Source: Actinomycetes bacterium
GTDB taxonomy: Bacteria; Actinomycetota; CALGFH01
Reading direction: 5' to 3'
NCBI GenBank assembly: GCA_036003705.1
Contig: DASYSE010000102.1
Location: forward strand, 4,965-68,964
DNA length: 64,000 nucleotides
The translations under genes were made by a program, and so were the position numbers. The notes under the pieces were generated by a model. The model saw only the letters and a list, made by a program, of their open reading frames with translations. It was not told where the DNA came from and did no database searches. Positions 1 through 64,000 of this stretch are shown here, one piece after another (position 1 is the first letter of the stretch; every line of letters begins with the position of its first letter).

Positions 1-1
1 C

Positions 2-1513
2 CCGACCCGTGCCTGGCTGACCGCCTTCGCCTCCCGGCTCGCCCCCTGGGCGCTGCCACTGCTCGCCGGGGCGGTCGGGGCCCTGCTGGCGGTCACCTTT
101 CTGGCCCGCCAGGAGGTCACGGTCGGCCCAGCCAGCCTGCGGCTGTCCGCCGGGCCGGCCCTGACCGGGACCAGCCGGCTGGCCGCGCCCCCGTTCGGAT
201 CGGTCTCGGCCCGCACCCACCGCGGCCCGCTGGCCTTCAGGGCCACCATCGACGACATCGACGTGCGCCGCCTCGGCCGGCTGCTGGAGGGCAGCCCCGG
301 TCCCGACCCCGGCGGCCCCCGGCTGGTCGAGCTGGAGGCCACCCTCGGCACGCTGGAGCGGCAGGCCCGGCGGGCGGCCATCGGATTCGTCCTCCAGATC
401 GCCGGCCTCGGCCTCGCCGGCGGGCTGGCCGCGGTGGTGGTGTTCCCAAGGCGGACACGGCGGCGGCTGGTGCGCTGCGGGATCGGCGGCGTCCTGACCA
501 CCGTGCTGCTGCTCGGGCCGGCCCTGCTCACCTACGACGTCGGCGCCTTCCGCGAGCCACACTACGAGGGCGCCCTCGAATACGCTCCCGCCCTGATCGG
601 CGACGTCCGGACCGGCCTCGACCGGCTGCGCACCCTGCGCGAGGAGATGGTGCTGATCGGGCGGAACCTTGACCGCGCCTACGCCGCCCTTGCCGACCCC
701 GTCGGCGATCTCGACAGCAACGGCGCCGTCCGGGTCCTGCACGTCTCCGACATGCACCTGAACCCGGCCGGGTTCGACCTGGCCGAGCGGCTGGCCGACC
801 AGTTCGACGTGGCCGCGGTGGTCGACACGGGCGACATGGGCACCTGGGGGCTGCCGAGGGAGCCGCAGATCGCCGCCAACATCTCCCGCTTCCAGGTCCC
901 CTACCTGTTCGTCAAGGGCAACCACGACGACGCCGACATGGTCAACGCCGTGGCCGCCAACAAGAACGCCCGCGTGCTGGATGGCACGGGGGTCGAGGTC
1001 AAGGGGATCCGGTTCTTCGGGGTCGCCGACCCGACCTTCACCCCGGGCAAGGGCGGGCAGGTGGAGCAGTTCGAACAGCTCAAGGTCCAGCGGAGCGTCG
1101 CCGTGGCCGACGCCATCGAACGCCAGGCCCTCCGACCGCACGTGTTGCTGGTCCACGACGGGCGGCTGGCCGCCTACGCCCGCGGCCACGTGGCCACCGT
1201 GCTCGAGGGCCACCTGCACCGCTTCGGCACCGAGGTGGTCAACGGCACCCGGACCCTGATCACCGGGACAACCGGCGCGGGCGGCCCCGACAACTTCCGG
1301 GCCGAGGATCCGCCTCCCTCCGACGCCCAGGTCCTCTACTTCGACGCCGAGACGCACCGGCCGGTCGCGGTGGACCGCATCACCGTCCACCTCCCCGAGT
1401 CGTCCTTCTCGGTCGAGCGCCTGCTGCTGCCCGAGGGCGATACCCCATTCGTGCCCGACCCGGTGAAGGTCCCGCCGGAGCTGCGGCAGGAGCCCGGCGC
1501 CCTGAACGGGTAG
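2..1513 (+). CDS. Membrane-anchored metallophosphoesterase (calcineurin-like phosphoesterase), 5'-partial. The frame is open from window position 2, so the N-terminus lies upstream of the window
   Basis: Frame 2 has no stop from nt 2 to 1513. Hydrophobic segments (AAIGFVLQIAGLGLAGGLAAVVVF, VLTTVLLLGPALL) are followed by phosphoesterase motifs VLHVSDMHLN, DTGDMGTWG and KGNHDD. The ORF track lists only the 263..1513 part. Confidence 0.6.
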   Translation, partial: PTRAWLTAFASRLAPWALPLLAGAVGALLAVTFLARQEVTVGPASLRLSAGPALTGTSRLAAPPFGSVSARTHRGPLAFRATIDDIDVRRLGRLLEGSPGPDPGGPRLVELEATLGTLERQARRAAIGFVLQIAGLGLAGGLAAVVVFPRRTRRRLVRCGIGGVLTTVLLLGPALLTYDVGAFREPHYEGALEYAPALIGDVRTGLDRLRTLREEMVLIGRNLDRAYAALADPVGDLDSNGAVRVLHVSDMHLNPAGFDLAERLADQFDVAAVVDTGDMGTWGLPREPQIAANISRFQVPYLFVKGNHDDADMVNAVAANKNARVLDGTGVEVKGIRFFGVADPTFTPGKGGQVEQFEQLKVQRSVAVADAIERQALRPHVLLVHDGRLAAYARGHVATVLEGHLHRFGTEVVNGTRTLITGTTGAGGPDNFRAEDPPPSDAQVLYFDAETHRPVAVDRITVHLPESSFSVERLLLPEGDTPFVPDPVKVPPELRQEPGALNG

Positions 1514-1625
1514 CCCGCGGGGTGGAGTGGAGTGGAGGGACGGCCTTCGTCCCTCGTGTCCGGCTTCGACGAGGCTGATCCCTATTTTCCCTGCTCAATG
1601 GCCCCTCTCCGTGGCTGTAGATGCA

Positions 1626-1667
1626 TTGACGGTGGGTAGAGGGTGGAGTAAAGTGGCGCCAAGTGGA
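1626..1667 (+). promoter_or_regulatory. Candidate dcw-cluster promoter with overlapping MraZ-box-like direct repeats. -35 TTGACG (1626-1631), 17-bp spacer, -10 TAAAGT (1649-1654). (A)AGTGG repeats at 1632, 1643, 1653 and 1663, with 10-11 bp spacing
   Basis: Seen directly: ttgacg-N17-taaagt, and GTGGG/GTGGA/GTGGC/GTGGA at ~10-bp intervals immediately upstream of the mraZ start. MraZ is known to bind arrays of short direct repeats spaced one helical turn apart in its own promoter. Confidence 0.5.
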
Positions 1668-1689
1668 GGGGCACGGGGAGGGAGTGGCG

Positions 1690-2133
1690 GTGTTCATCGG
1701 CACCTACGACCACTCCCTGGATCCAAAGGGCCGGGTGATCCTCCCGCGCAGATTCCGCGACGAGCTGGGGCAGGACATGGTCATCACCAAAGGTGTCGGC
1801 AAGGAGCGCTGCCTCTATGTCTTCCCGCAGGCCGAGTTCGAGGCCTTCGCGGCCAAGCTCCACAGCCAGCCCCTGACGGCCCGCTCGACCCGTGACTTCG
1901 CCCGCATGTTCGTCGCCGGGGCCAGCCCCGAGAGCGCCGACTCCCAGGGCCGGGTCGTGATCCCGCAGCCCCTCCGCGAGTTCGCCGGCCTCACCAAGGA
2001 CGTGGTCCTGCTCGGCCAGATCCGGCGGGTCGAGATCTGGGACAAGGCGGAGTGGGAGCGCTACCGGGCGGTCGCCGAGGCCGCCTACGCCGACGAGACC
2101 AACGCCGCCCACCTTGCCGAGCTGGGGATCTGA
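1690..2133 (+). CDS. mraZ: Transcriptional regulator MraZ
   Basis: VFIGTYDHSLDPKGRVILPRRFRDEL... shows the duplicated MraZ fold signature. GTG start at 1690 is preceded by the GGGAGGGAG RBS. The ORF track's upstream start (1663) lies inside the repeat array. The stop overlaps the rsmH ATG (ATGA-type overlap). Confidence 0.9.
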   Translation: MFIGTYDHSLDPKGRVILPRRFRDELGQDMVITKGVGKERCLYVFPQAEFEAFAAKLHSQPLTARSTRDFARMFVAGASPESADSQGRVVIPQPLREFAGLTKDVVLLGQIRRVEIWDKAEWERYRAVAEAAYADETNAAHLAELGI

Positions 2134-3116
2134 TGGTGTTGACGGCGCCAGCGCACCAGCCGGTCATGCTCGACCGGGTTGCCGAGCTGCTCCGGCCCCG
2201 TTCCGGGGGGGTCTACCTCGACGCCACCCTCGGCCTCGGCGGCCACGCCGAGCGGCTGCTGGAGGCCAGCGCCCCCGACGGCCGGGTCATCGGGCTGGAC
2301 CGGGACCCGGCCGCGCTGGCCCTTGCCCGTCAGCGCCTCGCCTGGGCGGGGGACCGGCTGACGGCCGTCGCCGCCTCCTTCGCCGACCTGGCCGAGGTGG
2401 CCGACCGCCTTGGGCTGGCCGCCGCCGACGGGGTCGTCTACGACCTCGGGGTGTCGTCGCTGCAGCTGGACGAGCCGGACCGCGGCTTCAGCTACCGGGC
2501 CGACGCCCCGCTGGACATGCGCATGGACCCCACCACCGGGATCACCGCGGCCGAGGTGCTCGCCACCTACCCGCGGGCCGAGCTCGCCCGCGTCCTGCGC
2601 GAGTACGGCGAGGAGCGGTTCGCGGGCCGCATCGCCCGCTTCGTCGACGAGGCACGCCGCCGTGCCCCCATCACCACCACCGGCCAGCTCGTCGAGCTGG
2701 TCAAGGCGGCTGTGCCCGCAGCCGCCCGGCGGACCGGTCCCCACCCGGCCCGCCGGGCCTTCCAGGCCCTGCGCATCGAGGTCAACCACGAGCTGGACGC
2801 ACTGGAGGCCTCCCTGCCGCAGGCCGTCGAGCTGCTCGCCCCCGGCGGGCGGCTGGTCGTGCTCGCCTACCACTCCCTCGAGGACCGCATCGTCAAGCGT
2901 GCCCTGGCCGACGCCGGCGGCCGCCCGGTCGAGGGGCCCCCACGCCTTCCCGTCGACCTTCCCGCCGCCAGGCCGGCCAGCGTGGCCATCCTGACCCGCC
3001 GGCCCGAGACCCCGACGCCGGCCGAGGTGGCGGCCAACCCGAGGGCCGAGAGCGCCAAGCTGCGCGCGGCCGAGAAGCTGCAGCCAAGCACCGAAGCCCG
3101 AGGGGGGCAGCCATGA
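2133..3116 (+). CDS. rsmH: 16S rRNA (cytosine1402-N4)-methyltransferase RsmH (MraW)
   Basis: MVLTAPAHQPVMLDRV...YLDATLGLGGHAE...GRVIGLDRDP...DGVVYDLGVSSLQLD matches the SAM-methyltransferase RsmH family. The ATG at 2133 overlaps the mraZ stop. Confidence 0.9.
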   Translation: MVLTAPAHQPVMLDRVAELLRPRSGGVYLDATLGLGGHAERLLEASAPDGRVIGLDRDPAALALARQRLAWAGDRLTAVAASFADLAEVADRLGLAAADGVVYDLGVSSLQLDEPDRGFSYRADAPLDMRMDPTTGITAAEVLATYPRAELARVLREYGEERFAGRIARFVDEARRRAPITTTGQLVELVKAAVPAAARRTGPHPARRAFQALRIEVNHELDALEASLPQAVELLAPGGRLVVLAYHSLEDRIVKRALADAGGRPVEGPPRLPVDLPAARPASVAILTRRPETPTPAEVAANPRAESAKLRAAEKLQPSTEARGGQP

Positions 3117-3610
3117 GCACAGCCACCGGTCCCGCGCGCTCGGCTCCACGCCAGGCGCTCCGCCCCCAGCTCCCGAGGCTGCGTGCCGTCGCCCCGATCA
3201 GCCGGGTCCCGCGGCTCCCGTTCCTGCTCCTCACCCTCGGCTTGATCGTCGCCGGCGTGTTCGGCCTGGTCGCGCTCAACGTCAGCGTCAACCAGCAGTC
3301 GTTCCAGATCAGCGAACTGCAGAAGGACAACCGGCTGGCCGAGGCCCGCTGGACCGCCCTGCAGGCCGACGTCGACCGGCTCAAGGCGCCCGCGCGCATC
3401 GCCAAGGCGGGCAAGGCCGCCCGGCTGGTCCCCGCCGGCCGGCCGCGGGTGGTCGCCTGGCCCGGCTCGACGTCGCGTGGCCGAGATGTGGCCTCCCCGG
3501 GGGCGGCGACTTCCCCCGCTGCCCCCGGGGCCGGCCTCGCCAGAGGCGACGACTCCGGCTGGACCGCCGGCGACCCGTTCCCGCTCAAGCGCTACCTGGC
3601 CGAACCCTAG
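3113..3610 (+). CDS. ftsL: FtsL-like cell-division membrane protein, with a single TM helix and an Ala/Pro-rich tail
   Basis: The position between rsmH and ftsI is conserved in dcw clusters. It has a TM segment LPFLLLTLGLIVAGVFGLVALNV followed by a coiled-coil-like QISELQKDNRLAEARWTALQADVDRLKAP. The ATG at 3113 overlaps the rsmH stop. Confidence 0.55.
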   Translation: MSTATGPARSAPRQALRPQLPRLRAVAPISRVPRLPFLLLTLGLIVAGVFGLVALNVSVNQQSFQISELQKDNRLAEARWTALQADVDRLKAPARIAKAGKAARLVPAGRPRVVAWPGSTSRGRDVASPGAATSPAAPGAGLARGDDSGWTAGDPFPLKRYLAEP

Positions 3611-3679
3611 TCCGCCGGTCCGACGGGGGATCCGGGGAACCCCGAAGGGTGCCCCGGTGAACCGAGAGGGGGGAAGCAC

Positions 3680-5449
3680 ATGCCGCAGCGCGGACGGAAG
3701 CGGCCGCCGCCACGCCGTCGGCCGCCGCCGCGGCCGCGGCGGCGGCGCCGGGTCAACGGCCGCCGCCGGCTGCTCGCCCTGCTGATCCTGAGCGTGCTCG
3801 CCTTCACGGCCATCTCCGGCCGGCTGATCGTGCTCCAGGTGCTGGACGCGGGCTCGCTCGACCAGGCGGCGGCCAGGCAGCGGACCACCGTCATCAAGCT
3901 CCCCGCCACCCGCGGACGCATCTTCGACCGCAACCTGGACGACCTGGCCCTCTCCGTCCCGGCAAGGGCCATCTACGCCGAGCCCCGCTTCATCCGTGAC
4001 AAGCGGCGCACCGCCGGCGAGCTGGCCAGGGTCCTTGGGATGTCACGGGCCGACATCGCCAGGCGGCTCGCCTCCGGCAGCTGGGTGTACGTCGCCAGGC
4101 GGGTCCCCAAGGCCAGGGGCGACGTCGTCCAGCGGATGAAGCTGCCGGGCATCGGCGTGATGGTCGACGTCGCCCGCCGCTACCCCTCCGGCAGCGTGGC
4201 CGCCCAGGTGCTGGGCTTCGTCGACGTCGAAGGCCGCGGCCAGGCAGGGATCGAGCAGCAGTACGACGGCCTGCTGCGCGGGCACCCGGGCAGGATCCAG
4301 CTCGAACGGGACCCGAAGGGCCGGGCCATCCCCCAGGGCCACCGCTCCCTCGAGCCTGCCGAGCCCGGCACCGACCTGGTCCTCACCATCGACCAGCACC
4401 TCCAGTACGTCGCCGAGCAGTCCCTGCAACGGGCCGTCCGCCAGCACAAGGCCAAGGCCGGCTCGGTGGTGGTGATGGTCCCGCGCACCGGCGAGGTGCT
4501 GGCCATGGCCAACATGCCGACCTTCGACCCCAACCGGGTCTCCCGCAGCAAGCCCGAGGCCCGCAAGAACCGCGCCGTCGCCGACGTCTTCGAGCCGGGC
4601 TCGACCAACAAGACCATCACCGCCGCGGCGGCGCTCCAGGACGGCGTGGTGACGCCGAGGACGGAGACGATCGTCCCCGACAACGTCCCGCTGTGCCCGG
4701 AGAAGACCTTCCGCGACTCCCACTCCCACGCCCCGGAGCTGATGACCTTCGCCGAGATCGTCGCCAAGTCCTCCAACGTCGGCACCATCATGACGGCCAG
4801 GCACCTCGGGCCCGAGCGGCTGTACAAGGCCGAGCTGGACTTCGGCTACGGGCGCAGGAGCGGCGTCGACCTGCCGGGGGAGTCGCCGGGCATCGTCCGC
4901 CCGGTGCAGAGCTGGTACTGCACCGACCTTGGGACCAACGCCATCGGCCAGGGCGTAGCCGTGACCGTGCTGCAGATGGCAAGCGTCTACGCCACCGTCG
5001 CCAACAACGGGGTGCTGCGGTCGCCGACCCTGCTGCGCGGCACGGTCGACGCCCGCGGCCACCTGGCCAAGGCCGAGCGCAAGCCGGGTCGCCGGGTGCT
5101 GTCGGTCCGCACCGCCCGCACGCTCTCCCGCATCCTGGAGGGCGTGGTCAAGGACGGCGGCACCGGCACGCTGGCCGCGCTGGAGGAGTGGCGGGTGGCC
5201 GGCAAGACCGGCACCGCCCGCAAGCCCGACACCCGGCGCGGCGGCTACCGGCAGGGCGCCTACGTCGGCAGCTTCATCGGCTACGCCCCCGCCGAACGGC
5301 CGGCCGTCGTGGTCGCGGTCGTGATCGACGAGCCGACCAGGGGCTACTACGGCGGGGCGGTGGCGGCGCCGGTGTTCAGGGAGGTCGCCGGCACCGCCCT
5401 GCGCCGCCTCGGCGTGACGCCGACCTTACCGGCCAAGGCGGTGCGCTGA
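3680..5449 (+). CDS. ftsI: Class B penicillin-binding protein, a septal peptidoglycan transpeptidase (FtsI/PBP3-like)
   Basis: N-terminal TM, then a transpeptidase domain with GSTNK (SxxK), SxN and KTGTA motifs. GAGAGGGGGGAAG RBS precedes the ATG at 3680. Confidence 0.9.
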   Translation: MPQRGRKRPPPRRRPPPRPRRRRRVNGRRRLLALLILSVLAFTAISGRLIVLQVLDAGSLDQAAARQRTTVIKLPATRGRIFDRNLDDLALSVPARAIYAEPRFIRDKRRTAGELARVLGMSRADIARRLASGSWVYVARRVPKARGDVVQRMKLPGIGVMVDVARRYPSGSVAAQVLGFVDVEGRGQAGIEQQYDGLLRGHPGRIQLERDPKGRAIPQGHRSLEPAEPGTDLVLTIDQHLQYVAEQSLQRAVRQHKAKAGSVVVMVPRTGEVLAMANMPTFDPNRVSRSKPEARKNRAVADVFEPGSTNKTITAAAALQDGVVTPRTETIVPDNVPLCPEKTFRDSHSHAPELMTFAEIVAKSSNVGTIMTARHLGPERLYKAELDFGYGRRSGVDLPGESPGIVRPVQSWYCTDLGTNAIGQGVAVTVLQMASVYATVANNGVLRSPTLLRGTVDARGHLAKAERKPGRRVLSVRTARTLSRILEGVVKDGGTGTLAALEEWRVAGKTGTARKPDTRRGGYRQGAYVGSFIGYAPAERPAVVVAVVIDEPTRGYYGGAVAAPVFREVAGTALRRLGVTPTLPAKAVR

Positions 5450-5485
5450 TGCTAGGCTTTCGCGGGCTGCCCCCCCTGCCAGGGA

Positions 5486-7063
5486 ATGGCGGTCGCTAGC
5501 GGTCGCCGGCGTTCCCGCCGCCGGCAGTCCGAGCCGACGATGCGGGCCTCGAAGTTCATGACCTTGACGTCCCGGCGCGTCCCGCTCGCCAGCCTCGCCC
5601 CGGCCGTCCAGGGCGAGGTCCGCGGCTACGCCGGGACGGTGGTCACCGAGGTCGTCCTCGACACCCGCAAGGTCGTCGCCGGCGCGCTGTTCTGCTGCGT
5701 GCCAGGGGCCAGGGTCGACGGTCACGACCTGGCCGGGAAGGCCCTGGATGCCGGCGCGGCCGCCCTGTGCGTGCAGCGGCCGCTCGACCTGGACGCCCCG
5801 CAGCTGCTCGTCGGCGAGGTCCGGGAGGTGCTCGCCCCGCTGGCCGACGCCTTCTTCGACCATCCCTCGCGCCGCCTCGACCTGGTCGGGGTGACCGGCA
5901 CCAACGGCAAGACCACCACCACCTTCATGCTGGAGGCGATCTTCCGGGAGGCCGGGCGCATCCCGGGCGTGCTCGGCACCGTCGAGGTCCGGGTCGGGGA
6001 CCAGCGCCGTCCGGCCGTCCACACCACCCCGGAGGCGCCCGATCTCCAGCGCCTGCTGGCCGAGATGGCCGACTCGGGCGTGGAGGCCGCCGCCATGGAG
6101 GTGTCCAGCCACGGGCTGGCCCTGCACCGGGTCGACGGCACCCGCTTCACCGCGGCCATCTTCACCAACCTCACCCAGGACCACCTCGACTTCCACGCCG
6201 ACCTGGACGACTACTTCCTGGCCAAGCGGCGCCTGTTCACCGCCGCGTTCACCCCGCTGGGGATCGTCAACCTCGACAGCCCCCATGGGCGCCTGCTCGC
6301 CGCACAGCGCGAGGTGGCCACGGTGACCACCGGCACCGCCGCCGACGCCGACTGGCGGGCCACCGACGTCGCCGCCTCGCTGGACGGCGCCAGCTTCCGG
6401 CTCCGGTCCCCGGCCGGGTCGCGGACGGTCCGGCTGCGGCTGGCCGGCCACTTCAACGTCGCCAACGCGCTCGGCGCCCTGGCCGCGGCCGACGCCGTCG
6501 GGATCGAGCTCGACACCGCCGTCGCCGGACTGGAGGCGCTGGCCGGCGTGCCCGGCCGCTTCGAGCGGGTGGACGCCGGCCAGCCGTTCACCGTGCTGGT
6601 CGACTACGCCCACACCCCGGACTCGCTGGACAACCTGCTCCGGGCGGCCAGGGCGGTCACCAGCGGGCGGCTGATCGTGGTCTTCGGCTGCGGCGGCGAC
6701 CGCGACCGGGCCAAGCGCCCGCTGATGGGAGAGATCGCCGGGCGGCTGGCCGATGTGGCCATCGTCACCTCCGACAACCCCCGCTCCGAGCCTCCCGAGG
6801 CGATCGTCGACCAGATCGCCGAGGGCGTGGCGCGCGGCGCCGGCGCTGGCGGGTTCCAGATCGAGGTCGACCGCCGGGCCGCCATCCGGGCCGCCCTGGC
6901 CATGGCCGGGCCGGGTGACGCCGTGCTGCTTGCCGGCAAGGGCCACGAGCAGGGCCAGGAGTTCGCCGGCGGCCGCAAGGTCCCCTTCGACGATCGGGTG
7001 GTCGCCGCCCAGGAGCTGCGGGCGCTGCAGGGAGCTCCCCGCCGGACCGGGGGGGAACGATGA
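5486..7063 (+). CDS. murE: UDP-N-acetylmuramoyl-L-alanyl-D-glutamate--2,6-diaminopimelate ligase MurE
   Basis: VTGTNGKTTTTFMLEAIF P-loop, a Mur ligase central and C-terminal domain, and DTRKVVAGALF. An alternative in-frame ATG at 5540 is possible. Confidence 0.9.
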   Translation: MAVASGRRRSRRRQSEPTMRASKFMTLTSRRVPLASLAPAVQGEVRGYAGTVVTEVVLDTRKVVAGALFCCVPGARVDGHDLAGKALDAGAAALCVQRPLDLDAPQLLVGEVREVLAPLADAFFDHPSRRLDLVGVTGTNGKTTTTFMLEAIFREAGRIPGVLGTVEVRVGDQRRPAVHTTPEAPDLQRLLAEMADSGVEAAAMEVSSHGLALHRVDGTRFTAAIFTNLTQDHLDFHADLDDYFLAKRRLFTAAFTPLGIVNLDSPHGRLLAAQREVATVTTGTAADADWRATDVAASLDGASFRLRSPAGSRTVRLRLAGHFNVANALGALAAADAVGIELDTAVAGLEALAGVPGRFERVDAGQPFTVLVDYAHTPDSLDNLLRAARAVTSGRLIVVFGCGGDRDRAKRPLMGEIAGRLADVAIVTSDNPRSEPPEAIVDQIAEGVARGAGAGGFQIEVDRRAAIRAALAMAGPGDAVLLAGKGHEQGQEFAGGRKVPFDDRVVAAQELRALQGAPRRTGGER

Positions 7064-8445
7064 TCCCGTTCACCCTGGACGAGATCGGCGGGGTGACGGG
7101 TGGGCGGCTGGTCGACGGCGACCCGACCGCGACCGTCACCGGGGTCGCGGTCGACTCCCGCGAGGTCCGGCCGGGCGACCTGTTCGTCGCCCTGCCGGGC
7201 AGCCGCACCGACGGCAGCCTGTTCGCGGTCGCCGCCGCGCAGGCCGGCGCGGTCGCCACCATGGCCCCGGCGGGCATGGTCTTCGCCGGGCCCCGGGTCG
7301 AGGTCGCCGACCCGCTGGCCGCCCTCGCCGCCCTCGGCACCGCCGTCAGGGACCGGTCGGCGGCGACGGTGGTGGCGGTCACCGGGTCCAACGGCAAGAC
7401 CACCACCAAGGACCTGCTGGCCGCCGCGCTGGCCACCCGCCTGCGGACGGTGGCCAACCGGGCGTCGTTCAACAACGAGGTCGGTCTGCCCCTGACGCTG
7501 GCCCGGATCGAGCCCGACACCCAGGCGGTGGTGGTCGAGATGGGCGCCCGCGGGCCCGGCCACATCGCCGCCCTGGCCCGCCTGGCCCGGCCCGGCGTCG
7601 GCGTCGTCCTCAACGTCGGCGAGTCCCACCTGGGGATGTTCGGGTCCAGGGGGGCGATCGCCAAGGCCAAGGCCGAGCTGGTCGAGGCCCTCCCGGCCGA
7701 CGGCACCGCCGTCCTGAACGCCGACGACCCCCAGGTGGCCGCCATGGCCGACCGGACCGTCGCCCAGGCGATCCTGTTCGGCCTCGGCCCGACCGCCACC
7801 GTGCGGGCCGACGGGGTCGAGCTTGACGGCGACGGCGCCGCCCGGTTCCTGCTCACCACGCCGGCCGGGACCGCCCCGACCGTCCTGCCCGCGCCCGGCG
7901 AGCACCTGGTCGGCTGCGCCCTGGCCGCGGCCGCCGTCGCGCACGTCCTCGGGGTCGGGCCGACCGACGCCGCCGCCGGGCTGGCAGGGGCCAAGCTCTC
8001 TCCGATGCGCATGCAGGTCCTGCGCCGGCCCGACGGGCTGACCATCGTCAACGACGCCTACAACGCCAACCCGTCGTCGATGGCGGCGGCCCTCAAGACC
8101 CTGGCCGCGCTCGGCCGGCCGGGCGGGCGCACCGTTGCCGTGCTCGGCGAGATGGCCGAGCTGGGGCCGAGCGCGGCCGACGAGCACGACCGCATCGGCC
8201 GGCTGGCCACCCGGCTGGGCATCGACCGCCTGGTCGGGGTGGGGGAGCTCGGCCGGGTGCTGGTCAACGCCGCCCGCATGGAAGGCATGTGGCCGGAGGA
8301 GGCCGAGGCGGTCACCGACCCCGAGGCCGCCGTCGCCCTGCTCACCCCGACCCTCGGCCCGGTCGACGTCGTCCTGGTCAAGGCGAGCCGGGTGGTCGCC
8401 CTCGACATGGTCGCCGACGCCCTCCTGCAGCCACGGGGGGCATGA
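7060..8445 (+). CDS. murF: UDP-N-acetylmuramoyl-tripeptide--D-alanyl-D-alanine ligase MurF
   Basis: VTGSNGKTTTKDLLAAAL and Mur ligase domains. The ATG overlaps the murE stop. Confidence 0.9.
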   Translation: MIPFTLDEIGGVTGGRLVDGDPTATVTGVAVDSREVRPGDLFVALPGSRTDGSLFAVAAAQAGAVATMAPAGMVFAGPRVEVADPLAALAALGTAVRDRSAATVVAVTGSNGKTTTKDLLAAALATRLRTVANRASFNNEVGLPLTLARIEPDTQAVVVEMGARGPGHIAALARLARPGVGVVLNVGESHLGMFGSRGAIAKAKAELVEALPADGTAVLNADDPQVAAMADRTVAQAILFGLGPTATVRADGVELDGDGAARFLLTTPAGTAPTVLPAPGEHLVGCALAAAAVAHVLGVGPTDAAAGLAGAKLSPMRMQVLRRPDGLTIVNDAYNANPSSMAAALKTLAALGRPGGRTVAVLGEMAELGPSAADEHDRIGRLATRLGIDRLVGVGELGRVLVNAARMEGMWPEEAEAVTDPEAAVALLTPTLGPVDVVLVKASRVVALDMVADALLQPRGA

Positions 8446-8446
8446 G

Positions 8447-9520
8447 GTGGTCGGCATCCTGATCGCGGCCGCCGTCGCCCTCGCGCTCGGGCTGGTGGGG
8501 ACCCCGCTGGCCATCCGGACCTTCCGTCGCCGCGGCCTCGGGCAGCTGATCCAGATCGACCTGCCCGACGCCCACCAGACCAAGCGTGGGACCCCGACCA
8601 TGGGCGGGGCGGTGATCATCTTCGGCGCGGTCGCCGGCTACCTGGTCGTCCACCTGTTCAGCCGCGGCCGGGTCCCGTTCACCCCGGCCGGCGTGCTGGT
8701 GGTGCTCACCATGGTGCTGCTCGGCACCGTCGGCTTCGTCGACGACTACCTGAAGATCCGCAACCAGCGCAGCCTCGGCCTGACCAAGACGGCCAAGTTC
8801 GCCGGCCAGGCGCTGGCCGCGATCATCCTCGGCGTCGGCGCCTGGTACTGGGCCGACGCCTTCAGGGGCATCTCCTTCATCCGCCCCCTCGGTGGCACCG
8901 AGCTGCACCTGCTGCTGTTCCTGATCTGGGTGTTCCTGCTGGTGTCGGCCACCTCCAACGGGGTCAACCTGACCGACGGCATGGACGGGCTCGCCTCGGG
9001 GTCGACGGTGCTGGTGGTCAGCGCCTACGTGGTGATCGGGTTCTGGCAGTTCCGCCACCTGTGCGGGATGCCGCTGGACACCCCCGGCTGCTACCGCTTC
9101 CCGGCCGGCGAGTCGCCCCAGGACCTGGCCATCGTCGCCGCCGCCATGATGGGCGCGACCGCCGGGTTCCTGTGGTGGAACGCCCCCCCGGCCCGCATCT
9201 TCATGGGCGACACCGGCTCGCTGGCTCTCGGCGGCACGCTGGCCGCCCTTGCCCTGTTCACCAACACCCAGCTGCTGCTGGCCGTGCTCGGGGGGCTGTA
9301 CGTGGTCGAGACCCTCTCGGTCATCCTCCAGGTGGCCTCGTTCCGGGTGCTCCACCGGCGGGTGTTCAAGATGGCCCCGATCCACCTGCACTTCGAGCTG
9401 TCGGAATGGCCGGAGTTCACCGTGATCGTGCGGTTCTGGATCCTGGCCGGGCTGGCGGTCGCCTTCGGGCTCGGGCTGTTCTACGCCGAGTTCCTCGCCG
9501 CCGGAGGCACCGGTGGCTAG
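8447..9520 (+). CDS. mraY: Phospho-N-acetylmuramoyl-pentapeptide transferase MraY
   Basis: Polytopic membrane protein with MraY motifs (DDYLKIRN, NGVNLTDGMDGLA, FMGDTGSLALGG). In-frame GTG at 8447, directly after the murF stop. The ORF track's 8135 start overlaps murF. Confidence 0.9.
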   Translation: MVGILIAAAVALALGLVGTPLAIRTFRRRGLGQLIQIDLPDAHQTKRGTPTMGGAVIIFGAVAGYLVVHLFSRGRVPFTPAGVLVVLTMVLLGTVGFVDDYLKIRNQRSLGLTKTAKFAGQALAAIILGVGAWYWADAFRGISFIRPLGGTELHLLLFLIWVFLLVSATSNGVNLTDGMDGLASGSTVLVVSAYVVIGFWQFRHLCGMPLDTPGCYRFPAGESPQDLAIVAAAMMGATAGFLWWNAPPARIFMGDTGSLALGGTLAALALFTNTQLLLAVLGGLYVVETLSVILQVASFRVLHRRVFKMAPIHLHFELSEWPEFTVIVRFWILAGLAVAFGLGLFYAEFLAAGGTGG

Positions 9521-10943
9521 CCACGGGCCTCCGTCGGCCTGGCCGCTGCGCTGCCGGCCGGAATGGTTCGCCGGGCTGCCCGTGCTGGTCGCCGGGCTCG
9601 GCCGCTCCGGACGGTCGGCCGCCCGCCAGCTCGCCGAGGCCGGGGCCGACGTGCTCGCCTGCGACGACGCACCCGAGGTGGACGCCGGCGAGCTGGCCGC
9701 CTTCGGGGTCAAGACCTACCTCGGGCCGGGCGGCCCCGAGCTGCTCGACGGCCGCGCCCTGCTGGTCGTTGCCCCCGGCCTGCCCGAGGCCCACCCGCTC
9801 ATCAAGGCAGCGCTGGCGTCCGGGGTCCCGGTCTGGAGCGAGATCGAGCTGGCGGCAAGGGTCGCGACCATGCCGCTGGTCGGGGTCACCGGCACCAACG
9901 GCAAGACCACCACCACCGAGCTGGCCGCGGCCATGCTGACCGCGTCGGGCCTGCACGCCGTGGCCGCCGGCAACGTCGGGCTCCCCCTGATCGAGGCCGT
10001 GCTGGATCGCCACCCGCCCGAGGCGGCGGTGGTCGAGCTGTCCAGCTTCCAGCTCCGCTTCACCTGGACCCTGCACCTGCACGCCGGGGCCTGGCTCAAC
10101 TTCGCCGCCGACCACCTCGACTGGCATCCCGACCTGGCCGCCTACGAGGAGGCCAAGGCCACCATCTGGGCCAACCAGGGACCAGACGACTGGTCGCTGT
10201 ACGCCGCCGACGACCCGGTGGTCGCCGCCAACGCGCAGCGCGCCCCCGGCACCGGGGTGCCGTTCACCGTCGGGCACCCCGCCCCGGGCGGGCTCGGCCT
10301 GGAGGCCGGCGTCGCCGTGTCCCGCATCCCCGGCCACGAGGGCGGGCTGTGGCGGGCGGCCGCCCTGCGCCTCCCAGGACGCCACAACCTGGCCAACGCC
10401 ATCGCCGCCTCGGGGGTCGCCCTCGCCCTCGGCGCCCACCCGGCCGGCATGGCCAGGGCGGTGGCCGCCTTCCGGGCCGGGCCGCACCGGCTGGCACCGG
10501 TCGGCGAGGTCCGCGGGGTCGCGTTCGTGAACGACTCCAAGGCCACCAACCCGCACGCCGCCGCCCGTGCCCTGGCCGCCTTCCCGCGGGTCGTCTGGGT
10601 CGCCGGCGGTCGCAACAAGGGCCTGAGCTTCGACGAGCTGGTCGACGGCGCCCTCGACCGGCTGGTCGGGGTGGTGCTGGTCGGCGAGGCGGCCGACGAG
10701 CTGGCCGCCGCCCTCGAGCTGGCCGGCTACCCGGGGCCGGTGGTGCGGGCCGCCTCGATCGGGGAGGCGGTGACGGTCGGGTTCGGCCTGGCCGACCCGG
10801 GCGACACCGTGCTGCTCGCCCCGGCCTGCGCCAGCCACGACATGTTCTCCGGCTACGCCGAACGGGGGCTGGCGTTCGAGGCCGCCGTCGGGCGTCTCGC
10901 CGCCCGCCACGACCCGCAGGGCGGTGGCCATGGCGGCGCGTGA
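9513..10943 (+). CDS. murD: UDP-N-acetylmuramoylalanine--D-glutamate ligase MurD
   Basis: VGVTGTNGKTTTTELAAAML and Mur ligase domains, at the conserved dcw position. Confidence 0.9.
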   Translation: MASHGPPSAWPLRCRPEWFAGLPVLVAGLGRSGRSAARQLAEAGADVLACDDAPEVDAGELAAFGVKTYLGPGGPELLDGRALLVVAPGLPEAHPLIKAALASGVPVWSEIELAARVATMPLVGVTGTNGKTTTTELAAAMLTASGLHAVAAGNVGLPLIEAVLDRHPPEAAVVELSSFQLRFTWTLHLHAGAWLNFAADHLDWHPDLAAYEEAKATIWANQGPDDWSLYAADDPVVAANAQRAPGTGVPFTVGHPAPGGLGLEAGVAVSRIPGHEGGLWRAAALRLPGRHNLANAIAASGVALALGAHPAGMARAVAAFRAGPHRLAPVGEVRGVAFVNDSKATNPHAAARALAAFPRVVWVAGGRNKGLSFDELVDGALDRLVGVVLVGEAADELAAALELAGYPGPVVRAASIGEAVTVGFGLADPGDTVLLAPACASHDMFSGYAERGLAFEAAVGRLAARHDPQGGGHGGA

Positions 10944-12300
10944 CGCCCGCCGGCCGGCCAGGGCGGCCAGGCCGCTGCTGGGCGCCGGCTCCACCTACTG
11001 GCTGCTGCTCGCGGTCGCCGTCGCGCTGCTGGTGATCGGGATGGTCATGGTGCTGTCGGCCTCCTCGGTGGCCGCCTTCGCCAAGCACAACGACTCCTAC
11101 GCCTACTTCAAGCGCCAGCTGCTGTGGGTGGTCGGCGGGGTGGTGGTGATGCTGGTGGTCAGCCGGATCAGCTACCGGTTCTGGCGCCGGCTGGGCACGC
11201 CGCTGCTGGTGCTCGCCACCGCCGGCCTGGTGCTCGTGCTCATCCACCCAGGGGCGGTGTCGGCCTACGGGTCCACCCGCTGGATCTCGGTCGGCGCCGG
11301 CATCAGCGTCCAGCCGGCCGAGCTCGCCAAGCTCGCCCTGCTGCTGTTCTCGGCCGACGTGCTCACCCGCAAGGCTCCCCTGCTCGGCGATGTCCGCCAC
11401 CTGCTGGTGCCGGTGCTGCCGCTGACCATGCTGCTGGCCGCCCTGGTGATGCTGGAGCCCGACCTCGGCACCACCCTGCTGCTGTGCTCGATCGCCTTCG
11501 GGATGCTGTTCGTGGCCGGCGCCCCGCTGCTGCTGCTCGGCGGGGTCGGGTCGCTCGGTCTGGCCGCCGGCATGGGCCTGATCATGAGCGCCGACTACCG
11601 GCGGTCGCGGTTCCTGTCGTTCATGGACCCTGCCGCCGACCCGCAGAACGGCGGCTACCAGTTCATCCAGGGGCGCCTGGCCCTCGGCTCGGGCGGCCTG
11701 CTGGGGGTCGGCCTTGGGGCGGGACGGCAGAAGTGGTCCTATGTGCCCAACGCCCACACCGACTTCATCTTCGCCATCATCGGGGAGGAGCTCGGCCTGC
11801 TCGGCACCCTCTCGATCCTGCTGCTGTTCGTCGCCTTCGCCTATGGCGGGGTGCGGGTCGCCCAGCGCGCCCCCGACCCGTTCGGCCGCTACCTGGCCGG
11901 CGGCATCACCGTCTGGATCGTGGTCCAGGCCCTGGTCAACATCGGCGCGGTGGTCGGCGTGCTGCCGATCACCGGGGTGCCGCTGCCGCTGGTCTCCTTC
12001 GGCGGGTCCAGCATGCTGGTGCTGCTGGCCGCCACCGGGATGCTGCTCAACGTGGCCAGGCACGAGGTCTGGTCGGTGCGCCCCGCGGTGATCGCGACCA
12101 CGGCCGCGGCCGAGCGCCGGGGGCGGCGGGCCGCCGGTCGCGCCCCGTCCCGCCCGGCCAGGGGACGCCCGGCCGCCGTGACCACCACCCGCGGCGGCGG
12201 CCACCGCCAGACCCCGGCCCAGAAGGCCAAGGCCGACGCCGAACGGGCCGGGAGGGGGGGCAGGCCTCCGACCCGCACCCAAGGAAAGGAACCACGATGA
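10924..12300 (+). CDS. ftsW: Lipid II flippase / peptidoglycan glycosyltransferase FtsW (SEDS family)
   Basis: Polytopic protein with FtsW/RodA motifs (GSGGLLGVGLGAGRQKWSYVPNAHTDFIFAIIGEELG), at the conserved position between murD and murG. Confidence 0.9.
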   Translation: MAMAARDARRPARAARPLLGAGSTYWLLLAVAVALLVIGMVMVLSASSVAAFAKHNDSYAYFKRQLLWVVGGVVVMLVVSRISYRFWRRLGTPLLVLATAGLVLVLIHPGAVSAYGSTRWISVGAGISVQPAELAKLALLLFSADVLTRKAPLLGDVRHLLVPVLPLTMLLAALVMLEPDLGTTLLLCSIAFGMLFVAGAPLLLLGGVGSLGLAAGMGLIMSADYRRSRFLSFMDPAADPQNGGYQFIQGRLALGSGGLLGVGLGAGRQKWSYVPNAHTDFIFAIIGEELGLLGTLSILLLFVAFAYGGVRVAQRAPDPFGRYLAGGITVWIVVQALVNIGAVVGVLPITGVPLPLVSFGGSSMLVLLAATGMLLNVARHEVWSVRPAVIATTAAAERRGRRAAGRAPSRPARGRPAAVTTTRGGGHRQTPAQKAKADAERAGRGGRPPTRTQGKEPR

Positions 12301-13748
12301 ACGCCGCCACCCCGCGGCCGGGCGCCAGCCCCGAGACCGCCGCCCCCGAGCCGGGGACGGGCGGTCTGCCGGCGCCCGAGGACCGGCCCGGCCTCTCGCT
12401 GCTGGTGGCCGCCGGCGGGACCGGAGGGCACGTGTTCCCCGGCCTGGCCCTCGCCCGCACCATCGTCCGGCACGACCCGAACGCGACCGTGCGGTTCGCG
12501 GGCACCACCAGAGGCATCGAGACCAGGGCGGTGCCGGAGGCCGGCTTCGCCCTCGACCTGCTGCCGATCCTGCCCCTGTCACGCCGGCTGGCCCGCGAGA
12601 CCCTGCTCGCCCCGTTCGCGGCCGTCAACGGCACCCTCGCCGCCCGCCGGCTGCTGCGCCGCCATCGCTTCGACGTGGTCTGCGGCATGGGCGGCTACGT
12701 CACCCTCCCGGTCGCCATGGCCGCCCGGCTGGAGGGCGTGCCGGTGGTGCTCCACGAGCAGAACGCCGTGCCCGGGATCGCCAACCGGCTGGCGGCAAGG
12801 GTGGCCAGGCGGATCGCCGTCGGCGTGGCCGCCGCGGCCGCCGCCTTCCCGCCCGACCGCACGGTCGTGGTCGGCAACCCGGTCCGGCCCGAGCTGGCCA
12901 GGCTCGACCGGCAGCGCCTGCACGACGAGGCGGTCGCCGCCTTCGGCCTCGACCCGGACCGGCGCACCCTGTTCGTGTTCGGGGGCAGCCAGGGTTCCCG
13001 CCGCATCAACCAGGCGGTGGTCGCGGCCACCGCGCGCTGGCCGGCGCCCGAGCGCATCCAGGTGCTGCACGCCTGCGGCCGGCGCGACGAGGCCGAGGTG
13101 CGGGCCGGCTGGGCCGAGGCCGACCCCGACGGGCGCGGGCTGCTGATCAAGGTGGTCCCGTTCGTCGACCGCATGGACCTGGCCTACGCCGCCGCCGACC
13201 TGGCCCTGACCAGGGCGGGCGCGATCACCATGGCCGAGCTGACCGCGGCGGGGATGCCGGCCGTGATGGTCCCGCTGCCCCACGCGACCGCCGACCACCA
13301 GGCGGCCAACGCGCGGACGGTCGCCGCGGCCGGCGGCGCCGTGGTGGTCGACGACGCCACCCTCGACGGCCCGGCGGTCGTCGCCGCCGCCGCCCCGCTG
13401 CTGGCCGACCCCGACCGGCTGGCCGGCATGGCCGCGGCCATGCACGAGCTTGCCCACCCGGCCGCCGCCGAGGAGCTGGCCGCCCTGGTCGTGGAGGCCT
13501 CCGGCCGTGCCACCCGGGAGGAGTTCCTGGCCGCGGTGGCCGCGGCCGCGGCCCCGGTCGACCGGGAGGCCTCCGGCTGGTTCGAGTCGGCCGCCGCCCC
13601 GGCCGGCGGTCCCACCGTGCAGCGCCGGGTCGACCGGCGCACCAAGCGCATGGAGGCCTACCCGCCGATCGACCGCACCGCCCCTTCCGGCGCCGGGTCC
13701 CCCGGCGCCGCCGGCGAGTCCCCTGGCGATCAGGAAGCAGGGCCATGA
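12297..13748 (+). CDS. murG: UDP-N-acetylglucosamine--N-acetylmuramyl-(pentapeptide) pyrophosphoryl-undecaprenol GlcNAc transferase MurG, with a ~100-aa Ala/Pro-rich C-terminal extension
   Basis: LLVAAGGTGGHVFPGLALA N-terminal GT28 motif. The ATG overlaps the ftsW stop. The track's 11124 start is a frame fusion over ftsW. Confidence 0.85.
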   Translation: MNAATPRPGASPETAAPEPGTGGLPAPEDRPGLSLLVAAGGTGGHVFPGLALARTIVRHDPNATVRFAGTTRGIETRAVPEAGFALDLLPILPLSRRLARETLLAPFAAVNGTLAARRLLRRHRFDVVCGMGGYVTLPVAMAARLEGVPVVLHEQNAVPGIANRLAARVARRIAVGVAAAAAAFPPDRTVVVGNPVRPELARLDRQRLHDEAVAAFGLDPDRRTLFVFGGSQGSRRINQAVVAATARWPAPERIQVLHACGRRDEAEVRAGWAEADPDGRGLLIKVVPFVDRMDLAYAAADLALTRAGAITMAELTAAGMPAVMVPLPHATADHQAANARTVAAAGGAVVVDDATLDGPAVVAAAAPLLADPDRLAGMAAAMHELAHPAAAEELAALVVEASGRATREEFLAAVAAAAAPVDREASGWFESAAAPAGGPTVQRRVDRRTKRMEAYPPIDRTAPSGAGSPGAAGESPGDQEAGP

Positions 13749-15253
13749 GCGGACCGGGGCCGGCCGGGGGGGCCGCCGGTGGGACGCCCGCCGGGCGGGG
13801 CCTGCCGGCGGGTCCGCGGCCGCCGACCGGCGCCGGCATCGACCTCGGCTCCGGGCGCCGGACCGTGCACCTGGTCGGGGCCGGCGGGGCCGGCATGAGC
13901 GGCCTTGCCCGGCTGCTGCTGGCCGCCGGCCATCGTGTCACCGGCTCCGACCGCAGCGGGTCGGCCACCCTTGACGCGCTGCGGGCGCTCGGCGCCGACG
14001 TCTGGGCCGGCCACGACGCGGCCCGGCTGGGGCGGCCCGACCTGGTCGTCGCCTCGACCGCGATCCGGGCCACCAACCCCGAGCTGGTCGCGGCCCGTCT
14101 GCTCGACGTCCCCGTGCTCGGCCGGGCCCAGCTGCTGGCCCTGCTGATGGCGGGCAAGGTCGGCATCGCGGTCGCCGGCACCCACGGCAAGACCACCACC
14201 ACCGGGATGGTGGTCGCCATCCTGGAGGCGGCCGGGCTCGACCCGTCGTTCGCGGTCGGGGGCGACTTCAAGGCCACCGGGATCAACGCCGCCGCCGGCC
14301 GCGGCCCACACTTCGTCGCCGAGGCCGACGAGTCGGACGGGTCGTTCCTGGAGCTGGCGCCCACCGTGGCCGTCGTCACCAACGTCGAGGCCGATCACCT
14401 GGACCACTGGGGCGACCTGGAGGCCGTCCGGGCCGCCTTTCGGGCGTTCGTCGGCCGGCTCCCGGCCGGCGGCGCGGCCGTCCTCTGCGCCGACGATCCC
14501 GGCGCGCTCGACCTGGCCGGCGCCGCCGCCTGCCAGGTGGTGACCTACGGGCTGTCGGCCGGCGCCGAGGTCGGGGGCGAGCTGCTGGCGCTGGACGGCC
14601 GCGGCGCCCGCTTCGCCGTTGTCGCCGGCGGCGAGCGGCTCGGCGAGGTCGCCCTCGCCGTCCCCGGGCGCCACAACGTGGTCAACGCGCTGGGGGCGAT
14701 CGCCGCGGCCCTGCCCGCCGGGGCGTCGTTCAAGGCCGCGGTCGCCGGTCTCGCCCGGTTCACGGGCGCGGCCAGGCGCTTCCACCTCCGGGCCGAGGCC
14801 GGCGGGGTCACCGTGGTCGACGACTACGCCCACCATCCCACCGAGGTCGCGGCCAGCCTGGCCGCGGCCAGGCTCGGCGCCTGGAAGCGGGTGGTGGCCG
14901 TGTTCCAGCCCCACCTGTACTCCCGCACCCGGCTGTTCGCCGACGAGTTCGGGCGGGCCCTGGCCGCCGGCGCGGACCTGGTGGTGGTCGCCGACGTCTA
15001 CGCGGCCAGGGAGGACCCCGAGCCAGGGGTGGACGGCGCCCTGGTCGCCGGGGCCGCCATCCGAGCCCGACCCGACCTCGACTGCGTCTACGAACCCGAC
15101 CGGGCCGCACTGGCCGCCCGGGTGGCCACCCTGGTCCAGCCCGGCGACCTGGTCCTCACCCTGGGCGCCGGCGACATCACCACCCTGGCCGACGAGCTCG
15201 CCCCGCTGCTCTCGGCGGGCCACCGGACAACACCTCCGGAGGCGGCCTCGTGA
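13745..15253 (+). CDS. murC: UDP-N-acetylmuramate--L-alanine ligase MurC
   Basis: VHLVGAGGAGMSGLARLL and VAGTHGKTTTTGMVVAIL motifs. The ATG overlaps the murG stop. Confidence 0.9.
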   Translation: MSGPGPAGGAAGGTPAGRGLPAGPRPPTGAGIDLGSGRRTVHLVGAGGAGMSGLARLLLAAGHRVTGSDRSGSATLDALRALGADVWAGHDAARLGRPDLVVASTAIRATNPELVAARLLDVPVLGRAQLLALLMAGKVGIAVAGTHGKTTTTGMVVAILEAAGLDPSFAVGGDFKATGINAAAGRGPHFVAEADESDGSFLELAPTVAVVTNVEADHLDHWGDLEAVRAAFRAFVGRLPAGGAAVLCADDPGALDLAGAAACQVVTYGLSAGAEVGGELLALDGRGARFAVVAGGERLGEVALAVPGRHNVVNALGAIAAALPAGASFKAAVAGLARFTGAARRFHLRAEAGGVTVVDDYAHHPTEVAASLAAARLGAWKRVVAVFQPHLYSRTRLFADEFGRALAAGADLVVVADVYAAREDPEPGVDGALVAGAAIRARPDLDCVYEPDRAALAARVATLVQPGDLVLTLGAGDITTLADELAPLLSAGHRTTPPEAAS

Positions 15254-16245
15254 GCGGGAGCTGGCCACCGATGCCGACCCCGGTCGGGCCGGTCGACGCC
15301 GCCGTCCTCGAGGCGGCCGCGGCCGAGCTGGCCGCCCGCTGCCCCGGCCGGGTCAGCCGCGACCTGCCGCTGGCCCCGCTGACCACCTTCCGGCTCGGCG
15401 GACCGGCGGCGCTGTTCCTGCGGGCCGAGACGGTCGACGACCTCGCCGCCCTGGCCGGCGTGCTCGAGGCCGGCCGGCTGCCCCTGCTGATCATCGGGCG
15501 CGGGTCCAACATGCTGGTCGCCGACACCGGCTGGCCGGGGGTGGTGCTCCACCTCGGCCAGCACTTCCGCCGGGTCGAGGTCGACGGCGCCCAGCTGGAG
15601 GCCGGGGCGGCAACGCCCCTGCCCGCCCTGGCCGCCCGCTCGGCCAGGGCCGCCCTTGGCGGGATCGCGTTCGCGGTGGCGATCCCGGGCAGCGTCGGCG
15701 GCGGGGTGCGCATGAACGCCGGCGCCCACGGCGGCGAGCTGGCCGACCGCCTGGTGTGGGCCGACGTGTTCCACCTGACCGGCGATCCCGCCGGCCGTCC
15801 GGTGCGCATGAAACCGGACGAGCTCGGCTTCGGCTACCGGCGCTCGGCCCTGCCGGCCGGGGCGGTGGTGACCGCGGCCAGGTTCGCGCTCACCCCGGCC
15901 CCCGAGGCCTCCGTCCGCGCCGAGATCGACGAGGCCCGCCGCTGGCGGCGCGACAACCAGCCGGTGAACCAGCCCAACTGCGGCAGCGTGTTCGCCAACC
16001 CGCCGGAGATGGCCGCCGGCCGGGTGGTCGAGCTGCTCGGCATGAAGGGGGAGGGCCGCGGCGGGGCCAGGGTCAGCGAGGTCCACGCCAACTTCATCGT
16101 CGCCGCCGACGGGGCCAGGTCGGCCGACGTGCTCGCCCTCGTCCGGCGGGCGATGCGCCGGGCCCGCGACGAGCTCGGCATCACCCTGCGCACCGAGGTG
16201 CAGCTCGTCGGGGCCTTCGATCCTGACGGGGAGGAACCCCGATGA
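15250..16245 (+). CDS. murB: UDP-N-acetylenolpyruvoylglucosamine reductase MurB
   Basis: FAD-binding PCMH-type domain (LAPLTTFRLGGPA...IIGRGSNMLV) and a MurB C-terminal domain, at the conserved position. Confidence 0.85.
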   Translation: MSGSWPPMPTPVGPVDAAVLEAAAAELAARCPGRVSRDLPLAPLTTFRLGGPAALFLRAETVDDLAALAGVLEAGRLPLLIIGRGSNMLVADTGWPGVVLHLGQHFRRVEVDGAQLEAGAATPLPALAARSARAALGGIAFAVAIPGSVGGGVRMNAGAHGGELADRLVWADVFHLTGDPAGRPVRMKPDELGFGYRRSALPAGAVVTAARFALTPAPEASVRAEIDEARRWRRDNQPVNQPNCGSVFANPPEMAAGRVVELLGMKGEGRGGARVSEVHANFIVAADGARSADVLALVRRAMRRARDELGITLRTEVQLVGAFDPDGEEPR

Positions 16246-17096
16246 CCCGGCGGACCAGCCCGAGCGGGCGCGCCACCGGGGGAGCGGGACCGGCGCCCGC
16301 GCGACGCCCACGGGCCGACCGCCGGATCGCCGAGCGGCGCAAGGCCATCCTGGCGGCCAGGGTGCAGCGCCGGCGCCGCCTGCTCGGCTGGGCGCTTGCC
16401 GGCATCGCCCTCGCCGCCGGCGTCGCCTACCTGGTCAGGACGCCCCTGTTCGGCCTCAGTGCCGTACGCGTCGAGGGCACCCAGGCCCTCGAGCGCTCCC
16501 AGGTCCTCGCCGCCAGCAAGGTCCGCCTCGGCGAACCCTACCTGGGGCTCGACCTGGCCGCCATCGGCGGCCGGGTCGCGGCCATCCCGCGCGTCGCCGC
16601 CGTCCGCGTGACCCGCGACTACCCGTCCAGCCTGCGCATCACCGTCACCGAGCGGCCGCCGGTGGCCAGCGTCTCCCAGGACGGCGTCTACTGGCTGATC
16701 GCCGCCGACGGCACCGTGCTCGACGCCGCCGCCGACCACCCGCCCGGGCTGCCGTATGTTGCCCGGGTCCCGCTGCCCGCCGAGGTGGCGGCGGGCAGCC
16801 GCCTGCCGCCGGGCAACGAGCTGGCCAACGCCCTCACCGCGCTCGGCGGCCTGCGCCCGGAGCTGAAGCGCCAGGTCGTCGGCGTCAAGGCCCGGACCCT
16901 TGACGGCCTGGAGTTCACCCTCCGGGACGGGGCCAGGATCCTCTACGGCCTTGCCGTGGACCAGCCGGCCAAGGACGCCGCCGTGCTGCTGGTGCGGCGG
17001 GAGCTCGAACGAGAGGGAAGGGAGGCGCAGCGAATCGACGTCCGCAACCCGTCGGCCCCGACGGTCCAGGCGGCGCCAACGAATAACAATCAATGA
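16242..17096 (+). CDS. ftsQ: Cell division protein FtsQ (POTRA domain)
   Basis: Single TM (LLGWALAGIALAAGVAYLV) followed by a POTRA-like region VRVEGTQALERSQVLAASKVRLGEPYLGLDLAAIGGRVAAIPRVAAVRVTRDYPSSLRITVTER, at the position just upstream of ftsZ. Confidence 0.75.
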   Translation: MTRRTSPSGRATGGAGPAPARRPRADRRIAERRKAILAARVQRRRRLLGWALAGIALAAGVAYLVRTPLFGLSAVRVEGTQALERSQVLAASKVRLGEPYLGLDLAAIGGRVAAIPRVAAVRVTRDYPSSLRITVTERPPVASVSQDGVYWLIAADGTVLDAAADHPPGLPYVARVPLPAEVAAGSRLPPGNELANALTALGGLRPELKRQVVGVKARTLDGLEFTLRDGARILYGLAVDQPAKDAAVLLVRRELEREGREAQRIDVRNPSAPTVQAAPTNNNQ

Positions 17097-17099
17097 AAT

Positions 17100-17256
17100 T
17101 ACACCAGGGTAGTTGACCAGGTCAGGGGCTCCTTGTACCATCCCCGACAGCTTGAGGTTGACATAATTTGAACCTCAACTTGAGGCTCAACTTCCCCCGC
17201 TTCCCTGGCCCTCGTGCTGGGCGACGACTGTCCGTGAAACGGGCGAAGGAGGTTGG
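17100..17256 (+). promoter_or_regulatory. ftsQ-ftsZ intergenic region, AT-richer than its surroundings, holding candidate ftsZ promoters and inverted/direct repeat elements
   Basis: TTGACC(17113)-N17-TACCAT(17136). Extended -10-like TGACATAAT (17158-17166). Direct repeats CTTGAGGTTGAC / CTTGAGGCTCAAC 30 bp apart, with the inverted repeat TTGAGGTT ... AACCTCAA. RBS GAAGGAGG lies 8 nt before the ftsZ ATG. Confidence 0.4.
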
Positions 17257-17260
17257 TTGG

Positions 17261-18457
17261 ATGATGGCGGCGCCGCAGAACTACCTGGCCGTGATCAAGG
17301 TGGTCGGGATCGGCGGCGGCGGTGTCAACGCCGTCAACCGCATGATCGAGGCGAACCTGAAGGGCGTGGAGTTCATCGCCGTGAACACCGACGCCCAGGC
17401 CCTGCTGGCCTCCGACGCCGACGTCAAGCTGGACGTGGGCCGGGAGCTCACTCGCGGCCTGGGAGCCGGCTCCAACCCCGACGTCGGACGCCAGGCCGCC
17501 GAAGACCACGCCGAGGAGCTGGAGGAGGTCCTCAAGGGCGCCGACATGGTGTTCGTCACCGCCGGCGAGGGTGGCGGCACCGGCACCGGCGGCGCTCCGG
17601 TGGTCGCCCGCATCGCCAAGGCCCAGGGGGCGCTCACCATCGGGGTGGTGACCAGGCCGTTCGCCTTCGAGGGCAAGCGCCGCTCCGCCCAGGCCGACAA
17701 GGGCATCGACAGCCTCAAGCAGGAGGTCGACACCCTGATCATCATCCCCAACGACCGCCTGCTCCAGGTGGCCGAGCGCACCACCTCGATGCTGGACGCG
17801 TTCAAGCTGGCCGACCAGGTGCTGCTCCAGGGCGTCCAGGGGATCACCGACCTGATCACCATCCCCGGCCTGATCAACCTCGACTTCGCCGACGTGCGCG
17901 CGACCATGCGCGAGGCCGGCACCGCGCTCATGGGGATCGGCCAGGCCCGTGGCGAGGACCGGGCCGTTGCCGCGGCCAAGGAGGCCATCTCCTCGCCGCT
18001 GCTCGAGGCCTCGGTGGACGGGGCCAGGGGCGTCCTGCTCAACATCTCGGGCGGCTCCGACCTCGGCCTGTTCGAGGTCAACGAGGCCGCCGAGGTGATC
18101 GCCTCGGCCGCGCACCTGGACGCCAACATCATCTTCGGTGCGGTGATCGACGACGCCCTCGGGGACGAGGTCCGGGTCACGGTGATCGCGGCCGGCTTCG
18201 ACCGGACCGCCGAGCAGGCGCCCGCCGAGCCCACCCGCCCCCAGGCCGTCAGATCGGCCGACGACGAGTCGGTCTGGCCGACCCCGAGCCAGCGGCGCCC
18301 GGCCGAGAGCCGCGTCTCCCGCCCAAGCCCGGCGCCGGGCCCGGCGGAGGGCCGCGAGCCCGAGCACCGCGACCCGGACCGGCGGGAGCCAGAGCGCCGC
18401 GGGCGCTTCGACGGCGATGACGACGAGCTGGACATCCCCTCCTTCCTCAAGCGCTGA
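17261..18457 (+). CDS. ftsZ: Cell division GTPase FtsZ
   Basis: [17 protein letters not shown], the tubulin signature GGGTGTG, and a conserved C-terminal peptide [12 protein letters not shown]. The ATG at 17261 is preceded by the GAAGGAGG RBS. Confidence 0.95.
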
Positions 18458-18521
18458 CCAGCCGCCGCCGGAAGGATCGGGCCGGAGCGCCCGGCTGGCC
18501 ACGCCGCCAGGCGATGGCCTG

Positions 18522-19358
18522 GTGAGCCTGGTCTGGCGGCCGGCGCCGCCGACCGCGGCGCGGACCGCGCCGGTGTGGCCGCCACTGCTGGTGGCGGAAG
18601 ACCTGCTGGAGACCGGGGTCGTGGCCGCGTTCACCGGCAGGGTGGGGGGCGCCTCGGGCCCGCCCCACGCGACCCTCAACCTCGGGCTGCGAGTCGGCGA
18701 CGACCTGCGGCGGGTGCTCTCCAACCGACGGCGGGTGGCCACCGTCCTCGGCCTGGCCGGGCTCCCGTGGGCGGTCGCCAGGCAGGTCCACTCGGCGGTC
18801 GTGCTCCGCGTGGAGCAGGCCCGGCTCGGGCAGGGACCGCCGGAGGCAAGGCCGCCGGTGGGGGACGGGGACGGGCTGGTCACCACCGACCCGGGGGTGG
18901 TGCTGGCGGTGCTGACCGCCGACTGCGCCCCGGTGCTGCTGGCCGACCCGGCCGCCGGGGTCGTGGGCGCGGTCCATGCCGGCTGGCGAGGGCTGGCGGA
19001 TGGCGTGGTCGAGGCCGCGGCGGCGGCCATGGCCGAGCTCGGCGCCGACCCGGCGGCCACCGTCGGGCTGATCGGCCCGGCCGTCGGCGGCTGCTGCTAC
19101 GAGGTCGGGCCCGACGTCCGGGCCGCGGTCGGCGACCGCTACCCGGCCGCCCTGGCCACCACCAGGGCCGGCCGCCCCGCCCTCGACCCCGCCGCCGGGG
19201 TCGCCCAGGCGCTCGAGAGAGCCGGGGTCGGCCAGGTCCGGGTCGCCGGGGAGTGCACCGTCGACCTGGAGGAGCGGTACTTCTCCCACCGCCGCGACCA
19301 CGGCCACACCGGCCGCCAGGCCGGCCTGATCGCCCTGCTCCCCGGGGGCGGCCGGTGA
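18522..19358 (+). CDS. pgeF: YfiH/PgeF-family laccase-domain protein (DUF152 purine nucleoside phosphorylase / peptidoglycan editing factor)
   Basis: VVAAFTGRVGG...LNLG...LTADCAPVLL...VHAGWRG...CCYEVG...YFSHRRD motifs. The start is uncertain: GTG at 18522 gives a typical length, whereas the ORF track's start at 18417 overlaps ftsZ by 41 nt. Confidence 0.75.
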   Translation: MSLVWRPAPPTAARTAPVWPPLLVAEDLLETGVVAAFTGRVGGASGPPHATLNLGLRVGDDLRRVLSNRRRVATVLGLAGLPWAVARQVHSAVVLRVEQARLGQGPPEARPPVGDGDGLVTTDPGVVLAVLTADCAPVLLADPAAGVVGAVHAGWRGLADGVVEAAAAAMAELGADPAATVGLIGPAVGGCCYEVGPDVRAAVGDRYPAALATTRAGRPALDPAAGVAQALERAGVGQVRVAGECTVDLEERYFSHRRDHGHTGRQAGLIALLPGGGR

Positions 19359-19414
19359 ACCGGGGCCCGGACACGGCCGGCCTGATCGCCCTGCTCCCCG
19401 GAGGCGGCCGGTGA
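19318..19414 (+). repeat. ~40-bp direct duplication (2 copies separated by 16 bp) spanning the yfiH stop / ylmE start junction
   Basis: GGCCGGCCTGATCGCCCTGCTCCCCGG(G/A)GGCGGCCGGTGA occurs at 19318-19358 and again at 19375-19414. Copy 1 supplies the yfiH stop and copy 2 supplies the ylmE GTG start. Confidence 0.8.
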
Positions 19415-20148
19415 CGGCGACCATCGACCCGGTGGTGGTTGCGGCCAACGTGGCCTCGGTGCGGGAGCGGGTCGCGGCCGCCGCCGGCCGGGCCGGGCGC
19501 GACCCGGGCTCGGTCACCCTGGTCGCGGTGGCCAAGCTGTTCCCGCCGTCCGCGGTCCGGGCCGTGCTGGAGGCCGGCGTGCCCGACGTCGGCGAGAACT
19601 ACGCCAAGGACCTCGAGCGCAAGGCGGCCGAGGTCCCCGGCGTGCGCTGGCACTTCGTCGGCCGCCTGCAGCGCAACAAGGCCGGCACGCTGGTTCGGGT
19701 CGGCGCCCTGGTGCACTCGCTGGACTCCCTGGCCGGGGCCCGGGCCCTCGGGCGCCGGGCGGTGGCCGCCGGCACCACCGCCCGCGCCCTGGTCCAGGTC
19801 GAGGTCGACGACCGCGAGGCGGCCCATGGGATCAGGCCAGCCGAGCTGGCGGCGTTCCTCGACGCCTGCCGCGCGGAGGACGGCCTGGAGGTCGACGGGC
19901 TGATGGTCATGCCCGCCCCGGCCGACGACCCGGAGGCGACCCGCCCGGCGTTCCGGCGGACCGCCGAGCTGGCCGCCCGCCTGGGCCTGGTCCAGCTGTC
20001 GATGGGGATGACGGCCGACTTCGAGGTGGCCGTCGAGGAGGGGGCGACCCTGATCCGGGTCGGCACCGCCCTGTTCGGCCCCCGACCCGTCAAGGGGGCG
20101 GCCGCGGCCCGGAACCCTCCCAGGCCCGTCGGGGGGAGCGGCCCATGA
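19411..20148 (+). CDS. yggS: YggS/YlmE-family PLP-binding protein (PLP homeostasis protein)
   Basis: Alanine-racemase-N-like fold motifs (LVAVAKLFPPSAVRAVLEAGVPDVGENYAKDL, HFVGRLQRNKA, LSMGMTADF), at the conserved position after yfiH. Confidence 0.8.
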   Translation: MTATIDPVVVAANVASVRERVAAAAGRAGRDPGSVTLVAVAKLFPPSAVRAVLEAGVPDVGENYAKDLERKAAEVPGVRWHFVGRLQRNKAGTLVRVGALVHSLDSLAGARALGRRAVAAGTTARALVQVEVDDREAAHGIRPAELAAFLDACRAEDGLEVDGLMVMPAPADDPEATRPAFRRTAELAARLGLVQLSMGMTADFEVAVEEGATLIRVGTALFGPRPVKGAAAARNPPRPVGGSGP

Positions 20149-20343
20149 GCCGCCGACCCGCTACCCCAACGATTCGGTCATGGTCGCCGATCAGGACTTC
20201 TGAAATCAGACAAAGGGACGTTCCCGGTGGCTGTGTCGTGACTTCTGTGGCGACTATCGCCATAGTGTTTCCGGCGCCGCCCAAGGCGGACGTCCTCAGG
20301 TGCTTGGACAGTTGTCGACATGGTGAAAGGTAGGTGACGTTAG

Positions 20344-20841
20344 GTGGCTGGGGCGTTCAAGAAGAGCCTTGTGTGGTTGGGGCTGGTCGAGCCTGAGGAC
20401 GAGGAGGAGCTGGCCGACGTGGCCGAGTCGGCCGGGCGATCACCGGCCGATCGGGCTTCCATCCGCCGGGTGCGCGACGACGACGTCTACGGGCGCCGTC
20501 GTGAGGGGGGGCGCCTGGAGGAGTCAACCGAGGCGGTGATCCACCCGATCCCGTCCGCAGCCGCCGGCAAGGTCCACCTGATCGAGCCGTCCGGCTTCAA
20601 CGACGCCGAGGAGATCGGTGAGAAGTTCAAGGCCGACATCCCGGTGATCGTCAACCTCCAGGCATTGGAGCCGGAAACCGCCAAGCGTCTGATCGACTTC
20701 GCCGCCGGGCTCACCTTCGGGCTGGACGGGCGGATCCAGCGTGTTGCCGACAAGGTGTTCCTACTTACCCCTAGAAACGTTGAGGTCTCGGCCGAGGAGC
20801 GGCGGCGGCTCCAAGAGCGAGGCTTCTTCAACCAGGCATGA
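20344..20841 (+). CDS. sepF: Cell division protein SepF
   Basis: MAGAFKKSLVWLGLVEPEDEE N-terminus and a conserved SepF C-terminal domain (VIHPIPSAAAGKVHLIEPSGFNDAEEIGEKFKADIPVIVNLQ). GTG start after an AAAGGTAGGTGA RBS. Confidence 0.85.
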   Translation: MAGAFKKSLVWLGLVEPEDEEELADVAESAGRSPADRASIRRVRDDDVYGRRREGGRLEESTEAVIHPIPSAAAGKVHLIEPSGFNDAEEIGEKFKADIPVIVNLQALEPETAKRLIDFAAGLTFGLDGRIQRVADKVFLLTPRNVEVSAEERRRLQERGFFNQA

Positions 20842-20854
20842 CCGGTGTCCAGCT

Positions 20855-21124
20855 GTGTGGATTCTCTCCCTTCTGCTGAGCTTGTACTGGCTGATCCTTC
20901 TCGGCCGGATCGTGATGGATCTGATCCTGAGCCTGACCGGTGGCCGGGGACTGGCCGGTTTGGCGATCCTGTATGGAATACTGTATGACTTGACCGAACC
21001 CGTCCTCCGACCCATCAGGCGACTCCTTCCCCCCTTGCGAGTCGGCGCTGTGGCCCTAGATCTCTCCCCCCTCATCGTGTTCGTACTGATCGCCCTGTTG
21101 AGACAGGTGGTGAGTACCAGCTAG
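20855..21124 (+). CDS. yggT: YggT/YlmG-family small membrane protein
   Basis: 90-aa two-TM protein (VWILSLLLSLYWLILLGRIVMDLI...) at the conserved position between sepF and divIVA. In-frame GTG 14 nt after the sepF stop. Confidence 0.7.
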   Translation: MWILSLLLSLYWLILLGRIVMDLILSLTGGRGLAGLAILYGILYDLTEPVLRPIRRLLPPLRVGAVALDLSPLIVFVLIALLRQVVSTS

Positions 21125-21195
21125 CCGGCCCAACGCGAACGCTCGAGTGGTGCTCGGGTACAATCGCCCATCCACTTGCAGGTTAAGGAGCGCAG

Positions 21196-22128
21196 ATGCC
21201 GCCACTGACGCCGCTGGACATCCAACACAAAGAATTCACCAAGGCCATGCGCGGGTACGCCATGCACGAGGTGGACACCTTCCTCGATCAGGTCACCGAG
21301 GAGTTCACTCGGATGCAGGACGAGATCGCCCGCCTCCGGGAGCAGGCTTCCAGCACGACGCCGTCGCAGCCCGCCCCGGTGCAGGTGCAGCAGGCCCCGC
21401 CGCCTCCGCCCCCGCAGCCGGTGGCCGCCGAGCCGCGCAGTGCCGGTGGCGAGGAGGCGATCGCCCGGGCCCTGGTCATGGCCCAGCGGATGGCCGACCA
21501 GACGGTCGAGGAGGCCAAGGTCAAGGCCAAGTCGATGGTCGCCGAGGCCGAGGCGCGCGCCAAGAACATGACCGAGCAGGCGCAGATGCGCGCCCGCGAG
21601 GTCACCGAGGCCGCCCAGATGCGCGCCCGCGAGGTCACCGAGGCCGCTCAGATGCGCGCCCGCGAGGTCACCGAGGCCGCCCAGGCCAGGGCCCGCGAGC
21701 TCACCGAGGGCCTGGAGACCCGCTACAAGGAGCGGATCCAGTCGGCCGAGGCCCGCGCCCGCGTTGCCGAGGAGCAGGCCCGCATGCAGATCGCCCAGGC
21801 GACCGAGCAGGTGGCCAGGCGCCGTCAGGAGCTCGAGAGCTCCATCGAGGCACTGCGTGCGTTCGAGCGCGACTACCGCGCCCGGCTCCGCGGCTTCGTC
21901 GAGGGCCAGCTCAAGGCGCTCGAGGACGCGGCCCCGTCCGGGCCGGTCGCCCCACCGCAGCCGCCAGGCCTCGGCGGGAACTCGCGGCCCCTGCCCGGCG
22001 CCGACGACCTGCCGGCCCTGTCGACCGGGGCGCGCCAGAGCTCCTACTCGGCCCTGCGCGACTCGACCTCCGACCAGCTCGGCCACAACGGTCGCGACCG
22101 CGTCGACCGGCTGCGTCACGACGACTGA
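21196..22128 (+). CDS. divIVA: DivIVA/Wag31-family coiled-coil cell-pole/septum protein
   Basis: MPPLTPLDIQHKEFTKAMRGYAMHEVDTFLDQV is the lipid-binding DivIVA N-domain. It is followed by long coiled-coil regions. Confidence 0.9.
   Translation: MPPLTPLDIQHKEFTKAMRGYAMHEVDTFLDQVTEEFTRMQDEIARLREQASSTTPSQPAPVQVQQAPPPPPPQPVAAEPRSAGGEEAIARALVMAQRMADQTVEEAKVKAKSMVAEAEARAKNMTEQAQMRAREVTEAAQMRAREVTEAAQMRAREVTEAAQARARELTEGLETRYKERIQSAEARARVAEEQARMQIAQATEQVARRRQELESSIEALRAFERDYRARLRGFVEGQLKALEDAAPSGPVAPPQPPGLGGNSRPLPGADDLPALSTGARQSSYSALRDSTSDQLGHNGRDRVDRLRHDD
21580..21711 (+). repeat. 33-bp in-frame tandem repeat (3 near-perfect copies plus 1 degenerate) inside divIVA, encoding AQMRAREVTEA x3
   Basis: gcgcagatgcgcgcccgcgaggtcaccgaggcc repeated head-to-tail. 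Confidence 0.8.
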
Positions 22129-22161
22129 CGGTCACGGTCGGGCGTTCCACCAGCCATCCGG

Positions 22162-22320
22162 GTGGTCGCCGGCGCCCTGCTCGCCTTGGCCGTGGCCATG
22201 GGCCTGCTGGTTGCCTCGCTGTTCCGCGCCGACGGCCTGAGCTTCGTGTGGGCTTCGCTGGCAGTTGACGCGATCGCGGTCACGCTGCTGGTGGCGGCCC
22301 TTCGCCGGCGGGCCCGCTAG
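22162..22320 (+). CDS. Possible small hydrophobic protein (52 aa, 2 predicted TM segments). Speculative
   Basis: GTG-initiated ORF VVAGALLALAVAMGLLVASLFRADGLSFVWASLAVDAIAVTLLVAALRRRAR lies 33 nt after the divIVA stop. It is not in the ORF track (no ATG) and has no clear RBS. Confidence 0.25.
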   Translation: MVAGALLALAVAMGLLVASLFRADGLSFVWASLAVDAIAVTLLVAALRRRAR

Positions 22321-22478
22321 GCGCGCGGCCGTAGGCGCGCGCGGCCGGCGAAGTCGCCCTTGGCTGGCGAAGTCGTCCGGTCGGCCGGCCGGACCGAGGT
22401 CAAGGTGCCGTCGGTCGCGGCCACCTTGATCCCGAGCTTGCGGTGCAGCGGCGTCGCCGAGTCGTCGCGGTCCGCCAT
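22317..22478 (-). CDS. Small ORF (53 aa) translationally coupled to the upstream HExxH ORF (ATGA overlap). Its N-terminus (TPLHRKLGIK) resembles DUF3052-type proteins, so it may be a gene remnant
   Basis: ATG at 22478-22476 overlaps the TGA of the 22478..22933 ORF. The similarity call is from memory only. Confidence 0.3.
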   Translation of the reverse strand: MADRDDSATPLHRKLGIKVAATDGTLTSVRPADRTTSPAKGDFAGRARLRPRA

Positions 22479-22933
22479 CAGCCTCCCTCGGGCCGGTGGT
22501 CGCGCTCGTTGAGGGCGTCCTGGACGGCCGCGGCCGCCAGCGAGGCGGCCCGCTCGAACGGGTTGCGCCGATACCCTCGTATGCTGCCCAGCAGGTAGGC
22601 GGGGTAGTAGAACGGGCCCCAGCGCTCGTGCTGGGCGACGTGCTCCAGCTCGTGGGCGAGCAGGCGGTCGTCCAGGTGCCGGTTGGCCACGATCACGTGG
22701 CCGAGCGTGATGGCCTTGAACCCGCGCCAGCCGAGCAACCGGGCCAGCCCGCCGCGGCCGCCCTCGAACAGCAGCACCCCCCGCCAGCGCACCGGCCGCG
22801 TCCGGGTGGTGAGCGCCCCGACCAGCCCGACCAGGCTGTTCGGCCCGGCCCACAGATACCCCCACACCGACCGGGCCGCCGGCAGCAGGTCCCCCAGGTC
22901 GTCGACGCGCACCGGCCGTGCCCGCCCGGTCAC
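22478..22933 (-). CDS. 151-aa protein with an HExxH motif (putative zincin-like metallopeptidase/hydrolase). The start overlaps the ileS stop
   Basis: AHELEHVAQHERWGPFYYPAYLL. Its GTG start codon (22933-22931) overlaps the ileS stop codon (22932-22930), so it is probably co-transcribed and co-translated with ileS. Confidence 0.5.
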   Translation of the reverse strand: MTGRARPVRVDDLGDLLPAARSVWGYLWAGPNSLVGLVGALTTRTRPVRWRGVLLFEGGRGGLARLLGWRGFKAITLGHVIVANRHLDDRLLAHELEHVAQHERWGPFYYPAYLLGSIRGYRRNPFERAASLAAAAVQDALNERDHRPEGG

Positions 22934-25900
22934 CGCTCCTCGGTCACCGGGCGCAGCCAGAGGCGGACCGGCTGGCCGTCCAGGTCGACCCGGGCGTCAT
23001 GACCGTCGCCCTGGGGGGCGCGGTGCAGGCTGGTCGCGAGGGTCTCGCCGAGCAGGTAGTCGCGGTGGGCGTCGACCGCGGCCGCGACCTCGCCGTCGGC
23101 CCTGACGGCCAGCTCGATCCGGTCGTCCACCGCCAGCCCGGCCGCCTTGCGGAGGTCCTGCACGGCCCGGACCAGGTCCCTGGCCAGTCCCTCGAGGCGC
23201 AGCTCGGGCGAGACCTCCAGGTCGAGGGCGACCGCGGTGGCGCCGTCGCGGACCACCCGCCAGCCGGTCACCGGCTCCTCGACCACCGCGACCTCCTCCG
23301 GGGCGAGCTCGACCACGCCCAGTCCCTCCACGACCAGCTCGACCCGCTGGCCGGCCCGCAGCCTCGGGGCCAGCCGGCCCGCCAGCTCGGCCGGCGCCTG
23401 GCGCATCGCGGCGGCCACCGCCTGGGCGTCGCGCCCGAAGCGGGGGCCAAGGGCCCGGAAGTTCGGCGCCAGCCGGTAGGCGACCAGCCCGACCTCGCCC
23501 TGCGCGAACCCGACCTGCTTGACGTTGAGCTCGGCCGCGACCAGGTCGAGCAGCCCGGCCACCCCCTCCCTGACCCGGTCGGGCACGCTGATCAGCGCCC
23601 TGGCCAGGGGCTGGCGTACCTTGAGCCTGGCCTCGGTGCGGGCCTGGCGGCCAAGGCCGACCAGCCGCCTGACCTCGGTCATGGCGGCGCTCAGCGCCGG
23701 GTCGGCCGCGGCCCGGTCGGGCTCCGGCCAGTCGACCAGGTGGACCGAGTCCGCCGCCTCCGGGTCGACCGAGACCACCAGCCCCTGCCACAGCGCCTCG
23801 GCGGTGAACGGCGCATACGGCGCCAGCAGCAACGAGACCGTCCGCAGGCAGGTCCACAGGGTTCGGAAGGCGGCGTCGGCGTCGCTGCCGGTACCCCGCC
23901 AGAACCGCCGCCGCGACAGCCGCACGTACCAGTTGGAGAGGTCGTCGACGAACCCGGCCAGCCGCCGGGCGGCGCTGGTGGCGTCGTAGTCGTCCAGGTT
24001 CCGGGTGACCTGCTCCACCGTGTCGGCCAGCTCGGCCAGCACCCACCGATCGAGCGCCGAGGTCGGGGCTCCGGCGGCGGAGCGGGTGGGGTCGAACTCT
24101 TCCAGACGGGCGTACAGCGCGAAGAAGCTGTAGGTGTTCCACAAGGTGAGGAAGAACGACCTGGTGACGTCCTCGATGGCCTCGGGGAACAGGCGCCGCG
24201 ACACCCACGGCGACCCGGTGGCCAGCATGAACCAGCGCATCGGGTCGGCACCGTAGCGGTCCAGCAGCTGGATTGGGTCGAGCACGTTGCCGAGGCTCTT
24301 CGACATCTTGCGGCCGTCGCGGTCGACGATGTGCCCCAGGCAGACCACGTTCCGGTAGGACGTCTGGTCGAACAGCAGCGTGCTCACCGCCAGCAGGGAG
24401 TAGAACCACCCGCGGGTCTGGTCGATGGCCTCGGAGATGAAGTCGGCCGGGAACGCGCGCTCGAAGGCGGCCCGGCTGTCCGGGGCGTGCGGGTAGCCCC
24501 ACTGGGCGAACGGCATCGACCCGGAGTCGAACCAGGCGTCGAGCACGTCGGGGACCCGGCGGGCCTCCTGCCCGCAGTCCGGGCAGGCCAAGCGCACCTC
24601 GTCCACGAACGGCCGGTGCGGGTCGAGGCCGGACAGGTCGCGGCCGGCCTTCGCCGACAGGTCGGCCAGGCTCTCGACCACGGTCACGTGCCCGTCCGCG
24701 CAGCGCCACAACGGCAGCGGGGTGCCCCAGTAGCGGGCCCTGGACAGCGCCCAGTCGACGTTGTTGGCCAGCCAGTCGCCGAAGCGGCCGTCGCGGATGT
24801 GCTCGGGGCGCCAGCCGATGCGGGCGTTCTCGTCCAGCAGCCGGTCCTTGACCGCCGTCGTCCTGGCGTACCAGGAGGTCAGCGCGTAGTAGATCAGCGG
24901 GGTCGAGCAGCGCCAGCAGAACGGGTAGGCGTGCCGGTGGGTCTCGGCCCGCCACAGCAGCCCCCGCCGGCGCAGGTCCTCGACCAGGTCCGGGTCGGCG
25001 TCCTTGACGAACCTGCCGGCCAGCCAGCCGCTCTCCGGGCCGAAGCGGCCGTCGAGGCCGACCGGGTGGAGCACCGGGGTGTTGTAGCGCTGGCCCACGG
25101 CCAGGTCCTCGGCGCCGTAGGCCGGCGAGGTCTGGACCAGGCCCGACCCGTCGCTGGTGGTGACGTAGTCGTCGGCCACCACCGTCCAGCCCCGGGCCGC
25201 CTCCTCGTCGGTCACCGGGACCAGGTCGAAGGCGCGCCGGTAGCGGGTGCCGAGCAGCTCCTGGAGGGGCACCGGCCGCAGCACCCGGGCGTCCTCGCCG
25301 ACCGCCTTGGCGACCAGGTCCCTGGCCACCACCAGCTTGCGGGCCCTCCCGTCCTGGCCGGTCGCCTCCACCAGGACGTACTGGATATGGGGGCCGACCA
25401 CCACCGACACGTTGGGGACCAGCGTCCACGGCTGGGTCGTCCAGACCAGCAGGGCCGCGCCCTCCTCGGCCAGGGTGCCGGTGGTCGCCGGCAGGGCGAC
25501 GTAGGCGGTGAGGTCCTCGACCTCCTCGTAGCCCATCGCCACCTCGGCGTCCGACAGCGTCGTCTCGCAGCGAGGGCAGTAGGGAGAGACCTTGTAGTCC
25601 TCGACCAGCAGGCCGCGGCGGTACAGCTCGGCCAGGGCCCACCAGACGCTCTCGACGTAGGAGGTGTCCATCGTCCGGTAGGCCTGGCTGGTGTCGATCC
25701 AGAAGCCGATCCGCTCGGTGAGGCGCTCGAAGGCGTCGACGTAGCGCTCGACCGACTCGCGGCAGCGGGCGTTGAACGCCTCCACCCCGAACGCCTCGAT
25801 CGCGCGCTTGTCCTGGAGGCCGAGTTCCTTCTCGACCTCCAGCTCGACCGGCAGGCCGTGGCAGTCCCAGCCGCCCTTGCGGTCGACCCGGTAGCCGCGC

Positions 25901-26127
25901 ATCGTCTTGAAGCGCGGGAACAGGTCCTTGAAGACCCGCGCCTCCACGTGGTGCACGCCGGGCCGGCCGTTGGCGGTCGGCGGCCCCTCGTAGAAGACGA
26001 ACGGCTCGGCCCCGACCCGCTGATCGACGGAGCGCTGGAACACCTTCCGGTCGCGCCACAGCTCCAGCATCCTGGCGTCGAGCGCTGGGAGGTCGAGGTT
26101 GGGGTCGACCTCGGGGAACCGGCCCAT
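22930..26127 (-). CDS. ileS: Isoleucine--tRNA ligase (type 2, eukaryote/actinobacterial-like, no C-terminal zinc finger)
   Basis: HIGH-class motif PGVHHV, KMSKS motif KMSKSLGN, and CP1 editing domain. ATG at 26127 with GAAGGAG RBS. The track's 26241 start extends into the leader. Confidence 0.95.
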   Translation of the reverse strand: MGRFPEVDPNLDLPALDARMLELWRDRKVFQRSVDQRVGAEPFVFYEGPPTANGRPGVHHVEARVFKDLFPRFKTMRGYRVDRKGGWDCHGLPVELEVEKELGLQDKRAIEAFGVEAFNARCRESVERYVDAFERLTERIGFWIDTSQAYRTMDTSYVESVWWALAELYRRGLLVEDYKVSPYCPRCETTLSDAEVAMGYEEVEDLTAYVALPATTGTLAEEGAALLVWTTQPWTLVPNVSVVVGPHIQYVLVEATGQDGRARKLVVARDLVAKAVGEDARVLRPVPLQELLGTRYRRAFDLVPVTDEEAARGWTVVADDYVTTSDGSGLVQTSPAYGAEDLAVGQRYNTPVLHPVGLDGRFGPESGWLAGRFVKDADPDLVEDLRRRGLLWRAETHRHAYPFCWRCSTPLIYYALTSWYARTTAVKDRLLDENARIGWRPEHIRDGRFGDWLANNVDWALSRARYWGTPLPLWRCADGHVTVVESLADLSAKAGRDLSGLDPHRPFVDEVRLACPDCGQEARRVPDVLDAWFDSGSMPFAQWGYPHAPDSRAAFERAFPADFISEAIDQTRGWFYSLLAVSTLLFDQTSYRNVVCLGHIVDRDGRKMSKSLGNVLDPIQLLDRYGADPMRWFMLATGSPWVSRRLFPEAIEDVTRSFFLTLWNTYSFFALYARLEEFDPTRSAAGAPTSALDRWVLAELADTVEQVTRNLDDYDATSAARRLAGFVDDLSNWYVRLSRRRFWRGTGSDADAAFRTLWTCLRTVSLLLAPYAPFTAEALWQGLVVSVDPEAADSVHLVDWPEPDRAAADPALSAAMTEVRRLVGLGRQARTEARLKVRQPLARALISVPDRVREGVAGLLDLVAAELNVKQVGFAQGEVGLVAYRLAPNFRALGPRFGRDAQAVAAAMRQAPAELAGRLAPRLRAGQRVELVVEGLGVVELAPEEVAVVEEPVTGWRVVRDGATAVALDLEVSPELRLEGLARDLVRAVQDLRKAAGLAVDDRIELAVRADGEVAAAVDAHRDYLLGETLATSLHRAPQGDGHDARVDLDGQPVRLWLRPVTEER

Positions 26128-26485
26128 CTGCTGATCGTCTCCTTCGCGCGACGTTGCCCTGGCGAAGGGACGAGGCCATGAGCCCCGCGGTACCACCCCT
26201 CGTGCCGGCAGCCTCGCGACCACCGACCGCTCGCCGGCCACCGGGTTGCAGTGGTCCGTCAGCTGTCACGGGCTGACCCGGCTGCGTCTACTGGGCGGTG
26301 GCCCGCCGTTCGGGCAGCGGCTCGGGGAGGATGTTCGAGAGGCGCCGTGCCACCGGGCTTCCACCATCCCCGGCTCGCTGGCGGCCGTGCCGCCCCCTAC
26401 TCGTTCCCGTCATCGCCTGTACCCCGAGTCTACCTCGCCCCCGCAATCGGTTTGGCTATGATGCCAATGCAGCTGCCGCCTTCCG
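26128..26485 (-). promoter_or_regulatory. T-box riboswitch leader of ileS (Ile specifier), with an ultrashort Stem I and an SD-sequestering expression platform
   Basis: The reverse-strand RNA contains the T-box motif GGGUGGUACCGCGG (complement of 26185-26198). Upstream is a hairpin UUGGC-AUCAUA-GCCAA whose loop carries AUC (Ile codon) followed by a purine (complement of ~26449-26469). The segment CUCGUCCCUUCGCC can pair with CGAAGGAGACG, which covers the ileS SD. Confidence 0.75.
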
Positions 26486-26557
26486 TGCGCCGGACTTGTG
26501 AGGGTGGCCGCCCAGGTACCGCCATCCTCGCCGGCTGGGCCGTTGTCGGAGGACGCC

Positions 26558-26995
26558 ATGGCACGCAAGAAGACCGCTGGGACCGGGGCCGAGCCGGCGC
26601 CGCGCCGGCGCGGCCACCGCTCGCTGGTCACCAAACGAGACCTCGCTTCCTACCGCAGACGGCTGGAGGCCGAGCTGGCCGAGCTGAACGGCCAGCGGGC
26701 CGACCTGGAGGAGTCGACCGGCGCGAGCATGGCCGACGCCACCGGCGAGGTCGGCTTCGACGAGGAGTACGCCGACGCCGGCAGCTTCACCTTCGAACGC
26801 GAGCGCGACCTGTCGCTGGTCGACAACGTCAAGGACCTGATCGACAAGGTCGAGCGCGCGCTGACCCGGATCGGCGACGGCAGCTACGGCCGCTGCGAGG
26901 CCTGCGGCGACGCCATCGAGGCCGAACGGCTGGACGCCCTGCCCTACACCACCCTGTGCCTGGCCGACGCCCGCCGGCGGGTCCGCCCGCGGTGA
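26558..26995 (+). CDS. DksA/TraR-family zinc-finger protein (C4-type, here CxxC-x17-C-x2-D)
   Basis: Coiled-coil N-region plus CEACGDAIEAERLDALPYTTLCLAD. Divergent from ileS. The same position is occupied by a DksA-like gene in Streptomyces-type gene order. Confidence 0.7.
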   Translation: MARKKTAGTGAEPAPRRRGHRSLVTKRDLASYRRRLEAELAELNGQRADLEESTGASMADATGEVGFDEEYADAGSFTFERERDLSLVDNVKDLIDKVERALTRIGDGSYGRCEACGDAIEAERLDALPYTTLCLADARRRVRPR

Positions 26996-27519
26996 GCGGC
27001 GCTCCACGAGCCAGGCGTGTGCTGGCCGTGTACGGCACCGCCGTTGCCGTGCTCGCGGTGGACCAGCTCATCAAGCACCTGGTGGTCAGCAACCTGGCCG
27101 GCCGCCCGCCGGTCGGCGTGATCGGCACCTTCGTCGAGCTGCGCTACACCACCAACTCCGGCGGCGCCTTCTCGCTGCTCACCGGCGCCCCGCTGTTCTT
27201 CGGAGTGATGGCCATCGTGATCATCGGCGGGATCGTCTACGCCTCCCGCCGCACCCAGCCGCTGTCGATGCTGATGGTCCTCGGGCTGATCCTGGGCGGG
27301 GCGCTCGGCAACCTGGCCGACCGGCTGTTCCGGGGCGATGGCCTGCTCCGCGGCGAGGTGGTCGACTTCGTCAAGGTCGGCATCTGGCCGGTGTTCAACC
27401 TCGCCGACTCCTGCATCGTGGTCGGCGGCCTGCTCCTGGCCATCTTCCTCGGCCGTGCCGAACGCCAGCACGACCAGACCCCGGTCGACACCTCCCCCCG
27501 CCCGCTCGACCCCCCGTGA
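26992..27519 (+). CDS. lspA: Lipoprotein signal peptidase (signal peptidase II)
   Basis: Four TM segments and LspA motifs (FVELRYTTNSGGAFSLL, LGNLADRL, VVDFV, FNLADSCIVVG). The GTG at 26992 overlaps the upstream stop (GTGA). The track ORF 26251..27519 is a frame fusion. Confidence 0.85.
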   Translation: MSGAPRARRVLAVYGTAVAVLAVDQLIKHLVVSNLAGRPPVGVIGTFVELRYTTNSGGAFSLLTGAPLFFGVMAIVIIGGIVYASRRTQPLSMLMVLGLILGGALGNLADRLFRGDGLLRGEVVDFVKVGIWPVFNLADSCIVVGGLLLAIFLGRAERQHDQTPVDTSPRPLDPP

Positions 27520-28466
27520 GCTCACCACCCACCCCGGACGCCGGCGAGGCGGTGGCCGGGACGGAGGTGGCCGGGCGGCGGTTGGACGAGGTGGTGGCCG
27601 AGCTGGCAGGGGTGTCGCGGGCGCGGGCGGCCCGCTGGGCCGAGGAGGGGCTGGTGGAGGTGGACGCTCGGCCCCGCCCCAAGTCGTACCGGCTGCGGGG
27701 AGGCGAGCGGCTGGCCTGGGCCCCGCCGACGGCCCCGCCACCCGGCGGCCCGGTCCCCGAGGACCTGCCGCTGGCCGTCCGCTACGAGGACGACCGGCTG
27801 CTGGTGGTGGCCAAGCCGGCCGGCCTGGTCGTCCACCCCGGCCCCGGGCACCCGACCGGCACCCTGGTCAACGCCCTGCTCGGCCGCGTGGGGACCCGCC
27901 TGCCGGCCGGCGGCACCGCCGACCGCCCAGGGATCGTCCATCGCCTGGACAAGGACACCTCCGGCCTGCTGCTGGTGGCCAAGGACGACGGCGCCCACCT
28001 GGCCCTGTCCCGCGACCTGGCCGCCCACCGGGTGGAGCGCCGCTATCTGGCCCTCGTCCAGGGACGCCTGCCCACCGAGACCGGCACCGTCGACGCGCCC
28101 GTCGGCCGCCACCCCCGCGACCGCAAGCGCATGGCCGTGGTCGCCAAGGGCGGCCGCCGCGCGGTCACCCACTGGCGGGTGCTGGAGACCTTCCCGGCCG
28201 TCCAGCTGGCCGAGGCGAGCCTGGAGACCGGCCGCACCCACCAGGTCCGGGTCCATCTGGCCTCCCTGCGCCACCCCCTGGTCGGCGACCGCACCTACGG
28301 CGCCGATCCCGTCCTGGCCGCCCGGCTGGGCGTCGCCCGCCCCTTCCTCCACGCCTGGCGCCTCGGCTTCCGCCACCCCACCGACGGCCACCAGGTCGAG
28401 CTCACCGACCCCCTCCCCGACGACCTCCAGCCGGTCCTGGACCGGCTCCGCGGCCCGACCGGCTAG
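27516..28466 (+). CDS. rluD: RluA-family 23S rRNA pseudouridine synthase (RluD-like), with an S4 domain
   Basis: An S4 RNA-binding N-domain, then HRLDKDTSGLLLVAKD (catalytic Asp motif) and HQVRVHLASLRHPLVGDRTYG. The GTG overlaps the lspA stop. Confidence 0.85.
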   Translation: MSSPPTPDAGEAVAGTEVAGRRLDEVVAELAGVSRARAARWAEEGLVEVDARPRPKSYRLRGGERLAWAPPTAPPPGGPVPEDLPLAVRYEDDRLLVVAKPAGLVVHPGPGHPTGTLVNALLGRVGTRLPAGGTADRPGIVHRLDKDTSGLLLVAKDDGAHLALSRDLAAHRVERRYLALVQGRLPTETGTVDAPVGRHPRDRKRMAVVAKGGRRAVTHWRVLETFPAVQLAEASLETGRTHQVRVHLASLRHPLVGDRTYGADPVLAARLGVARPFLHAWRLGFRHPTDGHQVELTDPLPDDLQPVLDRLRGPTG

Positions 28467-28681
28467 CAGGATCGGGGGCTCCCCGGCCACAAGCGCCTGA
28501 ACTGGCGATTCCCTCTGAAACCGTTGTGCCGTAACGATTTCGGACTTGCGGAGGTCGTTGCCTCCGACCCCGGTGGGGTGTAGGCTCCGACCGGAATTAC
28601 AGCCGTGTCATTTGTCCACAGGCTGTGGGAAACTCCGGTCCAGCGGGGTCAGAACCAAGCGGTAGGAGAGCAGCAGCAGTC

Positions 28682-31600
28682 ATGCCGGGCAGCTTCGCGC
28701 ACCTCCACGTGCACACCGAGTACTCGATGCTCGACGGGGCCGCCCGGGTCGACGACCTGTTCGCCGAGGCGGCCGGCATGGGCATGCCGGCGCTGGCCAT
28801 GACCGACCACGGCCAGCTGTTCGGGGCCGTCGACTTCTACCTCGCCGGCCAGAAGCACGGCGTCAAGCCCATCATCGGCATCGAGGCGTACCTGGCTCCC
28901 GGGTCCCGGTTCGAGAAGCAACGCCGCGACACCGCCGAGCCCTACAGCCACCTGACCCTGCTGGCCGAGAACCAGACCGGCTACGCCAACCTGCTGCGGC
29001 TGGTGTCGGCCGCCTCCCTCGAGGGCCACTTCTACAAGCCCCGCATGGACCGGGAGCTGTTCGAGCGCTACCACGATGGCCTGATCGCCACCTCCGGGTG
29101 CCTGGGCTCCGAGGTCAACCAGCGCCTGCTCAAGGGCGACCGGAAGGGGGCGGCCGCGACCCTTGCCGAGTTCCGCGACCTGTTCGGGGCCGGCAGCTAC
29201 TATGTCGAGCTGCACGACCACGGCCTGCCGGAGCAGCGCCGGGTCAACCCCGGCCTGATCGCGCTGGCTCGCGACCTCGACCTGCCGCTGCTGGCCGCCA
29301 ACGACCTGCACTACACCCGCAGGTCCGACGCCGCCCCCCACGAGGTGCTGCTCTGCATCCAGACCGGGGCGGTGCTGGCCGACCCCAAGCGGTTCAAGTT
29401 CGAGACCGAGGAGTTCTACCTCAAGTCCCCGGCCGAGATGCGCGCCCTGTTCGCCGACCATCCCGAGGCCTGCGACCACACCCTGGAGGTGGCCGAGCGC
29501 TGCAACGTGCAGCTCCGCTTCGGCGAGAACCTCCTGCCCCACTTCGACGTGCCGTCGGGCCACACCCTGGAGTCGTGGCTGCGGGCCGAGGTCGAGCGGG
29601 GCGCGGCCGAGCGCTACGGCGACTCGCCGGCGCCTGCGGTCCGCGACCGCCTCGACTACGAGCTGCGGGTCATCTCCGAGCTTGGCTTCGCCGGCTACTT
29701 CCTGATCGTGGCCGACCTGTGCCGCCACGCCCGCGAGCACGGCATCCGGGTCGGGCCGGGGCGGGGGAGCGCGGCCGGGTCATGCGTCTCCTACTGCCTG
29801 CGCGTCACCGACCTCGACCCGATCGCCTACGGGCTGATGTTCGAGCGGTTCCTCAATCCGGGCCGCAACGAGATGCCCGACATCGACCTGGACTTCGACG
29901 AGCGCCGGCGCGGCGACATGATCCGCTACGCCACCGAGAAGTACGGCGCCGACCACGTCGCCCAGATCGTCACCTTCTCCACCATCAAGGCCAAGCAGGC
30001 GATCCGCGACTCGGCCAGGGTGCTCGGGCTCCCCTACAAGCTCGGCGACGACCTGGCCAAGGCGATGCCGCCGCCGGTGCTCGGCAAGGAGCGCCCGCTC
30101 GGCGAGGCCTTCAAGCTCTCGGCCGAGCTGCGCGCGGCCCGCGACAACGACCCCGACGCCCGCCGGGTGCTGGACACCGCCGCCGGCCTGGAGGGTCTGC
30201 GGCGCCAGTGGGGGGTGCACGCGGCCGCGGTGGTGATCTCCCGCGACCCGCTGGTCGAGCAGGTCCCGATCATGAAGCGGGAAGCCGACGGGGCGATCAT
30301 CACCCAGTACGAGATGAACGGGGTGGCCAAGCTCGGGCTGCTCAAGATGGACTTCCTGGGCCTGCGCAACCTCACCGTGCTGGACGACACCCTGGTCCAT
30401 CTGCGGGCCAGGGGGGTCGACCTGGACCTTTCGGCGCTGCCCACCGACGACCAGGCGACCTTCAGGATGCTGCAGGCCGGCGACTCCGACGGCGTCTTCC
30501 AGATGGAGTCGGAGGGCATGCGGCGGCTGCTGCGCCAGCTCCGCCCCGACCGCTTCGAGGACATCGTCGCCCTGATCGCCCTGTACCGGCCTGGCCCCAT
30601 GGAGGAGATCCCCAACTACATCGCGGGCAAGCGCGACCCCAGCAAGGTCGCCCACCTGCACCCGCTGATGGAGGAGATCACCGCCGACACCAACGGGGTG
30701 CTGGTCTACCAGGAGCAGATCATCACCCTGCTGCAGAAGGTCGCCGGCTACACCGCCGGCGAGGCCGACCTGGTCCGCAAGGCGATCGGCAAGAAGATCG
30801 AGTCGCTGATGCGCAAGGAGGAGCCGCGCTTCCTGGCCGGCTGCCGCGAGAAGGGCCTGAGCCAGGACCAGGCCCAGACTCTGTGGCGGCTGATCCAGCC
30901 GTTCGCCGGCTACTCCTTCAACCGCGCCCACGCCGCCGGCTACGGCCTGGTCGCCTGGCAGACCGCCTACCTCAAGGCCCACCACCCGATCGAGTACATG
31001 GCGGCCCTGCTCACCAGCGTCAAGGACGACAAGGACGCCCGCCCCAAGTACCTCGGCAGCTGCCGGCGGATGGCCATCACCGTGCTGCCCCCCGACGTCA
31101 ACGAGTCGGACTCGGACTTCACCCCAGCCCTCCGGGGGCCCAGCGGGAACGGCGCCCCGGAGCGGCAGTCCAGCGGCGAGCGGGCAATCCGCTATGGCCT
31201 CAGCGCGGTGCGCAACGTCGGTGAGCAGGTGGTCGAGGCCATCATCGCGGCCAGGCGGGAGAAGGGCCGGTTCGTCGATTTCTTCGACTTCTGTGACAAG
31301 GTCGACATCGCGGTGCTCAACAAGCGGGTGATCGAGTCGCTGATCAAGGCCGGCGCGTTCGACTCGCTCGGCCTGCCACGGCGCGGCCTGTTCGAGGTCC
31401 ACGAGGTCGCCGTCGACCGGGTCACGGTCCGCAAGCGGGCCGAGGCGGCCGGCCAGTTCTCCCTGTTCGGGGGCCTGGCCGACGGCGAGGAGGCGGTGGT
31501 CGAGCCGCTGCCGGCGGTCGGCCGCGAGGAGTGGGACAAGTCCCAGCGGCTGGCGTTCGAGAAGGAGATGCTCGGCCAGTATGTCTCCGACCACCCGCTG

Positions 31601-32161
31601 CTCGGCCTGGAGCACGTGCTCCAGGCGACCGCCGACACCCAGCTGTCGTCGCTCGCCGAACGGTCCGACGGCGCGGTGGTGACGGTTGCCGGCATCCTGG
31701 CCAAGCTGACCAGGAAGTTCACCAAGCGGGGCGAGATCTACATCGTCGCCGACCTCGAGGATCTCGACGGCGGGGCCGAGTGCATCTTCTTCCCCCAGGT
31801 CTACCAGCAGCATCAGGGCATCCTGGTGCAGGACGCGGTGGTCGTCGTCAAGGCAAGGGTCGACGGCCGCGACGAGACCCCCAAGCTGATCGCCCTTGAG
31901 GTCAAGCCCCCCAACCTGGCCGACCCAGGCACCGCCCCGGTGGTGCTGAACCTCGAGGCCCGCTCCTGCAACGACGGCGTCGTCACCCGCATCAAGCACA
32001 TCCTCGGCTCCCACCGCGGCAAGTCGCCGGTCCACCTCCAGATCCGCGGCGCCCGCTCCACCATGGTCGTCCGCCTCGGCGACGAGTTCCGGGTCGACCC
32101 CCGCAACGGCCTCTACGCCGAGATCAAGGCCGAGCTGGGCCCCGACGCGCTCCTTACCTGA
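28682..32161 (+). CDS. dnaE: DNA polymerase III alpha subunit (DnaE1)
   Basis: PHP domain (FAHLHVHTEYSMLDGA), a polymerase core, and an OB-fold. ATG at 28682 after the GGTAGGAGAG RBS. Confidence 0.95.
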   Translation: MPGSFAHLHVHTEYSMLDGAARVDDLFAEAAGMGMPALAMTDHGQLFGAVDFYLAGQKHGVKPIIGIEAYLAPGSRFEKQRRDTAEPYSHLTLLAENQTGYANLLRLVSAASLEGHFYKPRMDRELFERYHDGLIATSGCLGSEVNQRLLKGDRKGAAATLAEFRDLFGAGSYYVELHDHGLPEQRRVNPGLIALARDLDLPLLAANDLHYTRRSDAAPHEVLLCIQTGAVLADPKRFKFETEEFYLKSPAEMRALFADHPEACDHTLEVAERCNVQLRFGENLLPHFDVPSGHTLESWLRAEVERGAAERYGDSPAPAVRDRLDYELRVISELGFAGYFLIVADLCRHAREHGIRVGPGRGSAAGSCVSYCLRVTDLDPIAYGLMFERFLNPGRNEMPDIDLDFDERRRGDMIRYATEKYGADHVAQIVTFSTIKAKQAIRDSARVLGLPYKLGDDLAKAMPPPVLGKERPLGEAFKLSAELRAARDNDPDARRVLDTAAGLEGLRRQWGVHAAAVVISRDPLVEQVPIMKREADGAIITQYEMNGVAKLGLLKMDFLGLRNLTVLDDTLVHLRARGVDLDLSALPTDDQATFRMLQAGDSDGVFQMESEGMRRLLRQLRPDRFEDIVALIALYRPGPMEEIPNYIAGKRDPSKVAHLHPLMEEITADTNGVLVYQEQIITLLQKVAGYTAGEADLVRKAIGKKIESLMRKEEPRFLAGCREKGLSQDQAQTLWRLIQPFAGYSFNRAHAAGYGLVAWQTAYLKAHHPIEYMAALLTSVKDDKDARPKYLGSCRRMAITVLPPDVNESDSDFTPALRGPSGNGAPERQSSGERAIRYGLSAVRNVGEQVVEAIIAARREKGRFVDFFDFCDKVDIAVLNKRVIESLIKAGAFDSLGLPRRGLFEVHEVAVDRVTVRKRAEAAGQFSLFGGLADGEEAVVEPLPAVGREEWDKSQRLAFEKEMLGQYVSDHPLLGLEHVLQATADTQLSSLAERSDGAVVTVAGILAKLTRKFTKRGEIYIVADLEDLDGGAECIFFPQVYQQHQGILVQDAVVVVKARVDGRDETPKLIALEVKPPNLADPGTAPVVLNLEARSCNDGVVTRIKHILGSHRGKSPVHLQIRGARSTMVVRLGDEFRVDPRNGLYAEIKAELGPDALLT

Positions 32162-32273
32162 GACTGTTCACCGCGGCCATGGCACAGGCGCTCCCGAGGC
32201 GGAACCCTGCTGTCGGCCGCGATCGGCATCGGCGCGTCCCGAGCGACCGTGTGCCGTTGCGGCCGCCCCATGC

Positions 32274-32915
32274 TCAGTTGAGGCTGAAGGGCGTGGTCAT
32301 GGGGGCCGGGCCGGCGACCCGCAGGTGCTCGAGCAGGACGAGCTCGCGGCGGAGGAGGGTCGCCTCGGCGGCCAGCCGCTCGGCGGCCGACGGGATCGTC
32401 AGCAGCCGCTGCTTGTCGGCCAGGTCGACCTGGAGGCCGGCGGCGACCAGGTACGAGGCGGCGACCGGGTCGTCCGGGATGTCGATGGACTCGACCTGCT
32501 CGCCGGCCATGCGCATCAGGGCGGCGACGTAGCGGGTGAACAGCCGGCCGGCCTTGAGGGTGCGTTGCTCGGCCGCCTCCCCGGTCGTCTCGGGCAGGGT
32601 TCGCACCTCGGCGACGATGTACGGGGCGGCCTGCACGACCCCGTCGATCTCGAACCGGTCCTGGCCGCGGGCGACGACGTCGAGGCGGCCGTCGGCGTGG
32701 CGCTGGACCTTGCCGACCTCGGCGACGCAGCCGACCGGGTGGTAGGTGGCGGTGGTGTCGACCTCGACGCCCCTGACGATCGCGACCACCCCGAAGCGTC
32801 GCTCGCCGTCCAGGATCCGCGCGAACATCTCGCGGTAGCGGTCCTCGAACACGTGCAACGGGATCGGCAGGCCCGGGTAGAGCACGGTCTGCAAGGGGAA
32901 CAGCGGCAGCTCCAC
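32274..32915 (-). CDS. Stand-alone LON N-terminal (substrate-binding) domain protein
   Basis: ELPLFPLQTVLYPGLPIPLHVFEDRYREMF is characteristic of the Lon N-domain. GTG start with GACGAGG RBS. Confidence 0.7.
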   Translation of the reverse strand: MELPLFPLQTVLYPGLPIPLHVFEDRYREMFARILDGERRFGVVAIVRGVEVDTTATYHPVGCVAEVGKVQRHADGRLDVVARGQDRFEIDGVVQAAPYIVAEVRTLPETTGEAAEQRTLKAGRLFTRYVAALMRMAGEQVESIDIPDDPVAASYLVAAGLQVDLADKQRLLTIPSAAERLAAEATLLRRELVLLEHLRVAGPAPMTTPFSLN

Positions 32916-32958
32916 GGCAACCTCGTCGGTCTGGTCAGGGCGGCTCCCATGGTAGGCC

Positions 32959-33102
32959 CAGGCGTCCCGGCTCGCGTCCGTGCGGCCGCCGCGCGGGAGG
33001 TGCCGCGGATCACCCGCCTGGGGGTGCGGACCGCCGGGCTCGCGTCCGTGCGGCCGCCGCGTGGGAGGGGCCGCGGATCAGCCGCCTGGGGGTGCTGACC
33101 GC
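32959..33102 (+). repeat. 68-bp tandem repeat (~2.1 copies, ~93% identical) in the divergent intergenic region between the Lon-N gene and hisD
   Basis: GGCTCGCGTCCGTGCGGCCGCCGCG(C/T)GGGAGG(T/G)GCCGCGGATCA(C/G)CCGCCTGGGGGTGC(G/T)GACCGCC occurs at 32959-33026 and 33027-33094, with a partial third start at 33095. Confidence 0.75.
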
Positions 33103-33250
33103 CCGGCTCGCCGGACGGCACGGTGCGCAGGCGTCATCCCAGCAGCTTCGCCGTGGCGGTGGGCGCGCCGGTCGCCGGCCGCCAGGGGGCTGCGGTAGGG
33201 TGAATCCCGACCCCGACGTCCGTCCTCTGCTGTCCATGGAGTGAGTTGCC

Positions 33251-34564
33251 GTGCTGCCCGTCGTCGACCTGCGAGGCTCGGACCGCGACCCGGCGGAGCT
33301 GCTGCCGCGCGCCCCGGCGGGCGCCGTGGAGGCGGCCGTGGCCGGCGTCCGGGAGCTGGTCGCCGCCGTCGCCGCCCGCGGTGACGCCGCCGTCGCCGAG
33401 GCGGCCAGCCGCTTCGACGGGGTCGACGCCCCCCCGGTCGCCTGGCGGGCGACCCCCGAGGAGCTGTCCGCCGCCAAGCGCGCCCTCCACCCGGCCCTGC
33501 GCGCCGCCCTGCTCGACGCGGCCGAGCGGGCCCGCGCCTTCCACCAGGCGCAACGCCCGGCCGACCTGACCTGGTCGGACCGGCCAGGGGTCCGCCTGGT
33601 CCAGCGGTTCGTGCCCCTGCGCCGGGCCGGCGTGTACGCGCCTGGCGGCCTCGCCGCCTACCCGTCCAGCGTGGTCATGAACGTCGTCCCCGCGCAGGCG
33701 GCCGGGGTCGAGCAGGTCGCCCTGGCCACCCCGCCCGGTCGTGGCGGCCGCGGCCACCCGGCCATCCTCGGGGCCGCGGCCCTGCTCGGCGTCGGCGAGG
33801 TGTGGCTGCTGGGCGGAGCCCAGGCGGTGGCCGCGCTGGCCTGCGGCACCGAGACGGTCCCGGCGGTCGACTCGGTGACCGGGCCGGGCAGGCTCCACGT
33901 GGCGCTGGCCAAGCGGGAGGTGGCCGGCCGCGTCCGAACCGACGGCTTCGCCGGCCCGACCGAGGTCGCGGTGCTCGCCGACGCCACCGCCGACCCGCTG
34001 CTGGTCGCGGTCGACCTGGTCGCCCAGGCCGAGCACGACCCGCTCGCCGCCTGCCTGCTGGTCACCGACGACGCCGACCTGTGGAAGGCGGTGGAGCCGC
34101 TGCTCGCCGGGGAGGTGGCGGCGACCACCCACCGCGACCGGGTCGAGGCCGCCTTCGCCGGCCAGTCGGCGGTGGTGCTCTGCGACGACCGGGCGGCCAT
34201 GCTCCGGGTGGCCGAAGCATTCGCCCCCGAGCACCTGGAGCTGCTGGTCAGCGAGCCCGGTGAGCTGGCCATCCGGGTCCGCAATGCCGGGGCGGTGTTC
34301 GTGGGGCCGTGGACGCCGGTCGCCCTCGGCGACTACGCGGCCGGGACCAACCACGTGCTCCCGACCGCCGGGACGGCCCGGTTCGCCTCCGGGCTGTCGA
34401 CCTTCGACTTCCTCCGCACGGTCCAGGTGGCCGAGTTCGACCGGGAGGCGCTGGCCGCGGCCGCGCCGACCGTCTCCGCGCTCAGCCGGGCCGAGGGCCT
34501 GCCCGCCCACGGCCGCGCCGTCGCCGCCCGGCTCCCACGGGATGCGGCGGGGGAGGGCGCGTGA
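33251..34564 (+). CDS. hisD: Histidinol dehydrogenase
   Basis: HisD motifs (YAPGGLAAYPSSVVMNVVPAQAAGV, GPTEVAV, QAEHDP). GTG start with GGAG RBS. Confidence 0.9.
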   Translation: MLPVVDLRGSDRDPAELLPRAPAGAVEAAVAGVRELVAAVAARGDAAVAEAASRFDGVDAPPVAWRATPEELSAAKRALHPALRAALLDAAERARAFHQAQRPADLTWSDRPGVRLVQRFVPLRRAGVYAPGGLAAYPSSVVMNVVPAQAAGVEQVALATPPGRGGRGHPAILGAAALLGVGEVWLLGGAQAVAALACGTETVPAVDSVTGPGRLHVALAKREVAGRVRTDGFAGPTEVAVLADATADPLLVAVDLVAQAEHDPLAACLLVTDDADLWKAVEPLLAGEVAATTHRDRVEAAFAGQSAVVLCDDRAAMLRVAEAFAPEHLELLVSEPGELAIRVRNAGAVFVGPWTPVALGDYAAGTNHVLPTAGTARFASGLSTFDFLRTVQVAEFDREALAAAAPTVSALSRAEGLPAHGRAVAARLPRDAAGEGA

Positions 34565-35646
34565 GCGCCTCGGCGCCCGGGATGGCCGGGCGGGTCAGGG
34601 TCAGGGACGACCTGGCCGGGATGGTGCCGTACGGGGCGCCGCAGCTCGACGTGCCGGTCCGGCTCAACACCAACGAGACCCCCTACCCGGTGCCCGAGGC
34701 GGTCCTCGACGACCTGGCCGAGGCGGTCCGGCGCCTGGAGCTGCACCGCTACCCGGACCGGGAGGCGACCGAGCTGCGCGAGGCCCTGGCCCTGCACGCC
34801 GGCCACGGGTTCGAGGGCACCTGGGCGGCCAACGGGTCCAACGAGATCCTGCAGCAGCTGCTCCTCGCCTTCGCCGGCCCTGGCCGGTCGGCGCTGGTCG
34901 TCGAGCCGACCTACGCGATGCACTCGCTGCTGGCCAGGGCCACCGGCACCCGGCTGGCGACCAGGGTCCAGCCGCGCGACCAGCCGCTCGACCCGACCGC
35001 CGCCGCCGACCTGGTCGCCGAGGCGGCCGCCGACCTGACCTTCTGGTGCTCGCCCAACAACCCGACCGGCGAGGCGACCAGCCCCGACGTCCTCGCCGCC
35101 GTCTGCGCGGCCGCCCCCGGCCTGGTCGTGGTCGACGAGGCCTACGGCGAGTTCGGCACCTCGCACGCCGCCGGGCTGCTGTCCCGCGCGCCCAACCTGG
35201 TCGTCACCCGCACCTTCTCCAAGGCGTTCCGCATGGCCGGCGTGCGGCTCGGCTACCTGCTCGCCGACCCGGCGGTGGTCGACGGCGTCCGCCTGGTCCG
35301 CCTGCCCTACCACCTGTCCGCGCTCACCCAGGCGGTCGGGCTGCGGGCCCTGCACCACAAGGGCGCCCTGATGTCCCACATCGTCGCCATCGAACGGGAG
35401 CGGGAACGGGTGGCGGCCGCCCTGGTCCGCCTGCCCGGGGCCGGGGTCCTGCCCAGCGACGCCAACTTCCTCTGCTTCACCACCCCGCTCGACCCGCGGC
35501 GGGTGTGGCGCGGCCTGCTCGACCGCGGTGTCCTGATCCGCGACGTGTCCCACTACCCGACCCTCGAGCAGTATCTGCGGGTCACCATCGGCACCCCGGC
35601 CGAGGACGACGCCTTCCTGGCCGCGCTCACCGAGGAGCTCGCCTGA
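34561..35646 (+). CDS. hisC: Histidinol-phosphate aminotransferase
   Basis: Class-II aminotransferase, with a PLP-lysine region TFSKAFRMAGVRLGY. The GTG overlaps the hisD stop. Confidence 0.9.
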   Translation: MSASAPGMAGRVRVRDDLAGMVPYGAPQLDVPVRLNTNETPYPVPEAVLDDLAEAVRRLELHRYPDREATELREALALHAGHGFEGTWAANGSNEILQQLLLAFAGPGRSALVVEPTYAMHSLLARATGTRLATRVQPRDQPLDPTAAADLVAEAAADLTFWCSPNNPTGEATSPDVLAAVCAAAPGLVVVDEAYGEFGTSHAAGLLSRAPNLVVTRTFSKAFRMAGVRLGYLLADPAVVDGVRLVRLPYHLSALTQAVGLRALHHKGALMSHIVAIERERERVAAALVRLPGAGVLPSDANFLCFTTPLDPRRVWRGLLDRGVLIRDVSHYPTLEQYLRVTIGTPAEDDAFLAALTEELA

Positions 35647-36245
35647 TGGCCGGGCCGCGGACCGCCCGGGTCGAGCGGCGCACCGCCGAGGTCTCGGTCA
35701 CCGTCCAGCTCGACCTGGACGGCACCGGGGCCGGCGGCTCCGACACCGGGGTCCCGTTCCTGGACCACATGCTCGCCCAGCTGGGCAGGCACGCCCGCTT
35801 CGACCTCCGGGTCGACGCCAAGGGCGACCTGGAGATCGACGCCCACCACACCGTGGAGGACACCGGCATCGCCATCGGCCAGGCGCTGGCCGAGGCCCTC
35901 GGCGACAAGGCCGGCGTCCGCCGCTTCGGCGACGCGGTCGTGCCCCTCGACGAGGCCAGGGCGACGGCGGCGGTCGACCTGTCCGGCCGCCCGTACCTGG
36001 TCTGGGACGTCGAGGTCGACGCCGCCCCCGGGGAGCTGGGCAGCTTCGACCCCCGCCAGGCCCGCCACCTGCTGGAGGCCCTGGTCGCCAACGCCCGCTG
36101 CACCATCCACATCCGGCTCGAGGCCGGCGACCTGCCCCACCACGGGCTCGAGGCCTGCTTCAAGGCCCTGGCCCGCGCCCTTGGCGACGCCTGCGCCCCC
36201 GACCCCCGCGCCGGGGTCGGCAGCACCAAGGGGGTGTTGGGATGA
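35646..36245 (+). CDS. hisB: Imidazoleglycerol-phosphate dehydratase
   Basis: [17 protein letters not shown]...[14 protein letters not shown]...[15 protein letters not shown]. The ATG overlaps the hisC stop. Confidence 0.9.
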
Positions 36246-36865
36246 GCCGCCGGCCACCGGTCGCGGTGCTGGACTACGGGGTCGGCAACCTCCACTCGGC
36301 GGCCAAGGCGCTCGACCGCGCCGGGGCCGACGTGCGGGTGGTGCCGACGGTGGCCGCGGCGGCCGGCGCGGCCGGGCTGGTCGTGCCAGGGGTCGGCGCC
36401 TACGGGGCCTGCCTGGACGGCCTGGGGAGCGCCGGCGGCGCGGCCGCGGTGGCCGGGTGGCTCGACGGCGGCCGGCCGCTGCTCGGCATCTGCGTCGGCA
36501 TGCAGCTGCTGTTCGAGGCCAGCGAGGAGGGCCCGGTCGCCGACGGCGTCGGCGTCCTCCCCGGCAAGATCAGGCGCCTGACCGGCCCGGTCAAGATCCC
36601 GCACATCGGCTGGGACGAGGTCGTCGTGCGACCGGGCAGCCGCCTGTTCGCCGGCCTGGGGGACGGGACCCGGTTCTACTTCGTCCACTCCTACGCCCCC
36701 GAACCGGACGGGGACGCGGTCGCCGCCGTCTGCGACTACGGTGGCCGCTTCGCCGCCGCCGTCGAGCACGGCAACCTGTTCGGCACCCAGTTCCATCCCG
36801 AGAAGTCTGGCCGGGGCGGCCTCGCCCTGCTGGCCAACTTCGTCGCCGAGGTCCGGTGGGCGTGA
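36242..36865 (+). CDS. hisH: Imidazole glycerol phosphate synthase, glutamine amidotransferase subunit
   Basis: Class-I GATase triad (GICVGMQLL, FHPEKS). Confidence 0.9.
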   Translation: MSRRPPVAVLDYGVGNLHSAAKALDRAGADVRVVPTVAAAAGAAGLVVPGVGAYGACLDGLGSAGGAAAVAGWLDGGRPLLGICVGMQLLFEASEEGPVADGVGVLPGKIRRLTGPVKIPHIGWDEVVVRPGSRLFAGLGDGTRFYFVHSYAPEPDGDAVAAVCDYGGRFAAAVEHGNLFGTQFHPEKSGRGGLALLANFVAEVRWA

Positions 36866-37620
36866 CCCTCGAGCTGCTCCCGGCGGTCGACCTGCTCGAC
36901 GGGAAGGCGGCCCGGCTCGTGCAGGGCGTCGCCGGAACCCAGACCGCCTACGGCGACCCGGTCGAGGCCGCGACCGCCTTCGCCGCCGAGGGCGCCCGCT
37001 GGCTGCACGTGGTCGACCTGGACGCCGCCTTCGGCCGCGGGCCCCGCAACCGCGAGCAGCTCGGACACATCGTCGCCGCGGTCGCCCCGGTGCGGGTCGA
37101 GGCCTCCGGCGGGGTGCGCACCCCGGCCGACCTGCACGCCCTGCTCGACCTCGGCGCGGCCAGGGTGGTGATCGGCACCGCGGCCCTGGAGGACCCGGAG
37201 TGGGTCGCCGAGGCGTGCGCCAGCCACGGCGAGGCGGTCGCGGTCGGCCTGGACGCCCGCGGCCGGACCCTGCAGGCCCGCGGCTGGACGACCAGCGGCG
37301 GCGACCTGTTCGAGGTCCTGCACCGGCTGGAGGCCGCCGGCTGCCGGCGGTTCGTCCACACCGAGGTGGCCAGGGACGGCATGCTCTCGGGCCCGGCGAT
37401 CGAGCGCCTCCGTGAGGTCCTGGCCGCCACCAGCCGCCCGGTGATCGCCTCCGGCGGCGTCTCCAGCCTCGACGACCTCCGCGCCCTGGCGGTCCTGGAA
37501 CCCGGCGGCCTGGAGGGCGCGATCGTCGGCAAGGCGCTGTACACGGGTCGCCTCACCGTCGCCGGCGCCATCGCCGCCCTCGCCGACGCCGCCCGGGTCC
37601 CCGATGGGAGGGGGCTGTGA
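36862..37620 (+). CDS. hisA: Phosphoribosyl isomerase HisA. Probably the actinobacterial PriA type with dual HisA/TrpF activity, since no trpF is present in the adjacent trp cluster
   Basis: (beta/alpha)8 HisA motifs ([36 protein letters not shown]). The GTG overlaps the hisH stop. Confidence 0.85.
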
Positions 37621-38378
37621 CCCTGGCCAGACGGGTGATCCCGTGCCTGGACGTGGCGGCTGGGCGGGTGGTGAAGGGCGTCTCGTTCGTCGACCTGGTC
37701 GACGCCGGCGACCCGGCCGAGCTGGCCCGGATCTACGATGCCGAGGGCGCCGACGAGCTGGTCTTCCTCGACATCACCGCCACCGTCGAGGCCCGCGCCA
37801 CCTTGTTCGAGGCGGTCGCCCGGACCGCGGAGCAGGTGTTCATCCCGCTCACGGTGGGCGGCGGGGTCCGCACCGTCGAGGACGTCCGGCGCCTGCTGCG
37901 GGCCGGCGCCGACAAGGTGTCGGTCAACTCGGCCGCCGTCCGCGACCCGGAGCTGCTGTCGGCCGGGGCCGGCACCTACGGGGTCCAGTGCATGGTCCTG
38001 GCCATCGACGCCCGCCGCCGTCCCGACGGCCACGGCTGGGAGGTGGTGGTCGACGGCGGCCGCACCCCCACCGGACGCGACGCCGTCGCCTGGGCCGAGG
38101 AGGCCGCCGACCGGGGCGCCGGGGAGCTCCTGGTCACCAGCATGGACGCCGACGGCCAGCGGACCGGCTACGATCTCGAGCTGGTCCGCGCCATGACCAC
38201 CGCCGTCGACCTCCCCGTCATCGCCAGCGGCGGCGCCGGCCAGGTCGAGCACTTCGCCGCCGCCGCCAAGGCGGGCGCCGACGCCGTCCTGGCCGCCAGC
38301 GTCTTCCATTTCGGCCAGCTGTCCATCAGCGAGGTCAAGGCGGGCCTGGCCGCCGCCGGCCTCCCCGTCCGAGCCTGA
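37617..38378 (+). CDS. hisF: Imidazole glycerol phosphate synthase, cyclase subunit
   Basis: [17 protein letters not shown]...FLDITAT...PLTVGGGVR...IASGGAG. Confidence 0.9.
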
Positions 38379-38414
38379 GCGCCGGGCGGCCCCGGGACCG
38401 GTGAGCCTGGTGGC

Positions 38415-41400
38415 TCACCCGGCCGCCGGGGCGCCGGCGGTGGCGGCGATGCCGGCCTCGCTCAGGTTGCGGATCTCGCGTAGGGCGACCGACAGCATGG
38501 CGATGTCGAGCTTGTCGGCCTCCTTGAGGTCGGAGAGGATCGAGTTGGCCCGCTCCACCGCGGCCCGGTTCTCCTCGAGCCAGCCGTCGATCAGGGCGTC
38601 GGCGTCCCGGTCCCCGGTCCCCGGCTTCAGCACCTCCGCGGTCAGCTCGCGCTGCTCGGAGTAGAGGTCGTCGCGGAGCGCGCCCTGGGCGAGCGTCTGC
38701 CAGTGGGTCTCGGCCGGCAGCCGGGCGATCTGGTCGCGCAGCCAGTGCAGCTCCAGCTTGTAGCCGAGGGCGAAGTAGATGGCGGCGACCGCCTCGACCG
38801 TCTCGCCGCAGCTGGTGGCCACCTCGATCACGTTCAGGCCCGAGAACAACGCATCCAGGCTGGCCACCCGGGTGGCCAGCTCGGCCGGCACGCCCGCGGC
38901 GGTGAACCGCTCGGCCAGCCGGTCCAGCGACTCGGAGTCGGCCGGGGCGAGCAGCTTGGGCAGCTCCTGGCCGAGCGAGGCGATCCCGGGGGCGAAATGG
39001 GAGACGGTGGCGGCGATGTCCAGCGGCTGGCGCCGGTTGCGCAGGAACCACAGGGCCGACCGCTCGATCATCTTGCGCCCCTCGGCCTGCAGCTCGAGCT
39101 GGACGTCGGCCGGGACCACGTTGTCCAGCGTCGCCAGGTCCTTCCAGAGCCGGCGGATGTCGAACACCTCGCGGGCGACCGTGTAGGCCCGCGCGACGTC
39201 CGGCGGGCTGGCCCCGGTCTCGTCGTGCAGCCGGTTGGCGAAGGTGCTCCCGGCCCGGTTGACCATGCTGTTGGTGACGTAGGTGGCGATGATGTGGCGG
39301 CGCAGCGGGTGGCTGCGCAGCTGGCGGCGGAACCTCTCCCGCAGCTTCGGCGGCATGTAGCGCTCCAGGTCGTCGGCCAGGTAGTCGTCCTCGGGCACGT
39401 CGGAGGCGACCAGCTGGTCCTGGAGAGCGATCTTGGAGTAGGCCAGCAGCACCGCCAGCTCCGGACGGGTCAGGCCGAGGCCGGCCGCCCGGCGCTCCGC
39501 CAGCTCCTCGTTGTCGGGCAGGAACTCCAGCCGCCGGTCCAGCCGGTTGGACAGCTCCAGGCTGCGCATCAGGCGGTCGTGCTCGTCCAGCAGCTGCGGC
39601 GCCTGCGCCTCGGTGACGCTGATCGCCTGCACCTGACGGTAGTTGTCCTGCAGGACCGCGGTGGCGACGTCACCGGTCATGTCGGCCAGCAGCCTGTCGC
39701 GCTGCTTGCGGGTCATGTCGCCCTCGTTGACCACCTGGCTCAGCAGGATCTTGATGTTGACCTCGTGGTCGGAGCAGTCGACCCCGCCGGAGTTGTCGAT
39801 GAAGTCGGTGTTGATCCGGCCGCCCGCCAGGGCGTACTCGATCCGCCCGAGCTGGGTGAAGCCGAGGTTGCCGCCCTCGCCGACGACCTTGGCGCGCAGC
39901 TCGGCCCCGTCCACCCGGACGCCGTCGTTGGTGCGGTCGCCGACGTCGGCGTTGGTCTCGCGGGCGGCCTTCACGTAGGTGCCGATGCCGGCGCTCCACA
40001 GCAGGTCGACCGGTGCCTTGAGCATGGCGCTGATCAGCTCGTTGGGGGGCAGCGCCTCGGCCCGGAGGTCGAGCAGCCGGCGGACCTCGGCCGACAGCGG
40101 GATCGACTTGGCCGAGCGCGGCCAGACCCCGCCGCCCTTCGAGATGCGGCCGGTGTCGTAGTCGGACCAGGAGGAGCGGGGCAGCCCGAACAGGCGCCCG
40201 CGCTCGACGAAGCTGGCCTCCGGGTCGGGGTCGGGGTCGAGGAACACGTGCAGGTGGTTGAACGCCCCGACCAGCTTGATGTGGCGGCTGAGCAGCATGC
40301 CGTTGCCGAACACGTCGCCGGACATGTCGCCGATGCCGACGACGGTGAAGTCGGTGGTCTGGGTGTCGAGGTCCAGCTCCCGGAACAGCTGCTTGACCGA
40401 CTCCCAGGCACCCCTCGCCGTGATCCCCATCTTCTTGTGGTCGTAGCCGGCCGACCCGCCGGAGGCGAAGGCGTCGTCCAGCCAGAAGCCGTAGTCCTGG
40501 GCGATCGAGTTGGCCAGGTCGGAGAAGGTCGCCGTCCCCTTGTCGGCCGCCACCACCAGGTAGGGGTCGTCCCCGTCATAGCGCACCACGTCCGGCGGGG
40601 GGACGACCTTGCCCTCGACCCGGTTGTCGGTGATGTCCAGCAGCCCGCGCATCATCGTCGAATAGCAGGCCACCACCTCGTCCATCAGCGCCTCGCGGCC
40701 GCCCTCGACGGGTGGTCTCTTGACCACGAAGCCGCCCTTGGCCCCGACCGGCACGATGACGGCGTTCTTGACCATCTGCGCCTTCATCAGACCCAGGATC
40801 TCGGTGCGGAAGTCCTCCCGCCGGTCCGACCAGCGGATGCCGCCCCTGGCCACCCTGCCGCCGCGCAGGTGGACGGCCTCGGTCCGCGGCGAGTACACGA
40901 ACACCTCGAACATCGGCCGCGGCTTGGGCAGCGACGGCACCCTGCTCGGGTCCAGCTTGACCGACAGGTACGGCTTGGCCTGGCCGCCCTCGCCGGTCTG
41001 GTAGTGGTTGGTCCGCAGGGTGGCCTCGACCATGTCGAGGAAGCTGCGCAGGATCCGGTCCTCGTCCAGGTTGGCGACCCGGTCGATGGCCGCGGCCAGC
41101 TGCTCCCGCAGCCCCTCCTCCCGCGCCTCCATGCCCTGCGGCTGGGTCGGGTCGAAGCGGGTCTGGAACAGCTCGACCAGCAGGCGGGCGATCTCCGGGT
41201 GGCCGGCAAGGGCCTGCTCCATGTACTCCTGGCTGAAGGTCGGCCGGGTCTGTCGCAGGTACTTGCAGTAGGCGCGCAGGACCACGATCTGCCGCCAGGT
41301 GAGCCGCGCCCGCAGCACCAGCCGGTTGAAGCCGTCGCTCTCGGCCTCGCCGCGCAGGATGGCGGCGAACGCGTCCTGGAACACGTCGCGGACCCGGCTC

Positions 41401-43280
41401 AGGTCGAGGTCATTCTCGGTGCCGCCATAGGTCATGCCGAAGTCGTGGATCCAGACCGGGCCGTGGCCGGGCCGGTTGAGCGCGTAGGGCCGCTCGTCGA
41501 CGACCTCGACCCCCATGTCCTCGAGCATCGGCACCGCGGCCGACAGCGGCAGCGGCCGGTCGGTCCAGAACAGCTTGAACCGTAGCGTCCCCGTCGGCGC
41601 CTCCAGCGGCCGGTACAGGTTCATGTTCAGCCCGCCGCGGCTCTCCAGATCCTCCATCCGCTGGATGTCGTACACCGCGTTGCGGGCCGGGAAGTCGTCG
41701 AGGTAGGCGGCCGGGAACGCCTCGCCGTACCGGCTGAACAGCTCGTTGCCCTCCTCTTCGCCGTGCAGCTCCAGCAGCAGGGAGTGCAGCTCGTCGGACC
41801 AGGAGCGGGTCACCGTGGCCAGCTTGGCCTCCAGCTCCCTGGCGTCGTAGGAGGGCATCCGCCCGGGCGGCACCCGGATGATGAAGTGCAGCCGGGCCAG
41901 CACCGACTCCGACAGCCACACCTGGAAGTCGAAGCTCGCCCCAGGGAAGGTGTCGTGGAGCACCACCTCGATGCGCCGGCGCACGGTGGTGGTGTAGCGG
42001 TCGCGGGGCACGTAGACCAGGCAGGAGACGAAGCGGCCGTAGTTGTCGTGCCACATGAACAGGCGCACCCGGCGGCGTTCCTCCAGCCGCAGGATGCCCA
42101 TGGCCGTCTCGAACAGCTGGTCGTCGGAGATCTGGAACAGCTCGTCGCGCGGGAACGTCTCCAGGATGTTGAGCAGCGACTTCCAGTCGTGGCTGTACCT
42201 GGGCAGGCCGGCCCGTTCCAGCACCTTGGCCACCTTGCGGCGCAGCACCGGGATGTCGCGCGGGTTCCGGTTGTAGGCGGCCGAGGTGTACAGGCCGAGG
42301 AAGCGCCACTCGCCGACGACCTCGCCCTGCTCGTCGAAACGCTTGACCCCGATGTAGTCGAGGTAGGACGGCCGGTGCACGGTGGAGTGCGAGTTGGCCT
42401 TGGTGAGCACCAGCACGTGCGGTTCGCGGGCCAGCCGCCTGGCCTCCGGCGGGAGCTTGGCGAAGCTGCCCGACTCCGGCTTGGTCTGTCCCTGGCGCAG
42501 GATGCCGAGGCCGGTGCCCCTGACCGGCCGCAGCATGTCCTCGCCGTCCTCCTCCACCAGGTCATAGGCCCGGTAGCCGAGGAAGGTGAAGTGGTGGTCG
42601 TCGGTCCACTCCAGCAGCGCCCTGGCCTCGGCCAGCTCGGCCTCGTCGACCGGGGGCGGCCGCTCGGCGAACTCTCCGAGGATCCGCTGGACCTGCTCAC
42701 GCACGGCCGGCCAGTCCTCGACCGCGTTGCGAACGTCGACCAGGATCTTCTCGACCCCGCCCCTGAGCCGGTCGAGCACCTCGGGCTCGCTCTGCCGGTC
42801 GACCTCGAAATGCAGGAACGACTCGCGGATGCCGTCGTCGGCGTCGGGCGGCAGCACCTCGACCAGCTCGCCGGCCTGGTCGCGCCGGACGGCGATCACC
42901 GGGTGGATGGGCAGGTGGATGACCAGCCCGTGCCGGTTCAGCTCCATCGCCACCGAGTCGACCAGGAACGGCATGTCGTCGGTGACGATCTCGACGATGG
43001 AGTGCCTGGACCGCCAGCCGTGCTCCTCGAACCGGGGGCTGTACACCCTGACCTTGGCCTCGCCGGGCTGGCGACGCTGGGCCAGGCGCCAGTGGGCCAG
43101 GGCGGCGCCGTACAGGTCTTCGATCTCGAGCTCGACCAGGTCCTCGGGGGCCAGCCGGTGGTAGTACTGGCTGGCGAACGACTCCACCTGGTCGCGTCGC
43201 TTCTCGGGCACCTTCTCGTGGATGGTGGCGACGATCTGCTGCAGGATCTCCGCTTTCGCCCGCTCTGGCTGCGTCGACAT
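38415..43280 (-). CDS. gdhB: NAD-specific glutamate dehydrogenase (large, ~180 kDa GDH family)
   Basis: 1621 aa with the characteristic N-terminus MSTQPERAKAEILQQ... and a central ELFV-dehydrogenase catalytic domain (KGGIRW, VPVGAKGGFV). GAGGGAG RBS lies 7 nt before the ATG. It is convergent with and antisense to the his operon. Confidence 0.9.
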   Translation of the reverse strand: MSTQPERAKAEILQQIVATIHEKVPEKRRDQVESFASQYYHRLAPEDLVELEIEDLYGAALAHWRLAQRRQPGEAKVRVYSPRFEEHGWRSRHSIVEIVTDDMPFLVDSVAMELNRHGLVIHLPIHPVIAVRRDQAGELVEVLPPDADDGIRESFLHFEVDRQSEPEVLDRLRGGVEKILVDVRNAVEDWPAVREQVQRILGEFAERPPPVDEAELAEARALLEWTDDHHFTFLGYRAYDLVEEDGEDMLRPVRGTGLGILRQGQTKPESGSFAKLPPEARRLAREPHVLVLTKANSHSTVHRPSYLDYIGVKRFDEQGEVVGEWRFLGLYTSAAYNRNPRDIPVLRRKVAKVLERAGLPRYSHDWKSLLNILETFPRDELFQISDDQLFETAMGILRLEERRRVRLFMWHDNYGRFVSCLVYVPRDRYTTTVRRRIEVVLHDTFPGASFDFQVWLSESVLARLHFIIRVPPGRMPSYDARELEAKLATVTRSWSDELHSLLLELHGEEEGNELFSRYGEAFPAAYLDDFPARNAVYDIQRMEDLESRGGLNMNLYRPLEAPTGTLRFKLFWTDRPLPLSAAVPMLEDMGVEVVDERPYALNRPGHGPVWIHDFGMTYGGTENDLDLSRVRDVFQDAFAAILRGEAESDGFNRLVLRARLTWRQIVVLRAYCKYLRQTRPTFSQEYMEQALAGHPEIARLLVELFQTRFDPTQPQGMEAREEGLREQLAAAIDRVANLDEDRILRSFLDMVEATLRTNHYQTGEGGQAKPYLSVKLDPSRVPSLPKPRPMFEVFVYSPRTEAVHLRGGRVARGGIRWSDRREDFRTEILGLMKAQMVKNAVIVPVGAKGGFVVKRPPVEGGREALMDEVVACYSTMMRGLLDITDNRVEGKVVPPPDVVRYDGDDPYLVVAADKGTATFSDLANSIAQDYGFWLDDAFASGGSAGYDHKKMGITARGAWESVKQLFRELDLDTQTTDFTVVGIGDMSGDVFGNGMLLSRHIKLVGAFNHLHVFLDPDPDPEASFVERGRLFGLPRSSWSDYDTGRISKGGGVWPRSAKSIPLSAEVRRLLDLRAEALPPNELISAMLKAPVDLLWSAGIGTYVKAARETNADVGDRTNDGVRVDGAELRAKVVGEGGNLGFTQLGRIEYALAGGRINTDFIDNSGGVDCSDHEVNIKILLSQVVNEGDMTRKQRDRLLADMTGDVATAVLQDNYRQVQAISVTEAQAPQLLDEHDRLMRSLELSNRLDRRLEFLPDNEELAERRAAGLGLTRPELAVLLAYSKIALQDQLVASDVPEDDYLADDLERYMPPKLRERFRRQLRSHPLRRHIIATYVTNSMVNRAGSTFANRLHDETGASPPDVARAYTVAREVFDIRRLWKDLATLDNVVPADVQLELQAEGRKMIERSALWFLRNRRQPLDIAATVSHFAPGIASLGQELPKLLAPADSESLDRLAERFTAAGVPAELATRVASLDALFSGLNVIEVATSCGETVEAVAAIYFALGYKLELHWLRDQIARLPAETHWQTLAQGALRDDLYSEQRELTAEVLKPGTGDRDADALIDGWLEENRAAVERANSILSDLKEADKLDIAMLSVALREIRNLSEAGIAATAGAPAAG

Positions 43281-43358
43281 GACAGCTCCCTCGTGTGTCC
43301 GCCCTGCCCTTCAACCATGGCAGATCGGCCGGCCCGGCGGTAGCGATAGCATGGCCCC

Positions 43359-43811
43359 ATGTCCGAGCTCTCGACCGGGGCTGTCGACGACGCCGTCGCC
43401 GGCCTCGCCTTCGACGCCGCCGGCCTGCTCCCGGCGGTTGTCCAGGACGACACCGACGGCGCCGTCCTGATGGTCGCCTGGATGGACGCGGAGGCGGTCC
43501 GGCGCACCCTCACCACCGGCCGTACCTGGTTCTGGAGTCGTTCCCGCCGCCGCTACTGGCAGAAGGGGGAGACCTCCGGCAACGTCCAGCAGGTCCGTTC
43601 GGTGACCGCCGACTGCGACCGCGACTGTCTCCTCGTTCGGGTGGAGCAGGTTGGGCCGGCGTGCCACACCGGCACGCGAAGCTGTTTCAGCGACACGCTG
43701 GTGATCGCCGATGGTGCGCGGCTCGGGGATGTGACCTCGGGCCCGGTTCACCGGGGCGGCGACCCCGAGGCCCCCCAGGCGGACCCCGAGCGGGCGGGGG
43801 CCGGCTCGTGA
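43359..43811 (+). CDS. hisI: Phosphoribosyl-AMP cyclohydrolase
   Basis: [26 protein letters not shown]...[23 protein letters not shown]...CDRDCLL...CHTG. Confidence 0.85.
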
Positions 43812-45358
43812 CCGCCGCGCCTGGCGGCGTCCTGCCGGGGATCGAGGAGTTCGTGCGCCTGGCAGGGGAGCACTCGGTGGTGCCGGTCTGGCGGGAGCTG
43901 CTCGGCGACCTGGAGACGCCGGTTGGGGCGTTCCGCAAGCTCGGCGACCAGGACGGCTCGGTGCTGCTGGAGAGCGTCGAGCACGGCGAGCGCTGGGGCC
44001 GGTACTCGTTCATCGGCACCGACCCGTTCGCCACCCTGACCATCAGCGGCGGGCGGGCGTCGTGGACCGGCCGCCCCCCGGCCGGCCTGTCCGACGGGCC
44101 GCCGCTGGCGGTGCTCCGCGAGGCGCTGCGCCGGCTGCGCTCGCCGTCCCTGCCCGGGCTGCCGCCGCTGTTCGCCGGCGCCGTCGGCTACCTCGGCTAC
44201 GACCTGGTCCGCGAGCTGGAGCGCCTGCCCGACCAGACCGAGGACGATCTCCGGTTGCCCGACGGGGTGCTGGTCTTCCCCCGCTCGGTGGTCGTCTTCG
44301 ACCACCTCGGGCAGCGCCTGGTGCTGGTGGCCAACGTGGTCGTCAACCAGGCGACCGACCTGGACGCCGCCTTTGCCGACGCCTGCAGGCGCCTGGACGC
44401 CCTGGCCGCGCGGTTGTCGGTGCCGGTGGGGACGGTGCCGACCCCCCTGCCGGCGGCCGGCCCGCCGGCGGCCGCCTCCAGCGACCTGGCGCCGGGCCGC
44501 TACCAGGAGATGGTTCGGATCGCCAAGGAGCACATCCGGGCCGGCGACATCTTCCAGGTGGTCCCGTCGCAGCGGTTCTCGGTGCCGACCACCGCCGACC
44601 CGTTCGACGTCTACCGGGTCCTGCGGGTGGTCAACCCCTCCCCGTACATGTACTTCCTGCGCCTGCCGGGCGTGACCATCGCCGGCTCGTCGCCGGAGGT
44701 GCTGGTCACCGTCCAGGGTCGCCGGGCCACCATGCGGCCGATCGCCGGCACCCGGCCGCGTGGCGTCGACCAGGAGGCCGACCTGGCGCTGGAGGCCGAG
44801 CTCCAGGCCGACCAGAAGGAGCGGGCCGAGCACGTCATGCTGGTCGACCTGGCCCGCAACGACCTCGGCCGGGTCTGCCGGCCGGGCACCGTCAAGGTCG
44901 ACGACTTCATGCGGGTCGAGCGCTACTCCCACGTCATGCACCTGGTCTCCGACGTGACCGGGGAGCTGGCCGACGGGGTGGCGGCGTTCGACGTGCTGGC
45001 GGCCTGCTTCCCGGCGGGCACGGTGTCCGGGGCTCCCAAGGTCCGGGCGATGGAGATCATCGACGACCTGGAGCGCCACCGCCGCGGGCCCTACGCCGGC
45101 TGCGTCGGCTACTTCGACTTCTCCGGCAACCTCGACACCTGCATCACCATCCGGACGTTCGTGTTCGTGGACGGCGTCGCCTACTGCCAGGCCGGCGCCG
45201 GGGTGGTGGCCGACTCGGTTCCCGAGCGCGAGGAGCGCGAGACCGAAGCCAAGGCCGGCGCCCTGCTGGCCGCCGTCGCCGCCGCCCAGGCCCTCTCCGA
45301 CGCTCCATCGGCCCCCCGCGACGGCCATCGGCCGGCCGCCGCCCATGCCGGTGGCTGA
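43808..45358 (+). CDS. trpE: Anthranilate synthase component I
   Basis: Chorismate-binding enzyme motifs ([52 protein letters not shown]). The GTG overlaps the hisI stop. Confidence 0.9.
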
Positions 45359-46118
45359 CAACGGCCCCGCCGGCAGGGCGGACGGTCCAGCACCGGCCGG
45401 TCGGGGGGCCCCCCTGCGCGGCTCGGCTGGCAGGGCGGACGGTCCAGCACCGGCCGGTCGGGGGGCTCCCCCGCGCGGCTCGGCCGGCAGGGCGGACGGT
45501 CCAGCACCGGCCGGTCGGGGGGCTCCTCTGGGCGGCCCGGCGCCGCCGGCCCCCGAGCGGCGGTCGCTGCAGCTGGCCCTCGTGGCGGCGGTGGTCGGGG
45601 TGGGGCTGGCCGTGACCGGGGCAGGCCGGCCGTGGGCGACGGTCAGCGCCAACGTCGAGCTGCCCGGGCTCGGCTCGGCCCGGCTCGGCGCCGCCGAGGT
45701 CACCGGCAACGACCTGCTGCCCCTCGGCGGGCTCGCCCTGCTCGGGCTGGTGCTGCTGGTCGGGGTGGCCGTGACCAGGGGGCACGGCCGCTGGGCGGTG
45801 GGGCTGGCCCTGCTCGCCCTGGGCGGCGCCCTGGCCGTTGGAGCCGTGGTGGGCGGGAACCGGGTCGGCGCCGAGGCCGCCGAACGGGCCGAGCTCGGGC
45901 TGCTGGAGGGGGTGCCCGGCGGGACCGGCGTCCAGGTCGCCACCCCGAGGGCCGGCCCGGTCCTGGTCGTGGCCGGCGGCCTGCTGCTGGCCCTGGCCGG
46001 CCTGGAGGCGCTCCGGCGCGGGCCGCGCTGGCCGGCGCTCGGCGACGCCTTCCGGGCTCCGCCCGACCGCGTCCAGCCGGTCGCCGACCCCGGCGAGCCG
46101 CCCTGGGAAGGTGACTGA
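45345..46118 (+). CDS. Trp-cluster-associated polytopic membrane protein (TrpX-like, Rv1610-type), with a repetitive Pro/Gly/Ala-rich N-terminus
   Basis: Four hydrophobic helices. The position between trpE and trpC matches the conserved actinobacterial 'Trp region membrane protein'. It overlaps the trpE end by 14 nt. Confidence 0.5.
   Translation: MPVADNGPAGRADGPAPAGRGAPLRGSAGRADGPAPAGRGAPPRGSAGRADGPAPAGRGAPLGGPAPPAPERRSLQLALVAAVVGVGLAVTGAGRPWATVSANVELPGLGSARLGAAEVTGNDLLPLGGLALLGLVLLVGVAVTRGHGRWAVGLALLALGGALAVGAVVGGNRVGAEAAERAELGLLEGVPGGTGVQVATPRAGPVLVVAGGLLLALAGLEALRRGPRWPALGDAFRAPPDRVQPVADPGEPPWEGD
45372..45542 (+). repeat. 57-bp in-frame tandem repeat x3, encoding GRADGPAPAGRGAP(L/P)RGSA, within the trpX-like N-terminus
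   Basis: ggcagggcggacggtccagcaccggccggtcggggggc(c/t)cccctgcgcggctcggc(t/c) repeated three times. Confidence 0.8.
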
Positions 46119-46211
46119 CCAGGGACCTTACCGCCCTCGAACGAGGCGACCAGCGTCCCCGAACCTGCTCGGGCGATGCTACGGTCGGCCCAACGGCGGA
46201 AAGGGGACTGG

Positions 46212-46979
46212 TTGACGCCCGAGCACCCCTCCAAGGGGACCGTGCTGCTGGTCGAGGACGAGGAGTCCATCGCCGACCTGGTCCGGCTGTACCTGGAGCG
46301 CGATGGCTTCCAGGTGGTGTGGCGCACCGACGGCCCGTCCGGCCTGGCCGCGGTCGACGCCGAGCGTCCCCGGCTGGTGCTGCTGGACCTGATGCTGCCC
46401 GGCATGGACGGGTTCGAGGTGACCAGGGCGCTGCGCGAGCGGGGCGGCCGGGTGCCGATCATCGTGGTGACGGCCAGGGAGGAGGAGGCCGACCGGGTGC
46501 TCGGCCTCGAGCTCGGCGCCGACGACTACGTGACCAAGCCGTTCTCGCCCCGCGAGCTGGTGGCCCGCGTCAAGGCGGTGCTGCGCCGCGCCGAGCCCGA
46601 GCCGAGGGCCGGTCTGGAGCCGCCGCTGCACCTCGGCAGCCTCACCGTCGACCCGGCCCGCCACGAGGTCGTGTTCGAGGGCCGCCCGGTGCAGCTCACC
46701 GCCCGCGAGTTCGAGCTGCTCTGCTACCTGGTCCGCAACCGGGGCCTGGTCCTGACCCGGGACCAGATCCTCGAGCGCGTCTGGGGCTACTCGTTCCCGG
46801 CCGACACCCGGACCGTCGACGTCCACATCCGCCAGCTTCGCGCCAAGCTGGGTGAGCGCGCCCCCATCGCCACCATCCGCGGCGTCGGCTACAAGGCAGA
46901 GGACCGCGGGAGCGTCCCAGGCGCCCAAGGGGGGCCATCCATGGGGCCCGGCCCCCGGCCCGGGTCGGAGCAGGGCTGA
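46212..46979 (+). CDS. OmpR/PhoB-family two-component response regulator
   Basis: Receiver domain (LLVEDEE...DGFQVV...LVLLDLMLPGMDG...GADDYVTKPF) plus a winged-helix DNA-binding domain (LTAREFELLCYLVRNRGLVLTRDQILERVWGY...RTVDVHIRQLRAKL). Probable TTG start at 46212 after an AAAGGGGA RBS. The track's ATG at 46176 is an alternative. Confidence 0.85.
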   Translation: MTPEHPSKGTVLLVEDEESIADLVRLYLERDGFQVVWRTDGPSGLAAVDAERPRLVLLDLMLPGMDGFEVTRALRERGGRVPIIVVTAREEEADRVLGLELGADDYVTKPFSPRELVARVKAVLRRAEPEPRAGLEPPLHLGSLTVDPARHEVVFEGRPVQLTAREFELLCYLVRNRGLVLTRDQILERVWGYSFPADTRTVDVHIRQLRAKLGERAPIATIRGVGYKAEDRGSVPGAQGGPSMGPGPRPGSEQG

Positions 46980-48481
46980 TGGGGCGGGGCGGGGGGTCGT
47001 TGCGGGGACGGCTGGTGCTGGCGTTCGTGGCCGTCGCCGTCCTGGCCGCCGTGCTGATCGGGGTCATCACCCTGTCCCTGGTCCGCCTGGTGCCCGAGCG
47101 CGGCCTGGAGCGGCAGCTCGCCGACCAGGCGGTGGCCGTCACCGAGGCGGCCAACGGCCCGCCCCCTGCCCGAGGGGTGTGCGCGTTCGTCCGCGCCCTC
47201 CGGGTCGGCGACACCGAGGCGTACAGACTGGGCCGCAACGACCGGACGACCACGCCGCTCGCGGTCGCCTGCCAGCCACCCGGCCGCCGGCGCGGGATCC
47301 CCCTGGCCCCGGTCCCCGACATCGACCTGGCCGCCACCCTGGCCCGAGGCGAGGTCGTCAGCGGCACCAGCGACGGGCTGGCCTGGGCGGTCGCCCCGGC
47401 CGAGCGGGCCGTCCGCGGCGGCCGCGGCGGCGTGCTGCTGGTCCACGAGGTCCGCCGCCTCGGCGTCAGCCTGTTCCCGGTCGTCGCCTGGCGGCTGCTG
47501 CTGGCGACCGCCCTGGCCGTCGTGGTGGCGGCGCTGGTCGCCTGGCTGCTGGCCGGCCGGCTCACCGCGCCGCTCGGCCGGCTGGTCGCGGCCGCCCGCC
47601 GTGTCGGCGGCGGTGACCTGTCGACAAGGGTGCAAGTCGACGGCGACGACGAGGCTGCCGAGGTGGCCTCGGCCTTCAACGACATGGCCGCCGGCCTGGA
47701 GCGCGCCCAGGGCGAGCAGCGCGCGTTCCTGGCCAGCGTTGGCCACGAGCTCAAGACCCCCCTCACCACCATCCAGGGCTACACCGAGGCGCTGCTGGAC
47801 GGCACCGTCGAGGACCCGGCCGAGCGCCGCCGCTCGCTGGTCCGGGTCCACGCCGAGACCGTCCGCCTGGCCCGCCTCATCCAGGACCTGCTCGACCTGG
47901 CCCGCCTCGGCCGCGGCCAGTTCGCCGTCAGCACCGTCGACGCCGATGTCGGCGCCGTGCTGCGGGAGGCGGTGGCGGCGGCCACCGAACGGGCATCCCG
48001 GCGCGAGGTCACCGTCACCACCCGCCTCGCCCGCGTCCTCCACGCCCACGTGGACCCTGGCCGGCTCCGCCAGGTGCTGGACAACCTGCTCGACAACGCC
48101 ACCCGCTCCAGCCCCCCCGGCCGCCAGGTGCTGGTCGCGGCCAGGCCGCTGGACGGTGGCGGGGTTGAGGCGGCCGTGGTCGACCAGGGCCCCGGCATCT
48201 CGGCCGAGGACCTGCCCCACGCCTTCGACCGCGGCCATCTGTGGTCCCGCTACCGAGGCACCCGCGAGGTCGGTTCCGGTCTCGGCCTGGCGATCGTCAA
48301 AGCCCTCTGCGACGCCATGGGCGTCGCCATCCGCGCCGAGTCCGGGAACGGCGGCGGCACCGCCTTCCGCCTCATCCTCCCCCCGGCCCGCACCGCGCCG
48401 CCCAGCGGCGGCCCACCGATCGGCCCGACCACCCCGACCGAGCTTCCCACCCGCCCGCTGCCCCGAGCCCGCGGCCGATGA
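46979..48481 (+). CDS. Sensor histidine kinase (HAMP-HisKA-HATPase), partner of the upstream regulator
   Basis: Two TM segments, HAMP, H-box SVGHELKTPLTTIQGY, N-box LDNLLDNATRSS, and G-boxes DQGPGI / GSGLGLAIV. The ATG overlaps the regulator stop. Confidence 0.85.
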   Translation: MGRGGGSLRGRLVLAFVAVAVLAAVLIGVITLSLVRLVPERGLERQLADQAVAVTEAANGPPPARGVCAFVRALRVGDTEAYRLGRNDRTTTPLAVACQPPGRRRGIPLAPVPDIDLAATLARGEVVSGTSDGLAWAVAPAERAVRGGRGGVLLVHEVRRLGVSLFPVVAWRLLLATALAVVVAALVAWLLAGRLTAPLGRLVAAARRVGGGDLSTRVQVDGDDEAAEVASAFNDMAAGLERAQGEQRAFLASVGHELKTPLTTIQGYTEALLDGTVEDPAERRRSLVRVHAETVRLARLIQDLLDLARLGRGQFAVSTVDADVGAVLREAVAAATERASRREVTVTTRLARVLHAHVDPGRLRQVLDNLLDNATRSSPPGRQVLVAARPLDGGGVEAAVVDQGPGISAEDLPHAFDRGHLWSRYRGTREVGSGLGLAIVKALCDAMGVAIRAESGNGGGTAFRLILPPARTAPPSGGPPIGPTTPTELPTRPLPRARGR

Positions 48482-48547
48482 GGGACGAGCGTTGCTGAGG
48501 GGCGCTGGCTGCGAGCAGGCGGATCGGACGGACTAGAATCATCGCCT

Positions 48548-49411
48548 GTGACCTCGACCGGTTCCTTCCTTGCCCGGGCGGTGGCCGACGCCAGGTCGGA
48601 CGCCGAGCGCCGGGCGGCACGCCTGCCCCCTGCCGCGGTGCGGGCTGCCGCGGCGACCGCCCCGACCGCACGGGGGCTGCGGGCCGCTGTCGGTCGCGGG
48701 CCGGAGGGGCCCCGAGTGATCGCCGAGGTCAAACGCCGTTCGCCATCCAAGGGCGACATCCGCATCGACCTCGACCCGGCCGCCCTGGCCGCCGCCTACG
48801 CCGCCGGCGGCGCCTGCGCGATCAGCGTCCTGACCGAGCCGCGCCATTTCGCCGGCAGCCCCGCCGACCTGCTGGCGGCGCGGGCCGCGGTCGAGCTGCC
48901 GGTGCTCCGCAAGGACTTCGTCACCACCCCCTACCAGGTGTGGGAGGCGCGCGCCTGGGGCGCCGACGCGGTCCTGCTGATCGTGGCCGCGCTCCGGCCC
49001 GCCGAGCTCCGCGCCCTGCTCGACGAGACCGCCGAGGCGGGCCTGGACGCGCTGGTCGAGGTCCACACGGTGGCCGAGGCGGAGGCGGCCGCCTCCGCCG
49101 GCGCCAACCTGGTCGGGGTGAACGCCCGCGACCTGGCCACCCTCCAGGTCGACCCCGGCCGCTTCGCCGACGTCCGCCAGGCCCTGCCCGGCGGGACGAT
49201 CCTGGTCGCCGAGAGCGGCATCCGCGACCGCGCCGACGTGCAGGCGGCCGGCGACGCCGGCGCCGACGCCGTCCTGGTCGGCGAGGCCCTGGTCCGCGCC
49301 GACGATCCGACGAAGGCCGTCCGCGAGCTTCTTGCGTCGTCGGATCGTCGGGATGCGATGGACCGGCAGGGCGCAAGCGCTGCCACCGAGCCCGTTCCTG
49401 CTGAGCAATAG
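48548..49411 (+). CDS. trpC: Indole-3-glycerol phosphate synthase
   Basis: [52 protein letters not shown]. Confidence 0.85.
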
Positions 49412-49419
49412 GAGGACAG

Positions 49420-50727
49420 ATGGCCGCGCCCCGCAAGATCCTGCTCGGTGAGGACGAGCTGCCGACCGCCTGGTTCAACATCGTGCCCTCGATGCCGACC
49501 AAGCCCGATCCCTACCTGCACCCGCAGACCCGCGAGCCGGTCGGGCCGGACGCGCTGGCGCCGCTGTTCCCCATGGCCCTGATCGGCCAGGAGGTCTCCA
49601 CCGACCAGTGGGTCGACATCCCCGGTCCGGTGCTCGACACCTACAAGCTGTGGCGGCCGACCCCGCTGGTCCGCGCGCTCGACCTCGAGCGCGCGCTGGG
49701 CACCCCGGCCCGCATCTACTACAAATACGAGGGCGGGTCGCCGGCCGGCTCCCACAAGCCCAACACCGCCGTCGCGCAGGCGTTCTACAACAAGGCCGAG
49801 GGTATCGCCCGGCTCAGCACCGAGACCGGGGCCGGCCAGTGGGGCAGCGCCCTGGCGTTCGCCTGCGCCCGGTTCGGCCTGGAGTGCAAGGTCTACATGG
49901 TGCGGGCCTCCTACGACGGCAAGCCCTACCGGCGCTCGCTCATGGAGACCTGGGGGGCCAGCGTCATCCCGTCGCCGTCGCCGGAGACCAACGCCGGCCG
50001 GGCCGTCCTCGGCCAGCACCCCGACTCGCCCGGGTCGCTCGGCATCGCCATCTCCGAGGCGGTCGAGGACGCCGCCCTGCGCGAGGACACCCACTACGCG
50101 CTCGGCAGCGTGCTCAACCACGTGCTGCTCCACCAGACCGTCATCGGCCTCGAGCTGAAGGCGCAGCTCGAGCAGGCCGGCGTCGAGCCCGACGTGCTGG
50201 TGGCCTGCGTCGGCGGCGGGTCCAACTTCGGCGGCTTCACCTTCCCGCTGCTGGCCGAGAAGCTGGCCGGCCGCAGGAGCACCAGGGTCGTCGCGGTCGA
50301 ACCGACCGCGGCCCCGACCCTCACCGAGGGCCGGTTCGAGTACGACCTCGGCGACCAGGCCGGCATGACCCCGCTGCTGCCCATGTACACGCTGGGGGCC
50401 GACTTCATCCCAGCCCCGATCCACGCCGGCGGGCTGCGCTACCACGGCGACTCGCCGCTGGTGTCGCTGCTGCGCAAGGAGGACCACATCGAGGCCGTCG
50501 CCTACCCGCAGTCCAAGGTCTTCGAGGCGGCCGTGCAGTTCGCCCGCACCGAGGGCATCCTGCCGGCCCCCGAGCCGGCGCACGCGATCCGGGCCGTGAT
50601 CGACGAGGCCCTGCGCTGCAAGGAGGAGGGTCGCGAGGAGACCATCGTGTTCAACCTCTGCGGCCACGGCCACTTCGACCTCAAGGCCTACGAGGATTAC
50701 CTGTCCGGGAACCTCCTGGATGTCTGA
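49420..50727 (+). CDS. trpB2: TrpB2-type tryptophan synthase beta-like PLP enzyme (TrpB paralog)
   Basis: Long N-terminus [17 protein letters not shown]..., [29 protein letters not shown] (PLP lysine), [14 protein letters not shown]. Perfect AGGAGGA RBS. Its stop overlaps the next gene's ATG. Confidence 0.8.
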
Positions 50728-52066
50728 CCACGGCCCAGCCGGCATGGGGCACGGTCCGTCGGCGGCCGCCGGGCTGCAGGCCGACGACGGCCCAGCCGGC
50801 TTGGGGCACGCTCCGTCACCGGCCGCCGGGGTGGGCACGGCGGAGGTATTGCACCGGCCGGACCCGCTCGGGCACTTCGGCGCCTGGGGCGGGCGTTTCG
50901 TCCCAGAGGTGCTGATGGCCGCCCTCGACCAGCTCACCGACGCCTTCGAAGAGGCCATCGCCGACCCGGAGTTCGTGGCCGAGCTGGAGGCGTTGCGGCG
51001 CGACTACGCCGGCCGGCCGACCCCGCTGTTCCCGGCCAGGCGGCTGTCGCGGGAGCTGGGACTGCGGCTGTGGCTCAAGCGCGAGGACCTGCTCCACACC
51101 GGCGCCCACAAGCTCAACAACTCCCTCGGCCAGCACCTGCTCACCCGCAGGATGGGCAAGCCGCGGGTGATCGCCGAGACCGGTGCCGGCCAGCACGGCG
51201 TCGCCACCGCCACCGCGGCCGCCCTGCTCGGTCAGGAGTGCGTCGTCTACATGGGCGAGGAGGACACCCGACGCCAGCACCTCAACGTCGTGCGCATGCG
51301 GCTGCTCGGCACCGAGGTGCGGACGGTGGCCACCGGCACCGCGACCCTCAAGGACGCCATCAACGAGGCCCTGCGGGACTGGGTCGAGTCGGTCGGGTCG
51401 ACCCACTACGCCATCGGCTCGGTCGTCGGCCCCCACCCGTTCCCCCTCATGGTCAGGGAGTTCCAGCGGGTGATCGGGGACGAGGCCCGCGGCCAGATCC
51501 TGGCCGCCGAGGGGCGGCTGCCCGACCTGGCCGTGGCCTGCGTCGGCGGCGGGTCGAACGCGGCCGGGCTGTTCGCCGCCTTCATCGACGACGAGCCGGT
51601 TCGCCTGGTCGGGGTCGAGGCCGGCGGCCGCGGGCCCCAGCCGGGCCACCATGGGGCCTCGCTCGGCCTCGGCGAGGCCGGCGTGCTCCACGGCGCCCGC
51701 TCCTACCTGCTCCAGGACGCCGACGGCCAGGTCCTGCCCACCCACTCTGTCTCGGCCGGTCTCGACTACCCGGGGGTCGGCCCGGAGCACGCCTTCTGGA
51801 AGGACGCCGGTCGGGTCTGCTACGAGCGCGCCCTCGACACCCTCGCCCTCGACGGGTTCCGCCTCCTCGCCCGCACCGAGGGCCTGCTTCCCGCCCTCGA
51901 GCCGGCCCACGCGGTCGGCTGGCTCGCTCAGGCCGCCCGCGACGGCCGGGTCGCCCCCGGCTCCCTGGTCGTCCTCAACCTCTCCGGCCGCGGCGACAAG
52001 GACGTCGAGACCGTCTCCGCCCTGCTGGCCGACCCCGACCCTCCACCCGACCCTGCCGATGCCTGA
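50720..52066 (+). CDS. trpB: Tryptophan synthase beta chain (canonical TrpB1), with a repetitive ~40-aa N-terminal extension
   Basis: [38 protein letters not shown] (PLP lysine), [23 protein letters not shown]. The ATG at 50720 overlaps the trpB2 stop. Confidence 0.9.
50726..50839 (+). repeat. 57-bp in-frame tandem repeat x2 ([19 protein letters not shown] / [19 protein letters not shown]) at the trpB N-terminus
   Basis: gaccacggcccagccggcatggggcacggtccgtcggcggccgccgggctgcaggcc followed by a ~75% identical second copy. Confidence 0.75.
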
Positions 52067-52256
52067 CCCCGGACCGCCTGCACCCGCCCCCGGAGCCCCC
52101 GGCGGTCCGGCCGGGTTGGTCGACCAGGGCCCCCCATCCCCCGGTTCCGACCCCGGTGCCGTTGGTGACCCTGCCGGCTCGATGGCGGCGGCCTCCACAT
52201 CCCTGGGATCCCCCGGTTCCGCGGCGGCGGGGACCCGGCTGGGCGTGGCGGCCAGC

Positions 52257-53066
52257 ATGCCGGCGCCGCTGGAGCGGCTGGAGGGGCGGCTGGACCAGCT
52301 GCGGCGGGACGGGACGGCGGCCCTGATCGCCTACGGGGTCGCCGGGTACCCGGACCTGGACGGGTCGCTGGCGGCCTTCCGGGCGATGGCCCAAGCGGGC
52401 GCCGACGTGCTCGAGGTCGGCCCGCCCTACTCCGACCCGCTGATCGACGGGCCGGTCATCCAGCGGGCGGTCACCGCGGCGCTCGACGCCGGGACCCGCC
52501 TGGACGACGTCCTCGGCCTGGTCGACGAGCTGACCGCCAGCGTGGATGCGCCCGTGGTGCTGCTCGTCTACTACAACCTGGTGGCCCACCGCGGCCCCAG
52601 GCGGTTCGCGGCCGAGCTGGCCGCCGCCGGGGCCTGCGGCGCGGTCGTGCCCGACCTGCCGCCCGAGGAGGCGGGGGAGTGGCTGGACGCGGCCCGGGTG
52701 GCCGGGGTCGCCCCGGTGTTCCTGGCCGCCCCGACCTCCAGCGACGCCCGCCTGGCCGCGGTCGCCCGCTCCGGCCGGGGCTTCGTCTACGCCCAGGCGT
52801 CGCTGGGCGTGACCGGCCTGCGGGCCTCGCTGGCCGCCGGCATCGAGGACCTGGTCGGCCGGGTCCGCGCCCACACCGACCTCCCCGTCTGCGCCGGCAT
52901 CGGCGTCTCCACCGCCGAGCAGGCCGCCGAGGTGGCCAGGTTCGCCGACGGCGCCATCGTCGGCACCGCCCTGGTCCGCCGCCTCGGCGACGGCGGCCTC
53001 GACGGCCTGCGGACCCTCACCGCCGAGCTCGCCGACGCCGTCCACACCGCCCGCAGCCGTCGGTGA
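52257..53066 (+). CDS. trpA: Tryptophan synthase alpha chain
   Basis: ALIAYGVAGYPD, LEVGPPYSDPLIDGPVIQ, VLLVYYN, GAVVPDLPPEE, GFVYAQASLGVTG. The start is uncertain, with in-frame ATGs at 52182 and 52257. The track's 51651 start is a frame fusion over trpB. Confidence 0.85.
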   Translation: MPAPLERLEGRLDQLRRDGTAALIAYGVAGYPDLDGSLAAFRAMAQAGADVLEVGPPYSDPLIDGPVIQRAVTAALDAGTRLDDVLGLVDELTASVDAPVVLLVYYNLVAHRGPRRFAAELAAAGACGAVVPDLPPEEAGEWLDAARVAGVAPVFLAAPTSSDARLAAVARSGRGFVYAQASLGVTGLRASLAAGIEDLVGRVRAHTDLPVCAGIGVSTAEQAAEVARFADGAIVGTALVRRLGDGGLDGLRTLTAELADAVHTARSRR

Positions 53067-53091
53067 CCGCCGCGCGACCAGCCGCGAGCGC

Positions 53092-53280
53092 ATGGCATAC
53101 TGCCGGCGGCGGCGCGACGAGGAGGTCACCCGGCTGCTCGGGCTCGGGGCCACCCTGGTGGCCGACCGGCGGCAGCCCGACGGGACCGGTTGGGCCGTGC
53201 TGGCCGACCCCGAGGGCAACGAGTTCTGCGTTGAGCGCAGCGCCGCCGAACGGACCGCCGGTCCAGCCACCACCGGCTGA
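53092..53280 (+). pseudogene. C-terminal fragment (~60 aa) of a glyoxalase/VOC-family protein. Likely a gene remnant
   Basis: LLGLGATLVADRRQPDGTGWAVLADPEGNEFCV is the typical C-terminal beta-strand/loop of VOC proteins. No matching N-terminal part exists upstream, because the frame runs into trpA. Confidence 0.4.
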
Positions 53281-53308
53281 CGGCAACGCCGAATCCAGGC
53301 GTCCCCCC

Positions 53309-55357
53309 TCAGCCCAGGTCCAGGCCGACCTGAGCGGCGAGGAAGGTGAGGATGTCGGCGTGGAGCTCGACGGTGCGGCGGACCGAGCGGGCGCCGTGGC
53401 CGGCCTGGCGCTCGCGGCGGAACAGGACCGGACGGCCGGAGGTGGTGGCGGCCTGCAGGGCGGCGCACATCTTGCGGGCGTGCAGCGGGTCGACCCGGGT
53501 GTCGGAGTCGAAGACCGTGAACAGCACCGCCGGGTAGGCGGTCCCCTGGACGACCTTGTGGTACGGCGAGTAGCCGATCAGCCAGCCCAGCTCGGTCGGG
53601 TCGGCGGCCCGCCCGTACTCGTCGTTCCAGGTCTCGCCGAGGCCGAAGCGCTCGTAGCGGACCATGTCGAGCAGGGGGGCGCTGCAGGCCACGGCCGCGA
53701 ACAGCTCCGGCCGCTGGGTGAGGGCGGCCCCGACCAGCAGCCCGCCGTTGGACCCGCCGGCGATGGCCAGCCGCTCCGGTGAGGTCCAGCCGCCGGCGAT
53801 CAGGTGCTCGGCGGCGGCGGCGAAGTCGTCGAACACGTGCTGTTTGTTGGCCCGCATCCCGTCCCGGTGCCAGGCCTCGCCCTCCTCGCTGCCGCCGCGC
53901 AGGTTGGCGATCGCGTACACCCCGCCCTGCTCGACCCAGGCGGCCGTGACCGCGCTCCAGGCCGGTGTCTGCGAGATGTTGAAGCCGCCGTAGCCATACA
54001 GGATCGTCGGCCGGGACCCGTCCGGGGTCGACCCGTCCCGGTGCAGCACGAACAGCCGCACCTCGGTGCCGTCCATGGAGCGGTAGGTCTCCTGCCGGGT
54101 GGTCACCCCGCCCAGCAGGTCGACCTGGCCGGGGGCGTCCATCCACAGCTCGAGGCGAGCGTCGGGGACCCGGTAGCGGTACACGCGGGGCGGGGTGATG
54201 AAGTCGGTGTAGCCGAGGAAGACCTCGTCGCCGCCGTCGGGTCGGGCGGAGACGCCGAGCACCGACCCGGGCCCGGGCAGGTCGACCCCCGCCCGCACAG
54301 CCCCGGTCTGCCGGTCGTGCACCACCGCCCGTCCCACCGCGTGCCGGCTGGACGCCACCACCAGAGCGTCGTCGGTGAGGGCGAACCCTTCGAGCACGTC
54401 GCCGGACTCCGGCACCAGGTCGCGCCACGCCGCCGGCTCCGGCCGGGTCGGGTCGGCGACCACGATCCGGAAGCGGGGCGCATCCAGGTTGGTGTGGAGG
54501 TACAGCCGGCCGTCGACCCCGACCCGGCCGTCGGTCTCCGCGTCGACGCCCTCCTGGACGGTACGCAGGGCCCCGTCGCCGGCCAGGTCGGCGATGTACA
54601 GGTCGTTGCGGGGCGCGGTCCCGGCCGCGGACCCGACCAGCAGCCAGCGGCCGTCGAGGGAGATCCGCAGCGAGTGGTACTCGGTCTTCTCCCGGCCCTC
54701 GCCGAACACCAGCTCGTCGCCGTCCGGGTCGGTCCCCACGCGGTGGCGCCACACCCGCCGGTGGAAGGCCGCCTCTCCCTGGGGCACCGCGTCGGCGGGC
54801 AGCCGGCGGCCGTAGTAGTAGGTGTCGCCGCCGGGCAGCCAGGCCAGCGGGCAGTAGCGGGTACGGTCGATCGGGCCCTCGACGACCTGGCCGCCGGACA
54901 CGTCCATGATCCAGAGCGAGGCCTCCTCGTCGCCGCCCTGGGACAGGAAGTAGGCCAGCCGTTCGCCCTCCAGCGACGGCACCCAGCCGTCGAGGGTGAT
55001 GGTGTCGTCGTCGGCCAGGGCGCTCGGGTCGATCAGGACCCGCTCGGTCCCGTCGGCCTCCCGAACCAGCAGCACCGGGTGCTGCTGGTCGCCGCGGCGG
55101 CGCTGGAGGAACGCCCTGCCACCCCGCAGCACCGGCACCGTGACCAGCCCGGCCCCAAGCAGCCGCTCCAGCCGGTCCCGCACCGCCGCCCGGCCCGGCC
55201 TGCCCTCCATCCACCCGGCCAGCAGCTCGTCCTGGGCCTTGCTCCACGCCTCGGTGTCGTCGGCGTCGGCCTCCTCCAGCCACCGGTAGGGGTCGGCAAC
55301 CCGGAAGCCGTGCAGCTCCTCGACCAGGTCGAGCCGTCGGGCGGGCGGGTACCGCAT
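53309..55357 (-). CDS. Prolyl oligopeptidase (S9A family, prolyl endopeptidase)
   Basis: N-terminal beta-propeller plus a C-terminal alpha/beta-hydrolase domain with GGSNGGLLVGAAL (catalytic Ser), DTRVDPLHARKM and HGARS. ATG at 55357 with GGAGG RBS. Confidence 0.85.
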   Translation of the reverse strand: MRYPPARRLDLVEELHGFRVADPYRWLEEADADDTEAWSKAQDELLAGWMEGRPGRAAVRDRLERLLGAGLVTVPVLRGGRAFLQRRRGDQQHPVLLVREADGTERVLIDPSALADDDTITLDGWVPSLEGERLAYFLSQGGDEEASLWIMDVSGGQVVEGPIDRTRYCPLAWLPGGDTYYYGRRLPADAVPQGEAAFHRRVWRHRVGTDPDGDELVFGEGREKTEYHSLRISLDGRWLLVGSAAGTAPRNDLYIADLAGDGALRTVQEGVDAETDGRVGVDGRLYLHTNLDAPRFRIVVADPTRPEPAAWRDLVPESGDVLEGFALTDDALVVASSRHAVGRAVVHDRQTGAVRAGVDLPGPGSVLGVSARPDGGDEVFLGYTDFITPPRVYRYRVPDARLELWMDAPGQVDLLGGVTTRQETYRSMDGTEVRLFVLHRDGSTPDGSRPTILYGYGGFNISQTPAWSAVTAAWVEQGGVYAIANLRGGSEEGEAWHRDGMRANKQHVFDDFAAAAEHLIAGGWTSPERLAIAGGSNGGLLVGAALTQRPELFAAVACSAPLLDMVRYERFGLGETWNDEYGRAADPTELGWLIGYSPYHKVVQGTAYPAVLFTVFDSDTRVDPLHARKMCAALQAATTSGRPVLFRRERQAGHGARSVRRTVELHADILTFLAAQVGLDLG

Positions 55358-55488
55358 AGGTGAACCTCCGGTGGGTCGTCCAGGCGGAAGGGCATCGTAG
55401 CGGTGGCCACCGACCCTGCGGCGGCACCGTCCACAGATTCGCGCAAGCACTCGAACACGAGTTCGATGCACGTTAGATTCCTCGCGAG

Positions 55489-55576
55489 TGGTGCCCGAGG
55501 CGGGACTCGAACCCGCACGCCCTTTCGGGCAATCGCTTTTGAGGCGATCGCGGTTGCCGTAATTACGCCACTCGGG
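55489..55576 (-). tRNA. tRNA-Leu (anticodon CAA), type II with a long variable arm, CCA encoded
   Basis: Reverse complement: GCCCGAG-UG-GCG...CGC, anticodon stem AUCGC/GCGAU with loop CU-CAA-AA, a long variable arm, T-arm GGGUUCGAGUCCC, and acceptor CUCGGGC-A-CCA. 88 nt. Confidence 0.85.
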
Positions 55577-55598
55577 CTCGCCAGAGGAGGGTAGCGGA

Positions 55599-56348
55599 AT
55601 GCGGCCAGAGTGGGAAGTGACCCTGGTCCTGAGGCTTGTCGGGGCAGGCCTGAACGACTGCGTGATCGCGCGGCAGACCGGTATTCCTCGGGGTACGGTC
55701 CGCCAGTGGCGGATCGGCCGGGTGCCGAACTTCCGGCGTCAGTCCGGCACATGCGCCATATGCTCAGGCGACCCTCGAGCGCTCCCCCTGCCCGCTTACA
55801 CCTACCTCCTCGGCCTCTATCTCGGTGACGGGTGCCTCACGGCGTGTCCGCGGGACGTGTACAAGCTGCGGATCGCCTGCGCAGAGCGATATCCGGAACT
55901 CGTTCGGTACTGCGAGCTTGCGATGGCCGAGGTCCTTCCCAACAAGACCAACAAGGTCGGCCGGACCAGGAAGACGAACGAGCGCTGCTGGGAGGTCTAC
56001 TCCTTCTCCAAGCACTGGCCGTGTCTGTTCCCGCAGCATGGGCCCGGCAGGAAGCACGAGCGGAAGATCGAGCTGACCATGTGGCAGCAGGAACTGGTCG
56101 ACGCCGACCCGCGCCCGCTGGTGCGGGGGCTGCTGCACTCCGACGGCTGCCGGGTGCTGAACTGGGTGAACGGGACGCCGTACCCCAGATACCACTTCAG
56201 CAACGTGTCGGCGGACATCCGGGGGATCTTCGGGCGGGCCTGCGACCAGCTCGGGATCGAGTGGCGGCCGAACAATCCGTGGAGCCTCTCGGTGGCCAGG
56301 CGGGGAAGCGTCGCCCTGCTCGACGAGTTCGTGGGGCCAAAGCGGTGA
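55599..56348 (+). CDS. Hypothetical protein with an N-terminal HTH and two LAGLIDADG-like motifs (homing-endonuclease-like or DNA-binding). Atypical composition
   Basis: VIARQTGIPRGTVRQW (HTH), YLLGLYLGDGC and LVRGLLHSDGC (LAGLIDADG-like). GAGGAGGG RBS. Noticeably lower GC, with A/T-ending codons (TAT, ATT, GGT, CCT, GTT) that are rare elsewhere in the window. Confidence 0.5.
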   Translation: MRPEWEVTLVLRLVGAGLNDCVIARQTGIPRGTVRQWRIGRVPNFRRQSGTCAICSGDPRALPLPAYTYLLGLYLGDGCLTACPRDVYKLRIACAERYPELVRYCELAMAEVLPNKTNKVGRTRKTNERCWEVYSFSKHWPCLFPQHGPGRKHERKIELTMWQQELVDADPRPLVRGLLHSDGCRVLNWVNGTPYPRYHFSNVSADIRGIFGRACDQLGIEWRPNNPWSLSVARRGSVALLDEFVGPKR

Positions 56349-56385
56349 GGCCCGAGGATCGGCACGGGGTTGGCCGGGGTCGGCG

Positions 56386-57435
56386 CTACCTGACCCTGGC
56401 GGGGTCGATTCGCGCGATGGTGGTGCCGCTGGCGGCCCACACCGACCCGGCGCCGACGGCGAGACCCCGGACGTCCCGCAGGTGTCTGGTCGAGATTGCG
56501 ACCGCGGCCCGGCCCGCGTCGGGGTGGAGGAGGGCCAGGGCCCCTTCGTAGCCTTGCACCACCCACACGCCGGCGTCGTCGACGGCTACCCGGGTGGCGC
56601 CGGCGACCGGGATCCTGGCCACCGTCCGGGCGGTGGCGGGGTCGATTCGCAGGACGGTCGAGTTCCCAGGGTCGGCCAGCCAGACGCCGCCGTGGCCGAT
56701 GGCGATGGCCTGCGCCCCGCCGATCGGGCCACCGGCGGGGATCACCGCCACGACCCGGTTGGTGGCCCGGTCGATCTGCTCGGCGCGGCCTTGCATGGTG
56801 GCAATCCACACGGCCCGCTCGTCGGCCGCCACGGCCAGGGGATCGCCGGTGACGGCGATGCGGGCAACGACCCGGTTGCGCGCCGGGTCGATCCGGAGCA
56901 GCTTGCTGTCCCGATACCTCCCGGGCGCCGCGTTGGCGCAACAGACCAGCCAGACGGCGTCGTCCTGGGCGGCGACCCCGATCGGCTCGTAGAGGGACGA
57001 GCCGGTGTCGACCTTGCCCACCACCCGGTTGCCCGCCGGGTCGATGCGCCACACCATCCCGGCGGTGGCCGCCACCCAGACCGCGCCGGCGCCGACCGCG
57101 ATCGCCCGCGCCTGGCGGCCGGACCGCGGCAGCTGGATGATGGCCACCACCCGGTTGGTGGCCGGGTCGACCCTCGACACCGTCCCGTTGGTGTTGGTCA
57201 CCCACAGCGACCCGGCGCCGAACGCCAACTGCAACGGGATCCCGGCCATGCCGATCTCCGCCACGACCGGGGACGCCGCCAGCGTCCTGGTGCTCGGTTG
57301 GACGGTCGGCGGGGCCGGCTCCCGGGTGGCCGCCGGGGGCAGGCTGCCGGCGGTGACCCGCCCCACCGCGACCAGGGCGACCAGCAGCAGCCCGGCCGCC
57401 AGGGCAGCCGGTGGTACCCGCCTCGGCGCCGCCAT
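56386..57435 (-). CDS. Secreted or membrane-anchored YVTN-family beta-propeller repeat protein
   Basis: N-terminal signal/TM (MAAPRRVPPAALAAGLLLVALVAV), then ~7 repeats of the form xRIDPATNRVVAxI...AVGxGAVWVA. The track's start at 57903 adds 155 aa with no RBS logic, so the ATG at 57435 is preferred. Confidence 0.6.
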   Translation of the reverse strand: MAAPRRVPPAALAAGLLLVALVAVGRVTAGSLPPAATREPAPPTVQPSTRTLAASPVVAEIGMAGIPLQLAFGAGSLWVTNTNGTVSRVDPATNRVVAIIQLPRSGRQARAIAVGAGAVWVAATAGMVWRIDPAGNRVVGKVDTGSSLYEPIGVAAQDDAVWLVCCANAAPGRYRDSKLLRIDPARNRVVARIAVTGDPLAVAADERAVWIATMQGRAEQIDRATNRVVAVIPAGGPIGGAQAIAIGHGGVWLADPGNSTVLRIDPATARTVARIPVAGATRVAVDDAGVWVVQGYEGALALLHPDAGRAAVAISTRHLRDVRGLAVGAGSVWAASGTTIARIDPARVR

Positions 57436-57688
57436 GTTGCGGCCATGATTCCCGAACCTCCCGCCATCATGCTCGGCCACCGATCCGCCAGGCCACCCGC
57501 CGTAGTTTCGTGCGCCGTGTTGCGGTACAGTCCAGCCGTTGCGACCTGGCCCGAAGCTGCGGTGGGACGTCCGTCTGATGGTGGCTTGGGTCGCGGACGT
57601 TGGCTTTGCATCGGTCGACAGTCCCCGGGCGGTCGATGTCGTGAGGACCTCCGGGGCTAGCGACAGCAACGGGAAGGGAGGCAGTACC

Positions 57689-58909
57689 TTGAAGGCAGGC
57701 CACAGGCTCCTTCGTCTGGTCGCCGTGCTCGGGATCCTGGTCCTCCTGGCTGCGGGCTGCAGCCGGGAGAAGGAGTCGCCCTCCGCCGGCGGCGGCGGGA
57801 GCAAGACCGTGAAGATCGGCTTCGTGGGGCCGCTCACGGGGTCGCTGGCATCGCTCGGCCTCGGCATGAAGAACTCGATCGACCTGGCCGTCAAGCAGGC
57901 CAACGAGGCGAAGAAGATCGAGGGCTGGACGATCGTGTTTGATCCTCAGGACGACGCCGGAAAGCCCGAGACCGGCGCCAACGCCGCCAACAAGCTGGCC
58001 TCCGACCCCCAGATGGCCGGGGTGATCGGGACCCTGCAGTCCTCGATCTCCCAGCAGGTCGCTCCGGTGCTCTCGCGGGCCAACATCGCCCAGATCTCAC
58101 CCGCCAACACCAATGACACCCTGACCAGGGGCACCGACTTCGCGACCAGCCCGAAGCGGGTCTGGCCCACCTACTTCCGCCTGGCGACGCTCGACTCGCT
58201 CCAGGGCCCGTTCGCCGCGGACTACGCCTACAACCAGGCGGGCTTCAAGTCGGTGGCGACCGTCCACGACAAGCTGACCTACGGCCAGGGGCTGGTGTCG
58301 ACCTTCACCGGGCAGTGGAAGAAGGACGGCGGCACGGTCACCTCGGCCAACACCATCGCCGAGGGCGACCGCGACTTCGGCGCCCTGGTGACCAAGATCG
58401 TCAACGAGAAGCCGGACTTCGTGTACTACGGCGGCCAGTTCCCCGAGGCCGCCCCGCTGTCGGCCCAGCTCAAGGACCGCGGCTTCAAGGGTCCGGTGAT
58501 GGGCGGCGACGGCATGCAGGCTGACGACTTCATCAAGGGCGGCGGCTCCGACGGCGACCTCGGCACCCAGGTCGGCGCGCCGGTGGCCAAGCTGCCCGAA
58601 GCCGCCACCTTCACCAGCGCCTACGACGGCGGCGGGTACAAGGAGGAGTCGGGACCGTACGGGGCGCTCACCTACGACTCCGCCAACGTGCTGATCAACG
58701 CGCTGGCCACCGCGCTGCCCGGAAAGGACAGCGTCGAGGCGGCCAGACCGGATATCGTGAAGGCGGTGCAGGACACGAAGGACTTCAAGGGCATCACCGG
58801 AACCCATGGGTTCGATGAGTTCGGGGACACCTCGAACAAGGTCCTGACCGTCTACAAGGTTGAAGGCAAGAAGTGGAAGGATGCGTTCACGGGCCAGTTC
58901 GAGGGCTGA
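57689..58909 (+). CDS. livK: Branched-chain amino acid ABC transporter substrate-binding lipoprotein (LivK/LivJ family)
   Basis: TTG start after GGGAAGGGAGG RBS. Lipobox LLAAGCS. Periplasmic-binding-protein type I fold motifs (KIGFVGPLTGSLASLG, AGVIGTLQSSIS). Confidence 0.8.
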   Translation: MKAGHRLLRLVAVLGILVLLAAGCSREKESPSAGGGGSKTVKIGFVGPLTGSLASLGLGMKNSIDLAVKQANEAKKIEGWTIVFDPQDDAGKPETGANAANKLASDPQMAGVIGTLQSSISQQVAPVLSRANIAQISPANTNDTLTRGTDFATSPKRVWPTYFRLATLDSLQGPFAADYAYNQAGFKSVATVHDKLTYGQGLVSTFTGQWKKDGGTVTSANTIAEGDRDFGALVTKIVNEKPDFVYYGGQFPEAAPLSAQLKDRGFKGPVMGGDGMQADDFIKGGGSDGDLGTQVGAPVAKLPEAATFTSAYDGGGYKEESGPYGALTYDSANVLINALATALPGKDSVEAARPDIVKAVQDTKDFKGITGTHGFDEFGDTSNKVLTVYKVEGKKWKDAFTGQFEG

Positions 58910-58936
58910 CCGCGGTCGCTCCTAGCAGCATCGTAG

Positions 58937-58990
58937 CCGGGTGAGGGGGTTTGGCAGGCGGTCAGCGGCCGGCGTCGGCCCCCTCACCGG
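58937..58990 (+). promoter_or_regulatory. Long GC-rich stem-loop in the livK-livH intergenic region (candidate intercistronic processing or stabiliser/attenuator element)
   Basis: CCGGGUGAGGGGG ... CCCCCUCACCGG forms a 12-bp stem with a 29-nt loop. Confidence 0.5.
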
Positions 58991-59038
58991 ACTCGTGGCA
59001 CAAGGCTCAGGACCATTGGCGCGAACCGTGGAGTCCAA

Positions 59039-59941
59039 GTGGACGAACTCATCCAGCAGCTCGCCAACGGGATCACCAAGGGCTCGTACTACGCCCTGAT
59101 CGCCCTCGGCTACACGATGGTCTACGGCATCATCCAGCTCATCAACTTCGCCCATGGCGAGGTCTTCATGCTGGGTGCCTTCATCGGGCTGTGGACCTTC
59201 AACTTCGGGGCGTCGGCCTTCGGCTGGGGCTCGGGCTCCCTGGTCGCCCTGTTCCTCGTCCTGCTCGCCGCCATCCTGCTGACGCCGCTGGTCGGGCTCG
59301 GACTCGAGCGGTTCGCCTACCGGCCGCTGCGCAACGCGCCTCGGCTGGCGCCGCTGATCACCGCCCTCGGGGCGAGCTTCGCCCTCCAGCAGCTGGTGGC
59401 CGTCTTCTATACGAGAGGCTTCCCCGCCTATCCCAAGCTGTTCCCCGACGGCTCCATCATGATCGCCGGCGCCCAGATCAAGTACCTCTGGATCTTCATG
59501 GTCGGCCTGGCGCTGCTGCTCATGCTCGGGCTCGCCGCCTTCATCCGCACGACCCGGATGGGCAAGGCGATGCGGGCGACGGCCGAGGACCGCGACACCG
59601 CCCGCCTCATGGGCATCAACGTCGACATGACGATCGCGCTGACCTTCATCATCGGGTCGGCGCTGGCCGGCGTCGGCGGGGTGCTCGCCGGCCTGTACCT
59701 GGGCCAGGTCAACTTCTTCATGGGCTTCATCGCCGGCCTGAAGGCGTTCACCGCCGCGGTGCTCGGCGGTATCGGCAACATCGCCGGCGCCGTGCTCGGG
59801 GCGTTCCTGCTCGGCATCCTCGAGACGTTCGGCGCCCGGTACCTCGGGGGACAGTGGCAGAACGTGTTCGCCTTCGCGATCCTGATCCTCGTCCTGGTGT
59901 TCCGCCCGACCGGGCTGCTGGGTGAGAAGGTCGGTGCCTGA
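59039..59941 (+). CDS. livH: Branched-chain amino acid ABC transporter permease LivH
   Basis: LANGITKGSYYALIALGYTMVYGIIQLINFAHGEVFMLGAF is the typical LivH start, with 8-9 TM segments. Confidence 0.85.
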   Translation: MDELIQQLANGITKGSYYALIALGYTMVYGIIQLINFAHGEVFMLGAFIGLWTFNFGASAFGWGSGSLVALFLVLLAAILLTPLVGLGLERFAYRPLRNAPRLAPLITALGASFALQQLVAVFYTRGFPAYPKLFPDGSIMIAGAQIKYLWIFMVGLALLLMLGLAAFIRTTRMGKAMRATAEDRDTARLMGINVDMTIALTFIIGSALAGVGGVLAGLYLGQVNFFMGFIAGLKAFTAAVLGGIGNIAGAVLGAFLLGILETFGARYLGGQWQNVFAFAILILVLVFRPTGLLGEKVGA

Positions 59942-61677
59942 TGACCACCACGGCAGCGTCGCAGGAGGCATCGGCTGGCGGCGCCTTGGCGCGCATCTGG
60001 TCCCGGGTCCGCCTGCCGCTGGTGGCCGCTCCCGCCGGCGGGATCGTCGCCGTCGCCGGGGCCTACCTGTTCTGGACGCTGCGGACGATCCAGGTCCGCG
60101 GCGTGCCGGTCGCCGGCGACCTGCGAAACTTCGGGTTCGGCGGGGTGCGGCTGTATGCGCTGCTGCTCGGGCTGGTGGCGATCGTGCAGGGTGCCCTGCT
60201 GCTCAGCCGGCCCAGCCTGCGGAACAGGGCGCAGGCGACCGCGCTCGGGCGCCTCGGCCTCGGCCTGGCCGCCGTCCCGATCGCCTGGATGTTCGTGCTG
60301 GTCGCCTTCAACGAGGTCCCGATGGCCGACATCGGACCTGGCGCGTGGGTCACGCTGGCCGGGGGCGTGCTGGTCTGGCTGAGTGCCCGGGGCCTGGTCG
60401 ACGCTCCGGCGGGACCCGTTCAGGGGGAGTGGCCGCGGCGATCGCTCCTGGCGGACGTCGGGGTCCTGCTGGTCGCCGAGGTGGCCGCGTTCCTGGTGTT
60501 CCTGCATGGTGTCGAGGTCGATGACCCCAGCGCCTTCCTCGGGTACTTCGTGGCCCTGGTTGGCCTGTCCTCGGCCCTGGCCAGCCTGGGGGTGTTCAAG
60601 GGGCTGGCCGGCCCGCTGCACCGGGTACGGCTCGTCGCGATCCTCATCATGGTGGCCCTGCTTCTGCTCTTCCCGCTGACCCAGTCGGGCAACACCTTCT
60701 GGGTGCGCGTCGCGGCGCAGGCCGGAGTGCTGGTCATCGCCGCCCTCGGGCTGAACATCGTGGTCGGCTCGGCCGGCCTGCTCGACCTCGGTTACGTCGC
60801 CTTCGTCGCCATCGGGGCCTATACGGCCGCCCTCACCGGGGAGGCGGCGCTCACCAGCCAGTTCGGGAACTCGCTCCCGCACATCCCGTTCCTGCTGGTG
60901 CTCTTCTTTGTCGCCCCGCTGGTGGCGGCGCTGTTCGGTGTGATGCTGGGCGCGCCGACGCTGCGTCTGCGCGGCGACTACCTGGCCATCGTCACCCTCG
61001 GCTTCGGCGAGATCGTGCGCATCACCTTCAACAACATCGACCCGGTGACGCGCGGCCCCAACGGCATCGCCTCGATCGGGGACCCGGGCCTCGGAGGCTG
61101 GAACATGTCCCAGGGCCTGTCCTTGGGCGGCACGTCGGTGACCGGCACCGCCGTCTATTTCTACCTGTGCCTTGGCATCATCGGGCTGGTGCTCGCCGTC
61201 ATCTACCGGATGAGCGCGTCGAGGATCGGGCGTGCCTGGATCGCGATCCGGGAGGACGAGGTCGCCGCGGCGGCGATGGGCATCAACACCACGCTGACCA
61301 AGCTGCTGGCCTTCGGCGCGGGTGCGTTCTTCGCCGGCATGGCGGGCACGGTCCTGGCCCACCTCGGAACCCAGGTGTCGCCCGACTCCTACACCTTCGA
61401 GATCTCGGTCCTGATCCTGGCCATGGTGGTGCTCGGCGGTATCGGGAACCCACCGGGCGTCGTGCTGGGGGCCATCATCCTCACGTTCCTGCCCGAGAAG
61501 CTGCGTGATTTCTCGGATATCCGCTTCCTGATCTTCGGCATCGCCCTGGTCCTGATCATGCGGTTCCGGCCGGAGGGGCTGCTGCCGTCGGCGCGCCGCC
61601 GCCGCGAGCTGCATGCCTCCGCCGACGAGGCGGCGGCCGAGGATCAACAGCTGTTCGACGTGAGGGCGGGCGCGTGA
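59941..61677 (+). CDS. livM: Branched-chain amino acid ABC transporter permease LivM, with a ~260-aa extra N-terminal polytopic region
   Basis: The conserved LivM core starts near aa 265 (LNIVVGSAGLLDLGYVAFVAIGAYTAAL). It is preceded by ~8 additional hydrophobic helices. Confidence 0.85.
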   Translation: MTTTAASQEASAGGALARIWSRVRLPLVAAPAGGIVAVAGAYLFWTLRTIQVRGVPVAGDLRNFGFGGVRLYALLLGLVAIVQGALLLSRPSLRNRAQATALGRLGLGLAAVPIAWMFVLVAFNEVPMADIGPGAWVTLAGGVLVWLSARGLVDAPAGPVQGEWPRRSLLADVGVLLVAEVAAFLVFLHGVEVDDPSAFLGYFVALVGLSSALASLGVFKGLAGPLHRVRLVAILIMVALLLLFPLTQSGNTFWVRVAAQAGVLVIAALGLNIVVGSAGLLDLGYVAFVAIGAYTAALTGEAALTSQFGNSLPHIPFLLVLFFVAPLVAALFGVMLGAPTLRLRGDYLAIVTLGFGEIVRITFNNIDPVTRGPNGIASIGDPGLGGWNMSQGLSLGGTSVTGTAVYFYLCLGIIGLVLAVIYRMSASRIGRAWIAIREDEVAAAAMGINTTLTKLLAFGAGAFFAGMAGTVLAHLGTQVSPDSYTFEISVLILAMVVLGGIGNPPGVVLGAIILTFLPEKLRDFSDIRFLIFGIALVLIMRFRPEGLLPSARRRRELHASADEAAAEDQQLFDVRAGA

Positions 61678-62477
61678 CCGCCGGCACCCCGGCCGCCGCC
61701 GGGCACGGCAACGGCGCCCTGCTGGAGGCCCGCAAGGTCACCCGCCGGTTCGGCGGTCTGGTCGCCGTGAAGGAGGTCGATCTGCGCGTCGACAAGGGCC
61801 AGATCGTCGGGTTGATCGGTCCCAACGGCGCCGGCAAGACCACCTTCTTCAACTGCATCACCGGCATCTACGCGCCGAGCGAGGGCGATGTGCTGTTCGA
61901 GGGGGAGCGCATCAACGGCCAGCCGCCCAACCGCATCACCGCCCGGGGCATCGCCCGCACGTTCCAGAATCTTCGCCTGTTCGGCAACATGACCGCCCTC
62001 GAGAACGTCCTCGTCGGGCGGCACTGCCGCACCCGGGAAGGCCTGCTGACCGCCATCCTGCGCACCCCGAAGTTCCGGCGCGAGGAGCAGGAGAGCCGCG
62101 ACCGCGCGATGGAGCTGCTGCAGTTCGTCGGCCTTGCCGGCAAGGAGGAAGAGCTGGCCCACAACCTGCCCTACGGCGACATGCGCCGGCTCGAGATTGC
62201 CCGGGCGCTGGCCACCGAGCCCAAGCTCGTGCTGCTCGACGAGCCCACCGCCGGGATGAACCCGCAGGAGACGGCCAGGGCGGCCGAGCTGGTCGAGCGG
62301 ACGCGCTCCCAGGGCCTGGCCATCGTGGTGATCGAGCACGACATGAAGTTCCTGATGCGTATCTCCGACCGCGTGACCGTCCTCGACCATGGCGAGAGGC
62401 TCGCCGAGGGCCGGCCCCAGGAGGTCCAGCGGGACCCGAAGGTCATCGAGGCCTATCTCGGGAAGGCGGCGTCGTAG
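61674..62477 (+). CDS. livG: Branched-chain amino acid ABC transporter ATP-binding protein LivG
   Basis: Walker A GPNGAGKTT, signature LPYGDMRRLEIARAL, Walker B LVLLDEPTAGM. Confidence 0.9.
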   Translation: MTAGTPAAAGHGNGALLEARKVTRRFGGLVAVKEVDLRVDKGQIVGLIGPNGAGKTTFFNCITGIYAPSEGDVLFEGERINGQPPNRITARGIARTFQNLRLFGNMTALENVLVGRHCRTREGLLTAILRTPKFRREEQESRDRAMELLQFVGLAGKEEELAHNLPYGDMRRLEIARALATEPKLVLLDEPTAGMNPQETARAAELVERTRSQGLAIVVIEHDMKFLMRISDRVTVLDHGERLAEGRPQEVQRDPKVIEAYLGKAAS

Positions 62478-63194
<717 letters not shown>

Positions 63195-63435
63195 CAGCGG
63201 GCGAGGGCGCAACGCCGGATGCCGACCGCTGTCCTGGGAGCTGTCCGGCGAGGACCCGAGAGCCTTTGGCTCCGTTCGCGCACCTTCCCCGAGTGCGCGC
63301 GTTCTCTACTCGGTCCTCGGACCCTCGCGCCGGACGGACCTCGGGGTCCCCGTGGGGACCCCGATTGGGGGCACGCTAACAGCCGGCCGGGTGGAGGGTC
63401 AACCGCGCCAATCCCTTGTGCCGCAACGGTTCCAG

Positions 63436-63464
63436 CATCGTTGCAGGTGGCACCTGCAACGATG
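63436..63464 (+). promoter_or_regulatory. Perfect 29-bp palindrome (14-bp arms), a candidate operator, in the structured intergenic region between livF and the downstream anti-sigma-factor-like gene
   Basis: CATCGTTGCAGGTG-G-CACCTGCAACGATG. Also nearby are CGGGGTCCCC-GT-GGGGACCCCG (63341-63362) and GCGCAC-N9-GTGCGC (63286-63306). Confidence 0.4.
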
Positions 63465-63658
63465 GATCCTGGCCGTCGCGGCGGTTTCCCCCCACCTAGC
63501 TCACCTGGGTGATGTCCGGGCCGCACGGTACCTAGTCCACTCCGCAGGCTTCCCGATCCGGACGAGATCCTCGCGATCCACGGTTTGAGGCTGTCGGCGG
63601 GCGGGGTAGGAGTGGACCGTCCCGACCAGAGCATCTCCCATGATCCACGGCGGACTCG

Positions 63659-64000
63659 GTGAACCTGACCCTCCCACCAGCGTCCAGCTGCCTTCCCGAC
63701 GTCCGGCGCACGGTCGCCCGGGCCCTCTCGGGTGTGGACGACGACGTGGTCGCCGACGTGCTCCTGGCCCTGGACGAGGCGATCAGCAATGCCATCCGCC
63801 ACGGCTCCCGCGCGGGCGGGCGGGTGCTGGTGTCGCTGGAGCGCGACGGGGAGTGGATCGAGATGACGATCCGCGATGGCGGGCCGACCCCCCGCCTGCC
63901 CCGCCTGCCGGCTGCGGCGCCGCCGGCCCTCGACACCGGCGGCCGCGGGCTCTGGCTGATCCTGCAGCTGGTCGACGAGGTACGCCTGCGGCGGGTGGGG
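63659..64000 (+). CDS. Anti-sigma regulatory factor-like protein (HATPase_c, RsbW/SpoIIAB-type Ser kinase), 3'-partial
   Basis: VADVLLALDEAISNAIRHGS...RVLVSLERDGEWIEMTIRDGGPTP...DTGGRGLWLILQLVDEVRL is the typical anti-sigma factor / partner-switching kinase fold. The frame is open to the window end. Confidence 0.6.
   Translation, partial: MNLTLPPASSCLPDVRRTVARALSGVDDDVVADVLLALDEAISNAIRHGSRAGGRVLVSLERDGEWIEMTIRDGGPTPRLPRLPAAAPPALDTGGRGLWLILQLVDEVRLRRVG

Follow-up and report, generated by a model that had tools for sequence, protein, structure and literature searches.

The widespread TrpB2 proteins have been described in several genomic settings, and their physiological role is still argued, the candidates being salvage of indole, synthesis dependent on O-phosphoserine, and another function altogether. 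In the Thermotoga maritima type (Merkl's TrpB2_o; TIGR01415/COG1350), trpB2 lies by definition outside the trp operon, in hosts that also have an operon-based trpB1; TrpB2_i partners a TrpA2-type α chain and is found where trpB1 is missing from the genome (Merkl, 2007; PMC1854888). In Geobacter, a common-bacterial-type trpB2 sits downstream of trpC in the trp operon and trpB1 is also present in the genome (Merkl, 2007, PMC1854888; Aklujkar et al., 2009, PMC2700814); the published genomes have trpB1 and trpA at a greater separation, or a frameshifted trpB1 (PMC1854888; PMC2700814). Characterized TrpB2 enzymes make tryptophan (PMC2700814; PMC11917138), and TrpB2 has been called the “indole-scavenging” β-2 protein (PMC2700814). 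PMC11917138 credits TrpB2 with high indole affinity (Hettwer and Sterner, 2002, cited therein) and with a preference for O-phospho-L-serine (Busch et al., 2014, cited therein); the latter report was missed by the initial annotation of the locus described below.

Here we describe a trpB2 gene that directly precedes, and overlaps, an intact trpB1 in a 64,000-nt stretch of DNA (the window; Table 1). This direct trpB2-trpB1 tandem varies a known arrangement in an uncommon way and is not a new kind of system; it leaves the knowledge of the enzyme families unchanged, and its value is incremental. The region is best explained as the distal portion of a long tryptophan operon, and hisI, trpE, genes for a membrane protein, a response regulator and a histidine kinase, trpC, trpB2, trpB1, and trpA as one long, translationally coupled trp operon of an uncultured soil actinomycete. 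The operon is kept in every close relative examined. The hisI stop codon is overlapped by the GTG start of trpE (as GTGA), and trpE forms the upstream part of the operon that carries trpB2 and trpB1; the ATG of the membrane-protein ORF (Trp_oprn_chp; 45345-46118) overlaps the trpE stop codon by 14 nt; the trpC stop codon (TAG, 49409-49411) overlaps the Shine-Dalgarno site of trpB2; and trpB1 adjoins trpA, to which it is coupled by the ATGCCTGA overlap. This last overlap is also present in L003, L004, and L087, with GTGA or ATGA at the trpB1/trpA junction of other relatives. Since the next gene sits on the opposite strand, trpA is the last gene of the operon. An Rfam search of 42800-53600 gave nothing at E ≤ 1 and a promoter and terminator scan gave nothing above shuffled expectation; thus, nothing around the β genes points to an internal promoter, a terminator, an attenuator, or a riboswitch. 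The initial annotation had placed two β-chain paralogs back to back in a trp operon, followed by trpA, and had noted a 435-residue TrpB2-type ORF with a lysine motif, a perfect AGGAGGA ribosome-binding site, and a trpB2 stop codon overlapping the trpB1 ATG; each of these features is present, and the order trpC-trpB2-trpB1-trpA is borne out by HMMs.

Table 1. Features of the trp operon, in window coordinates.
Feature	Position	Strand	Remarks
trpE	43808..45358	+	Anthranilate synthase component I; sequence; Pfam Chorismate_bind on the orthologous gene in relatives
Three 57-bp tandem repeat units	45361..45531	+	Period 57, 3.2 copies, 91% matches
trpC	48548..49411	+	Indole-3-glycerol-phosphate synthase; NF001377 261 bits (cut-off 260); PF00218 255.8 bits
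trpB2 Shine-Dalgarno site, AGGAGGA	49410..49416	+	3 nt 5' of the ATG
trpB2	49420..50727	+	TrpB2-type TrpB-like PLP enzyme, 435 aa; ATG start; TIGR01415, NF009057
trpB2 stop/trpB1 start overlap, ATGTCTGA	50720..50727	+	8 nt; trpB2 ends GAT GTC TGA
trpB1	50720..52066	+	Canonical tryptophan synthase β, 448 aa from the overlapping ATG; TIGR00263
Two 57-bp tandem repeat units	50730..50843	+	Encode most of the TrpB1 N-terminal extension
trpA start/trpB1 stop overlap, ATGCCTGA	52059..52066	+	8 nt; in-frame ATG at 52059
trpA	52059..53066	+	Tryptophan synthase α chain; TIGR00262 226 bits (cut-off 102); PF00290 253.8 bits

Why would one operon encode two β chains? The account that we favor, and consider probable as a whole, combines a coupled operon, translational reinitiation, a repeat-built tail, an origin in a lineage lacking trpF, and an indole-capturing TrpB2. 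TrpB1 and TrpA would form an ordinary tryptophan synthase. TrpB2 would be translated from the shared mRNA, initiation being served by a strong Shine-Dalgarno site that belongs to trpB2 and overlaps the trpC stop codon; ribosomes that end trpB2 would begin again on the ATG contained in the final codons of that gene to make TrpB1, which would begin with a disordered-looking Gly/Ala/Pro-rich tail whose length shifts fast by gain and loss of tandem repeats. Co-expressed with TrpA-TrpB1, TrpB2 would make tryptophan from indole lost by the complex or coming in from outside the cell; it is most likely a TrpA-independent, high-affinity indole-capturing tryptophan synthase.

Two β-chain families side by side

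The two proteins fall cleanly into different families, as the initial annotation had predicted. TrpB2 scores 638.1 bits with TIGR01415 (cut-off 518.85) and 711.1 bits with NF009057 (cut-off 366) but just 148.3 bits with the TrpB1 model TIGR00263; TrpB1 scores 562.6 bits with TIGR00263 (cut-off 392.45 for both proteins) and just 147.5 bits with TIGR01415. Both carry the PALP domain of fold-type II PLP enzymes (PF00291; 148.5 bits in TrpB2). A threonine synthase or another fold-type II enzyme is rejected as the identity of TrpB2: those models reach at most 44 bits, against cut-offs of at least 266. The paralogs of the window are 33% identical and diverged anciently; TrpB2 is 61-69% identical to TrpB2s of many bacterial phyla, most of them stand-alone. 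TrpB2 has a longer N-terminal segment and an internal insertion (10 extra residues, 200-209); its alignment with TrpB1 begins at TrpB2 residue 79 and residue 99 of the 448-aa ORF (core residue ~50).

Comparison with solved structures draws the same line. TrpB1 scores 543 bits with LBCA TrpB and 506 bits with a 2o2e chain, a bacterial TrpB1; TrpB2 scores 351-430 bits with the TrpB2 chains 6hul_B, 4qys, and 6hte and at most 143 bits with TrpB1 chains, which match it from residue ~77 onward only. The Schiff-base lysine of TrpB2 is Lys113 (codon 49756-49758), within GSHKPNTA (the GSHKxNT motif), and this column is nearly invariant in an alignment of 11 TrpB2 sequences; its TrpB1 counterpart, the catalytic Lys131 (codon 51110-51112), lies within HTGAHK (the HTGxHK motif). 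Arg340 of TrpB2 (codon 50437-50439) is invariant across the 11 diverse sequences: its segment GGLRYHG is aligned with AGLDYPG of TrpB1, in which the corresponding residue is Asp349 (codon 51764-51766). An Arg replacing this active-site Asp of TrpB1 has reportedly been proposed as a determinant of O-phosphoserine use. Judging by homology and this one aligned Arg, the TrpB2 of the window possibly uses O-phospho-L-serine.

How does this protein relate to the described types? It shares with TrpB2_o the HMM family, the GSHKxNT motif, and the N-terminal extension, and its host likewise has an operon-based trpB1. However, the window trpB2 is an operon gene, flanked by trpC and trpB1, and is coupled to the latter; by location it is thus not a TrpB2_o, although its sequence places it among the bacterial TrpB2s. 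The same was noted of the operon trpB2 of Geobacter (Merkl, 2007; PMC1854888). Nor does it match TrpB2_i, an operon trpB2 in a genome without trpB1, because an intact trpB1 follows immediately downstream.

The best solved relative, 6hul_B (430 bits, residues 11-428), we take to be the Sulfolobus operon-type TrpB2i in complex with TrpA. The Sulfolobus solfataricus TrpB2i (PDB 6hul chain B) is operon-encoded like the window TrpB2, but the window has a canonical TrpB1 and a TIGR00262-type TrpA. If TrpB2 were also a TrpA-interacting β chain, two alternative complexes, TrpA-TrpB1 and TrpA-TrpB2, would form. The location of the gene inside the operon agrees with this idea, as does the score of a chain solved with another subunit (430 bits) relative to that of stand-alone 4qys (352 bits). 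However, the PDB list contains no bacterial stand-alone TrpB2 structure, so this ranking is not a fair test of TrpA interaction. Furthermore, the bacterial TrpB2s to which it is 61-69% identical are widespread and mostly stand-alone; trpA is of the canonical TIGR00262 type and is coupled to trpB1, not to trpB2; and Merkl's TrpB2_i genomes lack trpB1, which here is intact and under selection. We consider a TrpA-bound TrpB2 unlikely and prefer the TrpA-independent enzyme.

The overlapping start codon and the tail it opens

The ATGTCTGA overlap serves both genes: its ATG, at 50720, opens trpB1, and its TGA, at 50725-50727, closes trpB2. Eleven loci, representing 9 lineages and drawn from contigs encoding related proteins, share exactly this junction; a metagenome scan gave at least three close relatives. 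The ATG depends on the Asp codon GAT, which is present at the junction in 9/9 lineages and is otherwise nearly unused, accounting for 3 of the 199 Asp codons (1.5%) elsewhere in those genes. An identical junction in nine lineages, built on such a codon, argues that the overlap is selected and did not arise by chance; it is conserved beyond coding constraint, as the sequence of a translationally coupled pair would be. The initial annotation had proposed this coupling from the window itself; the conservation makes the case stronger than first stated. The last 25 nt of trpB2, ahead of the overlapping ATG, hold no strong Shine-Dalgarno site, so trpB1 is presumably translated by termination-reinitiation. 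In front of trpB2, relatives carry GGAGG- or AAGGA-type Shine-Dalgarno sites at the equivalent place.

What does the coupled ATG open? Within the 448-aa ORF, TIGR00263 matches from residue 51 onward and the conserved core begins at about residue 45-51 (nt 50852-50870); thus, ~45 non-conserved Gly/Ala/Pro-rich residues are encoded ahead of the core. Among the 11 junctions, these N-terminal tails are hypervariable, spanning 26-82 residues in ~10 different lengths, and are in frame throughout; in three samples that share an identical TrpB2, the tails are 55, 63, and 82 residues long. The initial annotation did not see that what follows the coupled ATG is a hypervariable extension with repeats, and not the TrpB1 core. 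TrpA, too, has an extension of ~70 residues, rich in Pro, Ala, and Gly, followed by a core from near 52269 and an HMM match from near 52290.

The repeats downstream of the overlap and those on the trpE side, which lie directly 3' of the trpE stop codon in frame with the Trp_oprn_chp ORF, are one family (31/37 identity, including the stop-codon context). The 57-bp unit has 5 matches in the window, where 0 are expected, at two sites in 64 kb. The junction repeats are lineage-specific: they were found in L001 and L002 only, which are one organism, and are absent from L007, relative to which the window carries a 75-nt insertion at the trpB2/trpB1 junction. Other relatives have different junction repeats, in 2-3 or more copies. 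A reading of the repeats as structured RNA is rejected, as the junction folds no better than its shuffles (z = -0.64). Mycobacterial interspersed repetitive units (MIRUs) are said to be tandem repeats of ~50-60 bp between operon genes, starting at a stop/start overlap; reportedly, their copy number varies between close relatives and their unit length is a multiple of three. The window repeats resemble them as 57-bp intercistronic tandem units at a stop/start overlap with a variable copy number but differ in being read in frame into trpB1 and the membrane-protein gene, with no separate mini-ORF. Unit size, location, and copy variation are thus those of MIRUs, whereas a small ORF of their own and many dispersed loci are not seen in the 64 kb.

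It could be argued that the ATG/TGA overlap is incidental, that trpB1 starts at the ATG at 50744 or later, and that the repeats are an untranslated or partly translated intercistronic spacer. A JGI gene call on the identical contig did take the second in-frame ATG (50744), the extension is repeat-built and not conserved in sequence, and the TIGR00263 match begins at residue 51 only. Yet (i) the ATG-creating GAT is fixed in all nine lineages against its rarity elsewhere; (ii) the frame is kept in 11/11 junctions despite ~10 lengths; (iii) independent gene callers took the overlapping ATG in 8 other loci; (iv) the ATG at 50744 belongs to the 75-nt insertion specific to the window; (v) the region from the overlapping start to the TrpB1 core is free of in-frame ATGs in the 94%-identical L007; and (vi) a good Shine-Dalgarno site is missing from the last 25 nt of trpB2. 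A downstream start is therefore improbable, and the overlapping ATG is taken as the start of trpB1.

A bolder version of the favored account adds a three-enzyme end to the pathway: obligatory reinitiation would hold TrpB2 at a fixed ratio, indole capture would depend on O-phosphoserine, and MIRU-like tails would tune the ratios. We regard this combination as unlikely; if true, the fast-evolving, copy-number-variable repeat tails at the trpE/membrane-protein, trpB2/trpB1, and trpB1/trpA junctions would tune reinitiation and subunit ratios between strains.

Maintenance and role of the two paralogs

Both genes are under purifying selection: in lineages with a synonymous divergence of 0.25-0.58, dN/dS is 0.13-0.24 for trpB2 and 0.17-0.36 for trpB1. 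This bears on the idea that the tandem is a transient redundancy, with one β gene being lost or replaced, as the frameshifted trpB1 of Geobacter sulfurreducens may be. The Geobacter case has been viewed as an ongoing rearrangement (Merkl, 2007; PMC1854888), and TrpB2 is more conserved than TrpB1 in the comparison with L007 (94% vs. 88% amino-acid identity). However, both β genes are intact and retain their catalytic lysines, dN/dS is well under 1 for both, and all relatives examined retain the arrangement, which makes a gene on its way out very unlikely.

Equally far-fetched is a TrpB2 that carries out some other PLP reaction, such as a β-substitution, and is merely co-regulated with the trp genes: debate over what TrpB2 does in the cell is long-standing, most bacterial trpB2 genes among the matches listed lie away from trp genes, and Pyrococcus horikoshii keeps trpB2 without other trp genes, taken as a hint of another function (Merkl; PMC1854888), but characterized TrpB2 enzymes make tryptophan, and trpB2 has entered trp operons repeatedly and, it appears, independently, which speaks for a function within the pathway. 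Obligatory co-translation of TrpB2 and the classical synthase on a single mRNA, as envisaged for the indole-capturing enzyme, would be natural evidence for such a role within tryptophan biosynthesis, and the window clade is a convenient system in which to probe it.

Distribution and origin of the tandem

The survey of TrpB2 loci covers the best 160 loci among the matches listed, with the 11-sequence alignment as a query, and is not a census. Among these matches, 86 loci outside the window clade are informative; trpB1 is nearby in 12/86, mostly as trpC-trpB2-trpF-trpB1-trpA and with Geobacter included, and directly abuts trpB2 in 0/86. The initial annotation's statement that the arrangement is uncommon in bacteria agrees with these counts. 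Elsewhere, a trpB2 within a trp operon sits at either end of the operon or between trpC and trpF. The Geobacter locus L061 reads trpE...trpC-trpB2-trpF-trpB1, and trpF separates the two β genes in Geobacter and six other lineages; in the window, no gene lies between them and they overlap by 8 nt. Furthermore, the published Geobacter trpB1 may be frameshifted, whereas both β genes of the window are intact.

How did the two genes come to abut? The window clade has no trpF at the trpB2/trpB1 position; in the window itself, trpF is absent from the full 64 kb, and the linker contains no remnant (no match better than E = 2.5). Two actinobacterial loci, L010 and L081, are arranged as trpC-trpB2-trpF-trpB1-trpA and adjoin the window clade in a neighbor-joining tree, which has no bootstrap support. 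Most likely, the tandem arose from this wider actinobacterial arrangement in a lineage without trpF at that position, trpF presumably having been lost. Given the lack of bootstrap support and the sister loci L013 and L050, which have no trp neighbors, this history is just one reading. Descent of the coupled ATG from a former trpF start is unsupported: trpF does not overlap trpB2 in L010 or L081.

The Geobacter precedent, and the recurrence in several phyla of trpC-trpB2-trpF-trpB1-trpA, were missed by the initial annotation. Among the matches listed, Actinomycetota, Clostridia, and several Desulfuromonadales-like lineages all include loci with an in-operon trpB2, which corrects the older statement that Geobacteraceae alone keep trpB2 in the trp operon.

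Family identity and operon context of the two trpB paralogs

The initial annotation claimed a TrpB2 paralog directly upstream of, and coupled to, canonical trpB1, and this finding was correct and well observed: the 435-aa reading frame, the AGGAGGA site and the lysine motif are all present at 49410-50727, and the stop/start overlap ATGTCTGA is exactly as described. The proposed comparison of NCBIfam models separates the two genes cleanly. The first scores 638.1 bits against TIGR01415 (cut-off 518.85) and 711.1 bits against NF009057 (cut-off 366), both TrpB2-type models, vs only 148 bits against the canonical trpB model TIGR00263 (cut-off 392.45); the second scores 562.6 bits against TIGR00263 and only 147.5 bits against TIGR01415. 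Could the first gene encode a different PLP enzyme, such as a threonine synthase? No: models for threonine synthase, cysteine synthase and dehydratases reach at most 54 bits, far under their cut-offs. Both products carry the PALP domain. The nearest solved structures of the first are TrpB2 chains (6hul_B, 430 bits; 4qys and 6hte, ~351 bits), vs at most 143 bits for TrpB1 chains, while those of the second are canonical TrpB chains (a reconstructed bacterial ancestor, 543 bits; the bacterial TrpB1 chain 2o2e, 506 bits). In the alignment of the two paralogs, Arg340 of TrpB2 stands opposite the Asp in the TrpB1 motif AGLDYPG. A recent duplication is ruled out because the paralogs are only 33% identical.

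Both genes are intact, retain their catalytic lysines and are under purifying selection, with pairwise dN/dS of 0.13-0.24 for trpB2 and 0.17-0.36 for trpB1 (dS 0.25-0.58). TrpB2 is the better conserved of the two, the opposite of what is expected of an accessory paralog: between the window and its close relative L007, TrpB2 is 94% identical (dN/dS 0.13) and TrpB1 88% (0.26).

The order hisI, trpE, Trp_oprn_chp membrane protein, response regulator, histidine kinase, trpC, trpB2, trpB1, trpA is identical in all close relatives recovered (from soil metagenomes and from MAGs under the label Actinomycetes or Actinomycetota; TrpB2 84-94% identical to that of the window). Stop/start junctions overlap at hisI/trpE (GTGA), trpE/membrane protein (14 nt), trpB2/trpB1 (ATGTCTGA) and trpB1/trpA (ATGCCTGA). 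No Rfam family and no promoter-like or terminator-like site above background was found in 42800-53600. The response regulator/histidine kinase pair is kept in most relatives, some of which carry an extra Kelch-repeat gene; locus L088 lacks the pair, and its trpC lies nearer to the membrane-protein gene. Two metagenomic gene calls join IGPS (trpC) to TrpB2: P0003 (681 aa) looks frameshifted at the 3' end of trpC; P0009 (658 aa), from a short contig, reads through in frame and may be a real fusion or reflect a lost stop codon.

Features of the trp locus (window coordinates)
Feature	Position	Strand	Remarks
hisI	43359-43811	+	
trpE	43808-45358	+	
Three 57-bp units	45361-45531		Same family as at 50730-50843; directly after trpE stop
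Response regulator and HAMP histidine kinase pair	46176-48481		Between Trp_oprn_chp membrane-protein gene and trpC
trpC	48548-49411	+	Flanks trpB2 upstream
trpB2 Shine-Dalgarno AGGAGGA	49410-49416	+	3 bases before ATG; overlaps upstream TAG stop (49409-49411)
trpB2 ORF	49420-50727	+	435 codons, ATG start
trpB2 Lys113 codon	49756-49758	+	In lysine motif
trpB2/trpB1 overlap ATGTCTGA	50720-50727	+	trpB2 last codons GAT GTC TGA
trpB1 ORF	50720-52066	+	448 codons from ATG embedded in trpB2 end
Two 57-bp tandem units	50730-50843		Encode most of TrpB1 extension
trpA start ATG and extension	52059-52270		ATG overlaps trpB1 stop (ATGCCTGA); ~70 Pro/Ala/Gly-rich residues before TrpA core
trpA core	from near 52269	+	Flanks trpB1 downstream

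The predicted trpB1 start within trpB2

The overlapping ATG is formed by GAT GTC, the last two sense codons of trpB2 (Asp-Val). Is this overlap kept merely through conservation of the protein? Codon usage rules this out: the junction Asp is encoded by GAT in 9/9 trpB2 orthologues, vs 3/199 other Asp codons (1.5%), and in seven of the nine it is the sole GAT of the gene. The junction octamer ATGTCTGA is invariant across 11/11 loci, and the distance from the overlapping ATG to the conserved TrpB1 HFG motif, 26-82 residues in ~10 different lengths, is in frame in every locus. Across the relatives compared, the trpB2 Shine-Dalgarno site is conserved and no strong one precedes trpB1. Taken together, codon usage, invariance, frame and the lack of a strong trpB1 Shine-Dalgarno site favour the overlapping ATG as the trpB1 start under selection, and point to termination-reinitiation as the likely mode of trpB1 translation. 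One gene caller picked the next in-frame ATG (50744) on an identical JGI contig; given this rival call, the overlapping ATG is the predicted TrpB1 N-terminus in the window strain. RNA structure at the junction is no better than in shuffled sequence.

In the most likely mechanism, TrpA and TrpB1 form the classical synthase. TrpB2 is encoded on the same mRNA and most likely works without TrpA; it would turn free indole into tryptophan, with O-phosphoserine as the probable co-substrate. Its position directly upstream of trpB1, combined with obligatory reinitiation, would tie TrpB2 production to that of the synthase. TrpB2 function is known from homologues only, and indole capture is a putative role here: TrpB2 homologues are described as having high indole affinity, scavenging indole and depending on O-phospho-L-serine (cited in PMC11917138, PMC2700814), and the Thermococcus TrpB2 as taking part in both synthesis and salvage.

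Probable recruitment of trpB2 into trp operons

Merkl (2007; PMC1854888) divided TrpB2 into three groups, _o, _i and _a: _o genes, from genomes with trpB1, are located outside operons, _i genes are located inside them where trpB1 is missing, and Geobacter is a special case, with an _o-type gene sharing an operon with trpB1. A literature search found no paper on operon-based trpB2 in Actinobacteria. The survey drew on the 80 top-scoring TrpB2 loci of GTDB species representatives and the 80 top-scoring ones of JGI metagenomes, in which TrpB1, TrpA, TrpC and TrpE were located by tblastn. The counts exclude the window's own clade and take in only loci that have 3 kb or more on each side (informative loci); the fractions are samples from the best-scoring matches listed, not censuses. 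Among these matches, trpB1 is present in 5 of 59 informative GTDB loci and 7 of 27 metagenomic ones, and directly adjacent to trpB2 in none (0/59 and 0/27), which bears out the suggestion that the tandem is uncommon in bacteria.

The usual in-operon order among the matches listed, trpC-trpB2-trpF-trpB1-trpA, occurs in Acidimicrobiia, other Actinomycetota, a Clostridia MAG, Geobacter, Desulfuromonadales and other deltaproteobacterial MAGs; the earlier statement confining operon trpB2 to Geobacteraceae (Aklujkar et al., PMC2700814) no longer holds. In metagenomic lineages, trpB2 also sits at the head of the trp operon, upstream of trpE (L100, L138), or at its tail, after trpA (L123, L149), which points to repeated, positionally independent recruitment. 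In a neighbour-joining tree without bootstrap support, the window clade adjoins actinobacterial TrpB2s, including two from trpF-containing operons; because the operon copies of Geobacter type and Clostridia fall elsewhere, the tree suggests several independent recruitments. The window operon may descend from a trpF-containing one; neither trpF nor a remnant of it was found within the window. The direct coupled tandem, which involves neither a new family nor a new mechanism, is a lineage-specific variant of the shared operon already described in Geobacter and here found across several phyla.

Repeat-bearing N-terminal extensions

The least expected feature of the locus is its fast-evolving, translated, repeat-bearing junctions. 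The TIGR00263 match starts at residue 51 of the trpB1 ORF, and the first ~45 residues are Gly/Ala/Pro-rich. At both the trpE and trpB2 junctions, the 57-bp units begin at the stop/start overlap and share the reading frame of the gene that follows; five copies in the window match a degenerate pattern, vs none expected. The repeat occurs only in two contigs of the same organism and was not found in 168 other fetched loci; a 75-nt indel separates the window from L007, 94% identical, which does not carry the repeat. Other relatives carry repeats of different sequence at the trpB2/trpB1 junction: in L003, L004 and L087, whose TrpB2 proteins are identical, the TrpB1 extensions span 55, 63 and 82 residues through gained 24-nt units (GTGDRLGG) and a larger duplication, which is VNTR-like variation within one population. 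With repeats at trpE and trpB2 and variable extensions in relatives, the coupled junctions of this operon form hot spots where repeats expand in frame. They resemble mycobacterial MIRUs but differ in being read into the downstream protein.

The TrpB1 5' ends of L003, L004 and L087 begin at 9301, 9301 and 7801, respectively, and their trpA ATG also overlaps the trpB1 stop (10628, 10652 and 9209); in relatives, trpA extensions range from 8 to 62 residues and the overlap reads ATGA or GTGA. Two further tandem repeats in the window, at 21583-21709 (33 bp x 3.8, 91% matches) and 32966-33111 (68 bp x 2.1, 92% matches), show no sequence relationship to the 57-bp family.

Follow-up and report, generated by a model that had tools for sequence, protein, structure and literature searches.

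A candidate SOS-inducible, free-standing LAGLIDADG homing endonuclease gene adjoining tRNA-Leu(CAA) in an Actinomycetes bacterium

The known enzymes against which this locus was compared are the single-chain LAGLIDADG homing endonucleases of archaeal introns and inteins (i.e., I-DmoI, I-Tsp061I, PI-SceI, and the TliVMA intein endonuclease), and free-standing LAGLIDADG homing endonucleases are rare in bacterial chromosomes. Yeast HO is a free-standing, domesticated eukaryotic protein that combines LAGLIDADG with a zinc-finger domain, and the GIY-YIG enzyme SegB of phage T4 is encoded within a tRNA gene cluster; both homing endonucleases act beside the genes that encode them. tRNA genes are classical integration sites; tyrosine-integrase islands use tRNA 3′ ends, and the Ty3 and Dictyostelium TRE retroelements insert upstream of tRNA genes. 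LexA control of mobile-DNA enzymes has been described for integron integrases, which LexA silences until an SOS response, set off by DNA damage or incoming single-stranded DNA, frees them (PMC3108266). WhiA/DUF199 (PMC3781837) is an actinobacterial sporulation and cell-division transcription factor conserved across Gram-positive bacteria, with a C-terminal helix-turn-helix (HTH) and loss of the catalytic acidic residues. In our searches of the open-access literature, we found no free-standing LAGLIDADG homing endonuclease linked to tRNA genes or to LexA.

Here, we analysed an ORF in a 64-kb stretch of DNA from an Actinomycetes bacterium (the whole 64,000 nucleotides are called “the window” below). 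The reading that we favor, with moderate confidence, is that it encodes a free-standing, SOS-inducible LAGLIDADG homing endonuclease that targets the borders of tRNA-Leu genes, with cleavage, target site, and LexA binding all inferred. The features on which this reading draws are as follows.

55451-55466, no strand assigned: perfect match to the LexA/SOS box, TCGAACACGAGTTCGA, with the palindrome TCGAAC-N4-GTTCGA; lies past the 3′ end of the tRNA gene, away from the ORF
55474-55479, + strand: -10-like hexamer TAGATT (TANNNT), 7 nt past the SOS box and oriented toward tRNA and ORF; inferred
55489-55577, - strand: tRNA-Leu(CAA) (ARAGORN; Rfam RF00005, 53.2 bits), separating the ORF from its inferred promoter
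55586-55593, no strand assigned: conserved spacer core GGAGGGTA; on the + strand, it reads as a Shine-Dalgarno GGAGG for the ORF
55599-56348, + strand: intact ORF for an HTH-LAGLIDADG endonuclease-like protein, 249 aa, ATG start
55608-55712, + strand: N-terminal three-helix HTH, transposase/resolvase-like, residues 4-38
55788-56027, + strand: first LAGLIDADG domain, residues 64-143, alpha-beta-beta-alpha-beta-beta-alpha, the variable half (AlphaFold2)
55803-55832, + strand: motif 1, YLLGLYLGDG, residues 69-78; D77 codon at 55827-55829
56112-56333, + strand: second LAGLIDADG domain, residues 172-245, the nearly invariant half (AlphaFold2)
56118-56147, + strand: motif 2, LVRGLLHSDG, residues 174-183; D182 codon at 56142-56144

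An earlier note on this DNA had described an N-terminal HTH and two LAGLIDADG-like motifs, and both descriptions held up. The window protein matched the Pfam model HTH_23 over residues 9-38 below its gathering score (E 3e-4; 20.9 bits versus 24.6), AlphaFold2 placed helices at residues 4-15, 20-27, and 31-38, and HTH_23 was matched by 38 of 42 diverse relatives. Both LAGLIDADG motifs are present and well beyond chance, because six motif residues (G76, D77, G78, G177, D182, and G183) are invariant in 42 relatives that are only 38-55% identical to the window protein; D77 and D182 are likewise invariant in alignments A1 and A3 and are kept in nearly all of 150 representatives. The predicted single chain carries two alpha-beta-beta-alpha-beta-beta-alpha domains, the arrangement that forms the DNA-binding beta-saddle in the LAGLIDADG superfamily, and each LAGLIDADG helix ends in a conserved acidic residue, for which a metal-binding role is a superfamily criterion. 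The Pfam check for LAGLIDADG suggested in that note failed for the window protein, with no match even at E 10, and succeeded for 28 of the 42 relatives, which matched LAGLIDADG_3 (PF14528; best E 1.6e-7). Searches of the window protein against Pfam, NCBIfam, and PDB sequences returned only the sub-threshold HTH and chance matches, and LAGLIDADG matches of the family profile in PDB were marginal (E 0.4-1.4). Because these direct sequence and profile searches were weak, the fold assignment needed structure prediction; the top Foldseek match of the protein was bI3 maturase, an RNA-binding LAGLIDADG protein. Together, these data support the homing-endonuclease-like architecture proposed earlier, i.e., a LAGLIDADG-type endonuclease with an extra N-terminal HTH, for which DNA cleavage is inferred.

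Compared with enzymes of the I-DmoI/PI-SceI type, the window gene is free-standing in a bacterial chromosome rather than in an intron or intein, adds the N-terminal HTH, a CxxC linker (present in the window protein), the tRNA-Leu adjacency, and the LexA box, and has only the marginal sequence similarity given above. The tRNA-Leu(CAA) gene is of normal length without an intron, and the ORF stands apart from it as a gene of its own; the ORF would therefore be a free-standing member, with no intron or intein residence. It resembles HO and SegB as a stand-alone nuclease gene with an added DNA-binding module that is inherited with flanking markers, and SegB also in residing among tRNA genes, but neither of these two is known to be bound to one tRNA identity over thousands of lineages or to be LexA-controlled. 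Integron integrases share the logic of LexA control but are tyrosine recombinases rather than LAGLIDADG nucleases, with different targets and host phyla. The window protein differs from WhiA/DUF199 in its N-terminal HTH, its invariant aspartates, and its dispensable, often decayed gene, and it had no WhiA or DUF199 match in Pfam or NCBIfam.

At 50% identity, this very large actinobacterial family forms at least 3,550 clusters, and no member was named in the sources checked. A contig search with the window protein alone as query gave 6 loci, and 80 metagenome loci were the best-scoring matches, so the metagenome sample is biased toward intact copies. In 88 of 89 loci, the gene of this family lies directly beside a tRNA-Leu gene (isoacceptors CAA, CAG, and TAG). 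In the window, the 5′ end of tRNA-Leu(CAA) is separated from the ORF start by a spacer of 21 nt (55578-55598), not the 22 bp reported earlier. Across the family, all four possible arrangements of the two genes occur, with gaps of 0-185 nt (mostly < 40 nt), and either tRNA end is contacted at 0-3 nt in some loci, convergent arrangements included. In other clades, the family gene begins 2-20 nt past the tRNA 3′ end, and the two are probably transcribed together. One contig (L060) carries two paralogues, each at a different tRNA-Leu. Because subfamilies follow isoacceptor and arrangement, the tRNA associations are old and mostly vertically inherited, a pattern to be expected of a domesticated gene as well.

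The second recurrent feature is a palindrome beyond the tRNA gene. The exact pattern CGAAC-N4-GTTCG occurs only once in the window (0.06 expected), and 26 of 28 loci in the clade of the window have an SOS box with at most 2 mismatches at this position; boxes also occur in other clades with differing promoter layouts (background 9.5e-5 per position), and many type-B and type-C CAA loci are without a recognizable one. Validated Streptomyces LexA boxes start with TCGAAC-N4 (PMC9380542). A terminator hairpin or a T-arm-like repeat was considered for this palindrome and dropped in favor of a LexA box, an assignment made because of its sequence and family-wide placement. We also considered whether the box serves the peptidase gene instead, which is disfavored: L007/L014 and L089 keep the box and, since the opposite neighbor is convergent there, it can only serve the ORF direction. 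A LexA/SOS operator motif is thus present at the putative ORF promoter, with LexA binding and DNA-damage induction inferred from sequence alone. TAG(G/A)TT-type hexamers lie 6-8 nt past the box in most of 28 type-A CAA loci, and the promoter assignment rests only on conservation of this TANNNT hexamer, because a sigma-70 consensus scan found no promoter at the SOS-box region. Transcription from this inferred SOS promoter would start at about the tRNA 3′ end and, since the box and the -10-like hexamer lie beyond the tRNA, the mRNA leader of the ORF is predicted to be antisense to tRNA-Leu(CAA).

The spacer between tRNA and ORF may serve both genes. Read on the - strand, its core gives a -10-like TACCCT that precedes the tRNA 5′ end by 11 nt; the core is invariant in 7 aligned loci, with flanking GC-GAA nearly so, and recurs across the clade. 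Decayed loci keep the first 12-57 codons beside the tRNA and have lost the remainder, and this survival of tRNA-proximal codons matches an inferred tRNA promoter in the spacer or start of the ORF. In the window's clade, the promoter of tRNA-Leu(CAA) appears to overlap the start of the mobile gene. Neither the LexA box, nor this transcription layout, nor the family-wide tRNA-Leu linkage had been mentioned in the earlier note.

We then compared occupied, decayed, and empty loci, with related CAA loci sampled via the neighboring peptidase gene. Among these peptidase-linked lineages, the ORF is intact in L089, fragmented in L090, L094, and L097-99 (the last with the same fragmentation in three independent assemblies), and almost entirely deleted in L093 and L096; the universal conservation at this locus that would have refuted the earlier interpretation was thus not observed. 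Every peptidase-linked locus in the window's clade retains a remnant, and a CAA site without any trace of the gene was not encountered, so this clade shows loss, not gain. At tRNA-Leu(TAG), ~845 nt comprising promoter, SOS box, and ORF are inserted directly against the tRNA 5′ end in one locus (L051), and an unoccupied locus with the same surroundings (L037) has a spacer of 92 nt. This pair satisfies presence/absence polymorphism at one site, with the direction (gain or loss) not established. When tRNA-Leu(TAG) sites with and without the gene were compared, their flanks had no obvious conserved sequence in common that could mark a target half-site. Elsewhere in the family, one gene is interrupted by a DDE transposase (IS; L005), a tandem second copy is frameshifted (L080), and further copies are frameshifted or truncated (L003, L025, and L029), i.e., degenerate copies of the kind seen in a cycle of invasion, fixation, and decay do occur.

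Divergence data point to a separate history of the ORF more than its composition does. The earlier note inferred a horizontal origin from lower GC and A/T-ending codons unlike all neighbors. The GC difference was confirmed (0.669 for the ORF versus 0.736 for the window; GC3 0.87 versus a median of 0.946) and the codon claim was not, as 87% of the ORF's codons end in G or C; “unlike all its neighbors” was overstated, given that the 57.5-59.9 kb region has the same GC (0.65-0.69). GC support for a horizontal origin is therefore modest, and the stronger support comes from synonymous divergence: dS was 0.4-1.6 for the ORF versus 0.19-0.27 for the adjacent prolyl oligopeptidase gene across the same pairs of genomes, a 2- to 6-fold excess over the host gene. 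The identity profile falls from ~90% to 54-68% over the 5′ half of the tRNA and the N-terminal half of the ORF. The first LAGLIDADG domain has dS of 0.9-1.5 and 54-68% nucleotide identity to close relatives (versus ~90% in the flank), and the second has dS of 0.38-0.84 and dN/dS of 0.07-0.22, with residues 136-249 almost invariant in alignment A1; dN/dS of the ORF versus relatives was 0.07-0.45, i.e., < 0.5. As judged from these comparisons of sequence, the history of the ORF is discordant with that of the flanking host gene.

Based on these observations, we propose that the enzyme would recognize and cut a site that straddles the junction between a tRNA-Leu gene end and its flank in genomes without the endonuclease gene, and that recombinational repair off the occupied allele would copy the gene in. 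Insertion would split the target site, and the carrier would therefore be protected. The near-invariant C-terminal domain may read the conserved tRNA side, and the fast-evolving N-terminal domain and HTH may read the variable flank; gene conversion or constraint on the nucleotide sequence itself, instead of target reading, could also account for the lower dS of the C-terminal half. LexA is predicted to hold expression off until DNA damage or incoming single-stranded DNA releases it, at a time when RecA would be abundant. In the window, the SOS promoter beyond the tRNA would give the antisense leader over tRNA-Leu(CAA), so that the two transcription units would converge, and the gene would decay where homing ceases.

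The alternative that survives best, although we consider it unlikely, is that the protein is a domesticated descendant of a homing endonuclease, now an accessory protein of the host under LexA control. It would bind or nick DNA at the tRNA-Leu locus, pass on mostly by vertical descent, and disappear where it is not needed. Possible roles include control of tRNA-Leu transcription in the SOS response, or seeding of recombination or repair. Purifying selection (dN/dS 0.07-0.45) and a nearly invariant C-terminal domain are unusual in a purely selfish gene and count against homing, the isoacceptor- and arrangement-specific subfamilies suggest long residence, and SOS wiring recurs in several clades with differing promoter layouts. 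A domesticated protein, however, sits poorly with strict retention of both catalytic aspartates, repeated fragmentation and deletion in close relatives, synonymous divergence far above that of the flanking gene, and tandem and paralogous copies, and the 0-3 nt contact with either tRNA end, convergent arrangements included, would be unhelpful for co-regulation.

We regard as very improbable an output at the RNA level, in which an SOS-induced antisense transcript lowers or sequesters the UUG-decoding tRNA, or the protein binds or cuts tRNA-Leu, and adjacency reflects this partnership. The box beyond the tRNA in 26 of the 28 clade loci, usually followed by a -10-like hexamer, would indeed give a full antisense tRNA leader, and LAGLIDADG maturases bind RNA, including bI3 maturase, the top Foldseek match. 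Yet a trans-acting RNA partner needs no contact between gene and tRNA gene, other clades have a sense tRNA upstream or a tRNA downstream of the ORF and thus no antisense leader, the aspartates typical of DNA cleavage are kept, and no LAGLIDADG RNase is known.

Searches for larger mobile elements were also made. The 3′ 25 nt of the tRNA are not repeated in the window at up to 3 mismatches, and no integrase adjoins the gene, whose neighbors encode a peptidase, TrpA, a DUF6923 repeat protein, and a solute-binding protein. On these grounds, we rejected an integrative island or prophage, together with classical tRNA 3′-end integration, which had been excluded before. A transposon was rejected because the only inverted repeat that flanks the window ORF (31 nt, 71%) is not conserved in 27 related loci, and no terminal inverted repeat was found in L051. 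No homologue was found in phage and plasmid collections (tblastn), a PADLOC search was negative, and the only PHROGs matches were weak ones to endonucleases and HTH proteins, i.e., there is no sign of a defense-system or phage origin. That the ORF is a remnant or component of a larger element attaching at tRNA-Leu (an island, a prophage, or a transposon with a transposase-like HTH protein) is hardly credible even though tRNA genes are common integration sites, given the lack of an integrase, a tRNA 3′-end repeat, conserved terminal inverted repeats, and phage or plasmid homologues, an inserted unit of just ~0.85 kb with one gene, and ordinary housekeeping neighbors in conserved order.

The homing endonuclease proposed here would share with tRNA-targeting elements the use of a conserved, essential tRNA gene as a landing mark that is left intact, but it differs from them as a ~0.85-kb single nuclease gene without integrase, reverse transcriptase, attachment repeats, or terminal repeats, and inserts at either tRNA gene end. 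More broadly, and only as a tentative conjecture, the family may represent an unrecognized class of bacterial “gene drive,” i.e., SOS-triggered free-standing HTH-LAGLIDADG endonucleases in thousands of soil Actinomycetota lineages, for which tRNA-Leu borders would be universal landing pads. The tRNA gene would be read by the invariant C-terminal domain and the flank by the rapidly diversifying N-terminal domain and HTH, and the tRNA would act as an expression platform, either through an antisense-tRNA leader with convergent promoters or through a tRNA-mRNA co-transcript with 3′ processing to a leaderless mRNA.

If the homing model is right, soil Actinomycetota would offer, in a very abundant “hypothetical protein,” a tractable bacterial homing system, in which the persistence of a selfish nuclease on an essential conserved gene, the reason for its response to SOS signals, and the unequal evolution of the enzyme halves could be addressed, and thousands of natural meganuclease variants with a common half-site would be available for the study and engineering of DNA specificity. 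A damage-induced antisense transcript across tRNA-Leu(CAA) may exist, and for annotation the family merits its own model and name. In loci of the L039 type, the ~730-nt spacer between tRNA-Leu(TAG) and tRNA-Leu(CAA) was considered as a dead copy of the gene and rejected, as it encodes a conserved small membrane protein.

The ORF beside tRNA-Leu(CAA) is intact, and its start codon faces the tRNA 5′ end (tRNA called with ARAGORN; 53 bits with the Rfam tRNA model). The divergent layout described in the earlier note therefore stands, except that the spacer, given there as 22 bp, measures 21 nt. The locus comprises:

55451-55466, perfect LexA-type box
55489-55577, minus strand, tRNA-Leu(CAA)
55599-56348, plus strand, intact ORF of 249 aa

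Nothing unusual surrounds the locus (the genes nearby encode TrpA, a prolyl oligopeptidase, a protein with DUF6923 repeats and a solute-binding protein), and no second copy of the tRNA 3′ end occurs anywhere in the window, in agreement with the absence of such direct repeats noted before. The ORF has lower GC than the window (0.669 versus 0.736) and lower GC3 than the median of 50 plausible window genes (0.87 versus 0.946), a compositional deviation that is real but modest. The claim that it differs in this respect from all its neighbours is overstated, as two ABC-transporter genes (solute-binding protein and permease, 57500-59900) are equally low in overall GC (0.63-0.69); their GC3 of 0.92-0.96 indicates that the cause there is amino-acid composition.

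Sequence models by themselves tell little about the window protein: Pfam returned HTH_23 alone (residues 9-38), below threshold, NCBIfam gave no match, and a PDB sequence search gave chance matches only. An AlphaFold2 model with 23 relatives as input (pLDDT 81, pTM 0.71; other four models 56-65) predicts:

residues 4-38, three-helix HTH
linker with a conserved CxxC, modelled with low confidence
residues 64-143 and 172-245, two alpha-beta-beta-alpha-beta-beta-alpha domains

In this model LLGLYLGDG and VRGLLHSDG are the ends of two long helices, and their acidic residues, D77 and D182, are invariant in alignments down to 38% identity and kept by nearly all of 150 cluster representatives. Among diverse relatives, 28 of 42 matched LAGLIDADG_3 and 38 of 42 matched HTH_23. 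The N-terminal HTH and the two LAGLIDADG motifs picked out by eye in the earlier note are thus supported, whereas the Pfam search it proposed was informative for the relatives and not for the window protein itself. Given the two-domain fold, the helix-end motifs, the invariant acidic residues and the relatives' Pfam matches, the predicted fold and the residues at catalytic positions match those expected of an active single-chain LAGLIDADG endonuclease, although activity data for the protein are lacking. The CxxC (residues 52-55, window 55750-55766) lies between the HTH and the first LAGLIDADG domain in both family alignments (A1 and A3); together with other Cys and His residues conserved in the family (C105, C130, C142, H153, H180, C184 and C215), it suggests a possible metal site.

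The family contains at least 8,000 clusters at 90% identity in a word-indexed search, and 3,550 clusters at 50% identity (E ≤ 1e-3; 778 of these at E ≤ 1e-30) came out of an exhaustive one; the only names met in the sources are "hypothetical protein" and "Homeodomain-like domain". Our set of 89 loci (the window plus 6 loci taken from genomes, 2 retrieved by exact look-up and 80 of metagenomic origin, the last being the best-scoring 80 matches and so biased towards intact genes) spans 45-83% identity to the window protein and 60-76% GC, with named genome records from Actinomycetota, including Acidimicrobiales. At 87 of these 89 loci ARAGORN places a tRNA-Leu gene no more than 185 nt from the ORF, usually at 40 nt or less. 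One exception is only apparent, with a tRNA-Leu(TAG) cut by the contig end (L076), and in the other (L005) the family copy is truncated by a DDE transposase. The partner isoacceptor is CAA at 69 loci, CAG at 12 and TAG at 6 (7 with L076), in four arrangements:

Type A, tRNA upstream and divergent, 36 loci, gap typically 21-27 nt in the window's clade and 51-120 nt in TAG/CAG members
Type B, tRNA upstream on the same strand, 34 loci, gap typically 2-20 nt
Type C, tRNA downstream on the same strand, 15 loci, gap typically 19-47 nt
Type D, tRNA downstream and convergent, 2 loci, gap typically 0-2 nt

Proteins cluster by isoacceptor, and largely also by arrangement, in a neighbour-joining tree (a simple distance tree without support values), and one contig (L060) carries both a CAA-type paralogue after tRNA-Leu(CAA) (18-282) and a TAG-type paralogue divergent from tRNA-Leu(TAG) (1703-2581). 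Since contact is made with either tRNA end and in either orientation, what links the family to tRNA-Leu seems to lie in the DNA itself and not in shared expression. As separate observations, a tRNA-Trp lies immediately downstream at the TAG-type paralogue of L060, and the DDE_5 (IS701-like) transposase gene at L005:723-2063 ends at the very point at which the truncated copy of the endonuclease starts (residue 70, inside the first LAGLIDADG motif).

The palindrome near the tRNA, TCGAAC-N4-GTTCGA, is the operator that LexA binds in Actinobacteria and other Gram-positive bacteria. The copy in the window is the sole exact core match in 64 kb (0.06 expected), and validated Streptomyces venezuelae LexA boxes agree with it (PMC9380542). 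Allowing up to two mismatches (background 9.5e-5 per position), such a box was found upstream of the ORF in 26 of the 28 loci of the window's clade (type A, CAA), 11 of 12 CAG-clade members, 3 of 6 TAG-clade members and a few other CAA loci. The window's clade keeps a fixed order of box, 6-8 nt, usually a TAG(G/A)TT-type hexamer, about 10 nt, the tRNA from its 3′ end, 21-27 nt with GGAGG, and the ORF start codon. At L007/L014 and L089 the gene beyond the box is convergent, which leaves the ORF as the only gene that the box can serve. On this basis, and without LexA-binding or transcript data, we infer for this clade a LexA-repressed promoter on the far side of the tRNA that would drive the ORF and give it a leader antisense to tRNA-Leu(CAA). 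In the invariant spacer GGAGGGTA, the strand that encodes the tRNA reads TACCCT at a distance of 11 nt from the 5′ end of the tRNA gene; this hexamer may be the −10 element of the tRNA, in which case the two transcription units would be convergent. Some members of the TAG clade, the CAG clade and type C have the box 15-60 nt before the start, sometimes directly after a TATAAT-like hexamer. Most of the CAG clade has the box upstream of the tRNA and the ATG just 7-20 nt past the tRNA 3′ end, suggesting a tRNA-mRNA co-transcript. A generic sigma-70 scan found no promoter, and the layouts in all clades are inferred from conservation alone. At seven type B loci (L038, L043, L046, L070, L062, L053 and L071) the ATG follows the tRNA-Leu 3′ end by only 2-8 nt (e.g., L038:2369-2460), too close for a ribosome-binding site to fit in between; if a co-transcript were processed there at the tRNA 3′ end, the resulting mRNA would be essentially leaderless.

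Sampling independently of the ORF, through contigs of homologues of the adjacent prolyl oligopeptidase (68-85% identity), showed the peptidase-tRNA-Leu(CAA) neighbourhood kept in six independent lineages. The ORF is intact in one (L089), fragmented by deletions and frameshifts in three (L090, L094 and L097/98/99), and lost except for its first 12-57 codons in two (L093 and L096), where the stub is inferred to be the part holding the tRNA promoter. The fragmented copy of L097/98/99 is identical across three independent assemblies and thus not an assembly error. At tRNA-Leu(TAG), locus L051 has an insert of ~845 nt with TTGACA, SOS box and ORF directly against the tRNA 5′ end, and L037, where tRNA-Trp, tRNA-Leu(TAG) and the membrane-protein gene form the same setting, merely has a spacer of 92 nt. 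We read these as an occupied and an unoccupied site, with the direction of gain or loss not established; presence/absence polymorphism, proposed earlier as a check, is seen at TAG and, as a series from intact to nearly deleted, across the CAA lineages. Extra copies include a tandem pair after one tRNA-Leu(CAA) (L080:1007-2554), the second frameshifted near its end, and isolated C-terminal-domain fragments near full or truncated copies (L054:127-354 and L027:1230-1385); several further copies are frameshifted. An SOS-box-like palindrome, which may be a relic or have its own role, remains at the tRNA-Leu(CAA) 3′ end despite a fragmented or deleted endonuclease gene (L093:2883-2898, L096:2890-2905, L090:1419-1434 and L097:2891-2906), with the peptidase gene starting ~100 nt beyond it in L093, L096 and L097.

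In the genome pairs compared, dS was 0.19-0.27 for the peptidase, 0.40-0.64 for the ORF C-terminal domain (residues 136-249) and 0.9-1.6 for residues 1-135, which comprise the HTH and N-terminal domain; dS estimates close to 1 or higher are saturated. Nucleotide identity falls from ~90% to 54-68% over a stretch made up of the 5′ half of the tRNA and the ORF's first 400 nt and then recovers, and ORF dN/dS was 0.07-0.45 in all eleven comparisons. Together, the decay series, the disrupted and extra copies and the dS contrast indicate a dispensable, repeatedly decaying gene whose intact copies are under purifying selection, with a history unlike that of their flank, as would be expected for the homing-endonuclease cycle of invasion, fixation, decay and re-invasion.

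Computation establishes the fold, conserved acidic residues, tRNA-Leu adjacency, LexA-type box, decay series and discordant divergence, and every functional statement on the family is likewise computational. We propose that the enzyme cuts unoccupied tRNA-Leu borders and that the gene is copied in through recombinational repair, the insertion breaking the target site and sparing the tRNA. The nearly invariant C-terminal domain would read the conserved tRNA side, and the variable N-terminal domain with the HTH the flank, while LexA would keep the gene silent unless RecA is present along with foreign or damaged DNA. The acceptor stem gives a tRNA gene two ends that appear similar when approached from outside, which favours border recognition and could explain insertion at either end; no target sequence could be derived by comparing the flanks of occupied and unoccupied tRNA-Leu(TAG) sites. 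A domesticated SOS-response protein seems unlikely but deserves consideration, as purifying selection, old clade-specific associations and the WhiA precedent all fit it, yet domestication is hard to reconcile with a gene that is lost repeatedly, keeps its catalytic residues and forms 0-3-nt junctions whatever its orientation. We consider a role at the RNA level, through an antisense tRNA transcript or tRNA binding, quite improbable, since it would fit the window's clade only. An island or transposon remnant is scarcely credible, as the locus shows neither a repeat of the tRNA 3′ end, nor an integrase, nor conserved terminal repeats.

The homing-endonuclease interpretation is assembled from known parts: homing endonucleases of the LAGLIDADG type, selfish DNA under LexA control and tRNA genes that serve as landmarks. 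A free-standing HTH-LAGLIDADG family at tRNA-Leu borders with SOS boxes in Actinomycetota was undescribed in the full-text literature searched, from which most subscription journals were missing, so prior description of the combination cannot be excluded.

Two further observations concern the surroundings. Nucleotide similarity between the window and L001, L002 and L004, three close relatives, stops within 13 nt past the ORF stop codon (56349-56361), and the right-hand neighbour varies, being the DUF6923 repeat protein in the window and other genes in relatives. In several lineages, a gene for a conserved unannotated membrane protein of ~180 aa (MIVxVAVGEVTPGYELWHPNREK...; L039:3236-3781, L052:1731-2267, L037:~420-960 and L051:~2000-2500) is placed between tRNA-Leu(TAG) and tRNA-Leu(CAA).

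Follow-up and report, generated by a model that had tools for sequence, protein, structure and literature searches.

A candidate small RNA gene and a perfect 29-bp palindrome upstream of it, on the polA side of a liv operon in uncultured Actinomycetota

The locus considered here lies near the right end of a stretch of 64,000 nucleotides of DNA from an Actinomycetes bacterium (contig DASYSE010000102.1), which is called the window in the following. The LivF protein of the window is encoded, as an exact match, on three near-identical JGI metagenome contigs that extend the window, and with the window and these contigs taken together the gene order is livKHMGF, a spacer, a HATPase gene, polA, Nudix and AlaX genes on the other strand, rpsA and coaE. 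The features of the locus, from left to right, are as follows.

62478..63194, plus strand: livF-type ABC ATPase gene, the last of the liv operon (ORF; Pfam ABC_tran on the called gene)
63240..63366, minus strand: candidate small RNA gene, ~127 nt (covariance model, covariation, conservation profile, fold z-score)
63373..63381, minus strand: extended -10 element TGT-TAGCGT (TGn in 89/89 sequences; TAGCGT or TAGCTT in 85/89)
63397..63402, minus strand: -35 element TTGACC (89/89 sequences)
63413..63429, no strand: second conserved dyad, imperfect, CCCTTG-N5-CAACGG (conservation profiles)
63436..63464, no strand: perfect 29-bp palindrome CATCGTTGCAGGTG-G-CACCTGCAACGATG (conservation, fixed spacing)
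63583..63608, plus strand: SigF/SigB-type promoter-like motif GTTT-N17-GGGTA (GTTT 63583-63586, GGGTA 63604-63608)
63659..64000, plus strand, running off the window: RsbW-like HATPase_c_2 gene (Pfam E=4e-25)

The gene at the right end had been described as RsbW/SpoIIAB-like, of which the HATPase_c_2 assignment stands by its Pfam match, while the more specific RsbA, SpoIIAB and RsbW models match only below threshold. The protein has 139 aa in locus L001, where polA comes next. Note that in the metagenome gene calls the internal GTG 63734 is taken as the start, giving 114 aa; since the relatives align from residue 1 of the 139-aa ORF, the longer form with the start at 63659 is favoured. In the annotated neighbourhood no sigma-factor or antagonist gene adjoins the HATPase gene. 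The motif GTTT-N17-GGGTA is located about 50 bp upstream of its GTG, is present in 69 of the 95 unique loci and is absent from the loci without a HATPase gene. In M. smegmatis the SigF consensus is GTTT-N(14-19)-GGGTA, listed for mycobacterial rsbW genes among others (PMC4694148). The motif suggests that the anti-sigma-like gene, and polA behind it, may be under the control of an alternative sigma factor.

All three inverted repeats that were claimed for the spacer in the preliminary description are present, as seen in the sequence and by repeat search, and its description as unusually structured is supported. The first one, IR1, consists of GCGCAC (63278-63283) and GTGCGC (63293-63298) around a 9-nt loop and extends to 7 bp (CGCGCAC/GTGCGCG, 63277-63283 and 63293-63299). 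IR2, which reads CGGGGTCCCC-GT-GGGGACCCCG, has 11-nt arms with 100% complementarity (63341-63351 and 63354-63364), and IR3, the palindrome, has 14-nt arms with 100% complementarity around one central base (63436-63449 and 63451-63464). The coordinates given for the structured region are correct except for the start, 63286, which falls inside the IR1 loop and is about 9 bp too late. The distance of ~195 bp from the palindrome to the GTG of the HATPase gene is exact, with 195 bp from the palindrome end to 63659. It is also borne out that arms of 14 bp are unusual by chance: the palindrome is the longest perfect one in the 64-kb window, and in 100 first-order Markov simulations of the window, with a longest arm of 10-13 nt in each, arms of 14 nt were reached in 0/100. 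Neither the half-site nor the 15-bp core occurs a second time within the 64-kb window, where allowing up to 3 mismatches to the core gives 6 weak matches versus 8.9 expected by chance. The next-longest perfect palindromes in the window are at 55065-55089 (12-bp arms), inside an S9 peptidase coding region, and at 3721-3746 (13-bp arms), which is a low-complexity GCC/GGC run; both arm lengths are within the simulated range.

A PolA scan of species-representative genomes gave uncultured Actinomycetota/Actinomycetes MAGs with 74-97% PolA identity (L004-L013) and more distant Mycobacteriales MAGs, Streptomyces and others at about 50% identity. In the aligned relatives a block of ~230 bp that spans all three repeats is conserved far above the flanking protein genes, and it is kept in L011, L012 and L013, which have another ABC ATPase gene upstream. 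With a degenerate pattern derived from the invariant core of the block, at least 120 metagenome contigs were collected, and in every contig with enough flank the block is located upstream of polA, with the HATPase gene between them or not. The HATPase gene is absent from L008, L009, L090, L096, L097, L107, L127 and L140, and also from L146, L151, L169, L180, L182, L184, L186 and L195; in relatives without it, polA starts 150-290 bp past the palindrome. Since it is missing in so many relatives, the anti-sigma-like gene can be described as an insert of variable occurrence between the RNA module and polA. Note also that a segment of ~85 bp (about 63470-63575) between the palindrome and the SigF-type motif can be aligned only in the closest relatives, L001 and L004-L007, and is absent from L011-L013 and from many metagenome loci; its presence or absence gives rise to two classes of distance from the palindrome to the SigF-type motif, 35-39 bp and about 117-120 bp. 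A tRNA search with ARAGORN gave a distant tRNA-Leu only and nothing in the block.

The part of the block between livF and the promoter elements, read on the minus strand, is very probably a small RNA gene, as judged from the comparison of homologous sequences. The predicted RNA is composed of the following parts, given from its 5' to its 3' end.

63341..63364, minus strand: 5' hairpin of the RNA, identical with IR2 (helix 1: 10 pairs, 7 changed on both sides, 95.2% paired)
63313..63335, minus strand: 5' strands of the long closing helix P0/P1 (covariation)
63300..63312, minus strand: internal-loop strand CGAGUAGAGAACG, nearly invariant (invariant alignment columns)
63277..63299, minus strand: apical hairpin P2, identical with IR1 (helix 4; A-U to G-C exchange at one pair)
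63284-63292, minus strand: P2 loop UCGGGGAAG, of which CGGGGAAG is invariant (invariant alignment columns)
63264..63276, minus strand: internal-loop strand AACGGAGCCAAAG, conserved, with its CCAAAGG part invariant (alignment columns)
63243..63263, minus strand: 3' strands of P0/P1 (covariation)

The structure was drawn by hand on the window sequence and converted to a covariance model, R1, and the 100 hits of this model were re-aligned to it; this procedure replaced RNAalifold on raw MAFFT alignments, which was unusable because the helices were misaligned. In 100 sources R1 matches once per locus, and each match is oriented divergently to (HATPase)-polA and located upstream of it. Its match in the window, which is a single copy there, covers 63228-63378 on the minus strand with 152.7 bits. 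A weak match is present in a Corynebacteriales MAG (L018, E=0.023), and the polA loci of Streptomyces and Mycobacterium give none.

In the 100-hit alignment 92.8% of the cells are paired and two-sided changes occur at 27 of the 38 pairs, with none of 500 shuffles being as good and with slid partners giving at most 58% paired. In the long closing helix P0/P1 (helices 2 and 3) alone, 19 of the 21 pairs have changes on both sides. An important point to note is that G.U pairs are frequent on the minus strand (UG:42, GU:45 and GU:26 sequences at three pairs); since these would be A.C mismatches on the plus strand, the RNA strand is the minus strand. The folding energy is consistent with this assignment: the RNA folds with -73.3 kcal/mol (z = -3.25), and the fold z-score of the whole spacer is -3.1 for the minus strand versus -1.3 for the plus strand. 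An RNA on the plus strand was also considered and is ruled out by the A.C mismatches in the long helix and the poorer fold z-score.

Besides the helices, the unpaired segments are constrained. The P2 loop CGGGGAAGG and the internal-loop strands CGAGUAGAGAACG and AACGG..CCAAAGG are nearly invariant in all lineages, which suggests a specific protein or RNA partner. At the junction of 63251-63276 with 63313-63316 two mutually exclusive pairings can be drawn, an extension of P1 and a third hairpin GAGCC-AAA-GGCUC, each with partial covariation support; they could be alternative conformers. The 3' end of the RNA is approximate, because the conservation stops at about 63240 with no T-run after it, and the terminator scan found no canonical terminator after the RNA.

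By contrast with this assignment, it could be proposed that the conserved block codes for a small protein and that the repeats are incidental, since mechanical ORFs overlap the spacer, one of 97 aa on the plus strand and one of 208 aa on the minus strand. However, if this were true, it would be hard to reconcile with the 1- and 2-nt indels among homologues inside the block, with the compensatory substitutions across the helices and with a predicted transcript start that has no start codon, and we regard the proposal as extremely unlikely. Searches with Rfam 15 gave no family for the block in the window at E up to 10, with the 6C model included; in 17 relatives no family reached the gathering score, and 10 divergent homologues had no match at E up to 1. 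In the literature no description was found of these sequence strings or of polA-associated RNA motifs. The RNA family and the site upstream of it appear to be undescribed.

The promoter assigned to the RNA was analysed in the 89 sequences that carry the palindrome. Besides the conservation of the two elements listed above, the -10 hexamer fits TANNNT in 89/89 sequences and the spacer between the elements is 17-18 nt in 88/89 (18 nt in the window), with the spacer sequence being variable and the hexamers invariant. The pattern TTGACN/TANNNT is that of actinobacterial housekeeping promoters, here with an extended -10. From the positions of the elements the RNA is predicted to start near 63366, and this determines the 5' end of the gene as given above. 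Among the sequences without the palindrome, 11 of 13 have a promoter of the same type. A consensus scan for plus-strand sigma-70 promoters between 63000 and 64000 was empty. While the promoter motif is present, the transcription from it and the exact ends of the RNA are predictions from the sequence. Based on the prediction, the housekeeping sigma factor would direct RNA polymerase to a start at about 63366, giving a minus-strand transcript of ~127 nt, which would fold into the 5' GC hairpin, the long closing helix, the large internal loop and the apical hairpin with CGGGGAAGG.

It was proposed in the preliminary description that the GC hairpin, IR2, could be the terminator of the liv operon. 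The covariation identifies it instead as the 5' hairpin of the minus-strand RNA, and IR1, being the apical hairpin of the same RNA, is likewise no liv terminator. The terminator scan gave 0 sites in 63000-64000, neither IR2, with ATTGGGGG after it, nor the palindrome, with GATCC after it, has a T/U run, and IR2 is as far as 147 bp from the livF stop codon. Both repeats are kept in loci with another ABC ATPase gene upstream or with the upstream gene 3 kb away. Since IR1 and IR2 covary on the minus strand and are independent of the upstream gene, they are not liv terminators. Directly after the livF stop codon, at 63195-63231, there is another inverted repeat, CAGCGG...CCGCTG with the inner GGCG-N-CGCC, which has no conservation among the relatives and no T-run. 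This hairpin is a likelier 3' hairpin of the liv operon than the GC hairpin at 63341-63364. For high-GC genomes in general it follows that a GC hairpin after an operon is not necessarily a terminator.

We then consider the palindrome. Of 100 unique homologous loci, 87 carry its core GCAGGTG-N-CACCTGC, and its centre is 48-50 bp upstream of the -35 box of the small RNA in 89/89 sequences, which corresponds to about -84 from the predicted RNA start. Across both arms the information content is high, and right beyond the HATPase-proximal edge it drops to about zero; from this drop the palindrome is taken to be the outer boundary of the conserved module. The distal arm, which faces polA, is better conserved than the proximal arm. 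Each locus has a single copy of the palindrome, at the orthologous place in all cases, and the 203 loci contain no other. A repetitive element found at many loci, which the preliminary description had named as the outcome that would speak against its proposal, is thus not what is seen: within the 64-kb window and these slices around polA, a REP- or MITE-like dispersed repeat has no further copy to support it. In distant lineages the RNA and its promoter are present and the palindrome is absent, so that the RNA gene does not require it.

The conserved dyad CCCTTG-N5-CAACGG, with its centre at about -55, is located between the palindrome and the -35 box; it may represent either a further regulator site or an upstream element of the promoter. 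One clade (L087, L123, L152, L192 and L203) has kept only the distal 14-mer, without variation and with the spacing to the -35 box unchanged, while the proximal arm and the -55 element are replaced. Since the proximal arm is replaced, a hairpin is impossible in this clade. It is also noted that the L087 clade has a new small palindrome, CAGATTTCTG, conserved directly beyond the distal 14-mer, and that in L010 and L120 a different imperfect dyad of similar length, CCTGCT...GGTACC...AGCAGG, is located at the palindrome position. The latter could be a diverged operator, a suggestion that comes from a single lineage.

To weigh binding as duplex DNA against folding into a hairpin, the changes in the arms of the palindrome were compared with those in the RNA helices of these genomes, taken as an internal control. 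Two-sided changes occur at 3 of the 14 palindrome pairs only, versus 27/38 in the RNA helices. Arm positions 2-7 and 11-13 are invariant or changed on one side only, and positions 8-10 are the only ones with any two-sided change. Arm position 1 is conserved although it is unable to pair across a 1-nt loop. The site thus has the architecture of a strong 15-bp inner core, three loose positions and then the conserved ATC/GAT. The constraint at the level of the sequence, together with the clade that has kept a single arm, implies that the sequence of the 14-mer itself is under selection, and the palindrome is, with good probability, a sequence-specific recognition site.

The rival that the palindrome acts as a nucleic-acid hairpin, that is, as a terminator or insulator without U-tract between the RNA gene and HATPase-polA, which would stop read-through from the ABC operon on the plus strand or antisense transcription on the minus strand, has several points in its favour: the 14-bp stem is perfect, the palindrome lies between converging and diverging transcription units, and at positions 8-10 there are some two-sided changes (TA/CG and GC/AT types) with complementarity above independence (68 vs 53.5, 47 vs 34.4 and 67 vs 59.1). 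It is noted that such an excess would be given by a hairpin and by shared ancestry alike. However, no T-run follows the palindrome on either strand, and 11 of the 14 pairs lack compensatory change, unlike the true RNA helices. The wobble-type mismatches in the palindrome have no strand bias (41 vs 38), whereas those in the RNA helices are markedly biased. Moreover, position 9 forms a Watson-Crick pair in only 47 of 87 sequences, with 24-40% of the cells unpaired; one clade has a single invariant arm; and the separate hairpin at 63195-63231 is already placed directly after the livF stop codon. The rival is therefore judged unlikely, and recognition by a protein on duplex DNA fits better with the sequence comparison than a structural hairpin.

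If the palindrome is read as a DNA site, it has next to be asked which transcription unit it belongs to. The preliminary description took it as a candidate operator for the regulator of a partner-switching module, and the corresponding rival is that it controls the RsbW-like gene, and polA, to the right. The palindrome does lie within the divergent region upstream of the HATPase gene, and in the compact loci its end is only 35-39 bp before the SigF-type -35 element, which places it about midway between the divergent promoters, where it could serve both. By contrast, its distance to the SigF-type motif varies from 20 to 120 bp in discrete classes, while its spacing to the divergent small-RNA promoter is fixed; it is kept in L008, L009, L090 and L096, where the HATPase gene and its promoter are absent; its conservation ends abruptly at the HATPase-proximal edge; and the HATPase gene already has a conserved alternative-sigma promoter of its own. 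These data do not uphold the earlier assignment, which we now consider improbable, and they illustrate that a palindrome may be located in front of a gene without belonging to it. A further rival is that the distal arm is a rightward extended -10 element (TGCGACGAT: TGn + nACGAT) for HATPase-polA and that the palindrome arose by duplication. This would explain that the polA-facing arm is better conserved and is the sole arm kept in the L087 clade; the hexamer has A at position 2 and T at position 6, and polA needs a promoter in the loci without a HATPase gene. However, the first base of the hexamer is G (71) or A (16) and never T, no -35-like element is present, CACC, which is outside any promoter element, is equally invariant, the consensus promoter scan is empty here, and the mirror-image arm is left unexplained. 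This rival thus has a still lower probability than the operator of the HATPase gene or the hairpin.

Returning to the palindrome as a site on DNA, we give about even chances to its being recognized by a regulator of the small-RNA promoter. In the proposed mechanism, a dimeric regulator, or a dimer of dimers, would bind the palindrome as double-stranded DNA and would control the small-RNA promoter and possibly also the divergent (HATPase)-polA side; the protein binding and the direction of regulation are what we infer from the form and position of the site. It should be noted that a promoter so near to consensus may need no activator and that a position of -84 is unusual for simple repression. 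To our knowledge, the palindrome fits no known actinobacterial operator consensus (LexA, Rex, HspR, CRP-type, DnaA box and others), and within 10 kb of it there is no gene with a Pfam DNA-binding domain above threshold. As a separate observation, a 249-aa protein is encoded at 55599-56348 on the plus strand, next to tRNA-Leu(CAA) at 55489-55577 on the minus strand. It has a sub-threshold N-terminal HTH match (HTH_23, E=3e-4), two LAGLIDADG-like motifs by eye (LLGLYLGDG and LVRGLLHSDG) and no NCBIfam or PDB sequence match, and in many loci it keeps a syntenic place 0.3-14 kb to the left of the small RNA. This protein was considered as the regulator and rejected, since the co-occurrence is explained by gene order and deletions and the protein is present in a palindrome-less locus.

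Taking together the structure of the RNA and its strand, the promoter motif, the fixed spacing and the sequence constraint on the palindrome, we arrive at the reading that the spacer carries a conserved small RNA gene on the opposite strand to its neighbours livF and the HATPase gene, with the palindrome as its upstream regulator site, and this reading we hold to be somewhat more probable than its negation. In a broader form, it would be a new and widespread family of structured small RNAs of uncultured soil Actinomycetota, syntenic with polA and governed via a 29-bp operator, which we put forward tentatively, at a little under even chances. If this is true, a new RNA-centred regulatory module would adjoin the gene of DNA polymerase I. 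Systems of this kind, in which a small RNA gene has a promoter and a regulator site upstream, are familiar. With this reading an odd spacer becomes a defined and testable unit, namely a small RNA family with a predicted start, a structure and a control element. More than 100 soil metagenome contigs, belonging to an actinobacterial lineage about which little is known, carry the RNA, and its nearly invariant unpaired segments and fixed position on the polA side would point to a conserved cellular role that has been overlooked by annotation. In addition, the palindrome provides a direct handle for finding the regulator.

Finally, we compare the locus with known systems. The pairs oxyS/oxyR, gcvB/gcvA and sgrS/sgrR of E. 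coli are stand-alone small RNA genes with an upstream regulator site and a divergent neighbour. The present locus resembles them in having a short structured RNA with its own promoter and a conserved dyad at fixed spacing, and differs from them in that the divergent neighbour is an anti-sigma-type kinase or polA rather than a DNA-binding regulator, and in that it is known from sequence alone. With regard to the site, QacR, a repressor of the TetR family, has a 28-bp operator, IR1, that is bound by a pair of dimers. The palindrome is similar in its length of ~29 bp, with a 15-bp inner core, the outer ATC/GAT and three weakly constrained positions between them; the resemblance is in the site architecture only, there being no linked gene of a TetR-family or other regulator here and the site being at -84 and not over the promoter.

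Among actinobacterial RNAs, the 6C RNA (Rfam RF01066) is described as a highly conserved small RNA with a strong housekeeping-type promoter and conserved hairpin-loop sequences (PMC5014011). The present RNA shares with it the strong conservation, the housekeeping-type promoter and the conserved hairpin loops, and differs in that the 6C loops are C-rich, whereas here the loop CGGGGAAGG is G-rich and a large conserved internal loop is present, as well as in the polA-adjacent position and the lack of an Rfam match at E up to 10. The right-hand side of the locus has its likeness in the mycobacterial SigF/RsbW loci (PMC4694148, PMC7693655): GTTT-N17-GGGTA precedes the RsbW-like gene here, and the rsbW gene MSMEG_1787 is listed with the same motif and the same spacing (PMC4694148). 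The differences are that here it is GTTT-N17-GGGTA, and not the palindrome, that is tied to the HATPase gene, and that no sigma-factor or antagonist gene is its neighbour.
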